64,000 nucleotides of DNA from Minisyncoccota bacterium (GTDB lineage Bacteria > Patescibacteriota > Minisyncoccia > Phycocordibacterales > UBA9973), in assembly GCA_041665925.1 (NCBI GenBank), contig JBAYHW010000001.1, forward strand, positions 102,685-166,684, written 5' to 3'. Below, piece after piece: positions 1 to 64,000 of this stretch. The notes under the pieces are model-generated. The model ran no database searches, was not told the origin of the DNA, and worked only from the letters and a program-made list of their open reading frames with translations. The stretch's first letter is position 1. Each line of letters starts with the position of its first letter. Position numbers and translations under genes: made by a program.

Positions 1-450
1 GCACCTTTTTGTCATCGATGAGTTGCATGGTATCCATGTCTCCAGAAGCGATGATAATATTTAATTTTTTATCATTTTTATATTTTTCTACTATGGTTCC
101 TAAAATATCGTCTGCTTCAAATCCCGGAGCATCGTAAATAGGAACATTAAAAGCATCAAAAATTTGCCTTGAGTTTTTTAATTGCATTATTAATGCATCG
201 TCGGTTTTAGCTCGTCCGGCCTTATAGGCTCCATACGCTTCATGCCTAAAAGTTTTTTGTGGTAAATCATAACAAGCCACAATATAGTCGGGCTTTAAGT
301 CGCTTATGATTTTCATCAACATACTAGAAAGCCCATAAAGCGCCCCAGTTGGCTCACCCTTTGATGATAAAAATTCAGGCAGAGCATGATACGCCCGGTG
401 AATTATGGCATGAGCGTCTAGTAAAACTAGTTTTTTTGTGTCGTTGGGCA
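1..450 (-). CDS. polA: DNA polymerase I, N-terminal 5'-3' exonuclease (FEN) domain. Partial: the start is at 450 and the gene runs off the window.
   Basis: The minus-strand translation from the ATG at 450 reads MPNDTKKLVLLDAHAIIHRAYHALPEF...YKAGRAKTDDALIMQL...GFEADDILGT, which is the classic Pol I 5'-3' exonuclease N-terminus. The ORF is open to the window edge. Confidence 0.75.
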
Positions 451-494
451 TTGGGATAATTATACCATTTTAAGAGCCCTAGTTTTTGTATGTT

Positions 495-950
495 TTATTT
501 AAAAATAAAGTTTCGCTTGTCTCCTTTGGTGTGCGAAATATAAACAAATTTGGAAGATTTCGGGATAACTTTCGACACATTTTCTGGCCATTCTATCAAA
601 ACCAAGTGTTCCTTGTTGTTAATAATTTCATCCCAACCTAGGTGTAAAAGCTCCTTTTCATTTTTTAAGCGGTAAGCATCTAGATGAAAAAGAAATTTAT
701 GTTTTTTATTTTTAAGGACATACTTTTTTATAATTACAAAGGTAGGACTATTAACTTTATTTTTTACCCCGAGATATTTCGCCACCATTTGAGTAAAGGT
801 TGTTTTTCCTACCCCTAAATCTCCAGACAAACCCACCACCAGCGCTCCCTCTTCTTTGCCAGGGTTTTTCAACAATTCATCCATAAACACCTCAGCTATT
901 TTTTCTGTTTCTTTGGCATTCTTAGAAATTATAATCGGCTTTTTTATCAT
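495..950 (-). CDS. tsaE: tRNA threonylcarbamoyladenosine biosynthesis ATPase TsaE (YjeE)
   Basis: The 151-aa protein has the P-loop GDLGVGKTTFTQ and the size and layout of TsaE/YjeE. Confidence 0.75.
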   Translation of the reverse strand: MIKKPIIISKNAKETEKIAEVFMDELLKNPGKEEGALVVGLSGDLGVGKTTFTQMVAKYLGVKNKVNSPTFVIIKKYVLKNKKHKFLFHLDAYRLKNEKELLHLGWDEIINNKEHLVLIEWPENVSKVIPKSSKFVYISHTKGDKRNFIFK

Positions 951-1022
951 ATTTTGATATTAACATAATTTAATGTTAAAACATTATCTTTTGGGGTTAA
1001 TATAAGCTATAATTTATTACAA

Positions 1023-2720
1023 ATGGCCTTATTTGATGAAGAAAAACCAAACAAACAGCTAGAGGATTTAAGGAAACTTGAAGAGGAGCAACTCGTCGCC
1101 ACACTAGCTGAATCCAAATATGGTTTACCTTATGTGGACTTGTATCGTCTAGGCATAGACAATGAAGCCCTTCGAGCAATATCTGAAAAGGATTCGCGTG
1201 AGATGAATGTTGCTCCTTTTAAACATTTTGGAAAAAATATTTTTATCGCTGTCCGCTCCCCTTCAGATGATTTACTAAAAAGATTAAAAGACGACATGGA
1301 AAGGAAGAACTTGGTTCCGACTTTTTATATGGCTTCGGGAGCAAGCTTAAATAAGGTCTGGGATAGATATAAAGAAATCTCCATGGCCGAAAGTTCCGCC
1401 GTAGGGGGTATAGATATCTCAGGAGAAATTCTAAGAGAAACTGCTAAAAAAATAGAAAAAATCCAAGATATTCAGAAAATGGTGACCGAAGCCCTAGAGG
1501 GAAATAAAATTCATAAAATTTCTCGCTTGTTAGAAATAATTCTAGCTGGAGCTATAGCCATCAAAGCTTCAGACATCCACATAGAACCAGAAAAGGACCG
1601 TGGCAGACTTCGCCTTCGCCTAGACGGCGTCTTGCAAGATGTAAATTTTTTTGGTCTAGATGTATATCGTTTACTTAATTCTAGAATTAAACTTTTATCG
1701 GGGATGAAGCTGACTTCCACTATCGCCCAAGATGGACGCTTCAGTATTATGGAAGAAAAAGAAGAGATAAGTATTCGTACTTCTCTTATCCCTGGAGCCT
1801 ACGGGGAATCTATAGTTATGCGTATCTTGGATCCGAAGTCGATTCAAGTAGGACTGGAAGAGATAGGAATTGAACCATTTCTATTTTCTGTGGTAGAACA
1901 AGAAATTGCAAAACCAAATGGTTTAATTCTGGTCACCGGTCCGACTGGTTCCGGAAAAACCACTACCCTTTACGCCTTCCTAAGGAAAATTTATTCTCCA
2001 GAAATAAAAATTATAACCATTGAAGACCCTGTGGAATATCATTTAACCGGTATAACTCAAACTCAAACCAATGAGGAAAAAGGCTACACTTTCGTAGAAG
2101 GATTACGTTCTGCTCTTCGCCAAGACCCAGATGTGGTGATGGTTGGAGAAATCCGTGATGGCGAAACTGCTGCCACCGCGGTGCAAGCTGCCCTCACTGG
2201 ACACATGGTCTTCTCTACGCTCCACACGAACAATGCTGCTGGAGTCATACCCCGCCTGATTGACCTCGGAGTAAATCCAAAAATATTAGTATCGGCATTG
2301 TCTCTATCTATCGCCCAACGCTTGGTCCGTAAGTTGTGCACAATTTGTAAAAAAGAAAAGCCTCTGACTGAAGAAGAAAATAAAGTTGTAAAAGTAATCT
2401 TGGATGAAATTAAGGAAGAAGGAAAAAGTTTGTCTAATTATCATATAAATCCAGATGCTCCTTTTAAAATCTTTACTTCGGTCGGCTGTGAAAAATGCAA
2501 CATGACCGGCTTTAAAGGGAGAATGGGAATTTTCGAAGCTATCCGCACCGACGAAGCTATAGAAAAAATAATGCCAGAAAATCCGAGCGAACGAGAAATT
2601 AAAAAAGTTGCTCGTGCGCAAGGTATACTCTCCATGCGTCAAGATGGTTTGGTAAAAATATTAAATGGAGTAACTTCAATGGAGGAAGTACAGAGCGTAG
2701 TAGATTTAAAAGAGGAATAA
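1023..2720 (+). CDS. pilB: Type IV pilus assembly / type II secretion ATPase (GspE/PilB family)
   Basis: The N-terminus resembles the GspE N-terminal domain. Walker A is GPTGSGKTT. The C-terminus carries a tetracysteine CxxC...CxxC motif and the Asp and His boxes typical of PilB/GspE. Confidence 0.8.
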   Translation: MALFDEEKPNKQLEDLRKLEEEQLVATLAESKYGLPYVDLYRLGIDNEALRAISEKDSREMNVAPFKHFGKNIFIAVRSPSDDLLKRLKDDMERKNLVPTFYMASGASLNKVWDRYKEISMAESSAVGGIDISGEILRETAKKIEKIQDIQKMVTEALEGNKIHKISRLLEIILAGAIAIKASDIHIEPEKDRGRLRLRLDGVLQDVNFFGLDVYRLLNSRIKLLSGMKLTSTIAQDGRFSIMEEKEEISIRTSLIPGAYGESIVMRILDPKSIQVGLEEIGIEPFLFSVVEQEIAKPNGLILVTGPTGSGKTTTLYAFLRKIYSPEIKIITIEDPVEYHLTGITQTQTNEEKGYTFVEGLRSALRQDPDVVMVGEIRDGETAATAVQAALTGHMVFSTLHTNNAAGVIPRLIDLGVNPKILVSALSLSIAQRLVRKLCTICKKEKPLTEEENKVVKVILDEIKEEGKSLSNYHINPDAPFKIFTSVGCEKCNMTGFKGRMGIFEAIRTDEAIEKIMPENPSEREIKKVARAQGILSMRQDGLVKILNGVTSMEEVQSVVDLKEE

Positions 2721-2726
2721 AAAAAG

Positions 2727-2865
2727 CATTAATCTCTAAACAATCCTTTCGGAGCTGGGCCCCGAGAGTAACAAAATATTATAGGATAGTTCCAGTAGTC
2801 TATAAATAGAACCAAAACGTCCTATGCAAAATCGTATAACCGATGGCTGATTGCTTAGAGATTAA
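2727..2865. repeat. 14-bp perfect inverted repeat (GCATTAATCTCTAA / TTAGAGATTAATGC) bracketing a ~110-nt segment that is GC-richer than its surroundings
   Basis: Read directly from the sequence in the pilB-ruvB intergenic region. Confidence 0.4.
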
Positions 2866-3010
2866 TGCCTTCTTACGCTCAATCTCACAAAAGAAATTAT
2901 ACTATATGTAAATAAATACAAATGCTATAATGTGTATAGCTATGTGTATACTGTGTTAATAAACAGCCCACTTCTTATTTACAAAGGTAGTATAGCATAT
3001 TATAAATGTA

Positions 3011-4054
3011 ATGTCAAGTAAAAAACCAAAAGAAATAGATAACCCAAGCTCGGAGAAAACCCCAGGAAACGGAGACTCCTTTTTAGATCAGACCCTCCGC
3101 CCTACCCGCTGGGACGAGTACATCGGCCAAAAACACATAAAAGACAACGTTAAAATCCTTCTGCGGGCCGCCGAAGAGCGCGGACACATCCCAGAGCACA
3201 TACTTTTCTATGGGCCACCAGGTCTAGGTAAAACAACACTTGCACATTTAATTGCTAAGGAAACTGGGAAGCAAATGAAAATAACTTCCGGCCCTGCTAT
3301 TGAGAAAGTCGGTGATTTAGCGTCTATCCTCACCAACCTTGCCCCCGGAGATATTCTTTTTATAGATGAAATTCACAGGCTAAATAAAATGGTGGAAGAA
3401 ATTCTCTACCCAGCCATGGAATCTGGAGTTTTAGATATTATTATCGGTAAGGGCCCTAGTGCGCGCACAATTCAACTCGATCTGCCTCCCTTTACACTCA
3501 TCGCCGCTACTACTCGCGTCGCCCTCGTGTCCTCTCCCCTTCGCTCCCGTTTTTCTGGAGGAGTTTTTCGTTTGGAATTTTATAGTAATGAAGAAATTGC
3601 AAAAATTATTGCTCGCTCAAGTAAACTTTTACAAGCAGAATTAGAAAAAGAAGCGTTGGAAGAAATTGCTAAAAGAAGTAGGTTCACCCCCCGTACTGCG
3701 AATTATTTTTTGAAACGTTGCCGAGACTTTGCCCAAGTCAACAAAAGAAGCTTAGATAAAAAAACAATAAAAGAAGCCCTAAACATGCTAGCAATAGACG
3801 ACATCGGTTTAAATTCTTCGGATAGAAAATTCTTAGAAGTTTTAATTGAGAAATTTAACGGCGGGCCGGTGGGACTTAAAACTATCGCCGCGTCAATGTC
3901 CGAAGAAGAAGCCACTGTCGAAGAAGTTGTTGAACCTTACCTCCTCCAGCTCGGCCTCCTAGAACGCTCCCCTCGCGGCCGCGTGGCTACAAACAAAGCT
4001 TACGAACATCTCGGATTTGATATAAAAGAAAATAAGCAAACTAAACTGATTTAA
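3011..4054 (+). CDS. ruvB: Holliday junction branch migration helicase RuvB
   Basis: Walker A GPPGLGKTTLAHLIA, the RuvB sensor motifs and the C-terminal winged-helix region are present over 347 aa. Confidence 0.9.
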   Translation: MSSKKPKEIDNPSSEKTPGNGDSFLDQTLRPTRWDEYIGQKHIKDNVKILLRAAEERGHIPEHILFYGPPGLGKTTLAHLIAKETGKQMKITSGPAIEKVGDLASILTNLAPGDILFIDEIHRLNKMVEEILYPAMESGVLDIIIGKGPSARTIQLDLPPFTLIAATTRVALVSSPLRSRFSGGVFRLEFYSNEEIAKIIARSSKLLQAELEKEALEEIAKRSRFTPRTANYFLKRCRDFAQVNKRSLDKKTIKEALNMLAIDDIGLNSSDRKFLEVLIEKFNGGPVGLKTIAASMSEEEATVEEVVEPYLLQLGLLERSPRGRVATNKAYEHLGFDIKENKQTKLI

Positions 4055-4124
4055 AAAAATACGCAAAAAAAAGAAAGGCTTGGCATTTTCTCTTTAAAAA
4101 AGAAAAAGTGCTAAACCTTTCGTG

Positions 4125-4395
4125 TGATATTCAATCGTTGAATATCAGCCGACCAAAATCCGAAGATTTTGGGTTTGGAGTGAGGGCCCGTTTCCGGGCC
4201 CTCGGGGTTGTTGTGACCACTGTGTAGCCCGATGTCGGATGGCTACTGGGTCGTCTCGGGGTTCACGGCGCCGGCGATCTTCGCGACGGTCTGCGGGTTC
4301 GACTGGGGCGGCGAATGGAAGGAACGATAGGTGAAACTCTTCATGATGTTTCTCCTTTTTCATCGAGCTTATCCCGGTTCCCGGGGGCTCGATAA
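4125..4395 (-). other. GC-rich structured island: stacked hairpins with GAAA and UUCG tetraloops, consistent with a minus-strand structured RNA. It also contains SD-led micro-ORFs.
   Basis: On the minus strand the hairpins are GAGGGCCCG-GAAA-CGGGCCCUC (4182-4203), CCAAAAUC-UUCG-GAUUUUGG (4153-4172), UGAUAUUCAA-CGA-UUGAAUAUCA (4125-4147), and AUCGAGC(CCCGG-GAA-CCGGG...)GCUCGAU (4363-4393). GC content is far above the flanking DNA. Confidence 0.45.
4243..4344 (-). CDS. Micro-ORF (33 aa, MKSFTYRSFHSPPQSNPQTVAKIAGAVNPETTQ) with a strong SD (AAGGAG 7 nt upstream), lying inside the GC-rich island
   Basis: The ATG at 4344 is preceded by aaaaaGGAGaaacatc. The antisense plus-strand frame 4232-4330 encodes a hydrophobic 32-aa peptide, MSDGYWVVSGFTAPAIFATVCGFDWGGEWKER. 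Which strand is translated, if either, is unresolved. Confidence 0.25.
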   Translation of the reverse strand: MKSFTYRSFHSPPQSNPQTVAKIAGAVNPETTQ

Positions 4396-4470
4396 TAGTA
4401 TCGTGCAATATATATATATGAATTGCAAGAGAGGTTATTAACAGGGCTAAAAAGTGGTAGAATCAATAAT

Positions 4471-5007
4471 ATGTCAGGTCATAACAAATGGGCGCAGATA
4501 AAACACAAGAAAGCAATCACGGATGCGAAAAAATCAAAGATTTTTTCTAAGCTGGTGCGTTTTATTTCTGTAGAAGCTAAACTTTCCGGCGGGAAAGATA
4601 GCCCGGGGCTTCGCGCAGCAATTGAAAAAGCAAAAAAAGTAAATATGCCGGCAGACAACATCGAGCGGGCGGTAAAGAAAGCGAGTGAGCCGGGAGCACA
4701 CATGGATGCTATACACTACGAGGCGCACGGTCCTGGTGGAGTCGGCATAATTATTGAAACTCTTACCGACAGCAAGAATAGAACCGTACAAGATATAAAA
4801 CATACACTTACAAAAAATGGTTTCAACTTAGGAGCAATAGGCTCCGTGGTCTGGGCTTTCCAAAAAGAAATAACTCCAGAAGGATTGGTCTGGAGACCGA
4901 CGAACACAGTTCCCCTCTCGGATGAAGATTTAGAACTTTTAGATAAACTCGTAGAAGAGCTTGAAGAAAATGATGATGTGCAAGATGTTTATACTAACGC
5001 AGAATAA
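4471..5007 (+). CDS. yebC: YebC/PmpR family probable transcriptional regulator (short form)
   Basis: The N-terminus MSGHNKWAQIKHKK matches the YebC signature. The ORF track starts 16 codons upstream and the internal ATG at 4471 is preferred. Confidence 0.8.
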   Translation: MSGHNKWAQIKHKKAITDAKKSKIFSKLVRFISVEAKLSGGKDSPGLRAAIEKAKKVNMPADNIERAVKKASEPGAHMDAIHYEAHGPGGVGIIIETLTDSKNRTVQDIKHTLTKNGFNLGAIGSVVWAFQKEITPEGLVWRPTNTVPLSDEDLELLDKLVEELEENDDVQDVYTNAE

Positions 5008-5010
5008 TTT

Positions 5011-5493
5011 ATGACTAGAATTTTAGGCATAGATCCGGGGTTTGAAAGACTTGGGGTCGCAATTTTAGAAAAAAATAAAGGCGACAAGCGTGAGCGTGTG
5101 ATCTTTTCTGAATGTTTTAAAACTTCGGCTAAATTAGAATTTTCAGAACGATTAAATCTAATCGGCGAGGAAGTTAGAAACATTATTAAAAAATACAAAC
5201 CGGAAATTTTATCAATAGAGACTTTGTTTCTAACCACAAATCATAAAACAGTAATGCATGTAGCAGAAGCCCGCGGGGTGGTGATTTATGAAGCCTCCAG
5301 GGCGGGGCTTAAAATATTTGAAGCTTCCCCACCACAAATCAAGATAGCCACGACTGGATACGGCCATGCGGACAAAAACCAAATAATAAAAATGGTGAAA
5401 ATACTGGTAGATATTGATGAAAAAAAGAAATCTGATGATGAATTAGATGCTATAGCTATAGCTATTACCGGCTTTGCGCACTTGCGGAATTGA
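5011..5493 (+). CDS. ruvC: Crossover junction endodeoxyribonuclease RuvC
   Basis: The sequence MTRILGIDPGFERLGVAILE... has the RuvC RNase H-like fold signature over 160 aa. Confidence 0.85.
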   Translation: MTRILGIDPGFERLGVAILEKNKGDKRERVIFSECFKTSAKLEFSERLNLIGEEVRNIIKKYKPEILSIETLFLTTNHKTVMHVAEARGVVIYEASRAGLKIFEASPPQIKIATTGYGHADKNQIIKMVKILVDIDEKKKSDDELDAIAIAITGFAHLRN

Positions 5494-5500
5494 TTAAGTT

Positions 5501-5547
5501 AGCCCGACGCAAGGTCGGGCTCCGACTTCGCTTTGCGAACATCGGAG
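5501..5547. repeat. GC-rich tandem double hairpin (AGCCCGAC-GCAAG-GUCGGGCU followed by CCGACUUCGC-UUU-GCGAA...UCGG). A related copy lies at 51363-51406.
   Basis: Read directly. Both copies contain CCGAC/GTCGG stems and both follow a plus-strand stop codon. Confidence 0.45.
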
Positions 5548-5633
5548 TTATCCACATTTTCTATTGCATAGCAATTTATATTTTGATACAAAGTAGACAT
5601 TAGTAGGCAGATTAATTAAAAAATAAAAAAAAT

Positions 5634-5759
5634 ATGGATGAGGAAGAGGAAGTATTGGGAGAAGATAGTTTGAAAATGTCTGATGATGAGCTCGATATGC
5701 CCCCAGAAGGGATGGAAGATGATTTCGGACTAGAAGATCCAGACGATAATTATCACTAA
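5634..5759 (+). CDS. Possible acidic micro-protein (41 aa, MDEEEEVLGEDSLKMSDDELDMPPEGMEDDFGLEDPDDNYH)
   Basis: An ATG-initiated ORF ends 4 nt before a perfect intrinsic terminator. No obvious SD is present. Confidence 0.25.
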   Translation: MDEEEEVLGEDSLKMSDDELDMPPEGMEDDFGLEDPDDNYH

Positions 5760-5763
5760 AATT

Positions 5764-5787
5764 AAAACACCCCATACGGGGTGTTTT
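5764..5787. terminator. Bidirectional intrinsic terminator AAAACACCCC-ATAC-GGGGTGTTTT
   Basis: A perfect 10-bp stem flanked by A and T runs. It overlaps the tyrS stop codon on the minus strand and follows the acidic micro-ORF on the plus strand. Confidence 0.8.
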
Positions 5788-6985
5788 AATTTTGTATAAT
5801 TTTAATAAATCTTTTTTTGCCTATTTTAAGAGTCAAATCTCTCCGAACTTCTAAATCCACATCTATAATATTTTCATTGTCGGTGAGATCGTGCACAGAG
5901 TTGCTTAATACTAGCCTGCGCCATTCGCTCTTGGAAGGTAGGATTTTATTTTTTACCAAGACTTCGCTCAGCAATTCTCCACCATCACATTTTATTTCTT
6001 CTATTTCTTCTGGAATTTCCTTTTTCTGAAAAGTATTAGAAAAATTTTCTTCAGCCTTTTGCGCTTCTTCTTCCGAATGCAGATTAGCTACTAAAGTATG
6101 CGCAATTCTTTTTTTAAGAACCATCGGGTCTTTCTTAACATCAAATGTTTCTATGGCACTCAAGGGTAAATCAGTAAGTAAGGTAAACATCGGAATAATG
6201 GCATCATCTCCTAAAGACATAATCTTCCCAAACAAATCACTAGGCTCATCCGTCAAACCAATAACATTATTTTCGCTCTTGCCTATCTTGACCCCCCTAG
6301 AATCAGAAAGTAGTGGGGTGGTCATTACTAACTTTTCTTTGTCTTTCATCGCTTTCATAAGCGTCCGCCCACAAAGCATATTGAATGTCTGGTCTGTCCC
6401 CCCAAGCTCTAAGTCCACGTCCATGGCCACAGAATCATACCCCTGTAAAAGCGGGTATAAAAACTCGCGAAGGTTTATGGATTCCCCCGCCTTGAGACGT
6501 TCTTGGAACATATCTCTTTCTATGAGTTGTTGCACTGAAAAGTGTTGGGCTATGTCTAGGATATCGACTAGAGTTAATTTATTCAACCAGTCCCCGTTAT
6601 ACATTATTTTGATAGGATTTTCTCCTTCAAAACGCACAACCTTAGAAGCTTGAGTTAAATAATCTTTAGCGTTGGCCCGCAGTTCGTCTTGAGTGAAGAA
6701 TTTTTCTCTAGTTTTCTTTTTGCCTGTAGGGTCTCCAGCCTGCCCAGTTCCATCCCCAATAAGAAAAATGACTTCGTGGCCAAGGTCTTGCCATTGTCTG
6801 TGTTTTCGAAAACCAACCATGTGCCCTATGTGTAGCTTGTCCCCGGTGGGATCAAATCCTTGGTATAGTCTTAGCTTTTTACCGGAACGTAAGAGCTCTT
6901 CTAGGGCTTCTTTCGAGGGATAAATTTTATCAACCCCCCTGGTCAGTAATTCTTCGATTTTTGTTTCGTCTGTATTAATGCTCAT
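5786..6985 (-). CDS. tyrS: Tyrosyl-tRNA synthetase
   Basis: Carries a HIGH motif (LHIGHMVG), a KMSKS-like KIGKSE, and a C-terminal S4-like domain over 399 aa. Confidence 0.9.
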   Translation of the reverse strand: MSINTDETKIEELLTRGVDKIYPSKEALEELLRSGKKLRLYQGFDPTGDKLHIGHMVGFRKHRQWQDLGHEVIFLIGDGTGQAGDPTGKKKTREKFFTQDELRANAKDYLTQASKVVRFEGENPIKIMYNGDWLNKLTLVDILDIAQHFSVQQLIERDMFQERLKAGESINLREFLYPLLQGYDSVAMDVDLELGGTDQTFNMLCGRTLMKAMKDKEKLVMTTPLLSDSRGVKIGKSENNVIGLTDEPSDLFGKIMSLGDDAIIPMFTLLTDLPLSAIETFDVKKDPMVLKKRIAHTLVANLHSEEEAQKAEENFSNTFQKKEIPEEIEEIKCDGGELLSEVLVKNKILPSKSEWRRLVLSNSVHDLTDNENIIDVDLEVRRDLTLKIGKKRFIKIIQN

Positions 6986-7067
6986 ATATAGTTCGGATTA
7001 TATCACCCCGAGCGAAATTTATAAAATTTCTTACGAAGCCAGACATTTTCTGTTATACTTGAGATAT

Positions 7068-9593
7068 ATGCAAAGATTGTTTAAAAATAACAAATTTCTG
7101 AAAAATGTCGTGCTTTTAGGAGCCGGTATTTTTATCCTAACTGTTGGAATATTTATTCTATGGCTGTCTTCTTTGCGTATTCCGGACTTTCGATCTTTTG
7201 AGGACAGAAAAATTGTTAATTCTACCCAAATTTATGACCGCACTGGAGAAATTCTGCTTTATGACATACATCAAGATATAAAAAGAACCGATATACCTTT
7301 TGAAAAAATGAGCCCCAATGTTAGAAATGCCACAGTGGCTATTGAAGATTCTGAATTTTATAGTCATGGTGGAATTAGGCTTACCTCTATTGTCAGAGCC
7401 GTACTTTCTAATATTCTAGGTGGAAAAACTCAAGGGGGGTCTACTATAACTCAACAACTAGTTAAAAACACCCTCCTAACCCCCAGTCGCGGACTTGCAA
7501 AATACGTGAGAAAAGCAAAAGAATGGGTTCTGGCTGTAAAAATAGATAACTCCACCCCAAAAGATAAAATCTTGGAATATTATTTAAATGAAGTTCCTTA
7601 TGGTGGAAATGTTTATGGTATAGAAGCCGCAAGTAAAACTTATTTTGGTAAAAGTGCATTAGATCTGACCTTGGCTGAAGCCGCTTATTTAGCCTCGATG
7701 CCTCAATCTCCGACAACACTTTCTCCTTATGGAAAAAATAAAGACAAGCTGGAGGCCAGAAAAAGTTTAGTCTTATCTAGAATGCTCGAGCTAAAATTCA
7801 TTACCAAGGAAGACTATGATATAGCTAAAAATGAAATTGTAACTTTCGTTCCTCAGGCTACACTAGGAATTAAAGCCCCGCATTTCGTTTTCTTTATTAA
7901 AGATTACTTAGAAACGAAATATGGAGCTGATGTGGTTGAGAATGGGGGGTTAAAAGTCACCACCACTCTCGACGTCACATTAGAAGAAAAAGCTGAACAG
8001 TTTGTGAAGGAAGGAGCACTTAAAAATGAAAAGGATTGGAACGGGAGCAACGCATCCTTGGTTGCGATAGATCCAAAAACAGGACAAATTTTATCAATGG
8101 TTGGCTCTAGGGATTATTTTGATAAAGCCATAGATGGAAATTTCAATGTAGCCACAGCATCCAGGCAGCCTGGGTCTTCTTTTAAGCCATTCATTTACGC
8201 CACAGCCTTCAATAAGGGCTTTACCCCCGACACAGTACTATTTGACCTACCGACAGAATTTCAAACAACCTGCGACCCTTCTGGTAGAGCACTCCCCGGT
8301 CACTCACAGAAAGATTGTTATATGCCCCAAAATTATGACGGAAAAACTAGGGGCCCAATGAGTTTAAAAGATGCCCTAGCTCAATCCATCAACATAATAG
8401 CTGTAAAATTATTTTACTTAGCTGGACTCCCAGACTCATTAAAAACAGCAGAGAGTATGGGCATTAGCACCTTGGGAGACATTGGAAGATACGGGCTTAC
8501 GCTGGTTATCGGAGGTGGTGAAGTTTCTCTTTTGGATATAACTTCCGCTTATGGTGTTTTTGCTAATAATGGAAATAAAAATTTATATACTGGAATTTTG
8601 AAAGTTGAGACCGCTACTGGAAAAATTTTAGAAGAATATCAGCCAAATACCGAACATGAAGTTATTCCCAAAAACACCGCTTTAATGATTTCCGACATCC
8701 TTTCAGATAACAAAGCTCGTATCCCAACCTTTGGAGTAAGTTCTTCACTTAATGTATATGGCAAAACTGTAGCCGTAAAAACAGGAACAACGAACAATAA
8801 CAAAGATGCTTGGATCATAGGCTACACCCCATCACTAGTAGCGGGGGTTTGGGCTGGTAACAATGACAACACCCCAATGAAAAAAGGAGGTGCTGCGGTT
8901 GCCGGTCCCATTTGGAATAAATTTATGAACGAAGCTCTAAAAAATTTCCCGAACGAAAGCTTTGAAAAACCAGATCTAACGGTGGACCCAACTGTCGTGA
9001 AACCCGTTCTGCGTGGTTTCTGGCAAGGAAACGAGAGTTTCTTTGTTGATAAAATTTCAGGTCTTTTGGCTACAGAAAACACTCCCAAGGAGACCCTACA
9101 AGAAAAAGTAATAACAAATGTTCACACTATTCTATACTGGGTTGATAGAAATAATATCTTGGGGCCGGCCCCCACAAATCCTAGTGCTAATAGGCAATTT
9201 GATAACTGGGAAGTCCCTGTACAAAAATGGTGGGCTCAAAATAAAAGCAAATATCCTGTGGTGTCTTGGGGAGATAAACCTACTGGAGTAGACAATATTC
9301 ACACAACATCCTCTGGTCCATCGGTATCAATCATTGAACCCAAGGATGGCACCATTTATCCCCCAAATCAAAGAATTTATTTAAAGATAAATAACTCCAG
9401 CATTTTACCAATACAGAAAATAGATATTTTTATAAATGATGTGTATATGGAAACAAACTACCCACCATTTAACTTCTCTGTGGTGCCCTCTGAGCTGGAA
9501 AACCTACAAGGTGAAAATGTATTAAAAATAATTGCTTACGATACAGCGTATAATAAAAAGGAGTCCTCTGTAACATTTCGGGTGGGACAATAG
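7068..9593 (+). CDS. Class A penicillin-binding protein (transglycosylase plus transpeptidase, PBP1A-like) with a ~200-aa C-terminal extension
   Basis: The GT51 motifs (EDSEFYSHGG, GGSTITQQLVKN) and transpeptidase motifs (SxxK in ASRQPGSSFKP, the SLN-like motif, and KTGT) are present. The internal ATG at 7068 is preferred over the ORF-track start at 6978, which overlaps tyrS. Confidence 0.85.
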   Translation: MQRLFKNNKFLKNVVLLGAGIFILTVGIFILWLSSLRIPDFRSFEDRKIVNSTQIYDRTGEILLYDIHQDIKRTDIPFEKMSPNVRNATVAIEDSEFYSHGGIRLTSIVRAVLSNILGGKTQGGSTITQQLVKNTLLTPSRGLAKYVRKAKEWVLAVKIDNSTPKDKILEYYLNEVPYGGNVYGIEAASKTYFGKSALDLTLAEAAYLASMPQSPTTLSPYGKNKDKLEARKSLVLSRMLELKFITKEDYDIAKNEIVTFVPQATLGIKAPHFVFFIKDYLETKYGADVVENGGLKVTTTLDVTLEEKAEQFVKEGALKNEKDWNGSNASLVAIDPKTGQILSMVGSRDYFDKAIDGNFNVATASRQPGSSFKPFIYATAFNKGFTPDTVLFDLPTEFQTTCDPSGRALPGHSQKDCYMPQNYDGKTRGPMSLKDALAQSINIIAVKLFYLAGLPDSLKTAESMGISTLGDIGRYGLTLVIGGGEVSLLDITSAYGVFANNGNKNLYTGILKVETATGKILEEYQPNTEHEVIPKNTALMISDILSDNKARIPTFGVSSSLNVYGKTVAVKTGTTNNNKDAWIIGYTPSLVAGVWAGNNDNTPMKKGGAAVAGPIWNKFMNEALKNFPNESFEKPDLTVDPTVVKPVLRGFWQGNESFFVDKISGLLATENTPKETLQEKVITNVHTILYWVDRNNILGPAPTNPSANRQFDNWEVPVQKWWAQNKSKYPVVSWGDKPTGVDNIHTTSSGPSVSIIEPKDGTIYPPNQRIYLKINNSSILPIQKIDIFINDVYMETNYPPFNFSVVPSELENLQGENVLKIIAYDTAYNKKESSVTFRVGQ

Positions 9594-9851
9594 TTATCTG
9601 ATATTTTGTGGTACTTTATTCCCAAAAACTTCTTTAAGTTTGAGAAAAATTTCTTCTTGTTTCATAAAAACCTCATTCTTGTAGATTGGTTTAATGTTTA
9701 AGTAGATAACTCCGTTTTTTGTTTTTATTTCTTCTTTTTTTATTTCTATTTTAATAATTTCAGATATGACTTGCCGAACAGTCTCTCTTTTACCTTCCTC
9801 GGAGATTAAAATTTTATCAAACCTACTCAGTAAATCTTTAATTTCAATCAT
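9594..9851 (-). CDS. Small conserved protein between the PBP gene and dnaN (DUF721-like, dnaN/recF-associated)
   Basis: An 85-aa ORF in the position occupied by small RNA-binding or DUF721 proteins next to dnaN. The call rests on context. Confidence 0.35.
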   Translation of the reverse strand: MIEIKDLLSRFDKILISEEGKRETVRQVISEIIKIEIKKEEIKTKNGVIYLNIKPIYKNEVFMKQEEIFLKLKEVFGNKVPQNIR

Positions 9852-9856
9852 TGAGA

Positions 9857-10954
9857 TTATCTATTCATTGGCATTATAAGATAAGTAAAAGAAGAATCGG
9901 AAACTGGAGAAATAACTATGGGTCTAGATGGCCCTGAGAGTTTAATAGAAACGCTATCTGTGGTAATAGACTGGAAGCAGTCTAAAAAATATTTATAATT
10001 GAAAGAAAGCTCTGCGTTTTCTCCACTTACCACTGCATCTAAATTGGTTTTGTTTTCCCCTATATCATTATTTGAAGAAGAAAGTTCAAAAACTTTATCT
10101 TTCGGAGCAACCCTTAAATTAACTTGATTAAATTTATCGGAAAAGACATTAGAGAGCTTGAGGGCGTTCAGTAAATCTTGTTTTAACACCACAACATCAG
10201 TACTAAAATCTTTTGGAATAATCTGGCGGTAGTCTGGGAAAATCCCATCAATTATTCTTGAGGTTAGGTAAATACTGTCTGAAGAAAAGGATATTTGGTT
10301 TTTATTAAAGCAAACCTTTATACTACCCTGAAGCTCCCCGAAAATTCTTAAAATTTCCCCTATATTTTTAAATGGAATTAAAATCCCCAATATTTCTTCA
10401 AGACCTTTAACTTTTACCTTTTTCTCTGCGAGGCGAAAAGAGTCTGTGGAAACAAAAACCAATACATCGTCTTTTGTATACATAAATACACTAGATATTT
10501 CAGGCTTAATATCTGAAACAGATGATGCATAAAAAACAGCTTTAACCCCTTCTATTAACTTTTTAGTTTCTATATCGAAGCTTTTTCCGGAAACAATAGG
10601 TATGGTTGGGAAATCGTCGTGTGGTTGGCATTTTAGTTTTATTTGACTCTTTTTGGTTTTAACTAAAAGGTTACCGTCCTTGTTTTCCAGAAACACACTG
10701 TCGTTTTGAGAAACATTAGAAAAAACAGCGTTCAAAACAGTTCCGGAAATAGCCACAATCCCCTCCTTTTCAACTTTAGATGGAATTTCTATTTCTATCC
10801 CTAAACTTAAGTTTGTAGATCGTAATTTTAAAGATTTTCCAGAAGCTATTAACAAAATCGAATTAAGAATAGGGAGGGTTAGGTTTTTACCAGTTATTCT
10901 CTCTACTTGAGATATTGCGTTTTTTAATTTTTCAACCGAGCATTCTATTTTCAT
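9857..10954 (-). CDS. dnaN: DNA polymerase III beta sliding clamp
   Basis: The sequence MKIECSVEKLKNAISQVERITGK... is 365 aa and sits immediately downstream of dnaA. Confidence 0.9.
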   Translation of the reverse strand: MKIECSVEKLKNAISQVERITGKNLTLPILNSILLIASGKSLKLRSTNLSLGIEIEIPSKVEKEGIVAISGTVLNAVFSNVSQNDSVFLENKDGNLLVKTKKSQIKLKCQPHDDFPTIPIVSGKSFDIETKKLIEGVKAVFYASSVSDIKPEISSVFMYTKDDVLVFVSTDSFRLAEKKVKVKGLEEILGILIPFKNIGEILRIFGELQGSIKVCFNKNQISFSSDSIYLTSRIIDGIFPDYRQIIPKDFSTDVVVLKQDLLNALKLSNVFSDKFNQVNLRVAPKDKVFELSSSNNDIGENKTNLDAVVSGENAELSFNYKYFLDCFQSITTDSVSIKLSGPSRPIVISPVSDSSFTYLIMPMNR

Positions 10955-11195
10955 ATATTTGTTTATAACTTATATATATATAAATTATTAGTAATATTAG
11001 TGGTGTTGATAAGTGGATAAGTTTTTATAGTGTATGTTGTAAAGATATTTTTTTGTTATTGTTTTTCTTTTATACTTAATAAAGTTTCTTTACTTTTTAT
11101 AATTTACTTTTCTTAATATCAACTTAACTTCCTTTACTTTCTTATCAACAGTTTATTTTTTTATTTCCACAGACCTTTACTATGGTTATCAACAC
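10955..11195. promoter_or_regulatory. Candidate oriC segment: a very AT-rich dnaA-dnaN intergenic region with DnaA-box-like 9-mers
   Basis: TGTTGATAA lies at 11005-11013 with AGTGGATAA adjacent at 11013-11021. TTATCAACA lies at 11142-11150 and 11186-11194. Long A/T tracts are present. A further box, TGTTGATAA, lies at 12593-12601 upstream of dnaA. Confidence 0.55.
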
Positions 11196-12536
11196 CTATT
11201 TAAACATAATTCTTATTTGTTCTAGTTCTTGTAAAAGTTGTGGGTCGTTTTTTAAATCCATTTTAATTTTTAAACAAGAGTGAATTACTGTCGTATGATC
11301 TTTTCCTCCTAATTTCTGGCCGATTAATGGGTAAGAAACATTAAAATCCTCTCGGAGAAGATACATCACCACTTGTCGTGCCTTTACAATTTCTTTTTTC
11401 CTGGTTTTTTCATATACCGATGCTTCTTCTAGTTTGTAATATTCACTTACAATTTTTACAACATCTTTTATGGCCATATTCTTCTTTGGGCGCATGTTGT
11501 TTTTTAATAGGTTTTTGACTTCCATAAGGTTTAGGGGCTTATTTTTCAAGCGATATTGCATGACAATTAGATTCAAACTACCCTCCAATTCACGGATATT
11601 GCCCTGCACAGCACTAGCCACATACTCCACCAGCTCTGGTTCTAATTCAATATTTAACTCGTTTAATTTCACCTTTAGGATTGCAAGGCGGGATTCATAT
11701 TCTGGTTCGGAAATGTCTACTATCATACCAGCAGCAAAACGAGACTTTAGGCGATCGGCGAGTTCTGGGATGTAATTTGGGTGTTTGTCAGAGGAAAAGA
11801 TAATCTGTTTATTGTTCTCATGGAAGGTGTTGAAGGTGTGGAAGAGTTCTTCTTGTATTTTTTCCATCTTACCAATGAATTGGATGTCATCTATGATTAA
11901 AAGATCATATTTCCTGTATTTTTCTTTGAAAGAATTTGCTTTATTCCCCTGCAAAGAGCTCACAAAATCTGTCGCAAACTTTTCTAGGGTCATATAATGC
12001 ACCTTTTTATTGGGGTATTTTTCTTTTATAGCATTCCCAACAGCTTGGATCATGTGTGTTTTCCCAAGTCCTGTTCCTCCATAAATAAAAAATGGGTTAT
12101 ATTTAGTTCCCGGAGATTCTATTATGGCTTGAGAAGCAGCATAAGCGAGTTCGTTGAATGTTCCCACGATAAATGAATTGAAATGATAGCGGGGGTTTAG
12201 GTTGTCTTCAGGATTGATGTACAAATCCTTCAAAGGTAGCTCTTTTTCGGCGGTTTCGCTGGGGTTTGGGATCTCCTGCTTGGTGTTTTCTATTTTAGTT
12301 ATAGTGTATTCCACCGCTCGCATGTTTTCATAGGCGTCGGCGATGGTTTTGGTGATTAATTTATGATATTTGTTTTGTAACCAGTCACGGACAAACTCAT
12401 TTGGAACACCAATATATATAATTCCCGTATCTTCCCTAACAATAGAGGTATTTTTGAACCAGGTGCTGAAGTTTGCTTTTGATATACCAGTCTCTATTTC
12501 TTCTAGACAGCTTTTCCACAACTGTTTTGTATTCAT
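11196..12536 (-). CDS. dnaA: Chromosomal replication initiator DnaA
   Basis: Has the AAA+ Walker A GTGLGKTH, sensor motifs, and the C-terminal DnaA-box-binding domain over 446 aa. Confidence 0.95.
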   Translation of the reverse strand: MNTKQLWKSCLEEIETGISKANFSTWFKNTSIVREDTGIIYIGVPNEFVRDWLQNKYHKLITKTIADAYENMRAVEYTITKIENTKQEIPNPSETAEKELPLKDLYINPEDNLNPRYHFNSFIVGTFNELAYAASQAIIESPGTKYNPFFIYGGTGLGKTHMIQAVGNAIKEKYPNKKVHYMTLEKFATDFVSSLQGNKANSFKEKYRKYDLLIIDDIQFIGKMEKIQEELFHTFNTFHENNKQIIFSSDKHPNYIPELADRLKSRFAAGMIVDISEPEYESRLAILKVKLNELNIELEPELVEYVASAVQGNIRELEGSLNLIVMQYRLKNKPLNLMEVKNLLKNNMRPKKNMAIKDVVKIVSEYYKLEEASVYEKTRKKEIVKARQVVMYLLREDFNVSYPLIGQKLGGKDHTTVIHSCLKIKMDLKNDPQLLQELEQIRIMFK

Positions 12537-12673
12537 AGTTTCATATTATACTATTTATGGAATGGCCGTCACCTTGAAAAACTTATTAACTGTGTTGATA
12601 AGATGTGCAAAACTTTTTTACAATTGTTTTTCTGGGTTTGATTTATTCTTTAAAATATTATAGACTCTAGTAT

Positions 12674-12808
12674 ATGTCATTTACATACCAACCTAAAAAA
12701 AGAAAACGAGCAAAATCTCATGGATTTTTAGTTAGATCTAGGACAAAGACCGGCAAAAAGGTTTTAGCTCGAAGACGACAAAAAGGCCGCAAGAAACTAT
12801 CCGTTTAG
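12674..12808 (+). CDS. rpmH: 50S ribosomal protein L34
   Basis: The 44-aa protein [44 protein letters not shown] is not in the ORF track because it is under 60 aa. Confidence 0.9.
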
Positions 12809-12818
12809 TATCTTTTAA

Positions 12819-13142
12819 ATGCTCCCTAAAAAAAATAGAGCCGATAAAAAGGCTATCGAGAAGATCTTTAAAGAAGGAATTTTTTTAAATTCCCCACATT
12901 TAACCTTTAGATTTATAAAAACTCGAAATAAAGATAGAAAAATCTCTTTTATTGTTCCTAAAAGTGTAGCCAAGCTTGCAGTTAAGAGAAATTTATTAAG
13001 ACGGCGTGGGTACGGGGCTCTAGAGAAAGTTATAGACACTTCCCCCATTGGTCTTGTCGGGGCTTTTATTTTTAATAAATATCAAAATGATATTTCAATT
13101 CTAGAAAATGAAATTAAAAACATTCTTTCTAAAATTAATTAA
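12819..13142 (+). CDS. rnpA: RNase P protein component
   Basis: A 107-aa basic protein directly after rpmH with the RnpA-like core FRFIKTRNK...LLRRRG. Confidence 0.8.
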   Translation: MLPKKNRADKKAIEKIFKEGIFLNSPHLTFRFIKTRNKDRKISFIVPKSVAKLAVKRNLLRRRGYGALEKVIDTSPIGLVGAFIFNKYQNDISILENEIKNILSKIN

Positions 13143-13323
13143 TTTTTATCAAAAGAACATCTCTGTCCTTAAAAAGCCGAGTTGTGTTTTTTACCCCACC
13201 TGTTCCGAATACACCAAGCAGGCCATAGAAAAATACGGAGTTCTAAAAGGAATTTTTTTAGGATTTTTGCGCATATTGCGTTGTCACCCTTGGCAGAAAA
13301 ATCATATCGATCCCTTAAAGTAA
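13108..13323 (+). CDS. yidD: Membrane protein insertion efficiency factor YidD
   Basis: A 71-aa protein with the conserved CxxxPTCSEY motif and RCHPW motif, overlapping the rnpA 3' end as is typical. Confidence 0.85.
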   Translation: MKLKTFFLKLINFYQKNISVLKKPSCVFYPTCSEYTKQAIEKYGVLKGIFLGFLRILRCHPWQKNHIDPLK

Positions 13324-13359
13324 GTTGGACTTTTTGCTGTTTTAAGCTAAGATAAGATT

Positions 13360-14085
13360 ATGCTTCATAGTATTTGGAATGCTGTTTTATATCAGCCATT
13401 AATTAACGCACTCGCTTTTCTCGTCTCAGTTATTCCAGGAGGAGACATCGGAGTGGCTGTTATTTTACTTACCATTCTTGTTAAAGTTCTACTCTTCCCA
13501 CTTTCTCAGAAATCCATTGAAAGTCAGGCTCAAATGAATATTTTAGCTCCAGAGCTTAATAAAATTAAGGCTAGTGGGGCTAGTAAAGAAGAGCAAGCAA
13601 GACTTACATTTGAACTGTATAAAACACATAAAACCAACCCATTCTCAGGATGTTTGTTGGTTTTAATACAAATCCCAATAATTTTTGCTCTATATTATGT
13701 ATTTTATAAAGGCATAAATTTTGAAAGTGGTTTACTTTATTCTTTTATAAAAGGTCCTGAAAATTTAAACATGATGTTTTTGGGAATTTTAGATATAAGC
13801 CAGAAGAGTATTATCCTGGCTGTTTTAGCTGGAGTTTCTCAATACCTACAAGCACACTATATGCCAAAGCCAGCACTATCTACAAACGCTACACCATCTT
13901 TTCAGGAAAGCTTTGCAAAAAGTATGAATATGCAGATGAAATACGTTTTCCCATTCTTAATCGCCTTTATTGCTTATAGCATCTCTGGAGCTGTGGCCTT
14001 GTATTGGATTACCAGCAATCTGTTTATGGTGGCACAACAAATTTACATTAAAAAGAAAGAATTCCCTACATTGGTTATAAAGTAG
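13360..14085 (+). CDS. yidC: Membrane protein insertase YidC (short, Gram-positive/CPR-type)
   Basis: A 241-aa multi-TM protein in the rnpA-yidD-yidC-jag context with the conserved YidC core. Confidence 0.8.
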   Translation: MLHSIWNAVLYQPLINALAFLVSVIPGGDIGVAVILLTILVKVLLFPLSQKSIESQAQMNILAPELNKIKASGASKEEQARLTFELYKTHKTNPFSGCLLVLIQIPIIFALYYVFYKGINFESGLLYSFIKGPENLNMMFLGILDISQKSIILAVLAGVSQYLQAHYMPKPALSTNATPSFQESFAKSMNMQMKYVFPFLIAFIAYSISGAVALYWITSNLFMVAQQIYIKKKEFPTLVIK

Positions 14086-14098
14086 AAAGTGAGAAAAA

Positions 14099-14575
14099 AT
14101 GAAAAAAGATGAAATTCAAAATTTAATCAAAGAACTTGTCGGGAAGACTACAGTAAAAGTTAATGAAATTTCTGTTGTTGAAGAAGGTCCCAAAAATATG
14201 TGGATTTCTGTACAAGTTGGCGAGCCACATTTTTTCATTTCCAACGAAGGAGAAGGTTTGCACGCCTTGAATCACCTAGTGCATCGAATCATTGAATCTA
14301 AGACAATCCGAACAGAAGAAGTTACCCCGGGGTTAGGCATCCTCATTGATATAAACGGTTTTCAAAAGAAACACATTGACAACATAAGAGCCGTTGCTCA
14401 CATGATGTCAGAGCGTGCAAGATACTTTAAGTCCAACATAGAAGTTGACCCTATGTCAGCTTTTGAGCGCAGAATAGTCCACGAGTTTCTGTCTGAGGCT
14501 CACGACTTAAAAACAGAATCTGTGGGTGAAGGGCGTTCTCGCCGAGTAGTAATTAAATACGTAGGATCTATTTAA
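14099..14575 (+). CDS. jag: Jag/KhpB RNA-binding protein (KH plus R3H domains)
   Basis: Carries the R3H motif RRIVHEFLSE and sits in the conserved position after yidC. Confidence 0.75.
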   Translation: MKKDEIQNLIKELVGKTTVKVNEISVVEEGPKNMWISVQVGEPHFFISNEGEGLHALNHLVHRIIESKTIRTEEVTPGLGILIDINGFQKKHIDNIRAVAHMMSERARYFKSNIEVDPMSAFERRIVHEFLSEAHDLKTESVGEGRSRRVVIKYVGSI

Positions 14576-15929
14576 GCCCTAGTTCCCAAAGAAAAGAGTC
14601 TTTTTTATTTACAAAAAATAGGTAATTTTCTTCTGCGTCTAACATAAGTTTGATACCATCGATATCTTCTCCACCCACGACAGTAGCTGGGTCAGCAATC
14701 ATCGTGGATGTACCAGTTGCAAGGTCTATTTTCCAGATTTGGTCTGAGAAAGATACTTCTCCTTGATACCAGGAGTCAGGATATGTTCCTGAAGGGGTGG
14801 AAGTAGGTACCGCACAGTATAGAATATCGCTTACACTACCCCAGACACACTTCTCGGGGAGTGTTCTTACCCCTACGGAATCAGAAACCTTGGTATCGGT
14901 GTGATATACCCCAAGAGATAAACCACTGTCACCATAGAGCACCAGCTTGCCACTAGGGCTCATTAAAGTAGTTAGTCCTCTTATGTTGCCTAAGACTTGA
15001 GTCATTAAACCTTTACCACTAGTGTCTACAGAATACATATATCCAGGTACAGAAGATGCTGGTTTGGTGGTGAGGGTAATAATTTTATTATTTGGGTATA
15101 AAGATAGCCATTCGGTGAATTGAGAAACAAATACTTGAACTTTTTTATTATTTGTTAAGTTCAGTGTCGCCCCGACTGCATTTTCTTTTACATTAAATAA
15201 ATAAAATAAACCAGAACCATCTCCAAGCAAACTTACATCCTTGACGTCTTCTGGCAAAAAAGCACCCTTTATCTCATTATTCTCAGTTGTGTCTCCTCCA
15301 AGGAGTTCTTCGGGTAAATTGCCGACGAAGGTAATGATGGTTTTATCATCGCCCTTTAAATATCTCATTATTACAGAATTTCCTTTGTTGCCGAAGAGGG
15401 CCTCATAAACCTTCGGTATCGTAGTCGTAGAAAATTTTCTTTCTTGAATTTTATCGGCAAAAGTTTGATAAACATTTCCTGTGGCTCTGTCTACATAGCG
15501 TAAAGCTGAAACAAATTCAGTTAATGGTGGAGTTGGTTTTGCTGTTTCGGTAGCTGCTTTCGTTGTTGGCGGAGTTTCTTCTGTTGTTGTTTCTGCGGGA
15601 GGAGTGGTAGTCACAGGAACAGGGACATCTACCAAGCGTTCCTTTTTATATACTGTGAAGCCAGCAATAGGCATACTCGAAACCTTTTTTAATTTTACTG
15701 CAAGAATGTCTGAGGGGTTTGGTTCATATCCGGAAATGTCCGTAGGGGGTGGAGGAGTGGTTGGTGGTTTTTTCCCACCATTTCCGAAGGGATTAAATTG
15801 GGAAAGAAAATTCGTCCCCTCACCTTCTTCTCCAGGAGGAATATTTCTTTGGGAAAACAAAAAAGCAAAAAATCCTACCAAGACTATGGCCAAGATTATT
15901 ATTAAAAGTATAAAATTTCTTTTTGACAT
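14568..15929 (-). CDS. Membrane-anchored secreted protein with a Pro/Thr-rich linker and a beta-propeller-like C-terminal domain. Last gene of the T4SS-like cluster.
   Basis: An N-terminal TM helix is followed by a PTTPPPPT / TTTPPAETTTEETPPTTK linker and repetitive beta-rich sequence. Confidence 0.4.
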   Translation of the reverse strand: MSKRNFILLIIILAIVLVGFFAFLFSQRNIPPGEEGEGTNFLSQFNPFGNGGKKPPTTPPPPTDISGYEPNPSDILAVKLKKVSSMPIAGFTVYKKERLVDVPVPVTTTPPAETTTEETPPTTKAATETAKPTPPLTEFVSALRYVDRATGNVYQTFADKIQERKFSTTTIPKVYEALFGNKGNSVIMRYLKGDDKTIITFVGNLPEELLGGDTTENNEIKGAFLPEDVKDVSLLGDGSGLFYLFNVKENAVGATLNLTNNKKVQVFVSQFTEWLSLYPNNKIITLTTKPASSVPGYMYSVDTSGKGLMTQVLGNIRGLTTLMSPSGKLVLYGDSGLSLGVYHTDTKVSDSVGVRTLPEKCVWGSVSDILYCAVPTSTPSGTYPDSWYQGEVSFSDQIWKIDLATGTSTMIADPATVVGGEDIDGIKLMLDAEENYLFFVNKKDSFLWELGLK

Positions 15930-15935
15930 AAAAAA

Positions 15936-17273
15936 TTATTTTAACCCCGCACAAGTTCCACTAGTTGAGTAGGATTCATTTGGTAATTTACTAAAATGCA
16001 TTGTGTCTTTTTTGCTTTTCCAATATCCACCCCAACCAAAACCTCTACTTGTGAACAATCTTACGAAAGCCGGAGGCATGTCTGTGGTGCAAGGGGTTAA
16101 GCTCGCAGCGTACGGATTTCTACTCGAATTTATATCAAGAGACAGTCCGAAAGCATGCCCAGAGGGCTGAGTAGAGCTTGTGGCATGCCTTGGATTATAG
16201 CTTCCAAGTTGTGTTATTGAATAAGCTCTTACTCGCGCATCTGTGGTTTTAAGCCTTTTCCAGTCAGCATCTATAGCTACAAGATCTTGAGCAATTGCTT
16301 TATTTACTCGCGCTGTTCCACCCAAAAAAGGAACAGATACTATTTCATCTTCAGCGCAAGAAGTAGCAGTTTGTCCGTTTACCATTGTTTTTTTACCGCA
16401 AATTACATTTGCTGCCTCTCCCGATAACTCTATTTCTGGACCTTCCGTAAATGTTACTCTTAGGGTTTCAGAAGTTAAACTTGATAAATCTGTGTTTAAT
16501 ATGTCTGGATTTATTTCATTTAATAAAGTCCAAGACCCGAGAGCGAGAACAAGACCAAAAATAGCATGAACTATCCTTTCCTTTCCGTGTTCTTTGTTGC
16601 CTGGCAGTTCACTGGTCATGTATTCTATGCCTCCGATGACAATCATAATCACAGCTAGGGCTGCGCAGATGCCGATAAACAGGGTTATCATTAAGTTTAA
16701 ATATTTACTCAAAGGGTAAGGCTCTTCTGCCGTTCCCACGGTGCTGAAAGTTTCTCCGAGTTGCGGTATTGGGGCAAGATATTTATAGGGGCTTAGAATT
16801 TTTACCGTTGCGTCTGCGTTTGCTGGTTCAGCAATATCAGCTAAAAACATACACCCACCAGCTGTTAAAATTTGAAGTTTCCAGTTACATACAGGGGGTG
16901 AGGTTACAAATATTCCACCACTTTTTTTACTGCATTCTTCTGCGGTAATTTTGTCTTCAGCAAGACGTGTCCCTTTAAGGTTATAACAATAACCCTCAAC
17001 AGAGGCGGTCTGTACTGGTGGGGCTGGGTTGGTTGCAGTATTGTATGCTGTCCAAGACACAAACTTAACATTATTTTGCTTAACGAAGTCATCACAACCT
17101 TGGCGTGTTTTTTGTTCCCACGAATGATTCAGCCTGTCTCCGCCTGGGTAGTTGTTATTAACCACGCAAGTACCCTTAGCTGGTTCAGCTGCGGCTGCGG
17201 TGTTTCTTGTTATTTGAGATGAAAACCCCATCAACACAATAAATATTAAAAAATACGTTAAAAGTTTTTTCAT
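15936..17273 (-). CDS. Cell-wall hydrolase: signal peptide, pilin-like double-TM segment, and a C-terminal peptidase M15 (VanY-like) domain
   Basis: The C-terminus has SGHAFGLSLDINSS and GFGWGGYWKSKKDTMHFS, the M15 zinc-peptidase motifs. The mid-region has two adjacent TM helices (LMITLFIGICAALAVIMIVIGGIEY and IVHAIFGLVLALGSWTLL). Confidence 0.6.
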   Translation of the reverse strand: MKKLLTYFLIFIVLMGFSSQITRNTAAAAEPAKGTCVVNNNYPGGDRLNHSWEQKTRQGCDDFVKQNNVKFVSWTAYNTATNPAPPVQTASVEGYCYNLKGTRLAEDKITAEECSKKSGGIFVTSPPVCNWKLQILTAGGCMFLADIAEPANADATVKILSPYKYLAPIPQLGETFSTVGTAEEPYPLSKYLNLMITLFIGICAALAVIMIVIGGIEYMTSELPGNKEHGKERIVHAIFGLVLALGSWTLLNEINPDILNTDLSSLTSETLRVTFTEGPEIELSGEAANVICGKKTMVNGQTATSCAEDEIVSVPFLGGTARVNKAIAQDLVAIDADWKRLKTTDARVRAYSITQLGSYNPRHATSSTQPSGHAFGLSLDINSSRNPYAASLTPCTTDMPPAFVRLFTSRGFGWGGYWKSKKDTMHFSKLPNESYSTSGTCAGLK

Positions 17274-17277
17274 ATTT

Positions 17278-18264
17278 TTAAAAGTCTACATTAATTTCCT
17301 TACTTGCGTTTTCAAAAATTTTATAATTATTACTAATCTTAAGTTTTATTGTAGATGTTCCGGACACGCCAGGTTGTACAGCTAAAGGCATCAAATTTTT
17401 TCTAAAATTTGATGCAGCTACCATATTATCATTGATAAACCAATTAAAAACCAAAGAAGGTATTCTTATATCTTTCGGAGAGATAAAGTATGGAGATGCT
17501 TCTAAAATTTCTGTATCTATTATCTGGTGTCCATCTGAAAGTGCTTGTTCCCAAAGCGTCCCGAGCTTGTCGTCTTTTTTATAAAAAATAATTTTTGGTT
17601 GTTGTGTAGATATACTGATACTTTTTTGTGAGGAGTAGGCCTGGTCAGTAGTGGAAGCCGTGACACCGATGTTGTTTTGGTCTTCTAGATAATCACTAGA
17701 GTAAATAAAAAAGTTTTTACCATAACCTGAACCATTTGGATTATTAGTATAATCTTTTTTCCAGGCATAAACCATATTTTTCGGGTCTATCATCTTTGAG
17801 CCACTTTTAACTTCAGGAATAGCTACTACACGTATTTCACTGTCTGCCGTAGGCATTGCTTTACCTTTATAAAACGGAGGGACATAGGAGTCATCTGCTT
17901 GCCAGAGTAAGACCATTACTGCAGGGCGAATTATTATTTTCGTATCTATGTCTCCATCTGGTAAGGCTATCGTAGCCACTATATTCATCTCTCTCCCAGC
18001 TTCTGGAGCAGTAACAGAGAAAGACTTTTTACCCACATCCGAGCTAACTGTTTTACCATCAACAGACCAGGAGATAGAGACACTATCTAGGTTTGTTGAG
18101 TAACTACTTAAAGTAATAGTAGTATTTTCGCCAGGATTAGGATTTTCTGGAGACATTTTAACCAAGATACTGGAAGAAGAAACTGCCTCTACTTTATAAG
18201 GCAAAAAAGCAGTTAGGATGATAAATCCTGTCATTAAAAAGAATAAAAGAAATTTCAACCTCAT
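17278..18264 (-). CDS. Secreted or membrane-anchored protein of the T4SS-like cluster (the position corresponds to a VirB8/PrgL-like component)
   Basis: An N-terminal signal or anchor, MRLKFLLFFLMTGFIILTAFLP. Only synteny supports the call. Confidence 0.3.
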   Translation of the reverse strand: MRLKFLLFFLMTGFIILTAFLPYKVEAVSSSSILVKMSPENPNPGENTTITLSSYSTNLDSVSISWSVDGKTVSSDVGKKSFSVTAPEAGREMNIVATIALPDGDIDTKIIIRPAVMVLLWQADDSYVPPFYKGKAMPTADSEIRVVAIPEVKSGSKMIDPKNMVYAWKKDYTNNPNGSGYGKNFFIYSSDYLEDQNNIGVTASTTDQAYSSQKSISISTQQPKIIFYKKDDKLGTLWEQALSDGHQIIDTEILEASPYFISPKDIRIPSLVFNWFINDNMVAASNFRKNLMPLAVQPGVSGTSTIKLKISNNYKIFENASKEINVDF

Positions 18265-18319
18265 ACTATAATTATACTCTAATACTTATATTTTCTAAAG
18301 CTCACTTTCTACCTTTGTC

Positions 18320-20203
18320 CTATCTTGGTGCATTTACTGTCTCTGGGGTAACGGCTGGACGCGCAGGAGCTAGGTCCGCAGATTCTTGCTCTTGTTTAGC
18401 TTTTTTATTTGAGAGTATTTGAGAAGGGTCAGAAGTTATGATTTGGTCTTCAGTATAAGAAGAAATAATCTTTATGGCGACATGTTTAAGGCCAGCGAAG
18501 AATATCCCCTCTCCGACGTTTGATTCTAGGAGTAAGTATTTTTCTTCATCTGTAAGGTTGAAAGTATTTTGCAAGATATCAATAGTTGTTGGTGATTGTT
18601 TCAAAAGGAGCTGAATAGAAGAGTTTGTAATAATAGGTACCCCATATGGAGACTTCATAAAGTCGGCGGCATCTTGGGTTATTGTTGCAAGCCCCAAGTA
18701 ATATTTTCTGCCTCTCTTGGCAATGGAATACAGGAAAGATGCGGTGTCTTCGGATTTCATCATCCACCAAGCTTCGTCCACCACAAGCAACCTCTTTTTT
18801 AGATTTTTTCTTACAGCATTCCAAATGTAATGCATTATGATGTACATAGCGACGGGTTTTAATTCATCTTCCATGTCTCGTACCGAAAAAACTACGAATT
18901 TTTTATTTATATCAACGTTGGAAGGTCTGTTTAAAAATGTTGCCCAAGAGCCCCGAGTGTACTTCACCAATCTTTGCACAACAGAATCGCTACCGTCCAT
19001 ACCCGAGAGCACCATTTCGAAATCTGACAGAAGCGGGGGCTCTATGTTTGAGAAATCTGATTCTGCGGTGATGTCCTTGATCGCATAAGTTTCTGAAATG
19101 GCGCGGTCAACCATAGAATCCTCCTCTGGGGTAAGTCCGCCAAGCATTAATCTAAAGAGTCCGACCAAGTTTATTATGTTTGAACGTAAAACATCTTCTG
19201 CTGTCTCATCTTCGCGAGGTATAGGCAAGTCAAAAGGGTTAATGTGGTGGTCAGAAGATAGAGAAATATTAAAGTATCGTCCACCAACGGCTTCAGCCAA
19301 GAATTCATACTCTCTTTCCGGGTCTATAACGATGACATCTGTATCAAACATCAGAGATCTTAATATTTCTAGCTTAGTGGCATAAGACTTACCAGAGCCA
19401 GACTTAGCAAATGTTACCGAATTGTAGTTCTCTAGGCTGAATCGGTCGAAGATAACCAAGGACGAGTTGTGCCTGTTTATTCCATAAAGGATTCCTTTGT
19501 CAGACGTTAAGTCTGAAGAGATAAAAGGGAAAACACTAGAAAGTGGCTCAGAGTTGAGTTTCTGGTGGATGTTTAAAATGTCTGTATTTGTAGGGATGAC
19601 GCTCTTGAAAGCTTCTTCTTGCTGGAAAAGGGCTGGCTTTATGTAAATCAGCTTAGATTCCAGCATAGACTTTATTTCATTTTCAATTTTGAATAATTCT
19701 AAATCATTGTCGGCATATATTGTAATATAAATACCCACATCAAACATTTTTTCCTGCGCCTGGATTAAATTATCTCGAAGGCCTTCTAGGTCTTGATAGG
19801 CGGTATCAAGTACTGGATCGCGCACCATCCCCTTACTTTCCCGCACGTTTATCTGACTCTGGACTTCGGCTACTTTTTTCTGGAATTGTCTTAGTACTAG
19901 AGATGTTTCTATTGGATGGATGAAAATTGAAATATCAAAGACTTTATCCAAGTTGATTATAGGAGAAAACCAATTATCAGTTAAAAATCTAGGATAAGAA
20001 ATTATGAAAAAAGTACGGGCAATTTTATCCCCGAGGTTTATTGATTTGGATTCTATCTTTAAGGCAGATGGAGCGATGACATCCTGTAATTCTAGGTTTG
20101 CAGATTCATAAATTTCTTCGGGCAAGACCGCTAGAGTAGAAGCTTGAGGAGCATCATTTGTGGGAGTGTTTTTTATTCCAAATAATTTTTTAAAAAAATC
20201 CAT
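18320..20203 (-). CDS. VirB4/TraC/PrgJ-like type IV secretion ATPase
   Basis: Walker A is FAKSGSGKSYATK. The IDPEREY motif (the VirB4 DPxGEY-like box) and the Walker B LLVVDEAWWMM (VirB4 DEAW) are present over 627 aa. Confidence 0.75.
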   Translation of the reverse strand: MDFFKKLFGIKNTPTNDAPQASTLAVLPEEIYESANLELQDVIAPSALKIESKSINLGDKIARTFFIISYPRFLTDNWFSPIINLDKVFDISIFIHPIETSLVLRQFQKKVAEVQSQINVRESKGMVRDPVLDTAYQDLEGLRDNLIQAQEKMFDVGIYITIYADNDLELFKIENEIKSMLESKLIYIKPALFQQEEAFKSVIPTNTDILNIHQKLNSEPLSSVFPFISSDLTSDKGILYGINRHNSSLVIFDRFSLENYNSVTFAKSGSGKSYATKLEILRSLMFDTDVIVIDPEREYEFLAEAVGGRYFNISLSSDHHINPFDLPIPREDETAEDVLRSNIINLVGLFRLMLGGLTPEEDSMVDRAISETYAIKDITAESDFSNIEPPLLSDFEMVLSGMDGSDSVVQRLVKYTRGSWATFLNRPSNVDINKKFVVFSVRDMEDELKPVAMYIIMHYIWNAVRKNLKKRLLVVDEAWWMMKSEDTASFLYSIAKRGRKYYLGLATITQDAADFMKSPYGVPIITNSSIQLLLKQSPTTIDILQNTFNLTDEEKYLLLESNVGEGIFFAGLKHVAIKIISSYTEDQIITSDPSQILSNKKAKQEQESADLAPARPAVTPETVNAPR

Positions 20204-20207
20204 AGTA

Positions 20208-20846
20208 TTACTCTATTTTAATTTTACCTTCTAGCTCTCCAGGATTGAAAACTTTATAAAATACCTCCACTACTTCTTCAGTACCGAGCTGAGCGGAATT
20301 TATTCCACAGCGCCCTAGCCCCTGTTGAATTACGGCCACTCTCTCTTCAAGCTGGGACCGCTTTTCTTCGAAGTCTACTTTCTTTGCTGCTTCTATTTGA
20401 GCTTTGTTCTTTTTTGAAAATAAATTTCCAAACATACCAGAGTCTGATTTTAAAATCGTGTGGGTATAAGGCACTACTACAAAAAAGCTTTTCGTCATTA
20501 TGCTAACTGTGTCTGTAAAATTCCTTATAAACTCAATATATTCTCTGGTCTGTAGTTTTAAGAGTGGTTCATTTTGTACTTTTATTCTGTTTTCCAAAAG
20601 AAGTAAATATGGGCGTATGTCTAGTCTTCTGGACTGGACTGATATTTGTATTGAAAAATCCAAGGTATTTATAAAATTTTGGAATTGAAGAATAGTTGCC
20701 TTCTGTTCCTCTTCTGATTTCAAAGATAGGTTCACGGAATTAGCGAGCACGATTGCACGCAGCTCCCCATCTTTCAGGACGATTATTCCATCACGGACTT
20801 CCTTTATTGGGACAAATTCTTGTGTTGCTTTTGCTTTTAGTGCCAT
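20208..20846 (-). CDS. Hypothetical soluble protein immediately upstream of the VirB4-like gene (possibly a split VirB4 N-terminal or accessory component)
   Basis: A 212-aa protein with no TM segment, separated from the VirB4-like gene by a 4-nt gap. Confidence 0.3.
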   Translation of the reverse strand: MALKAKATQEFVPIKEVRDGIIVLKDGELRAIVLANSVNLSLKSEEEQKATILQFQNFINTLDFSIQISVQSRRLDIRPYLLLLENRIKVQNEPLLKLQTREYIEFIRNFTDTVSIMTKSFFVVVPYTHTILKSDSGMFGNLFSKKNKAQIEAAKKVDFEEKRSQLEERVAVIQQGLGRCGINSAQLGTEEVVEVFYKVFNPGELEGKIKIE

Positions 20847-20850
20847 AAAT

Positions 20851-21282
20851 TTATTCTTTTTTACTCGAATCTAAAACATCTAGGCTCCAAGCCAAATCTC
20901 GTAATTTACTGCCGTCTAACTTGAGCCCGCTCGAAGACATCATCCTTATCTTTTCCTTGTCGCTACCTACCGACTGCCCCGCCCTGGAGCCCTTTTTTTC
21001 TTCTGTTTGTTTTTTCCAAATATAAAGCTTGCTTTGTGATAGAAATTTTACCCCGGACTCAATCATATTGATGAAAGGTTTGTTGTTTGGTCGATAAAAG
21101 GTTAAAGCCAGAGAAAATCCTCCTATGATTAAAATAGGAATTATCCCTAGGAGCAGGCCAAGCAATTTATAAAGTACAAAACACAAACCAGCACCACCAG
21201 CTAAATAAATAAATTCCCTAAAAGTAAAAGGACCGAAAATTTTGTCTTCTATTTCTAAAAATTGTGGAACCTTGAATTGCAT
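20851..21282 (-). CDS. Small double-TM membrane protein, VirB3/PrgI-like
   Basis: A 143-aa protein with a hydrophobic hairpin FREFIYLAGGAGLCFVLYKLLGLLLGIIPILIIGGFSLALTF, located upstream of the VirB4-like gene as in Gram-positive T4SS. Confidence 0.4.
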   Translation of the reverse strand: MQFKVPQFLEIEDKIFGPFTFREFIYLAGGAGLCFVLYKLLGLLLGIIPILIIGGFSLALTFYRPNNKPFINMIESGVKFLSQSKLYIWKKQTEEKKGSRAGQSVGSDKEKIRMMSSSGLKLDGSKLRDLAWSLDVLDSSKKE

Positions 21283-21359
21283 AAATAGGCTAGCTGTGAA
21301 GCTGACTCAATTATACATTAAAATTTTACTTTTGATAAACTTTATAAGAATATTTACCA

Positions 21360-21992
21360 TTATTCTGGCTTCATTCGGTATGGATCAACTGTATATGCTG
21401 TCTTTGGAGGAGCAGGAGGGGTTGGGGCTTTCGGTACGGCTTGAGGGCTGGGAGCTTTGGTAATGTTGTCCAAGGTGTGTTCAGTTTTGACTGCGGGGAT
21501 TTTCATTGGGCCAGATAACTTCTGGGCTAAAATTGGGTGAGGTTCTTCATTTTTAGATGGAATTTCTTCTTTGTTAATTATCTCAATACCAGCTGAGCTT
21601 AAAATGTCTGTGTTCACCCTTTCTTCTACAGAGACTTTCTCCGTACTGGTAGAGACCTTTTTCCTTTCTGTATTTTTAATTAATTCTTCTTTTATTTTCT
21701 TGAAAACTTTCTCATTCATTTCATTCACCAGATCATTGGCTTGAACTTTGGTGATTTTCATTCTAGCTTCTAGCTCTTGTGGATATTTTTGAGGGCTGAC
21801 AAGTCCACAAAGAAGAAGCTCTGTTTCTGTCTCCAAGTCTCCTAGTTGTTCGAAGCTATACCCCTTCGTCTCGCGCATTTTTAAAATCTCTGCCTGCCAA
21901 GGCACAGCACTGATAGCATATAGGGTATCTTCCGATAATTCTCTTTTTGCTTTCTCTATTTTTGCTTGTAATGAATTGGTTGTATCGTCCAT
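21360..21992 (-). CDS. Hypothetical protein with a Pro-rich C-terminus (T4SS-like cluster)
   Basis: An ORF with a coiled-coil-like N-terminus and a PKAPTPPAPPKT tail. Confidence 0.3.
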   Translation of the reverse strand: MDDTTNSLQAKIEKAKRELSEDTLYAISAVPWQAEILKMRETKGYSFEQLGDLETETELLLCGLVSPQKYPQELEARMKITKVQANDLVNEMNEKVFKKIKEELIKNTERKKVSTSTEKVSVEERVNTDILSSAGIEIINKEEIPSKNEEPHPILAQKLSGPMKIPAVKTEHTLDNITKAPSPQAVPKAPTPPAPPKTAYTVDPYRMKPE

Positions 21993-21999
21993 AATATAA

Positions 22000-22500
22000 T
22001 TATATAACTAATTTAAGTTTTACGTCGTCTGTTTTTTCTGAGGCTATGGGCGCCTTTGTTTTCAGGATAGAATCGGAGGAAAGAGAGACATCCTTTATGT
22101 CTACAAAACTAGAATAATCCCCACCAGAGAGCACAAAATCAAGGTTTTGTTGCCAGTTGGCATTTTTTACCTTGTCACTTTTTTTAAGATTCTCTTCTAG
22201 TTTTTCTGCGATAGGTATAAATATTTTTTCAAAAACCTCATCAGATATTTTTTCTGCCTCTTTTTTACTTGTACCTATTTCATTTTCAATATGAAGAGCG
22301 AACAAACTTGCATCCTCTATGCCAACCAACACTAATAGTATTTGTACTTGAAAATCATTTACCTCGCCTTCATTTATTAAATACCTTGTTCCGATTTCTT
22401 CAGATATTTTTTCCCAGCCAAAAGTACTAATGATCTCTCGATCTTCTTTGGGTAATTTCCCCACCTCTCTTTCAATTATTTGTTTTAGTTTATCCGTCAT
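22000..22500 (-). CDS. Hypothetical protein (T4SS-like cluster)
   Basis: A co-oriented, tightly packed ORF. Confidence 0.3.
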   Translation of the reverse strand: MTDKLKQIIEREVGKLPKEDREIISTFGWEKISEEIGTRYLINEGEVNDFQVQILLVLVGIEDASLFALHIENEIGTSKKEAEKISDEVFEKIFIPIAEKLEENLKKSDKVKNANWQQNLDFVLSGGDYSSFVDIKDVSLSSDSILKTKAPIASEKTDDVKLKLVI

Positions 22501-22506
22501 AATTTT

Positions 22507-25005
22507 TTAATGATGACCCCCCTTGTCTTCTAATTTTGCCTCCATTATTATCTTATGTGCTGCAGACCTATCTGCCCTATTAAACTTTCTAAGCCCAAAC
22601 CAGCCTTTCTGCAATCTTTCAGCCTTTGCTAATTTTCTTGCCCTGTTTTCGCCTTCTATATGATGGTGGGCATGAGGGATCGCAATATCTTCGTGGTAGT
22701 TTATTCCTTTTTGTTTTACATTTCCCTCATCGTCTATGTAAGTTCCTAGGCTTGTTTTGTACTTACTTTGATCAGAGTAATTTTTAGCTCCATTACCTGT
22801 ATCAATTACTTCAAGTTTATCTTGTTCTTCTTCATATTCTTTTCCATCTCTATCTTTTTTCTTTACCTTTACTTTTATTAAATTAACTTCTTTATCTCCT
22901 TTATAATCTTCACCATTTTTCAATGCACTCCTTCTATCTCTTAAGTTTTGTACTGCCATTCCGGCCTTTCTTGCTTCTAAGCTATCGTGACCATAGGCCG
23001 CCGCCGCAGTTTTCGATGCTTTTGTTTTTGCCTCAATTAGTCGATCTATTTCATCAAGTTCAGCAGAATTTGCTCGCATTAGTGTTTGCAAATCTCCTTC
23101 AACCTTATTTAATTCTTGCTTCATCCCTTCGTCTTCTCTTACTTCTAGTGCGTTAGCTCTTTCTTGCTCTTTCTTTTCTCTCTCTGCTCGCCTCTTGGCA
23201 TATCCACCTTGGGCATCTTTTGAAGTAACTCCTTTTATTGAATCTAGGTTTAATCCCCCCATTTTAGCTACAGCTCCAAATCCAGGAATATTTCTAGGAT
23301 CAAAAGAAGCCTTGGTGCTATAGTCGGCAAGCCCGAGAGCCATTCTGGCGCCTCGTCCCTTCCAACCATCTTTACTTAGTAAACCACCATTTAGTTTTTG
23401 AGCGGCATTCAAAGATTTGCTACTTGCAACTAAAGTTCCTAAACTTCCCATTCCTGCAGATACCGCTAACCCAGTTCCTGCAGTCGCAGCACCTAAGGCA
23501 AGCCCTCCTGCGAGTTTTACCCCCTTCAACATTGCCTCGCCGAGCTTGCCAGAACTTTCCTTGGCATATTTCGCTGCTTGAAGAAGTAAGACTAAAATTA
23601 TTAATCCGGGGATGATAAGAAAAACCATAAACTCTACCATTCCCTGGTCTGCCACTTTTCTGACTGCTAAATCTTTCCAAATATCAGCGTTTATTATTTT
23701 GAAAATAAGATACATAAAGAACATAAAAATCGGCGCCATAAAGGCCGTTTTCATCAATTTTTTTATCCATGAATCCCAGCCGATATAGTCCACATGCCCC
23801 AAAATAGGAAGAGCCGAAGACATAAACGCAAAAGGAGAAAATATAATCAGAACCCAAAGTTCAATTAATCTAGAAAGGAAAGCAATACTTGCCATAAAAA
23901 ATGCATATGCAGCAAATAGCATCATGAAACCAGCAGTTAAGGTAATTCCAATCATTATTCCAGGGGGTATGCTTGATTTATAATAAGCAACAACTTTACC
24001 AGTGTAATAAACACCAGCACCAACAATGGCCCCTACGCCTGCCCCTACGCCTGGGATTGGAATAATGTTTCCCAAGACCGCCCCCGTGGCTACAGAGGCT
24101 CCAAGGCCAAGAGTGGTTGGGGCTACTTGAGCCCTTGTCCTAGCTTTTTCAAAAAAGTCTGCAGACATAAGCTTTGTAGGGTCAAATTTACCAACAAGTC
24201 CCCCAGAAATATCCTTCTCTTCTACGTTCCCTGTCCCTCCCTTAAGCGCAGAGACATATAATCTTTCACTTGTAGTTCCGTCAGGGTTAACCATTTGTAC
24301 ATTAATTTTATTATAAAAAATTAAAGCTAAAACATTTGAAGAATCTATGACAACTTTTGTGAAAAACATACTAAAGTTTATGAGGAGGGCCATGACGACG
24401 ACTTGTACTATCATTTTTTTTGTATCGTGTCCTCCCATACCCAGGATCATCTTTATAGCTACATAGAGTAAAATAAATATAAAGAAAATATTAGACAGAT
24501 CGCGGACTATAGCCCAAGAGTCTCCTATGAATTTATGTATATACATTGAGCTGCTTAAAGATAGTGCTACAACGATGTTGAAAATATTAGCAACCAAATT
24601 AAGTATCCACCCCGGGACGACATAAAAAACATAATAAGTAAATTTTACTGCACAGGCATCAAAACCACCGGTTAGAAGCAAGCAGTCAGAAATACTTTCT
24701 TCGTATGATCTTTTGTCGTTCACCTTCTGGATCTCTGCTTCTATTTTTTCTTTTGGAGTTAGGGTTGGCGTAGTGTCTGATTTAAAACACTCCCTTACCA
24801 CTTTTCCAAAAAGCGTTGAGTCATTTTTACATTCTTCTTCAGTGGCAAATGGCCCATTAATTTCACTTCCACCAGTAAGATTGGAATGTTCCCAATACCA
24901 ACTAGCCCCCGCTTGTGCATTATTGGCTTTACCAAAAAATCCTATCCCCACGACAATGATGAGTAAGAATAAATATGGAATTATTTTTTTCAACTGTCTT
25001 ATCAT
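22507..25005 (-). CDS. Large polytopic membrane protein, VirB6/TrbL/PrgH-like, with a C-terminal charged coiled-coil extension
   Basis: An 832-aa protein with a signal or anchor, at least six predicted TM helices in the central 400 aa, and a long hydrophilic tail. It sits upstream of the VirB3-like and VirB4-like genes as VirB6 homologues do. Confidence 0.45.
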   Translation of the reverse strand: MIRQLKKIIPYLFLLIIVVGIGFFGKANNAQAGASWYWEHSNLTGGSEINGPFATEEECKNDSTLFGKVVRECFKSDTTPTLTPKEKIEAEIQKVNDKRSYEESISDCLLLTGGFDACAVKFTYYVFYVVPGWILNLVANIFNIVVALSLSSSMYIHKFIGDSWAIVRDLSNIFFIFILLYVAIKMILGMGGHDTKKMIVQVVVMALLINFSMFFTKVVIDSSNVLALIFYNKINVQMVNPDGTTSERLYVSALKGGTGNVEEKDISGGLVGKFDPTKLMSADFFEKARTRAQVAPTTLGLGASVATGAVLGNIIPIPGVGAGVGAIVGAGVYYTGKVVAYYKSSIPPGIMIGITLTAGFMMLFAAYAFFMASIAFLSRLIELWVLIIFSPFAFMSSALPILGHVDYIGWDSWIKKLMKTAFMAPIFMFFMYLIFKIINADIWKDLAVRKVADQGMVEFMVFLIIPGLIILVLLLQAAKYAKESSGKLGEAMLKGVKLAGGLALGAATAGTGLAVSAGMGSLGTLVASSKSLNAAQKLNGGLLSKDGWKGRGARMALGLADYSTKASFDPRNIPGFGAVAKMGGLNLDSIKGVTSKDAQGGYAKRRAEREKKEQERANALEVREDEGMKQELNKVEGDLQTLMRANSAELDEIDRLIEAKTKASKTAAAAYGHDSLEARKAGMAVQNLRDRRSALKNGEDYKGDKEVNLIKVKVKKKDRDGKEYEEEQDKLEVIDTGNGAKNYSDQSKYKTSLGTYIDDEGNVKQKGINYHEDIAIPHAHHHIEGENRARKLAKAERLQKGWFGLRKFNRADRSAAHKIIMEAKLEDKGGHH

Positions 25006-25045
25006 TTTTCTTTATAGGCTTTTTGGTTTTTCTAAACTGCCAGCT

Positions 25046-27232
25046 TTAATAACCAGGTAAAGTTCCTTTATAGTCTAATGCACTTGCTCTGTATATAATG
25101 CCACAGCTCAATGATATGTTTACCGATTTACTTCCTATAGAAACATTTTGGGCATTTACAAGTGGCAATCTTGGATAAGTAACTGTGCCAGTATTTATAA
25201 ATGATTCATGAGAATACCCGCCCGAAATAGGATAATCACAAAACATTGCTTGCTCTGGTGCACCTGTGGTGTATCCTGATGCTGTTCCAGTGAACACGCT
25301 CGTAGCTCCGCCTGGGTTAGCCCAACCCTTAGCTGTTCTTTCTGATGCACACTGAGTGATTAATTTGTCTAAATTTGCGGATTTATCTTTAGCTAAATTA
25401 AGCTGGTTTTGGGTGTCTTGGAGAGAATTGTCGTTAGTTACACTATCCGTAATAGTATTATATTGTTTCCATAATAAAACCATAGCCCTATCTTCTTCAG
25501 AGTCTGGGGTTGGTGGGGTTGTAATGTTGTCTAAACCTCTTTTAATGACTTGTAGGGTTATAAGCGCTTGTTTTTTTACAGCTATCTTACTTGCTAATTC
25601 ACTTGCTTCTTGATAGAGGTTTTTTAAATCATTTATTGCATCCATATAGCTTGCCGAGGAAGGTAGAGCATTGGACATTTGAGTATTTAGCCAATCTTTA
25701 AAGAAGCTTACGGCAAGGCTTAATTCATTTAGAGCTAAGTTGCCAGCGGTTGGATCTTCATCTTCGGATATAAGTTTAGAGTCATTTTTTGTTTTTTCTG
25801 TTTCTATTCTGTCTGACCACCCAAAGTCTGGTCCGGGTTGGCAGACATCTAACTGTTGGGCCTTGGGCCAGATTTCTCCAAATAGCTGCATAATTCCAGG
25901 ACCACTTTCATTTGGAGCATCGTTGGTCATTAGCATAATTTCCTTGGCTGTATTTTCTAATCCATCCGACACAGTTTTCTTGAAGCTGGTCAACTCAATT
26001 ACTTGATCAGGGCCAGTGTCCCAGGTTGTATTGGTTCCCGTAGCAGGAGCACTGCCGAGCTTTATTCCATCATAGCTCCAGTCATCTTCTTGTGGTTTTG
26101 GATTTGTTTTACTTGCTAACGCAGACAATCCATCACCGATAAATTTATTTAATAGGGCATCAAAGATAGCCGACAGACTATTCCCTAGTCCCATAGCCTG
26201 GAGGGTAGAATTCATGGGAATATTTAATGAAGTCATTATCTGATTAGCAACGACCGCTCCAGGGGTAGTACTTTTTAATCCACCCGGGCAAGCGTTGTCG
26301 TATTCCCAAAGATTTTTTTCTTCCGAAAGGGCGTATTCATAATCCGCATTCCATTTTTTTACAGCTTCTTCGTCTGCCGGAGAAGGAACCCCGCCTGTTT
26401 CTGGGTATGGGTGGTTTTTCATATAAGTTTGCTCAAACTTAGATGCTTGAGACCCCCAGCTTGGTTGATTCCATTCATTTACACCATTATTGTAATTAGG
26501 ATTAGTATCACATATTTTAGGAGACAAGAATCCTTGACCTTGCTCTAGTGTTGTCTGGACTTTTTGTTTAGCATTTTGGATGTCCATGGCCAGTCTCTCT
26601 GTCGCTGATATGGTAAATCCTAAATAATTATTTTGAGGGTACATTGTGTTTACAAAGAATCCACTCCACCCCCCTACATTAAAATTATTTTGATAATTAT
26701 AGAGTAATACTGGATCATCTCGCATCACCTCACTCAAACTATAAGAAGCATTATTTTCTAGTTTACTTTTATAACCATTTATAATATTTAAAGCGAAGTC
26801 TTTACCGAATGGAAATTTGATGACATCATAGCCCAACTTATCTACAGCTGTTTTTATTTCAGATTTGGCTATATCTTTAAAGAAAGAATCTGGGTTTTCT
26901 AAGAATAGAGGTGCTCCATGAAAACCAGAATTTATCCAGTTGACTGTACTTTTTGTCATTTCTTGCAGAGCCCTCTTGGCTACAGCCATGAGCAATTGTT
27001 TAACGATTTCTCTGGCAATATCTTTAAAATGGAGAGCGGTGTTTGTTGTTGTTTGGACAGCTGTTGTTACTGTGAATTGTTTAGCTATAAAGTGTATGAT
27101 TGCACCTGGTATTTCAGCGACAGGAATTGCTTCTGCCTTTTTTGGGGCAGAAAATAAAATAATCGTGGGTAAGAATATTGAAATAATTAACAGAGCGGCG
27201 ATAGATTTCATTTTTTTATTTTCTTTTGCCAT
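25046..27232 (-). CDS. Large secreted or surface protein (signal peptide) of the T4SS-like cluster
   Basis: A 728-aa protein with an N-terminal signal MAKENKKMKSIAALLIISIFLPTIILFSAP, Cys pairs, and no TM helices afterwards. Confidence 0.35.
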   Translation of the reverse strand: MAKENKKMKSIAALLIISIFLPTIILFSAPKKAEAIPVAEIPGAIIHFIAKQFTVTTAVQTTTNTALHFKDIAREIVKQLLMAVAKRALQEMTKSTVNWINSGFHGAPLFLENPDSFFKDIAKSEIKTAVDKLGYDVIKFPFGKDFALNIINGYKSKLENNASYSLSEVMRDDPVLLYNYQNNFNVGGWSGFFVNTMYPQNNYLGFTISATERLAMDIQNAKQKVQTTLEQGQGFLSPKICDTNPNYNNGVNEWNQPSWGSQASKFEQTYMKNHPYPETGGVPSPADEEAVKKWNADYEYALSEEKNLWEYDNACPGGLKSTTPGAVVANQIMTSLNIPMNSTLQAMGLGNSLSAIFDALLNKFIGDGLSALASKTNPKPQEDDWSYDGIKLGSAPATGTNTTWDTGPDQVIELTSFKKTVSDGLENTAKEIMLMTNDAPNESGPGIMQLFGEIWPKAQQLDVCQPGPDFGWSDRIETEKTKNDSKLISEDEDPTAGNLALNELSLAVSFFKDWLNTQMSNALPSSASYMDAINDLKNLYQEASELASKIAVKKQALITLQVIKRGLDNITTPPTPDSEEDRAMVLLWKQYNTITDSVTNDNSLQDTQNQLNLAKDKSANLDKLITQCASERTAKGWANPGGATSVFTGTASGYTTGAPEQAMFCDYPISGGYSHESFINTGTVTYPRLPLVNAQNVSIGSKSVNISLSCGIIYRASALDYKGTLPGY

Positions 27233-27260
27233 TTATTTCTTTTATTATATGACTTTTTCT

Positions 27261-28193
27261 TTAATTTTTCAATTTTTGATTAATTGCATTTGCTAGATTG
27301 TTTGAATCTGACTCTAGCTTGGCAGCATTTTTTTCATACTGACTTATCCCTCCTAAGGCTACTATTACATCTGTGTCAAAAAGCTTTATGGCGCTTAAAT
27401 TTTCCACCAATCTTTCTAGGGAATTTATCACACTTAAATGAATAGCAGAGACAGAACTCGGAACACTTATTTTTACCAAAGCATCAATCATCTTATTTGT
27501 ATTGGTGATGATTGGGTTAAGTTCTTTCAATACAGTTACATCGACATTATTCTCATCAATTATGAATTTCTGCAATACATCCAGCACGGTATAGTCCATT
27601 TTGTATTTTTGGTATACTGCAGTTAAGGCGGTGTTATAAGTTACAAAAGCCTGGACATCATTTTTATTTACTATTTTTAAATCAGACATTACAAAAACTT
27701 TTTTAGGAGCAACATTTTGCACTTTTTCAGCCAAAGAATCAGTAATCTTGTCTACGGTAGCTTGATCCATTGCTCCGCTTTGAGTTGTGGCTACGATAGT
27801 AGAGAAAAGCTCTCTAGAGAATTGGTCAGTTTGGGTTAAATTTTCTGTATCTTGGCTTGTATCGCTTGTGCCAGGAGTAGATGCTTCCTGCTCAGCTCTT
27901 AATTTTGATATGGTGACATCATCCCTGGTGCCGGGAGTGGTTTCTGTTTTTGTCGGGTCAGTACCCCACAGTGTTTCTTCCCAGTCGGCAATGCCGTCCC
28001 CGTCTGTGTCTTTAGAGACTAGTTCCCCAATGGTTGTGGTTCTATAAGTTAAGCCTTCTTGGTTTGGTGTTTGGTTTTCATTACCTTTTTTAAATAAAGA
28101 GGTCACCATAGATGGGTCTTTTATTACAAAAAGCATCGCAAGAAATAGCACCGCAAAGACGATTAGAAATATCCTTTTGTGTTTTGCCCACAT
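27261..28193 (-). CDS. Membrane-anchored protein with a Ca-binding-like DTDGDGIADWEE motif. First gene of the cluster.
   Basis: An N-terminal TM helix followed by a thrombospondin-type-3/dockerin-like Asp-rich loop. Confidence 0.35.
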   Translation of the reverse strand: MWAKHKRIFLIVFAVLFLAMLFVIKDPSMVTSLFKKGNENQTPNQEGLTYRTTTIGELVSKDTDGDGIADWEETLWGTDPTKTETTPGTRDDVTISKLRAEQEASTPGTSDTSQDTENLTQTDQFSRELFSTIVATTQSGAMDQATVDKITDSLAEKVQNVAPKKVFVMSDLKIVNKNDVQAFVTYNTALTAVYQKYKMDYTVLDVLQKFIIDENNVDVTVLKELNPIITNTNKMIDALVKISVPSSVSAIHLSVINSLERLVENLSAIKLFDTDVIVALGGISQYEKNAAKLESDSNNLANAINQKLKN

Positions 28194-28238
28194 TAATTTA
28201 TTTATCTTTCAATTATAACACTTTTTTAAAAGTAAACA

Positions 28239-29009
28239 CTATAGAACAAGTGGAATCCAGTCCGAAAGAGCCAAGTCTTCGGCTCTTTTATTCCCCAGGT
28301 CTTCAAGTAAACCAAATTTTTCATTTTTTTGTAGTATTTTTAGGTTGGAAGAGAGCTTTTTTCGCTTGTGAGCAAAACCTGCCCTAATTATTTCCCAAAA
28401 ATTGCCTTCGTTTATGTTATTTTTCTCAAAAAATTGTCTTGAGATGTTTTTTATTGAAATTATAGCTGAATCCACCTTCGGAGCCGGGGAGAAATATCTT
28501 TTTCCTACTTTCATGACCATTTTTGGCTCCCCGTAAGCTTTGACGGAGATAGACAATATGCTTTCTTTTCCATCACGGGTGACAATTCTCTGTGCTACTT
28601 CATTTTGAACCATTAGGACCATAAGGCTAGGCTGGTTTTCTGCAGTTAAAAATTTTTTCAAAATTGCGCCAGTGATGTTGTAAGGGATATTGGCGATGAT
28701 TTTATAGGCTCTAGGCCCTAGGCTCTGGGCGCTAGTATTGAATTTTAAAATATCATCATTAATTAAATTTAATTTTCCAGATGAAATTTCTTTTTCAAAT
28801 TTAGTTTTTAAAAGGTCAAAAAGTTCACGATCTTTTTCTACCGCTATTACTTTTCCAGCTTTCTCTAAAAGTTTTGAAGTTAACGCTCCTTTTCCGGGGC
28901 CAATTTCTAAAATTACATCACGAGGAGTTACTTCTCCCGCTTCAATAATTTTATGCAAAGCCATCTCTGATTTCAGGAAATTCTGCCCGAGTGATTTTTT
29001 TGCCCTCAT
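28239..29009 (-). CDS. rsmA: 16S rRNA (adenine1518/1519-N6)-dimethyltransferase
   Basis: The N-terminus MRAKKSLGQNFLKSE and the SAM-binding motif EIGPGKGALT match KsgA/RsmA. Confidence 0.9.
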   Translation of the reverse strand: MRAKKSLGQNFLKSEMALHKIIEAGEVTPRDVILEIGPGKGALTSKLLEKAGKVIAVEKDRELFDLLKTKFEKEISSGKLNLINDDILKFNTSAQSLGPRAYKIIANIPYNITGAILKKFLTAENQPSLMVLMVQNEVAQRIVTRDGKESILSISVKAYGEPKMVMKVGKRYFSPAPKVDSAIISIKNISRQFFEKNNINEGNFWEIIRAGFAHKRKKLSSNLKILQKNEKFGLLEDLGNKRAEDLALSDWIPLVL

Positions 29010-30547
29010 ATAGATAAAATATCTTTTATAGTAAATAAATTTTTAGGAAAATAATTTTCTATAGTTGGCTGCATTAGTTTTTCTACGGGTGAAAAGTTAT
29101 CCGTTAAAATTATCGAATCTATGTCTTTAAAATGTTCCGCTAGAATTAATTTTCTTGCTAAGAAGTTATTTTTCCCCACTAATAACTTTTTATAAAGCTC
29201 CAGTTCACTTATAGGTAACTCTCCTTTTACCCCTACCAATACTACGTTTTGTACATTTTCAGGATTTTCACCAAACCCAAAAATATACAAATTTGGGAAG
29301 CTTATTTTGAAAGTATTTAATACACTTTTAGTGAATTCAGATTTTTCTCCAGCAAGTGAGCCGATAAAATTGATAGCATAAATTCCCCTATCATTTAATT
29401 TTTCTTTGATTTCATTATTCCATTCTTTCGTAAGTAGGTACCAAGGCACTGAGATAAAAGAATTATAAGCATCACCAAAAATCAAATCATATGTCTTGGT
29501 GTTTTTATTTATTATAATCTTCGCATCGCCTATCAATGTTTCTATGTCATATTTTTTGAGATCAAAAAAATTATTACCAATATTTATCATTTCTGGGTCT
29601 AGCTCTACAACTGAAACCTGGCTACTTTTATAAAAATCTTTAAAATATTTAGGCATTGTGTATGCCCCAGCCCCAATAACTAGTATATCTTGCACGTCCC
29701 TTTTTAAATTTGCAAATATCGGATATATTTCTGGATAATCCTGAATCTCATTTTCTGGTTGAATACTATGAAAATCAAAATCCAATGCTAAAACCCTTGA
29801 ATTACCATATGTAGGGACATAAGCATCTATAACTTTGGCGTCATAATAATTAGTTTCTTTTTCGTATACCACTTTTTTATTTAAGGTTTTTTGTTGCGTT
29901 GTGAAAATAATTATCGGTACAAAAACAACAGTCAAAATAAAAATTAGCAACAATTTTTTGTCTTTTATTGCGAAAATCAAACCTACTAAAAATAAAATTA
30001 CAGCCATTACCCATATTGTTTCTGCGCTTCCAATGTTTGAGATAAAGAAAAATCCAGTTAAAAACACCCCCAATATCCCACCAGCTGACCAGGCAAAAGA
30101 CAGAGTGCCGTACCGACTACCAATTTCCGAGAAATTTAAAGCAAATTTCTTCAGTATTATTGGTTGAATCAGCCCTATAGCTAGCGTGGGCAATAAAAAT
30201 AGATAGACAGATATCAAGAGATTAAGTCTTAAAATTGAATCAGAGGAGCTGGTGATAAAATCTGTATTGTGGGCCAAGGTTGGTATTAAAGACACGAAGA
30301 CAGAAGAGACCAAAAAAACCAAAGGCAAGGGGCTATTGCCTTCTACTTTATCGGCTATTTTACCCCCAATAAAACTTCCCAAGGCAAGCCCAGATAGGGT
30401 TATCCCTATAACCGACGTCCAAGTAAATACAGAAGATCCTATTATCGGAGCGACTACTCTTCCAGCAATAAGCTCTACGGTCATTACCGCAAATCCAGCT
30501 AAAAAAGAGCTGAATACGTAGAAAGATTGTTTATTTAAAATTTCCAT
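29006..30547 (-). CDS. Spermidine-synthase-like aminopropyltransferase fused to an N-terminal multi-TM domain
   Basis: About 230 aa of N-terminal TM helices are followed by an SpeE-like Rossmann core with VIGAGAYT, VELDPEMI and GDAY. Confidence 0.55.
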   Translation of the reverse strand: MEILNKQSFYVFSSFLAGFAVMTVELIAGRVVAPIIGSSVFTWTSVIGITLSGLALGSFIGGKIADKVEGNSPLPLVFLVSSVFVSLIPTLAHNTDFITSSSDSILRLNLLISVYLFLLPTLAIGLIQPIILKKFALNFSEIGSRYGTLSFAWSAGGILGVFLTGFFFISNIGSAETIWVMAVILFLVGLIFAIKDKKLLLIFILTVVFVPIIIFTTQQKTLNKKVVYEKETNYYDAKVIDAYVPTYGNSRVLALDFDFHSIQPENEIQDYPEIYPIFANLKRDVQDILVIGAGAYTMPKYFKDFYKSSQVSVVELDPEMINIGNNFFDLKKYDIETLIGDAKIIINKNTKTYDLIFGDAYNSFISVPWYLLTKEWNNEIKEKLNDRGIYAINFIGSLAGEKSEFTKSVLNTFKISFPNLYIFGFGENPENVQNVVLVGVKGELPISELELYKKLLVGKNNFLARKLILAEHFKDIDSIILTDNFSPVEKLMQPTIENYFPKNLFTIKDILSI

Positions 30548-30555
30548 AATATATA

Positions 30556-32556
30556 TTATATGTAAATTGTTTTTATTCCACTAGCCTCACCTTCTTTTTC
30601 TAGCAAATCTGAAGGAATGTCGCTGATAAATTCTGATGGGGTATTTATTTGTCGGGAACCGAAAATGGTTCGGAAGTTTGCAAAGGATAAAAATAATTTT
30701 TCTTTAGCTCTGGTGAGGGCCACATAGAAAAGTCGGCGCTCCTCCTCTCTGTCTTCGCCCGTTTGTCCTTCGTTTTGTCTTTGGTGTGGAAAGAGTCCAT
30801 CCTCTAGTCCGGTGACAAAAACATATTTGAATTCTAAACCCTTGGAAGCGTGGACAGTCATCAATTTCACGGCATTAATCGTTTCTTTTTTTTCTCCTCT
30901 TTCAATCAAAGAATCTTGATCTGAAGCGAGCGAAGCATCTTCTAAAAGTTTTTCTATCCCTGCGCCATTTTTTAAATTGTCATATTTTAGCGCTAGAGTT
31001 GCGAGTTCTTTTATGTTTTCTAATCTTTCTAAGTTTTCTTCCCCTCCATCCCCAAGCTCACTTTCAATGCCAGACTTTTTGACTACGAATTTTATTATCT
31101 CACTAGTTTTTGATTCTTGAATTTTTTCTTTTATTTCTTCTAATATATTATAGAAATTATTAACCTTTATACGTACTTTTATCGGTAGCTCATCTTTTTG
31201 TCCTGCAAAAATTTTCGCCAAAGTGACCTTACCTATTCCGCGGGCTGGGAAATTTATTATTCTTTTAACGTCTGATAAGCTTTCAGGATTCAATGCTGCA
31301 CGCAAGTATGCAAGGGTGTCCTTGATTTCTTTTCTTTCGAAAAATTTTACTCCGAGAACTTGATATGGGATATTGTATCTCAACATCGCTTCTTCTAAGG
31401 CTCTAGATTGGAAATTAGCACGGTATAATATGGCTATTTCAGACAACTGGGAGTCAGTAGTAATTTTTCTCAGGTTGTACTGCTTCGCAACGTCACCATT
31501 TAAAAACTTACTACTGACTCCATCTAAAATTTCTAAAATTTTTGTCGCCACAAATTCGGCTTCATCTGTTTCATCTATGGCTTCATACAAACCTATTTTC
31601 TCTCCTTCTGTGTTGTCGGTAAATAGATTTTTATCAGGGCGAAATTTATTTTTCTTAATTACTTCATTTGCCGCTTCTAAGATATTTTTTGTGGAACGAT
31701 AGTTTTGCTCTAGAAGAATTATTTTTGCGTTTGGATAATCTTTCTCAAAATTCAAAATATTTTTTAAATTTGCCCCTCGCCAAGAGTAAATGTTTTGATC
31801 GGCGTCCCCCACGACGCAAATGTTTTTATTTTTCTCTGAAAGTATTTTACACATCAAATATTGCACTTCGTTGGTATCCTGGTACTCATCCACGTGGATG
31901 TATTCCCACTTGTCTTGATAGATTTCCCGGACTTCTTTGTTTTCTTTTAATAATTTTGTCGCTTTTAAAAGCAGATCGTCGAAGTCTAATGCATTCTCTT
32001 TCATTTTTCTTTTTTCATATAAATTCCAAACCTGGGCCACAATTTTCCCGAAAGAACTTACTCCGCCTTCTTCTCTCTCCACATAGTCGGCTAGGTGGAT
32101 GAACTTTCCTTTTTCTCGGGAGATGACATTTTTTATTTTTTTCGGGTCATATTGTTTCGGGTCTATGCCGAGCTCTTTTAAGATGTCCTTTATAAGTGAA
32201 GTGGAATCATTTTCGTCTAAAATGGTGAAATATTTAGTTAGGCCTAAAATTCGAGCGTTTTCCTTTATGATAAAAACCCCCAATGAGTGGAAAGTGCTAA
32301 CAAATGGAAGTTTTTCTTGTTCTTGAGGTCCTTTGCTGTTTTTCCCTATTTCGGCAACAACCCTTTCCCGCATTTCTTTGGCTGCTTTGTTGGTAAAGGT
32401 GACTGCCAAGATTTTCTCAGGAGCCACTCCTTCTTTTATCAAATTCACTATTCTGTGGGTTATGGTTTTGGTTTTCCCTGCCCCTGCCCCGGCAACTATC
32501 AGAATAGCCCCCTTCGTATGGAGCGCGGCTTCTTTTTGCTCATTATTTAGTCCCAT
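30556..32556 (-). CDS. UvrD/PcrA-family SF1 DNA helicase
   Basis: Walker A is AGAGAGKTKTITHR and the SF1 motifs follow. The internal ATG at 32556 (MGLNNEQ) is preferred over the ORF-track start. Confidence 0.85.
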   Translation of the reverse strand: MGLNNEQKEAALHTKGAILIVAGAGAGKTKTITHRIVNLIKEGVAPEKILAVTFTNKAAKEMRERVVAEIGKNSKGPQEQEKLPFVSTFHSLGVFIIKENARILGLTKYFTILDENDSTSLIKDILKELGIDPKQYDPKKIKNVISREKGKFIHLADYVEREEGGVSSFGKIVAQVWNLYEKRKMKENALDFDDLLLKATKLLKENKEVREIYQDKWEYIHVDEYQDTNEVQYLMCKILSEKNKNICVVGDADQNIYSWRGANLKNILNFEKDYPNAKIILLEQNYRSTKNILEAANEVIKKNKFRPDKNLFTDNTEGEKIGLYEAIDETDEAEFVATKILEILDGVSSKFLNGDVAKQYNLRKITTDSQLSEIAILYRANFQSRALEEAMLRYNIPYQVLGVKFFERKEIKDTLAYLRAALNPESLSDVKRIINFPARGIGKVTLAKIFAGQKDELPIKVRIKVNNFYNILEEIKEKIQESKTSEIIKFVVKKSGIESELGDGGEENLERLENIKELATLALKYDNLKNGAGIEKLLEDASLASDQDSLIERGEKKETINAVKLMTVHASKGLEFKYVFVTGLEDGLFPHQRQNEGQTGEDREEERRLFYVALTRAKEKLFLSFANFRTIFGSRQINTPSEFISDIPSDLLEKEGEASGIKTIYI

Positions 32557-32915
32557 TAGATGGTCTGCGCTCGTATTCACCCTAACAATATAACACACAA
32601 TTATGATTTTTACCCTTATTTTATCGAATTTTTGCTAAAATTTACCCAAATTAGTTATCCACAGCAGGGTCTTGCTGGATTGACTTTTGGCCCTTTTTAC
32701 GATATTCTAAAGAGGTAGTTTTCTGAAGAGGAGCTGGGTACGAGCTGGCCGGACGAGAGAGTCGATAGTAACCATCGTGAGAACCTTTGTTTGCAGTGCT
32801 ATACGGTCGTGCTGTGATTCTACCCTTATTTCATTAGATTATTTGGGCAGAAAAGGAAATCTCGCGACAATTTGCTTGTTTTATAAAACCTAAATTCAAA
32901 ATTTTAAGATCTATT

Positions 32916-34019
32916 TTGACCTCATCCCTTTTGTTTGGGGCCATTTTTATACCCACCGAGTTTGTTAGGGCTAGCTTCCTAGCTTCCCTTTTTGGAGATC
33001 AGGTGTATGCGCAGACTGACGCAAGTGTCAATACTGTAAGTCTGCCGAAGCTTGGCAGTAATTCTCAGACCATCGGTATTCTTCAGGCTAATGTTTCTTC
33101 TGCTTCTATGGTTGAGGATAAAAATAAAGCTAAGGGTAAGGTTGAGGAAATAGACACCAATGCAAATATTTACATTGTTTCGGACAATGCCCTTGCCCCG
33201 TCTGTTGGCGCCTTGAGTGGAGTGGGGGGCGTAAGTGCTGATTCCGAGGTGTCTTTTGAAGATAAAAGCGTATACGTAATAAGAAAGGGTGACTCTTTGT
33301 CTCAAATAGCTCAAATGTTTAATGTTTCTGAAAATACTATTCTCTGGGCGAATGGGATGAAGAAAGGAGACAAGCTCAACGAAGGAGATGTTCTTTTCAT
33401 TTTACCAATTTCTGGGCTTGAGCATACAGTTACTAAGGGACAAACACTGGCAGGTATAGCTAAACTTTATAAAGTAGAGGTTGGTGACATTATTTTATCA
33501 AATGATGTGGCTATTGATACTGTACTTAATGCTGGTGATATTCTTATTATTCCCGATGCACAAAAATCTGAAGAAAGTGACAAACCAATAAAAAATCCAA
33601 GTGCCAGCTTAGCTAAAGATAAAAAATACTACGATACCCACAATATAAAAAATCTTGCCGGATACTTCATTAACCCCGTCCCTGGATATAGGCTAAGTCA
33701 AGGACTTCACGACAGAACAGCGGTTGACCTTGCGATAGCTAAAGGTACTCCTATCCATGCTTCAGCAGCAGGGAAAGTTATTCTCGCACGAACGGGGTAT
33801 AATGGAGGATATGGTAATCTCGTTATTATTTCTCATCCAAACGGCACCGAAACTTTATATGCCCATCAATCCAAAATTGCCACAAAAACTGGAGCTGAAG
33901 TATATCAAGGTGAGATTATCGGCTACGTAGGGTCTACTGGCCGTTCTACTGGACCACATTTACATTTTGAAGTTCGTGGAGCTCGAAATCCTGGTATTGA
34001 TAAATCCTGGAAATACTAA
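32916..34019 (+). CDS. LysM-domain peptidase M23 (cell-wall endopeptidase)
   Basis: Two LysM repeats (YVIRKGDSLSQIAQMF, HTVTKGQTLAGIAKLY) are followed by the M23 motifs HASAAGKVI and GSTGRSTGPHLHFEV. The start codon is uncertain; the ORF track uses TTG. Confidence 0.8.
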   Translation: MTSSLLFGAIFIPTEFVRASFLASLFGDQVYAQTDASVNTVSLPKLGSNSQTIGILQANVSSASMVEDKNKAKGKVEEIDTNANIYIVSDNALAPSVGALSGVGGVSADSEVSFEDKSVYVIRKGDSLSQIAQMFNVSENTILWANGMKKGDKLNEGDVLFILPISGLEHTVTKGQTLAGIAKLYKVEVGDIILSNDVAIDTVLNAGDILIIPDAQKSEESDKPIKNPSASLAKDKKYYDTHNIKNLAGYFINPVPGYRLSQGLHDRTAVDLAIAKGTPIHASAAGKVILARTGYNGGYGNLVIISHPNGTETLYAHQSKIATKTGAEVYQGEIIGYVGSTGRSTGPHLHFEVRGARNPGIDKSWKY

Positions 34020-34031
34020 AATTTTTTAAAT

Positions 34032-34760
34032 ATGGTCAAAAAAACCATTCCCGCTATATTTTTTTTATCGATAATCTCGATATTAATATTTTTTGTTATT
34101 GGATGGTCTAAATTTACAGAAAACACCCTAGAGAGAAATTCAGTAATAGAGAGTGTTCAATATGCATACCTAGATGTGCCTGCTTTTAAACAGCAATATC
34201 TTAGAAGTTGTGAAGAATCAGCACTCCGGATGGTGCTTGCTTTTTATGGTATACAGTCAAATGATATGGAAATAGTAAAAAAAGTTGGTTATGCTCCTAA
34301 ACCACATGATTTTAAGAATAATATTTGGGATGATCCGAATGAAATGTTTGTAGGGTCTATAGATGATAAAAACAAAAGTGGTTATGGGGCTTTTGCTCCA
34401 GCTATAGCTAAAGCTGCAACTTCTTTCGGTCGCAATGCCGAGAGCTACATAGGTGTATCTCCTCAATTTTTAGCAGAACAGATCTATAATGGTTATCCTG
34501 TTATAGTTTGGGGGTTTTATACTCCTCCACCATATATAAAATATTTCTGGAACACCCAAGATGGTAAAAAAATAAACGCTTATCGCGGTGAGCATACTCG
34601 AGTTGTCGTCGGAGTATACGGCAAGAAAACACAACCAACAGGGTTTTTATTGAATGATCCTTATACAGGGAGTAAGGACGAATATTGGAGCACTGAACGT
34701 TTAATGACCCAAATGAATACGTTCCCCGACCTGACTGATCAAGCGGTGGTAGTAAAGTAA
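34032..34760 (+). CDS. Putative papain-like cysteine peptidase (C39/BtrH-like), membrane-anchored
   Basis: An N-terminal TM helix, a candidate catalytic Cys in QYLRSCEESALRMV, and a His in GEHTRVVVG. The call is weak. Confidence 0.35.
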   Translation: MVKKTIPAIFFLSIISILIFFVIGWSKFTENTLERNSVIESVQYAYLDVPAFKQQYLRSCEESALRMVLAFYGIQSNDMEIVKKVGYAPKPHDFKNNIWDDPNEMFVGSIDDKNKSGYGAFAPAIAKAATSFGRNAESYIGVSPQFLAEQIYNGYPVIVWGFYTPPPYIKYFWNTQDGKKINAYRGEHTRVVVGVYGKKTQPTGFLLNDPYTGSKDEYWSTERLMTQMNTFPDLTDQAVVVK

Positions 34761-34770
34761 TTTACTATAT

Positions 34771-35742
34771 TTAATTAGCCTTAGTGTTTTGAATTGCGCC
34801 AGTGAATGGAATAAAATATACTCCGACATCTTTTCTGGAATGAACTCGTCCGTCAGCGTCTTTAGTATAGACGTACAATACTTGTCCTTTTTTAAATGGT
34901 TGTCCTACAGGGATAACCATTCTTCCGTTTGGTTTTAGTTGTTCAATTAAAGCTGGAGGCACGTATTGCGCAGCTGCGGTAACAATGATGATATCAAATC
35001 CCCCCTCTACTTCTGGCCAGCCATAGAAACCATCCCCCACTCGAGTCTCAACGTTGTTATAACCAAGTGGTTTGTAAATATTACTTACGGCTTCGCCTAG
35101 AGGTTTGATTATTTCAATTGAATACATTTTTTTTACAATGCGAGAAAGAAGTGCGCTTTGATAACCACTACCTGTGCCTATTTCTAGGGCAACATCATTA
35201 GCAGTTGGTTTGGTTATTTGGGTCATATATGTTTGCCCTAAATAGTCTGAAAGCGCAGAACCCCAACCTATAGCCCAAGGTTTTACTTTTTTAGCGGGAG
35301 TCTCATAAGCAACACTGGCAAAAGAGTTATCGTTTTGGTAGTGATATTGAAAATACTCACGAGGAACTTCATTGAAAGCACGTAGGACGGCAGGGTCAGC
35401 ACTTCCCAGTCTTTCAGTTAGATATGTATCTACAATTTGACTGGCTTCTTGTTTTCTTTTTTGAATTTCAAGAAAAGTATTGGCATCAATACCTGGTTTT
35501 CTATCACTCTCTAGCATGATCGTTTTATATTTTTCAAAAGTCCAGTCTATGCTTGAGGCATCGACAGCTTTTACCGTAGTGGTGTCTGTTGTAGCTTGTG
35601 TTTCGTCTAAAGGTGCTACCGGAAGATTCGCTATGTTTTCTACTTTATTGGTAACACTAGAAGTATTGTTTAATAAAATAAAAACCGAGTATCCAAGACC
35701 TGCGGCCAATACCAACAAAATCAAACCTTTTATATATTTCAT
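34771..35742 (-). CDS. pcm: Protein-L-isoaspartate O-methyltransferase with an N-terminal membrane anchor and an extra-long N-terminal region
   Basis: Contains LEIGTGSGYQSALLSRIV and the C-terminal PCMT motifs DIIIVTAAAQYVPPALIEQLKPNGRMVIPVG. Confidence 0.7.
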   Translation of the reverse strand: MKYIKGLILLVLAAGLGYSVFILLNNTSSVTNKVENIANLPVAPLDETQATTDTTTVKAVDASSIDWTFEKYKTIMLESDRKPGIDANTFLEIQKRKQEASQIVDTYLTERLGSADPAVLRAFNEVPREYFQYHYQNDNSFASVAYETPAKKVKPWAIGWGSALSDYLGQTYMTQITKPTANDVALEIGTGSGYQSALLSRIVKKMYSIEIIKPLGEAVSNIYKPLGYNNVETRVGDGFYGWPEVEGGFDIIIVTAAAQYVPPALIEQLKPNGRMVIPVGQPFKKGQVLYVYTKDADGRVHSRKDVGVYFIPFTGAIQNTKAN

Positions 35743-35745
35743 ATT

Positions 35746-38190
35746 TTAATTTTTTTCTTGTAAATTTGGATAAGCGACAAACACTATTATATAGAGAACA
35801 GCCGATAATGCAAGGATAATTTTATATCCAGAAGACAAAATTATAATATTTGCTAAAGGTGTAGCTAGTACCGAAAAAGATCCATTGATGCTCCAAGCCC
35901 AAGGAAGCACCCAGTCTCGCTCTCCCCGAAATAGAGAAAGGCCCATAGAAAACGGAAAACCGAGAGCGATAGATAAAGGTGCCACAACTACTACTAAAAC
36001 TAGATATTTTAAAAAGAGAGGAACTGCAATTAAACTGAGCAACAGTGGATCTAAGAAAAACCATGTAGCTATAACCCATAACAATATTGTCGAACAAGCC
36101 AAGACTAATCCGCGGCGTGGGCGTTCTAGATATTTTTCTGAGAGGAAGCTTCCCAGCCCTGAAAAGATAAGCATACTTGCCAAGATGACAGCGAAGCCAT
36201 AGGTATTGTCATTTAAAAAGAACGAAGCTTTACCAATAAGATAAATTTCAAAAAAAAGAAAACCAAGACCCAAGCTTGCAAAATAAAAAATAGGTTTTAA
36301 TAAGTCTTTGGTGCTTGGTAAATATTTACGCCATCGAATCAAAGGCAAAAACAAGATTATGATTGCGATAATTATCGCCTGGACCAAAACAGCCATATTT
36401 ATCAATGCCCCCATTTCTCCTAGAGGAACTAGTGAAATATTTTTTAAAATAGTTTTTAATTTTGATAAACGTAAAATAGAATAGAAATCAGGATGGTCTA
36501 ATGTAGAAGGCTTAATACGGAAAAAGTTATTTTCAACAAATGAGTCATGGTCGCCAGAAAATAATTTTAAAATATCATCTCGGAGGGTATCGGACGCGGT
36601 ATTTTCACTGCGAATCATATCTCCTGATTCAAAAGAAACAGCTGGTAAGTCGTTCCAGACATCACCGCGCGGATTTATTCCTTTGAAATATGAGATGTCA
36701 AAAGAACGCTTTTCCGTAAAAATACGCAATTTTTGGATATCTTCTGAGGTAAAAACAGAAGGTGAAACTAAAATACGGGCATTCCAACTAGATCTATACA
36801 CTAAAATATGGTTTTCAGGAGAATCAATACCGAGCGAGAGCAGTGTCTGGTATATAGTTTCTAGAATTTTTAATGAATAAGTTGAAGACTCTCGGATTGA
36901 ATCAGGGATAGATATTATTCCATTGTTTTTCAGCATACCCAAGTAACTTTTCAAGGCTTCACCAGTGAATGTATATTTATTAGAATCAGATTGGCTTAAA
37001 AAATTTGAAGCAATGTCTATGACATCGAATTTTTCTTTTGTGTCGGTAGCCAACGCCATAGGCGCAGAAGAAATTAATTTTATTGAAGGATTGGTTAAGG
37101 TTTCTTTTAAGGCAAGATTATTATTTACTACAGAATACAATATCGGGTCTGGTTCCAGGGCGGTGAGGTTTTGTATGCCTAGTTTTGATGCTTCCAATAT
37201 ACGAAAACCACCCTCTGTGCCGATGAGTAAAGTGGAAGAGTTTGGCCGTATATAATAAGGGAAAGCATCCAACGTGGCGTCTATGTAGGTTCCCTTGTCG
37301 TCCCCCACTTTAGGGATACTAGCAATACGGTTACCGTCTTTATATAAACCAAATGAAGATGGGGGTGCGGTGGCGTTTAAGAGTGTTGCATTATTTGAAA
37401 AATCTACATCCAGACGTTCAGTGAAATTGTCTAGTACTAGGAAATATCCCCGTGGGGAAGTTATTTCTTGTACAGTTTTGTTGTCTTGTACATGGATTGA
37501 GGAGTATATAGATTTATATTCATTAAAGTTAGCCTGGTTGAATTTTACGATTGATAGCTCACATAAGATTGTCAGGATAATAAAGATTATTAAAAATGTT
37601 TTGCGTCGTATTTGGGTCGGTGCTGGCTGGAAAAACGCACTTATAACCAAAAGAGGTAACAATAAATTGAGAAGCACAAACGGATGGATAAAGAACATCA
37701 TTATTAACATTAAAACTGTGCCTGCCCCAGCACCGACGAGGTCCGCAGCATAAATACGAGGAATGGATTCTAGGGCAGATAGAAAATAAGAACCGATAAA
37801 TAATCCGGTTAAAAAGAAAAAAGGAAACAACACTGCATAATATTTCCAAACATTAAATAATTGGTCTAGCCAAGTATTCGGATTTTGGAATTCGAGCGGG
37901 TTGAATGGAATGATTGTCATTACCAAATATCCGATAGTAGCTGTAATCAGTAAAAGTAATGGAATTATGGAAAGGATTTGTCTGGTGTGTCGTTCAAAAA
38001 AATCTTTAAAAATACTAAGCACTACTCCACTGACCGCAAAGCCAACCATGGTGATAGAAATAACCCAGTAACCATACTCGGACCAACTGACTATGCTAAA
38101 ATAACGTGTGAGAGAAATTTCAAAACCTACAGCTACGGCCGATACTAAAAAAACCGGGACTAAAGATATTTTTTTTGTAATATTAAACAT
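35746..38190 (-). CDS. Large polytopic membrane protein with a central soluble SpeE-like/methyltransferase-fold domain
   Basis: An 814-aa protein with N- and C-terminal TM bundles flanking a ~390-aa soluble region. It may be a paralogue of the 29006-30547 fusion. Confidence 0.35.
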   Translation of the reverse strand: MFNITKKISLVPVFLVSAVAVGFEISLTRYFSIVSWSEYGYWVISITMVGFAVSGVVLSIFKDFFERHTRQILSIIPLLLLITATIGYLVMTIIPFNPLEFQNPNTWLDQLFNVWKYYAVLFPFFFLTGLFIGSYFLSALESIPRIYAADLVGAGAGTVLMLIMMFFIHPFVLLNLLLPLLVISAFFQPAPTQIRRKTFLIIFIILTILCELSIVKFNQANFNEYKSIYSSIHVQDNKTVQEITSPRGYFLVLDNFTERLDVDFSNNATLLNATAPPSSFGLYKDGNRIASIPKVGDDKGTYIDATLDAFPYYIRPNSSTLLIGTEGGFRILEASKLGIQNLTALEPDPILYSVVNNNLALKETLTNPSIKLISSAPMALATDTKEKFDVIDIASNFLSQSDSNKYTFTGEALKSYLGMLKNNGIISIPDSIRESSTYSLKILETIYQTLLSLGIDSPENHILVYRSSWNARILVSPSVFTSEDIQKLRIFTEKRSFDISYFKGINPRGDVWNDLPAVSFESGDMIRSENTASDTLRDDILKLFSGDHDSFVENNFFRIKPSTLDHPDFYSILRLSKLKTILKNISLVPLGEMGALINMAVLVQAIIIAIIILFLPLIRWRKYLPSTKDLLKPIFYFASLGLGFLFFEIYLIGKASFFLNDNTYGFAVILASMLIFSGLGSFLSEKYLERPRRGLVLACSTILLWVIATWFFLDPLLLSLIAVPLFLKYLVLVVVVAPLSIALGFPFSMGLSLFRGERDWVLPWAWSINGSFSVLATPLANIIILSSGYKIILALSAVLYIIVFVAYPNLQEKN

Positions 38191-38197
38191 AATTACC

Positions 38198-38947
38198 TTA
38201 TTCTAAATAAATGAGCGCAACCATAGCAAGCACACCAGCGATGACAGCAATAATTTGAAGCAGCGAATGTTTCATTTCTTTTGTTTTGTGGAGTTCTGGT
38301 ATGAGGTCAGCGACTGAGACATAGATGAAGCCTCCAGCAGCTATGGGTAGAATCCATATAGTAAAAACTTCTCCTATACCACCCAGCAAAAAGGCAACGA
38401 ACACACCAATGATAGAGAAAAGAGCAGAAAGAAAATTTAACCAGAGTGCCCTAGATTTAGTGTAGCCAGAATGAAGCAAAACGGCGAAATCCCCTATTTC
38501 TTGAGGGATTTCGTGTAATATCACAGCTATGGTTGTGGCAACACCAACGTGTGGACTCACAAGGAAACTTACGCCGATAATTATACCGTCGATAAAATTG
38601 TGTACTCCATCAGAGATAAGGATCAACTGCCCTGCGGGGTGAATTCCTGACTCATCTTGATCTTCGCCGTGGTGGTGCCAATGTAAGAATTTTTCTAAAA
38701 TAAAAAATATCAAAATTCCAACAATTATTAAAGTGCTGGCAAACAACTCCCCTACCGAACTTTTAAAAGCTTCCGGAATAAGATGGATAAAAGCGTCTCC
38801 CAAGAGTGCCCCGACTGCAAGAGAAATAAAAATGAAAAGATATTTTCTTAAAAGTTCTTCTTTGACAGACAGAGCGAAGACTCCTACAAGAGAAACTAGG
38901 CTTACAATTACCACACTCACAAAGGCGTATAAATATGTCGTTATCAT
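38198..38947 (-). CDS. zupT: ZIP-family zinc transporter
   Basis: The HEIPQEIGDFAVLL signature and eight TM helices are present. Confidence 0.8.
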   Translation of the reverse strand: MITTYLYAFVSVVIVSLVSLVGVFALSVKEELLRKYLFIFISLAVGALLGDAFIHLIPEAFKSSVGELFASTLIIVGILIFFILEKFLHWHHHGEDQDESGIHPAGQLILISDGVHNFIDGIIIGVSFLVSPHVGVATTIAVILHEIPQEIGDFAVLLHSGYTKSRALWLNFLSALFSIIGVFVAFLLGGIGEVFTIWILPIAAGGFIYVSVADLIPELHKTKEMKHSLLQIIAVIAGVLAMVALIYLE

Positions 38948-39006
38948 TTGTTAATCGTATACTAAAAAAAACTATTTGCAAAATAAAATCAAATAAAATG
39001 TGAAAG

Positions 39007-39040
39007 GCGGGGCGTCGCGATGTTTTGCGACGCCCCGCCC
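39007..39040 (-). terminator. Intrinsic terminator: a 13-bp perfect GC stem GGCGGGGCGTCGC...GCGACGCCCCGCC followed by a U-run on the minus strand
   Basis: Read directly. It lies immediately 3' of the GC-rich micro-ORF on the minus strand. Confidence 0.75.
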
Positions 39041-39050
39041 GTGTGGCGAT

Positions 39051-39188
39051 CTACAACCAGCCCATTCTAATTGCGACCGACACTGCGGCCGCTACCAGAC
39101 ACAGGCCGGTGTAGAACTGGGCGTCGTTTGGAGGACCTACCAAGTCCTCCTTCAGCGCGGCCCAGTAGGCCCGTAGAATTTGTTTCAT
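39051..39188 (-). CDS. GC-rich small membrane peptide (45 aa, MKQILRAYWAALKEDLVGPPNDAQFYTGLCLVAAAVSVAIRMGWL), a self-contained expression unit
   Basis: It has a sigma70-like promoter (TTGACT, 16-nt spacer, TAGAAT) with an overlapping 7-bp inverted repeat (TACACTT/AAGTGTA), an SD GAGGAGG 5 nt before the ATG, a C-terminal TM helix, and a strong terminator. GC content and codon usage are unlike the host genes. Confidence 0.5.
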   Translation of the reverse strand: MKQILRAYWAALKEDLVGPPNDAQFYTGLCLVAAAVSVAIRMGWL

Positions 39189-39258
39189 GGGAACCTCCTC
39201 GCTAAAAATTCTACATACAAATACACTTTAGTCAAGTGTATTAAAAGTTTATCTTCTG

Positions 39259-39329
39259 TGCGGGATGGGAGAATCGAACCCCCAACCTCAGTTTGGAAAA
39301 CTGACGTTTTACCATTAAACTAATCCCGC
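39259..39329 (-). tRNA. tRNA-Gly (anticodon UCC)
   Basis: A manual cloverleaf: acceptor GCGGGAU/AUCCCGC, anticodon loop UUUCCAA, T-loop UUCGAUU, no encoded CCA, and an A73 discriminator. Confidence 0.8.
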
Positions 39330-39352
39330 ATTTTCAATCTCCTTTCGACTTG

Positions 39353-39423
39353 TCGGGCTGCTGGGAATCGAACCCAGTCTATCTGTTCCCAAAACAGACG
39401 TACTACCGGTATACGACAGCCCG
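39353..39423 (-). tRNA. tRNA-Pro (anticodon UGG)
   Basis: A manual cloverleaf: acceptor CGGGCUG/CAGCCCG, a 3-bp D-stem, anticodon loop UUUGGGA, T-arm UGGG-UUCGAUU-CCCA, and no encoded CCA. Confidence 0.8.
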
Positions 39424-39450
39424 TTTGACTTTTAAAGCTTTCCGAGTATA

Positions 39451-39861
39451 TCACAAAATAATATCACTGACTACTTTTATTCGTGCTTTTTTGTTTTTCA
39501 TATCTAAAAATACTACCAATAAATCTACTTGCCAATCCTTTTCGTCAGGGATTTTATTAGACAAAAGATAGGTCTGAATTGTTCTCGAAAGTCGTTTCAA
39601 TTTCCAGGGATGCACATTGTCTTCAGGGTGATATTGATCTAACGTGTCACGTGTAACCTCTTTTAATGTTTCACGTGATACACTTTTTACCTCAATAAAG
39701 TATATTTTATTGGCTTTTTCAGCAATTATATCTATTTCACCCCATTTTTTGGTATAATTTCTATCTAATATTGAAAAACCATGTTTCACGAGAAACTTTA
39801 CGGCAATATTTTCTCCTATTTCTCCAGTCTTTTGGCTTTCAGATGTGAATACTTTTGGCAT
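39451..39861 (-). CDS. yraN: UPF0102/YraN-family endonuclease
   Basis: Contains GEIDIIA...YFIEVK, the restriction-endonuclease-like core of YraN. Confidence 0.65.
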   Translation of the reverse strand: MPKVFTSESQKTGEIGENIAVKFLVKHGFSILDRNYTKKWGEIDIIAEKANKIYFIEVKSVSRETLKEVTRDTLDQYHPEDNVHPWKLKRLSRTIQTYLLSNKIPDEKDWQVDLLVVFLDMKNKKARIKVVSDIIL

Positions 39862-39892
39862 TTCAGCTATATTCTTATAAGAAATCCCCTAG

Positions 39893-39924
39893 TTTCACAT
39901 GAAATTTGTTTCACGTGAAACAAA
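39893..39924. promoter_or_regulatory. Two adjacent operator-like palindromes, TTTCA-CA-TGAAA (39893-39904) and a 20-bp perfect palindrome TTTGTTTCAC|GTGAAACAAA (39905-39924), 32-63 nt upstream of the yraN start
   Basis: Read directly. The GTTTCAC / CACGTG motif also recurs inside yraN and the 5' part of cca. Confidence 0.5.
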
Positions 39925-40103
39925 CGAGTAAATTTTAATGTCTTTTATTAAAATATCTTTATTTTACAACATATTTTTACTAAAACTGACCCGAAAAGAC
40001 ACCACTTTTGTATGTCCTTTATACCCATTACCAACATAGTTATCCACAGTTTTTGATAAAATCCTTATTGCATAAAGATTTAACTAAAGGACATTGATTT
40101 GTG

Positions 40104-40174
40104 TGCGGCTAGGGAGAATCGAACTCCCGTCTCATCCTTGGCAAGGACGTGTTCTACCACTAAACCATAACCGC
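40104..40174 (-). tRNA. tRNA-Gly (anticodon GCC)
   Basis: A manual cloverleaf: acceptor GCGGUUA/UAGCCGC, anticodon loop UUGCCAA, T-arm GGGAG-UUCGAUU-CUCCC, A73, and no encoded CCA. Confidence 0.85.
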
Positions 40175-40323
40175 AAAATTATAAATTATAATTCTAAAAA
40201 TGCTTTTGTATTATAGTATTTTCCTTGTTTTAATGCAATTGGCGAAATAGCTTGAAAAATAAGCATTATTTGCCATTTATATTTAAATAGTGTAAAATAC
40301 AAAGATTATTATTAAATAATTAT

Positions 40324-40395
40324 GCACCCGTAGTGAAATGGATATCACAACAGTCTTCGGAACTGTCGTTGGGGGTTCGAATCCCTCCGGGTGCA
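40324..40395 (+). tRNA. tRNA-Arg (anticodon UCG)
   Basis: A manual cloverleaf: acceptor GCACCCG/CGGGUGC, anticodon stem ACAGU/ACUGU with loop CUUCGGA, T-arm GGGGG-UUCGAAU-CCCUC, and no encoded CCA. The cca ATG follows 10 nt later. Confidence 0.75.
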
Positions 40396-40405
40396 CAAAA
40401 GCAAA

Positions 40406-42004
40406 ATGGACTCTTTTAAAAATTTAATAGAAAAAATTCCCAAGGAAGTTTCACATGTAACGAGCATCCTAGAGGGGGCTGGTTTTGAGGCGTACCTTGT
40501 GGGGGGTTGTGTGCGAGATCTTCTCATAGGTAGGGAGCCGAAAGACTGGGATGTGACGACCAATGCTAAACCGGAGCAAATTATCGACTTGTTCGAAAAA
40601 ACTGTTTATGAGAATACTTTCGGGACGGTTATGGTATTTGTTCCATGTGAAACACTAGAAAATGATGTTTCACAAGAAACATTTAAACAAATAGAGGTGA
40701 CTCCATACCGCCTTGAGGCAAAATATAGCGATTTTAGACACCCAGACGAGGTAAAATTTAGCGATAAGTTAGAAGATGATCTTAAAAGACGTGACTTTAC
40801 GGTCAATGCGCTAGCGTTAAATTCTAAAGGACACCTAGTTGATATATTTGAGGGTATAAAAGACATCAAAGACAAGACCATCCGTGCAGTGGGGGATCCG
40901 GACGATAGATTTTCTGAAGATGCACTTCGAATGTTGCGAGCAATTCGCTTCGCTTGCCAACTTGATTTTTCTGTGTCGTATGAAACAACAGAAAGTATTT
41001 TAAAAAATGCAGAATTAATAAAAAAAATTTCTGCAGAAAGAATTCGTGATGAATTTGAAAAAATAATTTTGTCTGCAAATCCCGCGAGTGGGATAATGAT
41101 GTTGCAGAAATTTAAGCTATTAAAAAATATTATTCCGGAGCTGGAGGAGGGGATAGGATGCGAACAATCCGGAGAACATTTTTATGACGTTTGGAATCAT
41201 GGGCTCTTAGCTTGCCAACATGCGGCAAACAAGAATTGGCCTTTAGAAATAAGGCTTTCGGCGCTATTCCATGATATTGGTAAGCCGAGAACGAGAGGGT
41301 TACAGGTACAGAAAAATTCTGCCGCTTTACCCGCAAGCGGGCTCCGACACGGACAGAATTTTTCTGTACCTGTTACCCCAAAGAAAAAATTTACTTTCTA
41401 CGGACATGAGGTAGTGGGCGCACGGATGGCAAAAAAGATTATGGAGCGATTAAAATTTTCGCGAGATGAAATTGAAATGGTAGAAAAAATGGTACGCAAC
41501 CATATGTTTTTTTCCGACACTGAAAAAATTACTCTCTCAGCTGTGCGGAGAATAATTGCTAAAGTAGGGAAAGAAGATATTTGGCGTCTTATGGATGTCC
41601 GTGAGTGTGATAGAGTAGGCATGAAGAAAAAAGAAGCTCCGTATCGCCTCCGAAAGTATTTCGCAATGGTGGAGGAAGCTCTGCGCGACCCTATCTCTGT
41701 CGGACAGCTAAAAATAAATGGGGAATATATGATGAAAGAACTTGGAATTAAGCCAGGGCCTCGAATGGGCTGGATTTTGCACTCACTTTTAGAAGAAGTC
41801 CTTGATGCTCCGGAGAAAAATACTGTGGAACATCTCTCCGAACTAGTAAAATCACTAAATATGCTCGGTGACGATGAGCTTAAAACGCTCGGCGAGCGGG
41901 GCAAAGAGAAAAAAGAAGAAATTGAAGAAGAAGAAGTAGCAAAGCTTCACCAAAAGCATGGAGTGAGATCGGGCAAGGGACCCGATCGCAAGGCCGGAGC
42001 CTGA
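40406..42004 (+). CDS. cca: CCA-adding tRNA nucleotidyltransferase with an HD domain
   Basis: Has GGCVRDLLIGREPKDWDVTT (the polymerase-beta head), the HD motif LFHDIGKP, and GHEVVGA. The ATG at 40406 is preferred because the ORF-track GTG start overlaps the tRNA. Confidence 0.85.
   Translation: MDSFKNLIEKIPKEVSHVTSILEGAGFEAYLVGGCVRDLLIGREPKDWDVTTNAKPEQIIDLFEKTVYENTFGTVMVFVPCETLENDVSQETFKQIEVTPYRLEAKYSDFRHPDEVKFSDKLEDDLKRRDFTVNALALNSKGHLVDIFEGIKDIKDKTIRAVGDPDDRFSEDALRMLRAIRFACQLDFSVSYETTESILKNAELIKKISAERIRDEFEKIILSANPASGIMMLQKFKLLKNIIPELEEGIGCEQSGEHFYDVWNHGLLACQHAANKNWPLEIRLSALFHDIGKPRTRGLQVQKNSAALPASGLRHGQNFSVPVTPKKKFTFYGHEVVGARMAKKIMERLKFSRDEIEMVEKMVRNHMFFSDTEKITLSAVRRIIAKVGKEDIWRLMDVRECDRVGMKKKEAPYRLRKYFAMVEEALRDPISVGQLKINGEYMMKELGIKPGPRMGWILHSLLEEVLDAPEKNTVEHLSELVKSLNMLGDDELKTLGERGKEKKEEIEEEEVAKLHQKHGVRSGKGPDRKAGA
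41305..41370. repeat. Perfect 17-bp inverted repeat (GGTACAGAAAAATTCTG ... CAGAATTTTTCTGTACC) enclosing a nested CCCGC-AA-GCGGG hairpin. It is exactly 66 nt (22 codons) and lies in frame inside the cca HD domain.
   Basis: Read directly. It encodes the extra peptide ...GLQVQKNSAALPASGLRHGQNFSVPVT... between HDIGKP and GHE. Confidence 0.7.
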
Positions 42005-42076
42005 CGAGGCGAGGAGGGCTCGCGAGATTTTTCAGTAGAAAAATACTTGTGAGAAAAAATAAGGTATAATACATAT

Positions 42077-42277
42077 ATGGAAAAAGTTGATCCGTTTGAA
42101 GGTTCGGGGGGTAGGGCAATGGACGCCAACCTAGTAGCTAGAGCAGAACTGCAGCAGCGTATTCAGCAGTTGCTGAATACTGGGGGTAGTACAGCAGAAA
42201 TAAACAAACTACGGGCTAGGCTGGAGGCATTAAAACAGGACCGTGGCCTTATTTTAGATGCAGATTTGCCCAAGTAA
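42077..42277 (+). CDS. Possible small coiled-coil protein (66 aa)
   Basis: An ATG sits directly after a TATAAT box, giving a leaderless-like start. A cca terminator hairpin lies upstream. Conservation is unknown. Confidence 0.3.
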   Translation: MEKVDPFEGSGGRAMDANLVARAELQQRIQQLLNTGGSTAEINKLRARLEALKQDRGLILDADLPK

Positions 42278-42280
42278 AAA

Positions 42281-43960
42281 TTAAGAAACTTCTTGCTGAT
42301 AGCACTGCTCGCAGTACACTGTCTCGGGGCGGTCGGGAGAGTAGGAGGTCTCAAATTCGTTTTCGCATTTTTTGTCTTTGTGCAAGTGATTTTTTAGTTC
42401 ACACATACAAGTGCGGGGCCAGAGTTGGCGGGGGTTTCTTTTTTTCATTCGGTCTTGATGGCGACATTCGAAGTCTTTATGTGGTAGAGGGATATTCATT
42501 CTTCTATAGAAATCAAATTCACCGCGAGTGATGCGGAAATTCTTTTTGCAGTCTTTGCAGACTAGAACTTGGTTTAAAATTTCTTCAGTTGTTTCACCGA
42601 GGGTGGCTGGGATCTCATTTTCTTTCAATGTTTCTTTCCCATAAGTTCCAGATGTTTGTGCCTGCCAATTAAAACCTTTTTCTCGGGCTTCTTTTTCTGA
42701 CAACGGATAATATTCTTGAGCCAGACTTTCATTGTAGCCGAAAGGAGAGAGTTCTGGAGGGAAAAAATCGCCGTAAACTCCTTCTTTTTTCAAATGTTCC
42801 ACGATTTCTTCTTTTAATTTCTGATATTCTTCTTTAGAATATTCTTTATTAAGAATGTGATAATTCTTTTTATTTAAACCGACACAACCGAAACACCCGA
42901 CGCAGTTATAGCAACTGTCAGAGTAGTGGACTTCGTTTCCATACATAACATAAACTCCAGTGATACAGTTCGTGCTCTGGAGTGTGCCCATAACGTTGTA
43001 TAGGCGCTCTGGGCGGAAATACAGGTTGTTGCAGTCTTGGCAATCTAGAGCTTCTTCGGCATCAGCGACATAAGAAGAATTTTTCGTGTTGGAAGCGTCA
43101 AATATATTTACTCCTTCATGGCAGTTATACATATAGTCTCCGGTGGCCTTGTTGCACTTGGTCGCGAGGGCGTATTTTACGAGTGCTTTTGAACGTAAGT
43201 CATTGTATTTTTCTTTAGCCTGCTCAATGGATTCATAAGAAGATAAAATTTCGGCTTTTTTCTTTTCAAACTCTTCTTTAGTGTATTGTTTGTTTTCTAT
43301 GCAGTAGTTTAGGTTGCGGCCATTGCTGCACAAGATGCAATTCTGACAATTTCTCATATCAAAAGAGAAAAGAACATCCACACATTCTTGCAATCTTTCC
43401 CCATACACACACTTGAAGGATCTGCGGGTGTCCACACATTCATAGCAGAGTTCGGAGTCGTATAAGAAAGTGCAGTCCATGGAATTTTTACAACGTTGTA
43501 TCAATCTCCCATAGAGACAATCTTCATTGTTTTCTGCGGCAAAAATCAAATAGCAGTTTTTATTTTCTCCAGCGTTGTTGGTGTAGTCGCTATTTATACT
43601 ATCTATGACCAGGAGCCCAATTCGGGGAACTTTATTTTTGAGTTCGGCGAACTGTTCCATAAAAGGACGAGATTTGTTCCAATCCATGGCGTAGATTTTC
43701 GGGTCCCAGCCGTCGCCCCACCAACATTTCTGACAATAAACAGGGAAAGGTGTGCCGGCAGGGTAGAGCGAAACACCGTCTTTGTTACAAAGGTCACAAG
43801 TCCTTTTATAGAGAGTGCGTTCATTTCTAAAAGCGAGTCTACGCATCATCCGGCAGTCCGGGCAATAATTCGGTGGTGGAACCTTTATTTGATCGTAAAA
43901 AATCAAATCCTCCTTTCTTACCTCAAAATCTTTTTTACAGCTTTTACAATTTTTTTCCAT
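42281..43960 (-). CDS. Cysteine-rich repeat protein (559 aa, about 50 Cys, mostly in CxxC, CxxCxxC and CxxCxxCxxC clusters), paralogue A
   Basis: The N-terminal module is CKSCKKDF...CPDCR...CDLCNKD...YCQKCWW. There are two blocks of ~20-aa Cys-containing repeats, each ending in the K.Y.LNK.YSKEE-Y motif. The C-terminal module is CMCEL.NH.H...YCEQCYQ. No signal peptide. Confidence 0.6.
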   Translation of the reverse strand: MEKNCKSCKKDFEVRKEDLIFYDQIKVPPPNYCPDCRMMRRLAFRNERTLYKRTCDLCNKDGVSLYPAGTPFPVYCQKCWWGDGWDPKIYAMDWNKSRPFMEQFAELKNKVPRIGLLVIDSINSDYTNNAGENKNCYLIFAAENNEDCLYGRLIQRCKNSMDCTFLYDSELCYECVDTRRSFKCVYGERLQECVDVLFSFDMRNCQNCILCSNGRNLNYCIENKQYTKEEFEKKKAEILSSYESIEQAKEKYNDLRSKALVKYALATKCNKATGDYMYNCHEGVNIFDASNTKNSSYVADAEEALDCQDCNNLYFRPERLYNVMGTLQSTNCITGVYVMYGNEVHYSDSCYNCVGCFGCVGLNKKNYHILNKEYSKEEYQKLKEEIVEHLKKEGVYGDFFPPELSPFGYNESLAQEYYPLSEKEAREKGFNWQAQTSGTYGKETLKENEIPATLGETTEEILNQVLVCKDCKKNFRITRGEFDFYRRMNIPLPHKDFECRHQDRMKKRNPRQLWPRTCMCELKNHLHKDKKCENEFETSYSPDRPETVYCEQCYQQEVS

Positions 43961-43996
43961 ATTTTTTGTTTATTTTTCTTTAATTAAATAACATAA

Positions 43997-45736
43997 CTAG
44001 TACACTTCTTTTTGGTAGCAAGTTTCACAATAAATTTTTTCTGTTTGGTCTGGGTTATAGCTAGTTTCAAATTTGTTCTGACAAACATTATCATGATCAT
44101 GATTAGGGAGTTCACACATACATTTTCTATAGAAAAACTTTGGGCGACTGCGCATTTGGTAGAGCTCAAAATAGCGAGTGTTCGGGCATTTCGTTGGTAG
44201 AGGTATCCCTAATCTCTTATATATTAATAGTTCGTTATCTGTTATTCGGAAAGCTTTAGTGCATTTATGATTTTGAGCCGAGATCTTGTCTTCATCCCAA
44301 GCTTTACATAAAATAATTTCTGAAAGAATTGTCTTATCGACTTTTGCAATGTTCTCAGGGAGTTCTTTCCAGCTTTTTGTGGGGGTATAGCTTTTTTCTT
44401 CAGCATCCTCCCAGGCATAACCCATATCTTGAGCTTCTTTTTTTAAAATTGGGATCCATTCTTGAGCGATGCTTTCGTTATAAGCATGAGGGGAAAGTTC
44501 GCTTGGGAAAAATTCTCCATATTTATATATTTTCCCTTTTGTGTCCGAGTAAGGCAGCAGATTCATCTGTGAGATTATTTTTTCTTTCAGTGCTTCATAC
44601 TCTTCTTTGGAATATTGTTTATTAAAAATACAATAATCTTTTTTGCGTACACTCACACAACCGAAAACATTATTTACATGCTCGCAGTCTAGGGCATACA
44701 CAGCGTCAACATTATTTTCAGCATTAGTTCCGAAGAAACACCGCGAAGAAAAGTCGACACTATTGCACTCGTAGATAAGTTCTCCTGAATGTACTCCGAA
44801 AACATCCATAGAATCTTTTTGTCCTACGCCCCCGCGAACAGCATATTTTTCATTTTGACCATCGTGAATATAATATGATTTTTTAACGTTTTTACAGCCA
44901 TACAGCATATCTCCAGAAACATCATAATTTCGTTCTCCAGTCATAAATTTATGTATTGCCTGTTCTTTAATTGCTTTTTTAAACTCAATAATGTTTTTCT
45001 CAAGCACCGAAGGCGATTCCAACATTTCTTTTTTAATTCTTGCAAATTCTTCCTTGGATACGGGTTTATTTAAAACATGATAACTTTTATTACGTAAATT
45101 CCAACTCATTAAACAATTCTGACAGTTGCGACAGTCGTAGAGAAAAGCTGACTCAATACAATTTGAGCAATTTAGACTGAAATGTACTTGCGAGCACTGA
45201 ACTAAGTCTGCTGAAGCGATACAAAGCTCGCATTTTTTTGCATAGACACAATCCCAGCATTCTCGGCTTTCAAGAAGCGTCTGGCTGTAGCCGGAGTTTT
45301 CATTGAACCAACTACCAAAGAGGAGATAGCAATCTTTGTTATGGGTAGCGTAGTTACAGTATGAGCAGTTTACGTTTTTTGTTTCATATGTAGACGCATG
45401 CGGAACTGTATTTAAGAGTTTTTTAAACTGTTCAAAAAAAGGAATATTAAAATCGTAATCTAGTCCATAGTCGAGAGGATTCCATTTATCACTCCACCAG
45501 CACTCGTGGCAATAGACGGGGAAGGGGGCGTCTGCTTTGTACATAGAAATAATATCATTCTTACATAAATTACACTTTCTTTTATACAAAGATCTTTCGT
45601 TTCGCCAAATAAGTTTTCTGGTTAGTCGACACTCCGGGCAAAAAGTTGGACTGGGTACAGCTATCCTTTTATAAAAGTTTAAATCTTCTTTTTCTATATC
45701 GAATTCTTTTTTGCAATTTTGACAAATATTCTGCAT
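43997..45736 (-). CDS. Cysteine-rich repeat protein (579 aa), paralogue B in tandem with A
   Basis: Same architecture and conserved N- and C-terminal modules as 42281-43960 (MQNICQNCKKEFDIEKEDLNFY...FCPECR...PVYCHECWW ... CMCELPNHDHD...YCETCYQKEVY). Confidence 0.6.
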   Translation of the reverse strand: MQNICQNCKKEFDIEKEDLNFYKRIAVPSPTFCPECRLTRKLIWRNERSLYKRKCNLCKNDIISMYKADAPFPVYCHECWWSDKWNPLDYGLDYDFNIPFFEQFKKLLNTVPHASTYETKNVNCSYCNYATHNKDCYLLFGSWFNENSGYSQTLLESRECWDCVYAKKCELCIASADLVQCSQVHFSLNCSNCIESAFLYDCRNCQNCLMSWNLRNKSYHVLNKPVSKEEFARIKKEMLESPSVLEKNIIEFKKAIKEQAIHKFMTGERNYDVSGDMLYGCKNVKKSYYIHDGQNEKYAVRGGVGQKDSMDVFGVHSGELIYECNSVDFSSRCFFGTNAENNVDAVYALDCEHVNNVFGCVSVRKKDYCIFNKQYSKEEYEALKEKIISQMNLLPYSDTKGKIYKYGEFFPSELSPHAYNESIAQEWIPILKKEAQDMGYAWEDAEEKSYTPTKSWKELPENIAKVDKTILSEIILCKAWDEDKISAQNHKCTKAFRITDNELLIYKRLGIPLPTKCPNTRYFELYQMRSRPKFFYRKCMCELPNHDHDNVCQNKFETSYNPDQTEKIYCETCYQKEVY

Positions 45737-45749
45737 AAAATTATTTGTT

Positions 45750-46025
45750 TTAACAGCCTGCTAATACATAAAAGTTTCTTTTTTGTGGTTCGCTCCATTT
45801 GACGAAGAAATTCTCAGTTGAAGAGAAAATTCTACCGTCTTCAATTTTCTTCGCAAACTGCTCGAGCACTCCTTCTTCCCCCTCTGCGGTAATTCTAATA
45901 CTACCATCTGGTCTTGAAAAGACAGCACCAGTAATAAAGAGCTGCGCTGCAAGTTTTTCTACCCAGGGGAGAGAGTGGGAGCTAAACCCTCTTCCAGCTA
46001 TTCCTATTTCTATATGTTTAATCAT
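45750..46025 (-). CDS. Acylphosphatase-like small protein
   Basis: A 91-aa protein. GIAGRGFSS...ITGAVFSRPDGSIRITAEGEEG resembles the acylphosphatase and HypF-N fold motifs. The call is weak. Confidence 0.4.
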   Translation of the reverse strand: MIKHIEIGIAGRGFSSHSLPWVEKLAAQLFITGAVFSRPDGSIRITAEGEEGVLEQFAKKIEDGRIFSSTENFFVKWSEPQKRNFYVLAGC

Positions 46026-46177
46026 ACGCAGTTATTATAGGTATAATAAACCTTATTGTCAATGAATTTCGTCATTATTTTAATCAATATAATCAATATT
46101 TATATAATATATTTATAAAATGGCATATTTTTGTCTAAAATATTTGACACAGAATATTTTATGAGTATAATGGGAGT

Positions 46178-46966
46178 ATGAGTCAGCAAAATAATGAATT
46201 GAAAACTTTACTACTTGACGTGGACTTTTCTCCTAAAGAAGCAGATGTTTATCTTGCTATTTTGGCGCTCGGGAGAGGGACAGCTTCAAAGATTGCTCGA
46301 GAAGCGCATATTCTCCGAACGACTGTCTATGAAATTTTAAGTTCTCTCTTCAATAAAGGGTTGGTGACATTATCTGGCAAGGAACCAAAGCAAGAATATG
46401 TCGCTGAGTCGCCAGATAGACTACAGGAATACATTGCTGAACAAGTAAAGAGAAAACAAAAAGACCTTAAACAGGCTGAGTCAGTATTAATTCCACAACT
46501 TAAATCTTTGCACAACGTGGGGAATAGGCCGAAGGTAATGTTTTATGAAGGAGAAGAAGGGATGAGGAAAGTTTATGAAGACACCCTAACTTCAAGTGAG
46601 TCAATACGAGCCTATGCCAGCGTGGGGGACATGCACTCAGGTCTTCCGGGATATTTCCCGGAATATTATAAAAGACGAGCAGAGAAAAAAATAGCAATAA
46701 GAGCGATTGTTCCTGACACTGAAGCTGGGTTAGAGCGTAAAACACATGATAAAAACGAAATGCGGGAAACGGCGCTTGTCCCTAAGGGAAACTTTATGTT
46801 TTCTCCAGAAATAAATATTTATGATGATAAGGTTATGATTGCTTCCTGGAAAGAGAAACTTGGAATTATAATTGAAAGTGCGGAAATAGCTGACGCCATG
46901 AAAAAGATCTATGAGCTTGCCTGGGGAGAAGCCAAGAGATTAGATAAAGATATTAGAAATTCTTAA
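46178..46966 (+). CDS. TrmB-family transcriptional regulator
   Basis: An N-terminal winged HTH, ADVYLAILALGRGTASKIAREAHILRTTVYEILSSLFNKGLV, typical of TrmB. Confidence 0.6.
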   Translation: MSQQNNELKTLLLDVDFSPKEADVYLAILALGRGTASKIAREAHILRTTVYEILSSLFNKGLVTLSGKEPKQEYVAESPDRLQEYIAEQVKRKQKDLKQAESVLIPQLKSLHNVGNRPKVMFYEGEEGMRKVYEDTLTSSESIRAYASVGDMHSGLPGYFPEYYKRRAEKKIAIRAIVPDTEAGLERKTHDKNEMRETALVPKGNFMFSPEINIYDDKVMIASWKEKLGIIIESAEIADAMKKIYELAWGEAKRLDKDIRNS

Positions 46967-47570
46967 AGAATTTACTGAAGAAACGCAAGCTGGTGTGAGA
47001 GAAGTTGAAGAGTACGGCTAGGGTGAAAAGACCCAAAGATAAACTTTTATCAAAGAAAGACAGGATTATAGCCAAGATGGCAAAAAGTACTGGGACGAAA
47101 ATACGTATTGTGCCACGATGTATTTCTGCGTGGTCTACTTCAATGTTTTTGATGTGGTCTGATTTAAAAACATACCCCCGAATCCAGAAAAGGCATAGAC
47201 CGATTATTATAGTATGAACACCGAAAATAATTATCGCGAGTTGGTTATCGCTATATCTACCGAGGAGGGATGTGGAGAAGGGGACTAGAGTTATAAAAAG
47301 GAAAAAAATTGCATTTATGTTTGTGAGATTTCTGTCAATATTTTTTGCATACACGGAAACGAAGAAATGATGTGCTCGCCAGTAAGTGAAAAGTAGAGAG
47401 AAGGATAATAAATAAGAAAGAAAAACTGGCAAGAGATCCTTCATGTTGGCATAAAGTTCATTAGTATTAGCAGGGCTGACTAAATCTGGAGCTTTTATTT
47501 CAAAAACAAGAACTGTCATAACTATGGCAAAAATGCCATCTGCGAGTTGCTCTAATCTTGCTGGTTTCAT
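46953..47570 (-). CDS. DUF1211/TMEM175-like membrane protein (putative K+ channel family)
   Basis: RLEQLADGIFAIVMTVLVFEI matches the TMEM175/DUF1211 first-helix signature RxExFSDGVFAIAITLLVLE. The protein is 205 aa with six TM helices. Confidence 0.55.
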   Translation of the reverse strand: MKPARLEQLADGIFAIVMTVLVFEIKAPDLVSPANTNELYANMKDLLPVFLSYLLSFSLLFTYWRAHHFFVSVYAKNIDRNLTNINAIFFLFITLVPFSTSLLGRYSDNQLAIIIFGVHTIIIGLCLFWIRGYVFKSDHIKNIEVDHAEIHRGTIRIFVPVLFAILAIILSFFDKSLSLGLFTLAVLFNFSHTSLRFFSKFFKNF

Positions 47571-47705
47571 ACCCTAAGCATAGCAAATTATCAATTTTTG
47601 CTCAACACACATAAAATTCTGCTGAATTTTTGCTCTGCTCGCGCCGTCGCTCTGTGCAAGGTTTCTCAAAAATTATAATTTGCTATTTTGTGTTAAAATA
47701 CTGCT

Positions 47706-48485
47706 ATGAAAATTGGGATTTTTGATTCGGGGCTGGGAGGGCTTATTGTCGCGAAATCGATAGTAAGGCTAATGCCAGAATATGATTATGTGTATTTGGG
47801 AGATACGAAAAGAGTTCCATATGGGAACAGATCTCATGAAGTTATTTTAGAATTTGCTCGAGAGGCTGTAGAATATTTCTTTAATAAAGAAAATTGTGGA
47901 ATAGTGATAGTTGCTTGTAATACTGTCTCAGCCAGGGCTCTGCGAGAGCTTCAAAAGGAGTATAAACATAAAAAGATCTTAGGAGTTTTAATCCCTGCCG
48001 CCGAAGAGGCAGGGAAATTTAAAAGAGTTGGAGTGCTCGGCACAATAGGAACAATCGCTTCACATACTTTTCCGAAAGAGATTAAAAAAATTAATCCGAA
48101 CACAAAGGTTTTCCAAAATCCGGCACCGATGCTGGTGCCATTAGCAGAAGCAGGGGAACATAAAAATGCAGTACCATTTATAAAAGAATATTTAGAGCCA
48201 TTTCAAAATACAAAATTAGATGCGTTGGTTTTGGGCTGTACACACTATCCAATATTCAAGAGAGAAATTAAAAAAATAATTGGTAATAAAGTAAAAATAA
48301 TTTCACAAGACGAAATTGTGCCTAAAAAAGTAAAAGAATATTTATTTAGACATCCAGAAATCGCAAAAAAACTTTCTAAAACCCATACAATAAAAATATT
48401 AATCACAGACGAAACACAAACCATAGATGCACTTACTCGCAAATGGTTTGGAAGCGTGAAGCAAAAACTTATATCTCTATCATAA
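47706..48485 (+). CDS. murI: Glutamate racemase
   Basis: Contains MKIGIFDSGLGGL, VIVACNT, and the second-Cys motif LGCTHYP. Confidence 0.9.
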   Translation: MKIGIFDSGLGGLIVAKSIVRLMPEYDYVYLGDTKRVPYGNRSHEVILEFAREAVEYFFNKENCGIVIVACNTVSARALRELQKEYKHKKILGVLIPAAEEAGKFKRVGVLGTIGTIASHTFPKEIKKINPNTKVFQNPAPMLVPLAEAGEHKNAVPFIKEYLEPFQNTKLDALVLGCTHYPIFKREIKKIIGNKVKIISQDEIVPKKVKEYLFRHPEIAKKLSKTHTIKILITDETQTIDALTRKWFGSVKQKLISLS

Positions 48486-49266
48486 CTGGGCAGTGATCTG
48501 AGCCAAGGACTTCTGGCAAAATCTTTGCAGATTTAATTTTTGGGGCGAGTTTTTGGGAAACGAAAATATAATCAATACGCCAGCCGACATTTCGCGCACG
48601 AGAATTTGCAAAGTGACTCCACCAGGTATAGTGACCATTTCCTTTGATAAATATTCGAAATGTATCTACGAAGCCAGCAGTAATTATTTTATCTATCCCT
48701 TCACGTTCTTCTCTGGTGAACCCCTTTTTACCTTCATTCGGCTTTGGATTCGCTAGGTCTTCTGCCGTGTGGGCTACATTTAAGTCCCCGTTAAAAATTA
48801 CTGGTTTTTTATTTTCTAAACTTTTTACATATTCTAAAAATGCTGGATCCCATTGCTTGTGGCGCAAGGGAATTCTAGACAGGTCATCTTTCGCATTCGG
48901 GGTGTAGACCGTGACTACATAAAAGTCTTTAAATTCCACAGCGATTACCCTGCCTTCTTTGTTCGGGTCGCCATACGAATCTTCTAGCTTGTATTTCTTC
49001 TCAATATTTTCTGGCAAGCCGAGCTTTATGGACAAGGGTTTTCCAAGAGATTTGTGGATGAAAATTGCGGTACCACTATAGCCTTTACGCTCTGCAGAGT
49101 TCCAATATTCTTCATAATCCGGTAGATCCACGAGGCTCTGGTGCTGTTCCGCTTTGGTTTCCTGTAAGCACAAGATATCCGGCCGATACTTTTCTATAAA
49201 AGGCACAAAAAGGTCTTTCTTGTGCACTGCCCGTATTCCGTTTACATTCCAAGAAATTATTTTCAT
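48469..49266 (-). CDS. xth: Exodeoxyribonuclease III / AP endonuclease
   Basis: MKIISWNVNGIRAV, LCLQETK, and the C-terminal SDHCPV motif are present. The internal ATG at 49266 is preferred. Confidence 0.85.
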   Translation of the reverse strand: MKIISWNVNGIRAVHKKDLFVPFIEKYRPDILCLQETKAEQHQSLVDLPDYEEYWNSAERKGYSGTAIFIHKSLGKPLSIKLGLPENIEKKYKLEDSYGDPNKEGRVIAVEFKDFYVVTVYTPNAKDDLSRIPLRHKQWDPAFLEYVKSLENKKPVIFNGDLNVAHTAEDLANPKPNEGKKGFTREEREGIDKIITAGFVDTFRIFIKGNGHYTWWSHFANSRARNVGWRIDYIFVSQKLAPKIKSAKILPEVLGSDHCPVMIEI

Positions 49267-49267
49267 C

Positions 49268-50227
49268 TTAGCTTTTATTATGAAACTTTTTATGTATATC
49301 TCGCAAGTGTTTGTCAGTAACGTGGGTGTATATCTGCGTGGTGCTAATATTGGCATGCCCCAGAAGAGCTTGCACTGAACGAAGGTCAGCTCCATTCCCC
49401 AGCAAATCTGTAGCGAACATGTGGCGCATAGTGTGGGGGGTGACTCTTTTTGAAATACCAGCTTTGGTTGTGTAGTGTCGAACTATTCTTTCTACTGAAC
49501 GACGGTCCAGATTCCCATATTCTTTGCCAGAATACTTTTTCTTTTTTGGAACAGGTTTCTTCTTGTCACTTAAGTTACTGGGCTCAAGGTTCACGAACAA
49601 TCCTTCCTCCATATCCTTACGCGCCGATAAATATTTTCTAACATGTGTCTTGGCTCTTTCGGAAATAAAGACTACGCGAATTTTACCCCCCTTACCTTTT
49701 ACAGAAATTTCATCAGAGCGGAGGTTCGTATCGCGGGGGAGAGAACAAAGTTCGGAGACACGCAGGCCTGTAGAAAAAAGAAGTTCCATTATTGCCCGGT
49801 CACGTAGAGATTTCACATCGTCGCCTGACGCGGCCGAAAGTATGCGTTCAAGTTCTTCTTGGGTTATCAGGTCGAGCGGGCGTTCTGTGACTTTTGCGAG
49901 CTCTATCTGATCAGTAGAGAGAGATTTAATTCCTTGTTTACTCAGATATTTTAAAAACATTCGGAGGGCAATCATATAGTAGTTTTGAGTTTTTCTGGTA
50001 ACAGTGTCACCGATGGAATTAGTTTTTTGTCTGTTGAGCCATAGACGAAACTCTCGCACAGAGTCAGCAGTAATGTCTTCAGGTCTATCTGTGCTATTAT
50101 TTTTTTTTATAAATTCTAAAAATTTCGTCAGATAATGATCATAGTTTTCTATAGTACGCAAAGCTGCACCTTTTTCTATTTCTAAGTATTCCAAAAAACG
50201 GGTTTTAAGTTCTTTCAGCGTAACCAT
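49268..50227 (-). CDS. Tyrosine recombinase XerC/XerD
   Basis: The C-terminal catalytic motifs HTMRHMFATDLL...LLGHANISTTQIYTHV are present over 319 aa. Confidence 0.85.
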   Translation of the reverse strand: MVTLKELKTRFLEYLEIEKGAALRTIENYDHYLTKFLEFIKKNNSTDRPEDITADSVREFRLWLNRQKTNSIGDTVTRKTQNYYMIALRMFLKYLSKQGIKSLSTDQIELAKVTERPLDLITQEELERILSAASGDDVKSLRDRAIMELLFSTGLRVSELCSLPRDTNLRSDEISVKGKGGKIRVVFISERAKTHVRKYLSARKDMEEGLFVNLEPSNLSDKKKPVPKKKKYSGKEYGNLDRRSVERIVRHYTTKAGISKRVTPHTMRHMFATDLLGNGADLRSVQALLGHANISTTQIYTHVTDKHLRDIHKKFHNKS

Positions 50228-50405
50228 AGATATATTCTAACACGTCGCACAATATTTTCCTTCAGAATTTGTTATTTAGAAAGCACATATAATTTTCTGC
50301 TGAAAATTTATTCGAGCTCGGCTCGACAGCCTCCGCAAGTCTTTCTAAATAACAAATTCTTACGGAATCTTGCAATTTTAGCTACTTTGTGCTACTATAT
50401 GCACT

Positions 50406-50669
50406 ATGTTAGCAACCAAGAAAAAGCAAGCAGTTATTAAGAAAAATCAAATTCATGATAAGGACACAGGCTCTCCAGAAGTGCAGGTAGCTGTGCTTTC
50501 TACTCAGATTGATGCGCTTGCGAAACATTTAAAGAAACACAAGAAAGATAATCATTCTCGTCGAGGTCTCATCAAGATGGTGGCTGACCGACGCACTCAT
50601 TTGAAATATTTAGAGAGAAAAGATAAATCTCGCTACAGCGCCCTAGTAAAGAAAATGGATTTAGCTTAA
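50406..50669 (+). CDS. rpsO: 30S ribosomal protein S15
   Basis: An 87-aa protein. GSPEVQVAVLSTQIDALAKHLKKHKKDNHSRRGLIKMVADRRTHLKYLERKD matches S15. The promoter TTGCAA, 17-nt spacer, TACTAT sits just upstream. Confidence 0.9.
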   Translation: MLATKKKQAVIKKNQIHDKDTGSPEVQVAVLSTQIDALAKHLKKHKKDNHSRRGLIKMVADRRTHLKYLERKDKSRYSALVKKMDLA

Positions 50670-50804
50670 TCCTCTCTATTGGTGGTATAATTTATATACC
50701 TGTCCCGTATGAAATTTTTGATTACGTTTTTTAATCAGGAAAAAATATAGGACAAAAACAAGTCGAACTAAGACTATTATTAAAATTAAAATTTTCATAC
50801 TTGG

Positions 50805-51314
50805 ATGACAGTAATAAAACATAAAGAACAGAGAGTTGGGGTTTTTATTGATACTCAGAATGTTTATCATTCAGCCCGCAACTTGTATCAAGCTCGAGTT
50901 AATTTCGGCGCCGTTTTAAAGGATGCTGTATCAGGGAGGAAGCTTGTCCGTGCGGTAGCGTATGTTATCACTACTGAAGCAGGAGATGAGAAGAATTTTT
51001 TTGAAGCTCTCGAAAAGATGGGGATTGAAACTAAGACTAAAGACTTACAAATTTTTGCCGGAGGAGCCAAGAAGGCCGACTGGGATGTGGGGCTTGCGGT
51101 GGATGCCATTAAGATGGCGCCTCGCCTCGACTGCGTAGTGATTGTCTCCGGAGATGGCGACTTTGTGCCACTTGTAGAATATTTACAGACGATGGGCGTG
51201 CAAGTAGAAGTAGTTTCATTTGGTAAATCAACTTCTGGAAAACTTCGTGAAGTCGTGGACGACTTTGTCGATCTGTCTGAAAATCCTCGCAAATATTTAA
51301 TGGGAGTGAAATAA
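50805..51314 (+). CDS. NYN-domain (LabA-like PIN-fold) protein
   Basis: Contains VFIDTQN, DVGLAVDA and SGDGDF, the NYN catalytic Asp motifs. Confidence 0.7.
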   Translation: MTVIKHKEQRVGVFIDTQNVYHSARNLYQARVNFGAVLKDAVSGRKLVRAVAYVITTEAGDEKNFFEALEKMGIETKTKDLQIFAGGAKKADWDVGLAVDAIKMAPRLDCVVIVSGDGDFVPLVEYLQTMGVQVEVVSFGKSTSGKLREVVDDFVDLSENPRKYLMGVK

Positions 51315-51362
51315 TTTTTGCATTTTAATTAGAAAGTGCTAATCTAAGTAGGTAATTTATTA

Positions 51363-51406
51363 GTCCGACGTTATGTCGGACCCCGACCGGAGTCGTTGCG
51401 TCGGGG
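51363..51406 (+). promoter_or_regulatory. GC-rich tandem double hairpin in the pnp 5' leader (GUCCGAC-GUUAU-GUCGGAC and CCCCGAC...GUCGGGG). It is a candidate RNase III / autoregulatory site and is related to 5501-5547.
   Basis: Read directly. It lies about 110 nt upstream of the pnp ATG. Confidence 0.45.
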
Positions 51407-51512
51407 TTAATCAGGTTCGCCTTTAGATAGAGATAGTGTCTCACGCTTAAATAAAAGCTGTGAAACAATACTTTATTCTGAAGGAGAACTAGCCCAAAAA
51501 ATTGGGTATATT

Positions 51513-53651
51513 ATGGAAAAAAAAGAATATAGCGTAGAGATTGGTGGGAAAACTATGACCGCGGTTTTTAGTGATTTAGCAGAGCAAGCTCATGGTTCAG
51601 TAATATTAAAATACGGGGAGACGATAGTCCTCGCGACAGCTTGCATGTCTCGTGACAGCCAAGCTGGGCTCGGATTTTTCAATTTGACCGTGGATTATGC
51701 GGAGAAATTTTATGCAGCCGGGAAAATTCTTGGCTCACGTTTCGTGAGGAGGGAAGGCAAGCCATCCGAAGAAGCGATACTTGCTTGCCGAGTGATAGAT
51801 CGCACCCTTCGTCCGCTTTTTGACCAATCAATGCGCCACGCAGTGCAGATTATTGTGACTGTGCTTTCTGTGGATGATAACGATCCGACAATTTTAGCAG
51901 TTAACGCGGCCTCACTAGCACTTCTTGTTTCTAATATTCCATGGAACGGACCTGTCGGCTGTGTGCGTATCGGTAAATATGATGATGATAATTTAAAAAT
52001 AAATCCATCACAAAATCTTCGTCTTGATGACACCCTATATAAATTTGACCTGACTGTTTGCGGGAAGAATGGTCACATCAATATGATTGAAGCTGCGGCG
52101 CACCAGAGCACAGAAGAAGAATTGGAGGCTGCGCTTCAAAGAGCAAGTGAAGAAATTTCCAAACTGGAAGATTTCCAGAAAAAAATAGCTTCCGAAATAG
52201 GAAAAGAAAAAAGGGTGATAGAAAAAGGGACAATTGATCCTGAGTCCGTGGCATTATTTAATGAAAATATTTTACCTAAGATGGAAGCAGCTCTCTTCGC
52301 TGGTGTTGGTAAGGCCAAGATTGATGAACTACACACTACCTGGAATGCCCTGGTGAAAGAAAAATATAAAGATAGAGAAGACTTTAGTCTCGAAGACAAT
52401 CTTTTTGATGACACAGAAAACGATATCTTGCACAAAAAAGCTATAGAAGAAGACAAGCGGGCTGATGGCAGAAAAATGGACGAACTTCGTGATTTGTATG
52501 CGCAAGCTGGAGGACTTTCTCCACAGCTTCATGGGTCTGGAATTTTTTATCGCGGGGGGACGCATGTGCTCTCAGTGCTTACTCTTGGTGGACCTGAAGA
52601 CAGAAATCTTGTTGATGGCTTGCAACTCAAAGTAGAAAAAAGATTTATGCATCACTACAACTTCCCACCATACTCATCTGGAGAAGTTGGAAGATCGGGA
52701 TTTACAAATCGTCGCGAAGTCGGACACGGAGCTCTCGCTGAAAAAGCGCTCTCTATGGTCTTGCCTCCTGTTTCTGAATTCCCGTACACGATGCGAATAG
52801 TTTCTGAATCTATGGCTTCAAATGGTTCTACTTCACAAGCTTCAATCTGTGCATCTATCCTCGCTTTGATGGATGGAGGAGTTCCAATCTTGGCGCCTGT
52901 TGCTGGTATCGCCATGGGGCTCATGTATGAGTCTGATAGTAAATATAAAATTCTGACAGATATTCAGGGTCCAGAAGATCACCATGGAGATATGGATTTC
53001 AAAATTGCAGGAACGAGAAATGGAGTAACGGCAATACAGCTAGATGTGAAGGTAGAAGGTGTGCCGATAAAAATATTAGGTGAAGCCATGAGACAGTCTA
53101 AGAAAGCACGTCTAGCTATCATTGATAGAATAGAGAAAGAAATTCCAAAGCCACGAGCAAGTATATCTGCGAATGCCCCATCTATTTTGATAATTAAAAT
53201 TAATCCAGAGAAAATCGGTTTGGTTATCGGGGGCGGAGGGAAAACCATTAAAGAAATTAAAGAAAAGTCTGGCGCCGAGATAACCATCGAGGATGATGGT
53301 ACCGTATATCTTACCGGGAAGGGAGGTGCTGCCGAAAAGGCTAAAGAAATCGTGGAATCAATGACTCACGAGTACCAAGTCGGGGAAGTATTAAAGGGTG
53401 AAGTGGTAAAGATTGCTGACTTCGGAGCTTTTGTGGCCTTAAACCCATTTACAGACGGCATGGTACACATTTCTGAGCTAGCACCTTTCCGAGTGGAGCG
53501 TGTATCAGATATAATAAAGGAAGGCATGATTGTGCCAGTAAAAGTTATCAACATAGACAGAGAGAGGGGGAAGATAGGATTGTCTATTAAAGAAGCTGAC
53601 AGAGATTTTTTCTCCGCCAAAGGCGGATTCGCCTCTGGCGGAAAGGTGTAA
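51513..53651 (+). CDS. pnp: Polynucleotide phosphorylase
   Basis: Two RNase PH domains followed by KH and S1 domains over 712 aa, located downstream of rpsO. Confidence 0.95.
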   Translation: MEKKEYSVEIGGKTMTAVFSDLAEQAHGSVILKYGETIVLATACMSRDSQAGLGFFNLTVDYAEKFYAAGKILGSRFVRREGKPSEEAILACRVIDRTLRPLFDQSMRHAVQIIVTVLSVDDNDPTILAVNAASLALLVSNIPWNGPVGCVRIGKYDDDNLKINPSQNLRLDDTLYKFDLTVCGKNGHINMIEAAAHQSTEEELEAALQRASEEISKLEDFQKKIASEIGKEKRVIEKGTIDPESVALFNENILPKMEAALFAGVGKAKIDELHTTWNALVKEKYKDREDFSLEDNLFDDTENDILHKKAIEEDKRADGRKMDELRDLYAQAGGLSPQLHGSGIFYRGGTHVLSVLTLGGPEDRNLVDGLQLKVEKRFMHHYNFPPYSSGEVGRSGFTNRREVGHGALAEKALSMVLPPVSEFPYTMRIVSESMASNGSTSQASICASILALMDGGVPILAPVAGIAMGLMYESDSKYKILTDIQGPEDHHGDMDFKIAGTRNGVTAIQLDVKVEGVPIKILGEAMRQSKKARLAIIDRIEKEIPKPRASISANAPSILIIKINPEKIGLVIGGGGKTIKEIKEKSGAEITIEDDGTVYLTGKGGAAEKAKEIVESMTHEYQVGEVLKGEVVKIADFGAFVALNPFTDGMVHISELAPFRVERVSDIIKEGMIVPVKVINIDRERGKIGLSIKEADRDFFSAKGGFASGGKV

Positions 53652-53655
53652 AATA

Positions 53656-54528
53656 ATGGATCCAGAAAATAAGCAACAGAATAAAGTCATAGAAACGTAT
53701 GCCGAAGACATGGCTACTGTTATTGGAAATGATACTGAAGGTTTAATTAAAAAAATCATCCACGGCGAAGAACAGAACGAAATAGAAAAAAGGAAACTCT
53801 CCCCAGAATCAAAACAGAACCAAGTTTTTATGTATATTGGAGTTGTGCTTTTGGTTTTAGCATTTGGAGTGCTAACCTTTTTCTTTTTGCAAGACAAGAA
53901 AAATACTGTACCAGTGGAAAAACAATTCACTCCGCTTGTTTTTAATGACAAAAGTGTTTTCTTGGAAGTTGCTGGATTGAAGGCGGAGGCAATAAGGCAG
54001 ATGGTTTTAAGTGAAATCAATACTTCTTCGGTTAAAGACGAAGGTGTGGAGGGTATTTATCTGACAGAAAATAAAAAAGTAATAGGATTGAGGAGGTTCC
54101 TCTCTTTAATTAAAAGTAATCTCGCTCCGAATGAAAACGTACTTCTTGTAAGTGATAATTTCCTCTTGGGGATGGTAGGAAGTACAGCAGACGTAGAGGA
54201 GCCTTCAGGGAGTGGGTTTTTTATTTTACTTAAAGCTCGCTCTACTTTTGATATTTTTGACTCTATGCGTGCCTGGGAGGATAAAATGTTCTCTGACTTG
54301 CGGGGATTTCTAGGAATTAGTATTGATAGTAATACCAGCTATCTTCTGACTAAAGATTTTGAAGATGGAATTGTGGAAAACAAAAATGCACGTATTCTTT
54401 ACGACAAGGAAGGGAAAATTGTTTTAATGTATATATTTGCAGATGAAAATTCTGTGGTCATCACTGACTCCGAAGGAGCTATTCATGAAGTAGTTCTCCG
54501 CCTCGCATCTAAAGCAACTAAAGAGTAA
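53656..54528 (+). CDS. Hypothetical membrane-anchored protein
   Basis: A 290-aa protein with a single TM helix (VFMYIGVVLLVLAFGVLTFFFL), separated from pnp by 4 nt. Confidence 0.4.
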   Translation: MDPENKQQNKVIETYAEDMATVIGNDTEGLIKKIIHGEEQNEIEKRKLSPESKQNQVFMYIGVVLLVLAFGVLTFFFLQDKKNTVPVEKQFTPLVFNDKSVFLEVAGLKAEAIRQMVLSEINTSSVKDEGVEGIYLTENKKVIGLRRFLSLIKSNLAPNENVLLVSDNFLLGMVGSTADVEEPSGSGFFILLKARSTFDIFDSMRAWEDKMFSDLRGFLGISIDSNTSYLLTKDFEDGIVENKNARILYDKEGKIVLMYIFADENSVVITDSEGAIHEVVLRLASKATKE

Positions 54529-54533
54529 TTTTA

Positions 54534-54635
54534 AGCTAACGTGTGTTTTAAAAGAGCACGGATATTTTTTTACTAAAAAATTCCTCGTGCTCACGCCGTC
54601 GCGCTCGCAAGTCTCTTTTAAAACACACGTTAGCT
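54534..54635. repeat. 23-bp perfect inverted repeat (AGCTAACGTGTGTTTTAAAAGAG / CTCTTTTAAAACACACGTTAGCT) enclosing a 56-nt core shared with other intergenic repeats. Probable bidirectional terminator.
   Basis: Read directly. It lies in a convergent intergenic region. Confidence 0.6.
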
Positions 54636-54745
54636 TTCTAAGTAAATAGTTTAATTTTTAGGGGTTTTGAGCTCGACGGAGCGAAAACTTCAGAATTTTT
54701 TAAGCTTCAAAAAATTCGTACTGGCAAAATATAAAGCTATTTACT

Positions 54746-56374
54746 TTATATAACAGGCAATTCTACGTAGAGTTGGGAACCCTTGCCGGCGCCTTCGGAT
54801 TCGGCCCAGACGCGGCCTTTGTGTTCTTGGACCACCATTTTGACAGTGAAGAGCCCGTAGCCAGTACTGTCCACATTTACTTTTACAGAGTCCTTGCCTC
54901 GGCCACCTTCAGTAAATAAATTCTTTTTATCTTCTTCGGTAATTCCGAGGCCCGTGTCTACGATAGACAGAAGAGCATTTTTCCCCTTTACCCCTAACCC
55001 TACTTTTATAACTCCTTCTTTTGTATATTTGATAGAATTTTCAATTAAGTTGTTTACCACTTCTTTGAGCCAGAAGGAGTCTCCGTTTACTTGATAAGAA
55101 CCGTCTTTTATATCCGTTTCTATTTTTAATCCTTTAGCTTCAGCCCCTACTTTTTTGTCTTCTACTGTTTTAAGGACGACATCTTTGAAATCAATATTTT
55201 TCATGTCATATTTTATCAAGCCATTCTGTAAATTAGCCACATTTAATACTAGGTCTACTGTCTGTATCCCGCCGTTATCAAATTCAAGCCCCTGGGTAGC
55301 TATTTTTTTAACTTCAGGAGAAACTTCTCCAAATGTTCCGTCCAAAAGTCCGGCGAAAATAAACTTGGTACGAGTAAACGAACCCTTAACTTTGTGGGTA
55401 ATAAGGTGAACCAAACTTTCACGTTGCTTGATGACATTTTGCAAATCAATATTAAGCTTCGCCAGTTGTTCCTTCTGCTCTATTTCAATTTTTACACTCT
55501 TAACTAAGAAATAGCCAAAAATTATTACAGAAATAAATGTAACCCCATTCAAAACTCGATTAATTGGATTTCTTATAAAGAAAAACTGAGAACCAATAAG
55601 GAGTACCATTCCCCAAACTAATGCTTGTGCTGCGATAAGCTTCACATTAAAAGTATGAAATTTGACGATAAGATAAGATAAAAATCCCATAAAAATTGGC
55701 ATACCGAATAAGCCATATTGAGCGGTAACCCAATCCTCAGTAAAACTTCCCACTATGTTTCCAAAACTAAATGCTAATAAGAATAAAGCAATCCCCACAA
55801 GAAATATTATTATTTCTTTACGTCTGGTGATGTTATGTTTATAACCAAAAACAATAACCAAAATACTCAGTACGGTAAATAAAATTTCTAGAATATAACT
55901 ATAATATACAATTATATCACTTTCTATAGCATAGCAGTCACTTAAGTCTACCCCCAGTAGATTATATTTTGTTGAAATCAAGAGTATAAATGGGACTGTT
56001 GCTAAAAAAATTATTAAATTTACTTTAAAAGAAGGGAATTTATTATTTATATATGTGTATACAAGATAAAAGCTCAATAGGAATACAAAGAACTCAAATA
56101 GTATCTGTAAAGACCAAAAAAACATTGTAATATCAGTGCGATTGGTGGCCCAGAGGATTAAGTCGAAAAAAGCCCAAACGCCAAAAGCGACAGCAACGCT
56201 CAATAACAATTTACCAGTCAAAGATTTTTTATTATTCCAAAAAACCAGAAAACCTAGCACCAACGATGCAACAATGGCTGGGACGTGTGAATAATACAAC
56301 AAACTAGGAACATTGCTAGAATATACTAAAAAACTAGCTGATTCCCACGGACAAACAAGGTTATATATATCCAT
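54746..56374 (-). CDS. Sensor histidine kinase (multi-TM N-terminus, HisKA plus HATPase_c)
   Basis: About nine TM helices, then the H-box LITHKVKGSF, the N-box NLIENSIKYT, and the G-boxes DTGLGI and GYGLF. No response regulator is adjacent. Confidence 0.8.
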   Translation of the reverse strand: MDIYNLVCPWESASFLVYSSNVPSLLYYSHVPAIVASLVLGFLVFWNNKKSLTGKLLLSVAVAFGVWAFFDLILWATNRTDITMFFWSLQILFEFFVFLLSFYLVYTYINNKFPSFKVNLIIFLATVPFILLISTKYNLLGVDLSDCYAIESDIIVYYSYILEILFTVLSILVIVFGYKHNITRRKEIIIFLVGIALFLLAFSFGNIVGSFTEDWVTAQYGLFGMPIFMGFLSYLIVKFHTFNVKLIAAQALVWGMVLLIGSQFFFIRNPINRVLNGVTFISVIIFGYFLVKSVKIEIEQKEQLAKLNIDLQNVIKQRESLVHLITHKVKGSFTRTKFIFAGLLDGTFGEVSPEVKKIATQGLEFDNGGIQTVDLVLNVANLQNGLIKYDMKNIDFKDVVLKTVEDKKVGAEAKGLKIETDIKDGSYQVNGDSFWLKEVVNNLIENSIKYTKEGVIKVGLGVKGKNALLSIVDTGLGITEEDKKNLFTEGGRGKDSVKVNVDSTGYGLFTVKMVVQEHKGRVWAESEGAGKGSQLYVELPVI

Positions 56375-56375
56375 T

Positions 56376-57215
56376 TTAAATTAAATCAACAAAAAAATTA
56401 TTGTATCCATGACCATACACATAATTTATCTTAACTTTTAATAAATCTCCCTTTTTTACTCGCAAATCTTTTTTAAAAGGAATAATCACTGGCGAATTTA
56501 AAGTTTCGGTGTCTTTCATCACAACACTATCAGTAATATAACATAAACTAGATAAATAAACACTATTTAAAATGCCCGAATTGGTAACTTTTATTGTAAA
56601 AATTCCTGTAAATTTTTCATTATTTATTTTTGAAAAATCTACACTACTAATTAAGATTTTGTCTGAAAGTAATTTCAGTTTTTGGTCTTGAGATAAATTA
56701 TTCCATAGGTGTTTAACCATTCTTATGTTGAAACCATAAAGAGTAAAAGCTTTTTCGGCCAAAGATATATACGTTTCTTGTAATTTTGGTATAAAAATAG
56801 TTTTTTTGTCTACTATTTTTTGTTTATGTAAATTATTTATAGCTTGTACTTGGAACTCGTCCACCATTCCTGTAGTGAGCATTTCCATAGTTACTACATC
56901 AACGTGTAGATCTTTTGGATATTTAAAACTCCTAGCATCTCCTCGCAATAATGTTATTTTCGAATCGAGATTATTGTTTTTGAAGTTTTCAAGGGCAATT
57001 TTTGCGACGTAGGGGTCATACTCTAAGGCAAAAACCTTTTTTGCTCCAGCGCGAGCATCAAAAAGAGCAAGAATTCCCGAACCAGTTCCCACATCTAAGA
57101 CCGTATGATTTGGTTTTACAACACTCTTTATACCTTTTTCAAAAGCTAAACATCGCGCCTTGTCAATCAAGCATTGTCCGACTAAATCTATTGAACTAAA
57201 AGCCTTGTCTTCCAT
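56376..57215 (-). CDS. Class I SAM-dependent methyltransferase, PRMT/PrmA-like
   Basis: Motif I is VLDVGTGSGILALFDARAGA. VDVVTMEMLTTGMVDE resembles the PRMT double-E loop. Confidence 0.5.
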   Translation of the reverse strand: MEDKAFSSIDLVGQCLIDKARCLAFEKGIKSVVKPNHTVLDVGTGSGILALFDARAGAKKVFALEYDPYVAKIALENFKNNNLDSKITLLRGDARSFKYPKDLHVDVVTMEMLTTGMVDEFQVQAINNLHKQKIVDKKTIFIPKLQETYISLAEKAFTLYGFNIRMVKHLWNNLSQDQKLKLLSDKILISSVDFSKINNEKFTGIFTIKVTNSGILNSVYLSSLCYITDSVVMKDTETLNSPVIIPFKKDLRVKKGDLLKVKINYVYGHGYNNFFVDLI

Positions 57216-57218
57216 AAA

Positions 57219-57758
57219 TTAAATTACATTAATATAATTAATAATAGCCTGGTATGAATATTTTACAATCTCTATTCCTCCCGCAATCAAAAAAACCCAA
57301 TAAAGATTGGTCAATAAAGAACTACTTAGAAATACCAACCAATCCCGTTTTGTTAACCCGTCGTACTTAAAAGAACCCTTCCTCATATATGCAGTAACTA
57401 TAAATGCATTTGAGGTGAGAGATAAAACCACTATAGTTACAAAGGTACTTTTATTTTGTACAAAATTAAACAATTTTCCTATAAAATTTTTCCGATACTG
57501 TAAATCTTTTAAAGTTTCTAAGGCAAGCCAGTCTTTTTTAAACCAATCGTAGAATTTTAAAGTCCAAAAATCTATTAACATAGATAAAATCATCACTACA
57601 ACTATTCCCTCAACAAAACCAAGGTAAATCAGCAGAAAAGATACAACAACATAGTCATATAAATAAGTAATAACGTAATAAGAACCTATGCCGGTAATCC
57701 AGAGTTTCAAACGTTCAAACCAGGTTTTTTCTGTGGCAATAGGTTCTCGGCTTTCCAT
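57219..57758 (-). CDS. Hypothetical polytopic membrane protein
   Basis: A 179-aa protein with four or five TM helices. Confidence 0.4.
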   Translation of the reverse strand: MESREPIATEKTWFERLKLWITGIGSYYVITYLYDYVVVSFLLIYLGFVEGIVVVMILSMLIDFWTLKFYDWFKKDWLALETLKDLQYRKNFIGKLFNFVQNKSTFVTIVVLSLTSNAFIVTAYMRKGSFKYDGLTKRDWLVFLSSSLLTNLYWVFLIAGGIEIVKYSYQAIINYINVI

Positions 57759-57760
57759 GT

Positions 57761-57910
57761 TTACAGTAATTCCCCAGATTCTTCTGTTTCTTCTGGGATT
57801 GGTATAACTTCGTAATTCTTATCAACAAAAGATCTTATATAGGTTAAATATATTGAAACAACAGTCAAAAATACAACGATTGCCAAAAGAATTTTCGAAT
57901 TCTTGTCCAT
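57761..57910 (-). CDS. Possible small membrane protein (49 aa, MDKNSKILLAIVVFLTVVSIYLTYIRSFVDKNYEVIPIPEETEESGELL)
   Basis: An ATG ORF with a single TM helix. Its stop codon lies 2 nt before the next ATG. Confidence 0.35.
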   Translation of the reverse strand: MDKNSKILLAIVVFLTVVSIYLTYIRSFVDKNYEVIPIPEETEESGELL

Positions 57911-57957
57911 GCAAGTATTATACCCCAAAATCCTTATATTGCTAATCGGGCTCGGGG

Positions 57958-59022
57958 TTACTTTAATTTTTCAATTTGTTCCCAGGACATGTTTTTTCTA
58001 CCGAAATGTCCATAGGTAGCTGTCTTGCGGAAGATAGGCTGGCGAAGACCTAGACTTTTTATTATTGAAAGTGGCTTAAAATCAAAATTCTTCCTTACTA
58101 TTTCTGATAAATCTTCTCCTTTTTCGTTCACGGCTTCTATCATAAGCGGTTCAGCCATACCTATGGCGTAGGCGACAGACACTAGAGCTTCCTTGCCATA
58201 ACCATTTGCAACCAGATTCTTAGCAACGAAGCGGGCCATATATGCTCCCGAGCGATCTACCTTTGTAGAATCCTTCCCAGAGAAACATCCTCCACCATGG
58301 GAAATGAGTCCTCCGTATGAATCTACCATTATTTTGCGTCCAGTAAGGCCAGTGTCGGCTTCGAAACCGCCCTGAATGAATTGCCCCGTTGGGTTAATCA
58401 ATATGTTGGTGGTCTTTTTTTCTTCTTCGGATAAAAATGGAAAAATTATTTTTTCAGTAATTTCTTTTCTTATTTCCTCAATCGAAACATCTGGAGCATG
58501 CTGCGCACTCACCAAAACAGTTTTTAATTTACCATTATCGTAGGTCACCTGAGTTTTACCATCTGGTTTGAGCCATTTTATTTCTTTCCCCTTGCGAGCC
58601 CTCTCTAGTCTTTTTGCAAGTCTGTGTACTAGTACTATTCCTTTTGGTAAAAATTTCTCAGTTTCATTTGTGGCGAAGCCATACATAATACCCTGATCTC
58701 CAGCGCCTCCAGTGTCTACACCCATAGCTATGTCTGGGGATTGAGTCACAACATGAGCAGATATTTGTAGTTCATCATCGTAGCCTATTTCTTTATAAAC
58801 CGTGCGAGCAATTTTAACATAGTCTACTGTTCCCTTAGATGTTACTTCTCCACCAATTACCAGCTTGCCATGTCCGCCGAAAGTTTCTACAGCAACTCGG
58901 CTCATAGGGTCTTGCTCTAAATATGCATCTAAAATGGCATCTGAGATTTGATCACAGATTTTATCTGGATGACCGGACGTAACGCTCTCCACTGTATACG
59001 TATCATTGTGTTTATAGAACAT
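57958..59022 (-). CDS. metK: S-adenosylmethionine synthetase
   Basis: ESVTSGHPDKICDQISDAILD, GGGAFSGKD and the rest of the MetK signature are present. The ATG at 59022 is preferred because the ORF-track TTG extension overlaps the riboswitch terminator. Confidence 0.9.
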   Translation of the reverse strand: MFYKHNDTYTVESVTSGHPDKICDQISDAILDAYLEQDPMSRVAVETFGGHGKLVIGGEVTSKGTVDYVKIARTVYKEIGYDDELQISAHVVTQSPDIAMGVDTGGAGDQGIMYGFATNETEKFLPKGIVLVHRLAKRLERARKGKEIKWLKPDGKTQVTYDNGKLKTVLVSAQHAPDVSIEEIRKEITEKIIFPFLSEEEKKTTNILINPTGQFIQGGFEADTGLTGRKIMVDSYGGLISHGGGCFSGKDSTKVDRSGAYMARFVAKNLVANGYGKEALVSVAYAIGMAEPLMIEAVNEKGEDLSEIVRKNFDFKPLSIIKSLGLRQPIFRKTATYGHFGRKNMSWEQIEKLK

Positions 59023-59035
59023 GTGTTTTTTAAAA

Positions 59036-59200
59036 TAAAAAATCCTCAAGTAATGAGGAAAGATTTTTATGTGGACTAGACATACTTATCTTTCCCGATA
59101 TTGTTTTCACAACATCTGGTTGGATTTAGCACCTTTCTTTTAGGTTGCTGGGCGGGTCATTGAGCCAATTCTCTCGTCGCCACTCTCGATATATTTAGTT
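59036..59200 (-). ncRNA. SAM-I (S-box) riboswitch with a terminator expression platform, in the metK leader
   Basis: The minus-strand RNA reads AUAUCGAGAGUGGCGACGAGAGAAUUGGCUCAAUGACCCGCCCAGCAACC...AGGUGCUAAAUCCAACCAG...AUCGGGAAAGAUAAG. The S-box hallmarks UC.AGAG.GG, AUGA, GCAACC, GGUGCUAAAUCC and GAUAAG are all present. A terminator hairpin UCCUCA-UUACU-UGAGGA with a U-run follows, and its 5' arm is complementary to GGAAAG, which would form an antiterminator. Confidence 0.7.
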
Positions 59201-59248
59201 ATATATAGACATTAACAAACTTATTTTATAAATGCAAATAGGCGAATA

Positions 59249-59767
59249 TTAAAGACGAAGCAGACTTTTAACTTTTTCCAATCTTTCTTCTGGGGAGCCT
59301 ATAATTTGAACATGTGGAATTTTATGCTTTTCTAGAATATCTCTAATTTTCTTGTCTATATCTTGCTGGAACTTTTCGTCAGTCATCCGGAGACCATCGT
59401 CTTCAATGGGAAATTGTCCGCTCGGCAAATATACCACTAAATTATAATCATTAAATCTCGGCACTAGCGTCTTTGTAGCATATTCAATCAAGGATTCCTC
59501 TTCAGAAAATAAATGATGTATATAGGCGAGCAAATCTATCGCACAGCGGTCCGCCACCCACTTGTTGTCTCTTGTTTCTAGCTCAATTTGCTTGGCAATG
59601 AGCCAAAGCTCTGTCTCTGTCGTTGCTGTCTCGTCAAGAGCATACCCAGCCTCTTTTGCTAGTCGTGCGGCTTCTGGCAAGATTTTAAAATCAGGGTAAT
59701 GTTTATTTATTTGTGTGGCTAAAGTTGTTTTTCCAACTCCTTGAGCTCCAACAATTGCAATTTTCAT
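59249..59767 (-). CDS. P-loop NTPase (predicted small kinase, NadR/RNK-like AAA domain)
   Basis: Walker A is IVGAQGVGKTTLA over 172 aa. Confidence 0.4.
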   Translation of the reverse strand: MKIAIVGAQGVGKTTLATQINKHYPDFKILPEAARLAKEAGYALDETATTETELWLIAKQIELETRDNKWVADRCAIDLLAYIHHLFSEEESLIEYATKTLVPRFNDYNLVVYLPSGQFPIEDDGLRMTDEKFQQDIDKKIRDILEKHKIPHVQIIGSPEERLEKVKSLLRL

Positions 59768-59848
59768 ATATTATTTAGGTCACAAATATTTTTTTACTAA
59801 AAAATTTCGCTACCCCGCCTCGCGCCGTCGCGCTCCGGCCGACAAATG

Positions 59849-61111
59849 CTACGCATTTGTCCCTTCACGCCAACCACTCATATATTTTTTCTGACGCTCA
59901 GATAAAACATCTATTTTTGTGCCAAGGCTGTGTAATTTTAAAGCAGCAATCTTTTTATCAAGAATTTCTGGTAGAACATGAACTGAATGTGAGAGATGAT
60001 TTCTATTTTTTAAAATATATTCTGCAGCTAGAGCTTGATTGGCAAAGCTCATATCCATCACAGAAGCTGGGTGCCCTTCTGCACTGCCCAAGTTTACTAG
60101 TCTGCCTCCAGCGAGGACATATACCGTCTTTCCATTTTTTAATTCATAACTTTCCACGAAATCCCGTAGCGTTTTTTTAGTTTTAGTAATTTTCTTTAAA
60201 GCAACAAGATCAATCTCTACATCAAAGTGCCCGGAGTTTGCTATGACGCAGCCGTCTTTAATATTTTTAAATGTTTCTATGCCTACTACATTTATGTTTC
60301 CAGTGACGGTGCAGATAAAATCCGCAATCTTTCCTGCTTGGGTCATAGGCATTACTCGAAATCCGTCCATCAATGCTTCTATGGCTTTAACCGAATCAAT
60401 TTCGGTAACTATAACATTGGCTCCCATTCCACGAGCACGCATCGCGAGTCCCTTTCCGCACCATCCATAACCCGCTACTACAAACACGGAGCCAGCAAGT
60501 AATTTATTGGTGGCGCGAACTATGCCATCAATTGTAGATTGTCCTGTACCATAACGATTGTCAAAAAAGTGTTTCGTCATTGAATCATTCACGGCGATAA
60601 CAGGAAAGAGTAAGGCCCCCTCTTTCTCCATAGACTTTAAACGAGAGACACCAGTCGTTGTCTCTTCTGTGCTTCCAAATATTTTTCTGGCCTGACTTTT
60701 TCTAGACGAAAGCAATTCTCCTACTAAATCTGCTCCGTCATCCATGGTTATATCGGGTTTCATGTCGAGCACACTGCGTAAATGTTTAAAATATACTTTT
60801 TTGTTTTCTCCTTTTCTGGCAAAAACAGGGATATTGAAATTTTTTACCAAAGCGGCGGCAACGTCGTCTTGGGTGGAGAGGGGGTTTGAAGCACAAAGTG
60901 ATACTTTAGCACCACCTTCTTTTAGAGCGATCATAAGGTTGGCTGTTTCAGCGGTTACATGTAGGCAGGCCCCAATAACGATGTTTTTAAAGGGTTTTTT
61001 CTTCTTAAAATCAGCAGTTATTCCTGAAAGCACTGGCATATCCTGCTTGGCCCAGTCAATTCTAATCATTCCCCGTTTCGCTAAACCGATGTCTTTAATA
61101 TCGTATTTCAT
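59849..61111 (-). CDS. ahcY: Adenosylhomocysteinase
   Basis: The NAD-binding motif VVAGYGWCGKG and the SAHH signature regions are present over 420 aa. Confidence 0.9.
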   Translation of the reverse strand: MKYDIKDIGLAKRGMIRIDWAKQDMPVLSGITADFKKKKPFKNIVIGACLHVTAETANLMIALKEGGAKVSLCASNPLSTQDDVAAALVKNFNIPVFARKGENKKVYFKHLRSVLDMKPDITMDDGADLVGELLSSRKSQARKIFGSTEETTTGVSRLKSMEKEGALLFPVIAVNDSMTKHFFDNRYGTGQSTIDGIVRATNKLLAGSVFVVAGYGWCGKGLAMRARGMGANVIVTEIDSVKAIEALMDGFRVMPMTQAGKIADFICTVTGNINVVGIETFKNIKDGCVIANSGHFDVEIDLVALKKITKTKKTLRDFVESYELKNGKTVYVLAGGRLVNLGSAEGHPASVMDMSFANQALAAEYILKNRNHLSHSVHVLPEILDKKIAALKLHSLGTKIDVLSERQKKYMSGWREGTNA

Positions 61112-61252
61112 AAGAATATATTACCATAAAAAACGGAGAAAAAACTTGCCCGGTTAGTAGAACTTGGCAATGCGCAAGGCACGTCTTTAAAAGACTTTGC
61201 CAAGTTTCACTACCAGGCTTGCTATGCAAAATTAAAATGTTATCATTGTGGG

Positions 61253-61612
61253 ATGTTAGATAAGAAAAAAATTAAAGAAAAATTAGAGAAAGAGCGAGAT
61301 ACCTTACTTGAACAAATGAAAGATATGGGTAAGTTGAACGCGGAGACGGGGGAATGGGAGACAACTCCCGAAGAGTTAGATTTTCCAGAGACAGATCAGA
61401 ATGACATGGCAGATAGGTTTGAAGATTTCGAGGCGCGTAGCTCTATGATGAGAACACTAGAGCCCAGACTTACGAATATTTTGAAAGCTATCAAGTCAAT
61501 CAACAACGACTCTTTCGGCAAATGCAAAATTTGTAAAAAAGATATTGAGATGGCGCGCCTTGAAGCGAATCCTGCGGCTAGAACTTGTAAAAAACATTTG
61601 GAAAGTAATTAA
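61253..61612 (+). CDS. DksA/TraR-family C4 zinc-finger protein
   Basis: An N-terminal coiled coil and the C-terminal CKICKKDI...CKKH zinc finger are present. Confidence 0.7.
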   Translation: MLDKKKIKEKLEKERDTLLEQMKDMGKLNAETGEWETTPEELDFPETDQNDMADRFEDFEARSSMMRTLEPRLTNILKAIKSINNDSFGKCKICKKDIEMARLEANPAARTCKKHLESN

Positions 61613-61631
61613 ATAGTTTATAATACTAAAC

Positions 61632-63206
61632 ATGAGCTTTGCTAAAGTATATTCAGCTCAAGTGAATCTACTGTCTGGAGCTATTGTAACCATTGAAGTG
61701 GACCTCTCTAGGGGGTTACACACTTTTAGTGTAGTGGGCCTACCGGACAAAGCCGTAGACGAATCTAAAGACCGAGTCAGTGGAGCTATTAAAAATTCCG
61801 GATTTAAATCTCCGAAAGCCCAGAATCAAAAAATTATTGTTTCACTTTCCCCAGCGGATTTGAAGAAAGAAGGGCCGTTTTTTGATTTGGCCATAGCCAT
61901 TGCTTATCTTAAATCTACTGGGGATATAAAGTTTGATTCCGAGAAGAAAATTTTCTTAGGGGAGCTCGGGCTGGATGGAACCTTGCGAGCCGTTCGGGGC
62001 GCATTGCCACTTGCCCAAGAAGCTAAAAGGCGTGGTTTCGAAGAAATATATTTACCGAAAGAAAATGCCGTAGAGGCAGCATTAGTGGAAGGAATTAAAA
62101 TTTTTGGAGCAGGGAGCTTGAATGAAGTTGTGGAGCACATAGCCCCGACACCTAAAGGGGTCGGGGTCCCGACATCGGATAAAGTCCGAGCGTCGGGAAC
62201 GAAGATTCCAGTTCAACCACAAACTAAGGTAAACTATAAAAAAGAACACAAAGGAGCGGATTTCTCTGATATTCGCGGACAAGAGGGAGCCAAAAGGGGT
62301 CTCGAAATTGCCGCAGCCGGCGGGCACAACATAGCCATGTATGGCCCGCCGGGCACAGGGAAAACGATGCTCGCGCGAGCGTTTTCGGAGCTATTGCCCG
62401 AGCTAAGCCTAGAAGAAGTGCTGGAGCTCACGGGGATACACTCCGTGGCGGGAAGCACGCAAGGAGAGCTCGTGTGCTTCCCGCCTTTTCGCGCTCCGCA
62501 CCACACTGCTTCTTATGTATCAATTATCGGTGGAGGGACTTTCCCAAAACCCGGCGAAGTCACCCTCGCACACCGTGGAGTATTGTTCTTGGATGAATTT
62601 CCAGAATTTGAAAAGAGAGTTATAGAATCTCTACGTCAGCCACTCGAAGACAATATCGTCTCAATCTCACGGGCGAGAGGCACCGCTGTTTTTCCTTCCA
62701 ATTTTATTCTCGTCGCAGCGATGAATCCTTGCCCGTGCGGAAATGCTGGTAACAAACAAAAAGCCTGCATTTGCAAACCAGGAGATTTAGATAGATACAA
62801 AAGAAAATTGTCTGGCCCAATCGTGGATCGTATTGATCTTTGGGTATCTGTCGGCAATGTGGATTACAAAAAACTTGGAGACGTCGGAAGCGGGGAGAGA
62901 AGTGAAAATATAAAAGAAAGAGTGATCAAAGCGCGAGCCAAGCAAAGAGAAAGATTTCAAAAATTTGGAAAGAAAATTACTTCCAATAGTGAAATGAATG
63001 TGAAAGATTTAGAAAACATGGTGAGGCTCGCGCCCGAAGTTCGCGATCTCTTGGACAGGAGCGCAGAGAACCTAAGTCTGTCTGCTCGTGCTTATCACCG
63101 AGTCATAAAAATCGCCCGTACTATCGCGGACCTCGAAAATTCAGAAAATGTGGAAGCGAATCATATACTGGAAGCCATACAATACAGACCAAAGGTGAAT
63201 TCGTAA
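61632..63206 (+). CDS. comM: Mg-chelatase-like AAA+ ATPase YifB/ComM
   Basis: An N-terminal Lon-protease-like domain, Walker A GPPGTGKTM, and the C-terminal ChlI-like domain over 524 aa. Confidence 0.85.
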   Translation: MSFAKVYSAQVNLLSGAIVTIEVDLSRGLHTFSVVGLPDKAVDESKDRVSGAIKNSGFKSPKAQNQKIIVSLSPADLKKEGPFFDLAIAIAYLKSTGDIKFDSEKKIFLGELGLDGTLRAVRGALPLAQEAKRRGFEEIYLPKENAVEAALVEGIKIFGAGSLNEVVEHIAPTPKGVGVPTSDKVRASGTKIPVQPQTKVNYKKEHKGADFSDIRGQEGAKRGLEIAAAGGHNIAMYGPPGTGKTMLARAFSELLPELSLEEVLELTGIHSVAGSTQGELVCFPPFRAPHHTASYVSIIGGGTFPKPGEVTLAHRGVLFLDEFPEFEKRVIESLRQPLEDNIVSISRARGTAVFPSNFILVAAMNPCPCGNAGNKQKACICKPGDLDRYKRKLSGPIVDRIDLWVSVGNVDYKKLGDVGSGERSENIKERVIKARAKQRERFQKFGKKITSNSEMNVKDLENMVRLAPEVRDLLDRSAENLSLSARAYHRVIKIARTIADLENSENVEANHILEAIQYRPKVNS

Positions 63207-63228
63207 AAATCTGCTATAATATTGTCGT

Positions 63229-63957
63229 ATGCCTGAAGGTAAAGGACAATTTAAGCAGATGAAAAAAGCTGGGATACGAGACTATCTTTTATCAATGAAG
63301 GAAGCGGGTATTATTTCTCCAAGAAAGACTGACCAATTGATGGCTGACAATGAAAGCAAACAGGAACGTCTGCGTAATTATAGATTACCAACCTTTACCA
63401 CATGGGGTCCAACGGAATCGTTAACTGAAACAACTAAACTTATACCAGAAAGTCAAAAAACTCCAGGACACCGTTTTTTAGTTCGTTGTGCTCCAAAAAA
63501 TTTACAATCAAATTTAAAAATTGAACGCACCATGAATATTACATGGCCAGAAATTGGAGTTTTTGTAAGACAATTACCTGGTGGAGAAGAGAATTACACA
63601 GTAGAAATTCGCGAGCATTGGAATGCTGATTATGGGGGAGCTATTATAGCTAATGGGGCGGGTAAAATTATAGCAGAAATAGCTGAAGGTAATTTAGCTG
63701 AGCTTGAAAACAAAGATTCCAGAGATATAAAAAATGCCCAGATTGATCTTGGGGTGGGGGATATACATTTTAAATATAGCGAAAATACCTCATTGCCGGA
63801 AAAAGAAATTATGATTGGAGCCCTAAAGTATTTCACCCCAACGGTAACTCGAGAGGGTTTAGAAAAATTAAAAATTTATACCGAATTTGCTTATTCAAAG
63901 GAACATGGCTATAAATTCTTTGAAGCTTCAAATGAAGATTTTTGGACAAACATTTAG
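63229..63957 (+). CDS. Hypothetical protein
   Basis: A 242-aa ORF with no recognisable motifs. Confidence 0.3.
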   Translation: MPEGKGQFKQMKKAGIRDYLLSMKEAGIISPRKTDQLMADNESKQERLRNYRLPTFTTWGPTESLTETTKLIPESQKTPGHRFLVRCAPKNLQSNLKIERTMNITWPEIGVFVRQLPGGEENYTVEIREHWNADYGGAIIANGAGKIIAEIAEGNLAELENKDSRDIKNAQIDLGVGDIHFKYSENTSLPEKEIMIGALKYFTPTVTREGLEKLKIYTEFAYSKEHGYKFFEASNEDFWTNI

Positions 63958-64000
63958 TACAAAAAATCATGGAAAAAGAAATTGAAACAAGGTTTCTGGA

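Follow-up and report, generated by a model that had tools for sequence, protein, structure and literature searches.

Background

Palindromic repeats inserted in frame within genes are a classic oddity of Rickettsia. The Rickettsia palindromic elements (RPEs) were, reportedly, described by Ogata et al. in 2000. RPEs have since been reviewed (PMC10969869). Host genes recorded for RPEs or intragenic REPs include uvrA, uvrD and those of ligases and tRNA synthetases (PMC10969869, PMC3733652). Bacterial MITEs with in-frame genic copies, such as Coxiella QMITE1/2, ERIC and Correia (PMC5896051, PMC3184786), are short non-autonomous inverted-repeat elements with stable stem-loops that can produce fusions or insertions in frame. 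A terminator-like mobile repeat of S. pneumoniae, SPRITE, is named in PMC10969869, and the palindromic selfish repeats of Volvox mtDNA/ptDNA (PMC2670323) are short, GC-richer palindromes that spread in an AT-rich compact genome, including its coding regions. Literature searches returned no description of such elements in CPR/Patescibacteria, the reports coming only from other lineages.

The palindrome described here lies in the cca gene of a member of the Patescibacteria, a Paceibacteria/Nomurabacteria genome according to the cca orthologue search, within a 64-kb window, that is, the whole stretch of DNA analysed. It belongs to a set of repeats designated family A. Like RPEs, family A consists of dispersed palindromic repeats in a small, reduced genome; its copies form a stable hairpin and are inserted in frame, at apparently fold-compatible sites, in unrelated housekeeping genes, where they are probably translated as extra surface segments with a recurrent peptide, and several families coexist. 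Unlike RPEs, family A is found in Patescibacteria, measures about 82-86 nt rather than about 100-150 nt and has a conserved GC-rich apical core on a covarying stem, and many families pile up at the same codon gap across species. Family A appears to work like the RPEs and is not classed as a member of them; common descent seems unlikely because the host belongs to the Patescibacteria.

The resemblance to REP/REPIN elements lies in hairpin repeats without obvious target duplications and in compensatory stem variation. Intragenic REPs with a GTAG or CGTC tag (PMC3733652) show enrichment in uvrA, uvrD, ligase and tRNA synthetase genes, which are the kinds of host encountered here as well, and the G and K families found here repeatedly have CGTC/GACG as a tetraloop. 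However, family A has no terminal GTAG or CGTC and carries GCTTCGC-like ends on both sides, and while REP/REPIN are mostly extragenic, only 12 of the 51 unique family-A copies lie outside long ORFs. As in MITEs there are terminal inverted repeats, the whole family-A unit being an inverted repeat with conserved inner arms, but no target-site duplication was seen at the intergenic copies and conservation is strongest at the apex and inner stem. SPRITE shares with family A the order of A-tract, GC hairpin and T-tract and the presence of intergenic relatives at gene ends, whereas the cca copy is inside an essential gene, where termination would be harmful. The Volvox repeats belong to eukaryotic organelles and are unrelated in sequence, so that the likeness is one of analogy only.

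Results

The hairpin is enclosed by ORF 40391-42004. The start codon of cca is probably the ATG at 40406, because the GTG overlaps a tRNA-Arg, and counted from this ATG the protein has 532 aa. The gene (40406-42004, plus strand) was identified from the ORF, Pfam, its orthologues and its solved relatives in the PDB (6IBP, 1MIV and 3WFO) as that of a class II CCA-adding enzyme, an HD-domain nucleotidyltransferase with PolyA_pol, PolyA_pol_RNAbd, HD and tRNA_NucTran2_2 domains.

A sequence-only reading of this DNA had described a perfect 66-nt hairpin between the HD motif HDIGKP and the sequence GHEVVGA, and its location was borne out: the codons for HDIGKP (41270-41287, plus strand) and GHEVVGA (41402-41422, plus strand), read from the sequence and its translation, form the left and right borders of a variable gap. 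The 17-bp perfect inverted repeat on which that description was based is also real, with GGTACAGAAAAATTCTG at 41305-41321 and its exact reverse complement at 41354-41370, but the hairpin extends further than 66 nt. The inverted-repeat search, the fold and a covariance model defined a complete family-A element of 82 nt on the plus strand (41297-41378), composed of a left arm, GGGTTACAGGTACAGAAAAATTCTG (41297-41321; inverted-repeat search and family consensus), a GC-rich core loop that is the family signature, CCGCTTTACCCGCAAGCGGGCTCCGACACGGA (41322-41353; fold and core matches in metagenomes), and a right arm, CAGAATTTTTCTGTACCTGTTACCC (41354-41378; inverted-repeat search). The 25-nt arms carry one T/T mismatch and are separated by 32 nt. 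The outer part of the left arm is the counterpart of the GCTTCGC-like base motif of the family, the middle is a fast-evolving stem, and the inner part, AGAAAAATTCTG, is conserved in the family. The right arm has two G:C to A:T double changes relative to the closest relative, L081, and to the remnant L082.

The nested hairpin noted earlier, CCCGCAAGCGGG at 41330-41341, is present, although the apical CCCG-CAAG-CGGG folds as 4 bp closed by a CAAG tetraloop, not as 5 bp with a 2-nt loop; the fold also contains an extra 3-bp helix, CCG/CGG, between 41322-41324 and 41350-41352. Similarly, the span first taken as the insert has the length of 22 codons (66 nt) but is not codon-phased, 41305 being a third codon position, and 111 nt here stand against 48 nt in empty orthologues, so that the net gain is 21 codons (63 nt). 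The palindrome is indeed GC-richer than its gene (51.2% vs 41.6%; window, 38.0%), the excess being limited to the loop (69%), with the arms at 40%.

The RNA fold of the element has an energy of -47.5 kcal/mol, compared with -19.9 ± 3.0 for 200 shuffled sequences, none of which folded as well (z = -9.1). In a sliding fold scan of the whole window with 110-nt segments, the site (-49.3; mean -18.4, sd 6.8) was among the strongest dozen. Covariance model R1 matched 41295-41380 with 101.8 bits (E = 1.4e-23). In its layout the element is an A-tract, a GC hairpin and a T-tract that pairs with the A-tract, in this copy in the middle of the ORF of an essential gene, and the terminator scan detected a terminator-like pattern on the minus strand inside the core. 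A search of Rfam 15 gave no family match at the gathering threshold; at an E-value threshold it gave only chance-level matches (E = 7) at 41200-41470 and nothing meaningful for the intergenic hairpins. Intergenic hairpin relatives occur at gene ends, for example at 54533-54746 between convergent genes. Elsewhere, GC-rich hairpins of a ComM-like gene (62111-62490) take in the stretch that encodes the ..GGHNIAMYGPPGTGK.. (Walker A-like) segment.

The structure model of the protein places the insert at the tip of a beta hairpin. In the AlphaFold model, which is of moderate quality (mean pLDDT 70.6), strands at residues 293-298 and 328-332 flank a predicted disordered tip loop, residues 296-327 (TRGLQVQKNSAALPASGLRHGQNFSVPVTPKK; 41291-41386, plus strand), with a pLDDT below 50. 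These residues are encoded by the palindromic element and its immediate flanks. The loop at the same position in 3WFO is 9 aa long. In the CCA-adding enzyme the insert is most likely no more than a floppy loop at the surface, and for cca itself the insertion is probably neutral.

Alignment of orthologues showed that the cca insert is lineage-specific. The gap from HDIGK to YGHE spans 36-54 nt (a loop of 12-18 aa) in distant orthologues and reaches as much as 219 nt within the clade with at least 70% identity, and it is in frame and free of stops in all 77 species-representative loci, as had been claimed for the single gene; 30 of these carry inserts of 80-219 nt, all multiples of three. The 120 closest proteins divide into 34 empty ones and 86 with an insert or a remnant. 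The inserts belong to at least 10 peptide or hairpin families, in both orientations and some in tandem, and the insert types are scattered over the host tree. Every long cca insert folds as a long hairpin, and cores of other cca-insert families recur in uvrD, xer and intergenic DNA. The cca site is an insertion hot spot. Decay is also visible: locus L082 has kept the left arm and the first core nucleotides and has a 48-nt in-frame deletion. The notion that one-arm alleles (L002, L027, P0024 and P0062) represent the pre-insertion state, the insertion having copied the flank in inverted form, was rejected on the grounds that L082 retains those first core nucleotides.

The sequence-only reading had raised the question of further copies of the 17-bp arm. 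Searched with up to 3 mismatches, the 17-nt arm matches only the two arms themselves in the window, and therefore the arm is not the repeated unit; what the copies share is the core and inner stem. The 21-nt centre of the core, TACCCGCAAGCGGGCTCCGAC, has 62 exact matches in metagenome contigs. Of these, 7 lie in cca, and the other 55 are in frame in ileS-, ligA-, mnmA-, uvrD- and pheS-like genes or between genes. Long ORFs contain 39 of the 51 unique copies, 35 in sense and 4 in antisense orientation, and the genic copies are open in frame; the remaining 12 fall outside such ORFs. The 64-kb window holds only one copy detectable with the covariance model, but the source genome has a second one in uvrA (L145:19967-20050), about 9.5 kb outside the window, with 22-nt perfect arms and a 32-nt loop (68.1 bits, E = 4e-15). 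Two copies on a single contig were also found in L090, and in L099 together with L131. Scans of IMG/VR with the A and G cores gave 0 matches, and hence no sign of phage carriage.

The copies have a consensus of roughly 86 nt (nnGCTTCGCnGGnnCAGAAAAATTCTG...). At the base of the unit, GCTTCGC-like motifs on the two sides make up a 3x3 internal loop, which is followed by a variable stem, a conserved inner stem of A-tract and T-tract (AGAAAAATTCTG / CAGAATTTTTCT) and the conserved GC-rich apical core. Conservation peaks at the apex and in the inner stem and is not confined to the termini. Since GCTTCGC on both sides is conserved between sites, it is either part of the element or a target preference. 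Derivation of the copy-specific stems from the target was considered and rejected, in that copies in different genes have a common 86-nt consensus that includes the base motif outside the variable stem, and a copy in an IleRS gene (L108) also bears the arm GGTACAGAAAAATTCTG. All but one of the six frames of the unit are open. Surviving copies mostly share a single sense frame, about 28 of the 35 sense copies reading in the ..ALPASGLRHG.. frame; the other frames encode Cys-rich, hydrophobic or highly basic peptides, or contain a stop.

The stems covary. In family A, 24 of the 28 outer-stem pairs have changed on both sides, and 185 double-change stem cells were observed compared with 61.6 in shuffles. 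The covariation score was 0.424, against 0.138 in shuffles (0/500) and 0.08-0.11 for slid controls. The stem cells are 89% Watson-Crick; G.T (8/544) is rarer than A.C (23/544).

Discussion

These observations are best explained, with a probability of about 0.8, if the hairpin is one translated, tolerated, in-frame copy of a repeat of about 82-86 nt that is dispersed and self-complementary and resembles REP, RPE and MITE elements. The sequence-only reading had offered this as one of two interpretations, and the lineage specificity of the insert, the dispersal of the core in unrelated genes and intergenic DNA and the second copy in uvrA agree with it; because copies of the core are found elsewhere, including between genes, the palindrome can be regarded as a candidate mobile element. 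Family A is a new family, in a phylum new for palindromic elements of this kind.

The sequence of events would be as follows. In the CCA-adding enzyme the HD motif is closely followed by a surface beta hairpin, and a copy would have entered the DNA for the tip of that hairpin. The element would be transcribed and translated with cca, adding about 21 residues (..QKNSAALPASGLRHGQNFS..) that are probably disordered and harmless, and survival would be limited to insertions that preserve the frame, contain no stop and yield a bland peptide. The copy would then have been inherited vertically, its arms presumably kept complementary by paired Watson-Crick changes. Eventually copies may be eroded by in-frame deletion or joined by other elements.

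We infer from the distribution of the family that the element is mobile now or was so recently. There was no near-identical filled/empty pair among the genomes compared: all locus pairs differ by at least 17% at the nucleotide level, the best being 75-83% identical, and at the uvrD site L008 did not align with L011. Beside the intergenic copies there is no evident direct repeat. Within about 84 kb of the genome, no transposase is encoded by the 11 window ORFs that were scanned with Pfam or annotated in the two flanks. By analogy with what is proposed for REP/RAYT or IS200/IS605-like systems, the mobile form is likely to be a folded single strand recognised by an enzyme. Conservation of the frame suggests that the insert is translated, and its peptide is probably tolerated rather than useful. 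The paired Watson-Crick changes point to constraint on, or templated correction of, the DNA palindrome, and arm homogenisation would accordingly operate at the DNA level. As a point against this interpretation, the strong conservation of the core, the conserved internal loop and the 35:4 bias towards sense may instead stem from some role of the nucleic acid in its folded form.

A different possibility, also raised by the sequence-only reading, is that the palindrome is a cis-acting RNA structure in the cca mRNA that was selected for its control of cca expression, for example as ribosome pause, RNase III site, internal attenuator or autoregulatory tRNA mimic. The great stability of the fold, the compensatory changes that preserve stem pairing, the A-tract, GC hairpin and T-tract that scan as terminator-like and the 35 to 4 sense orientation in genes are all consistent with such a role. 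Nevertheless, orthologous cca genes have unrelated hairpins, remnants or nothing at the site, the same element is present in many unrelated genes and in intergenic DNA, and no Rfam family matches. Moreover, G.U is almost absent from the largely Watson-Crick stems and is rarer than A.C on the sense strand, the opposite of what selection on the mRNA predicts. Regulation of cca is thus an improbable explanation.

It is quite improbable, too, that the insert peptide serves the HD domain as an adaptation, for example as a new loop for interaction or regulation, which the palindrome, as a mere vehicle, delivered. Most clade members do retain inserts, and the frame encoding ..KNSAALPASGLRHGQNFS.. is used in about 28 of the 35 sense copies. 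However, the bias in frame is more simply accounted for by tolerance, because the alternative frames give Cys-rich, hydrophobic or highly basic peptides or a stop. The peptide is wholly different between sister species, 34 of the 120 closest orthologues have no insert, the same peptide is found in unrelated enzymes, and it is predicted to be disordered.

We consider it very unlikely that the palindrome is a non-mobile product of the site itself, formed when the gene's own sequence was copied by template switching or from a hairpin primer. In several loci the palindrome does extend into native codons (GGCAGA/TCTGCC in L025, GCAGAG/CTCTGC in L017 and GCGAGACGA/TCGTCTCGC in L010), and paired changes keep the arms perfect, but the core and inner stem are common to at least 50 copies in other genes and genomes and to the uvrA copy of the same genome, and the one-arm alleles retain a piece of the core and so are deletion products, not precursors. 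Local templated correction may still act after insertion to maintain or extend the arms.

Translational bypassing makes use of compact, stable hairpins in phage T4 gene 60 and in some yeast mitochondria. Despite this analogy, we give almost no credence to the idea that the element is excised like an intron, or bypassed, and so absent from the protein, because such an element need not stay in frame, whereas all 77 loci, including the 30 with inserts of 80-219 nt, are multiples of three without stops and the genic family-A copies are likewise open.

Conclusions

The cca palindrome, read as a tolerated copy of a dispersed repeat, raises a broader possibility, which we offer tentatively and regard as rather doubtful. 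Paceibacteria/Nomurabacteria, and perhaps the wider CPR, could harbour an extensive, so far undescribed superfamily of hairpin elements in no fewer than 10 families, which colonise essential genes in frame at recurrent hot spots in permissive loops, with a preference for integration at or next to hairpins already present. Self-templated DNA correction would keep their arms perfectly complementary, the elements would be a major ongoing source of lineage-specific protein insertions, and the mover might not be a classical TIR-binding transposase. The hot spots may include the tip of the cca HD hairpin, two uvrD loops and sites in uvrA, ileS, ligA and xer.

If this is true, two unrelated lineages with tiny, host-dependent genomes have converged in tolerating, and may be shaped by, selfish hairpins in essential genes, the population in Patescibacteria being analogous to that of Rickettsia and more diverse. 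There would then be a concrete explanation for many clade-specific insertions in CPR proteins, and those who annotate genes or predict structures would be warned that loops of this kind derive from repeats. The hot spots in cca and uvrD provide a natural series of gain, replacement, tandem insertion and in-frame decay, and thus a tractable system for the study of target choice, palindrome maintenance and protein tolerance.

Structure of the hairpin and its host gene

The hairpin was located in an open reading frame at 40391-42004 (+). A domain search found PolyA_pol, RNA-binding, HD and tRNA_NucTran2_2 domains in the encoded protein, which by sequence is a class II CCA-adding enzyme (cca); its closest relatives are labelled Paceibacterota, Nomurabacteria or Patescibacteria. 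The mechanical start of the frame, GTG 40391, overlaps the 3' end of a tRNA-Arg(TCG) gene (40324-40396), so that ATG 40406 is probably the actual start. This tRNA gene is part of a four-gene tRNA cluster at 39258-40396.

As the sequence-only reading had proposed, the insert is flanked by the codons for HDIGKP on the left (41270-41287, +) and GHEVVGA on the right (41402-41422, +). The 17-nt perfect inverted repeat described there is also present: GGTACAGAAAAATTCTG matches the window only twice, at 41305-41321 and, as the exact reverse complement, at 41354-41370. However, its span was set too short, since an inverted-repeat search gave arms of 25 nt with one T/T mismatch (41297-41321 and 41354-41378, +), separated by a 32-nt loop (41322-41353, +). 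The 66-nt span does equal 22 codons in length, but it is not codon-phased and the net gain over empty orthologues, those having no insert, is 63 nt. The nested hairpin exists, although it folds as CCCG-CAAG-CGGG rather than CCCGC-AA-GCGGG, at the apex of the loop, which also forms a 3-bp helix. The higher GC content relative to the gene (41.6%; window, 38.0%) applies to the loop (69%) but not to the arms (40%). Single-stranded folding of the 96-nt region gave -47.5 kcal/mol, compared to -19.9 +/- 3.0 for shuffled sequences (z = -9.1), none of 200 folding as well, and a 110-nt sliding fold scan gave -49.3 at this site against a window mean of -18.4 (sd 6.8).

The only solved relative that covers the insert region (3WFO) has a short beta hairpin there. 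In an AlphaFold model of the cca protein (mean pLDDT 70.6), strands were found at residues 293-298 and 328-332 and the pLDDT was below 50 at residues 296-327, from which the element is predicted to encode a disordered extension of the beta-hairpin tip.

The 3' end of cca (41950-42030) is 62% GC, contains the hairpin GATCGGGCAAGGGACCCGATC and encodes a C-terminal tail, ..SGKGPDRKAGA, that the orthologue consensus lacks; next, at 42009-42023, comes a terminator-like hairpin. Two large ORFs, 42281-43960 (-) and 35746-38190 (-), had no Pfam match; one, directly downstream of cca, encodes 559 residues and is Cys-rich with many CxxC pairs, and the other encodes 814 residues.

The cca site in related genomes

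The gap between HDIGK and YGHE is 36-54 nt in distant orthologues and up to 219 nt in the clade of at least 70% identity (77 species-representative loci). In all 77 loci its length is a multiple of three and it is free of stops. In the 120 nearest proteins (73-83% identity), the gap is short in 34 and occupied by inserts or remnants, that is, partial inserts, in 86, so the insert is lineage-specific, a point that had been left to an orthologue comparison. The inserts comprise at least 10 peptide families in both orientations, some of them tandem doubles of 70-82 aa, and all long inserts fold into long hairpins whose apex is GC-rich. The insert types are scattered over the host tree: the window carries the repeat family designated A, and among its tree neighbours locus L003 is empty, L002 has a one-arm remnant and L001 has something else. 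Taken together, these alignments indicate that the gap is an insertion hot spot rather than a conserved loop.

The closest relative (L081, 83% amino acid identity) carries this element too, its arms having two mismatches. Relative to L081 and a remnant in locus L082, the window has two G:C to A:T changes, affecting both arms. L082 retains the left arm and the first core nucleotides and has a 48-nt in-frame deletion. It does not represent the pre-insertion state because the first nucleotides of the core are still present; it is a product of decay by in-frame deletion.

Dispersal of family A and related hairpins

Exact matches to the central 21 nt of the loop, TACCCGCAAGCGGGCTCCGAC, were found at 62 metagenome-contig sites, 7 in cca and 55 elsewhere. 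Family-A sites outside cca lie in genes with IleRS-, LigA-, MnmA-, UvrD- or PheS-like flanking peptides or are intergenic, for example beside a tRNA gene. There are 51 unique copies, 35 sense in long ORFs, 4 antisense and 12 outside long ORFs; the reading frame of the window copy (..KNSAALPASGLRHGQNFS..) is shared by approximately 28 of the 35 in sense orientation. Of the six possible frames, five read as open in the conserved unit. A family-A covariance model found the cca copy alone in the window (101.8 bits) and a second copy, in frame in uvrA, in DNA of this genome that flanks the window, about 9.5 kb outside its start (L145:19967-20050; 68.1 bits, E 4e-15). The uvrA copy has 22-nt perfect arms, ACTTTGCAGAAGAAAAATTCTG and CAGAATTTTTCTTCTGCAAAGT, a 32-nt loop and a core variant whose apex is CCC-TAAA-GGG, and encodes ..LQKKNSARFTLKGSDTDQNFSS... 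The palindrome is thus found elsewhere in the genome and in other DNA, intergenic DNA included.

The G, K, C/F, E and M cores of other cca inserts also occur in uvrD, xer and intergenic DNA. In the UvrD/PcrA helicase gene (30556-32598, -), a hairpin with 19-nt arms (31450-31521) encodes a 24-aa insert, GVSSKFLNGDVAKQYNLRKITTDSQL, directly before SEIAILYRANFQS. The gap between KILEILD and SEIAVLYRANFQS is 6 aa in locus L013 compared to 24 aa in the window, and other species have G, K, M or P types there; on this comparison, the uvrD gap is a second insertion hot spot. A B-type element (15181-15272 of L081; core CTCCAGCCTTCGGCTGGACCCTTCCG) lies antisense inside the xer recombinase gene of that relative, where the protein has 339 residues versus 319 in the window. 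In locus L014 (15949-18129), about 1.2 kb separates two parts of the xer gene, the break falling between query-alignment residues 276 and 271, and the gene may contain an intervening element.

An intergenic hairpin with arms of 20-27 nt and a 57-nt loop (50257-50367) lies between the start of xer and a probable rpsO, upstream of the latter; the loop is similar to the G core in reverse complement. Two convergent genes, 53656-54528 (+) and a histidine kinase gene at 54746-56374 (-), are separated by a gap that is filled by two long hairpins side by side (54533-54636 and 54640-54746). Their G-like cores are oppositely oriented, one of them has 24-nt perfect arms, and together they resemble a bidirectional terminator pair.

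Other structured regions were noted in the window. Two GC-rich, strongly folding islands (4150-4400 and 39000-39180) in this 38% GC genome had no Rfam match; the ENA assembly annotates a 72-aa gene at the one between ruvB and yebC, and the other, which includes GGCGGGGCGTCGCGATGTTTTGCGACGCCCCGCC, is upstream of the tRNA cluster. A SAM riboswitch (59083-59195, -; 50.8 bits) precedes the S-adenosylmethionine synthetase gene (57958-59049, -). The Mg-chelatase/ComM-like gene (61632-63206) has several GC-rich hairpins in its coding sequence (62111-62490), such as GGCGGGAAGCACGCAAGGAGAGCTCGTGTGCTTCCCGCC, one overlapping the stretch that encodes a Walker A-like segment, ..GGHNIAMYGPPGTGK...

Evolution of the stem

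The alignment of 32 genic family-A copies was gap-free, with the consensus nnGCTTCGCnGGnnCAGAAAAATTCTGCCGCTTTACCCGCAAGCGGGCTCCGACACGGACAnAATTTTTCTGnnnCTGCTnCGCnn, so the repeated unit is the entire hairpin and its fastest-evolving part is the mid-stem. A conserved 3x3 internal loop occupies columns 20-22 and 95-97. With its A-tract, GC hairpin and T-tract, the unit scans as terminator-like; the intergenic hairpins of the window at 50257-50367, 54533-54636 and 54640-54746 are relatives. In the pair counts on this alignment, 85.6% of cells were paired (shuffled, 68.6%; slid controls, 33-48%), 24 of 28 outer-stem pairs had changes on both sides, and double-change cells numbered 185 (shuffled, 61.6; slid, 29-62). 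The covariation score was 0.424 compared to 0.138 in shuffled alignments, none of 500 reaching the observed value, and 0.08-0.11 in slid controls.

Such covariation might be expected of a regulatory mRNA structure, and modulation of cca translation had been suggested. However, 89% of stem cells were Watson-Crick, and on the sense strand G.T (8/544) was rare and rarer than A.C (23/544), which argues against selection on the mRNA fold; with the data as a whole contradicting it, this explanation is quite unlikely. The pattern instead points to constraint on the DNA palindrome, exerted on its two strands or by correction of one arm on the template of the other, and the arms would thus be homogenised at the DNA level. 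The palindrome extends into native codons in some orthologues, which would fit templated correction. Since A.C exceeds G.T on the sense strand, wobble pairs would sit on the bottom strand; the asymmetry could be due to mutation bias or to one strand being the one that folds.

Nature of the element

Dispersal, the uvrA copy and lineage specificity support the earlier suggestion of a tolerated in-frame insertion of a MITE- or REP-like palindromic element. We consider it likely (roughly 80%) that a REP/RPE/MITE-like palindromic repeat accounts for the hairpin, this copy being in frame, translated and tolerated. Its peptide is presumably harmless; that the peptide is instead adaptive is at odds with the data and quite improbable. 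A local origin of the palindrome via template switching is likewise contradicted and very improbable, and removal or bypass of the element at the RNA level, contradicted as well, is hardly credible.

The distribution of the palindromic repeat suggests that family A is mobile, and the most economical guess for the mobiliser is a hairpin-recognising single-strand transposase. Rickettsia palindromic elements (RPEs) account for 44 in-frame insertions in R. conorii (PMC10969869), and in several bacteria uvrA, uvrD and genes for ligase and tRNA synthetases are reported to carry intragenic REPs (PMC3733652). These and Coxiella QMITEs (PMC5896051) are the closest analogues. However, family A has no GTAG/CGTC end tag as in REPs, no evident target duplication or recognised parent insertion sequence as for MITEs, and resides in a different phylum from the Rickettsia hosts of RPEs, so that it would work like these elements rather than being a demonstrated member of any named family. 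An Rfam search gave no matching family and a search of the accessible literature library found no description of such elements in Patescibacteria. Family A and the other hairpin families thus appear to add a group of new families to an already known type of element, seemingly undescribed in this lineage.
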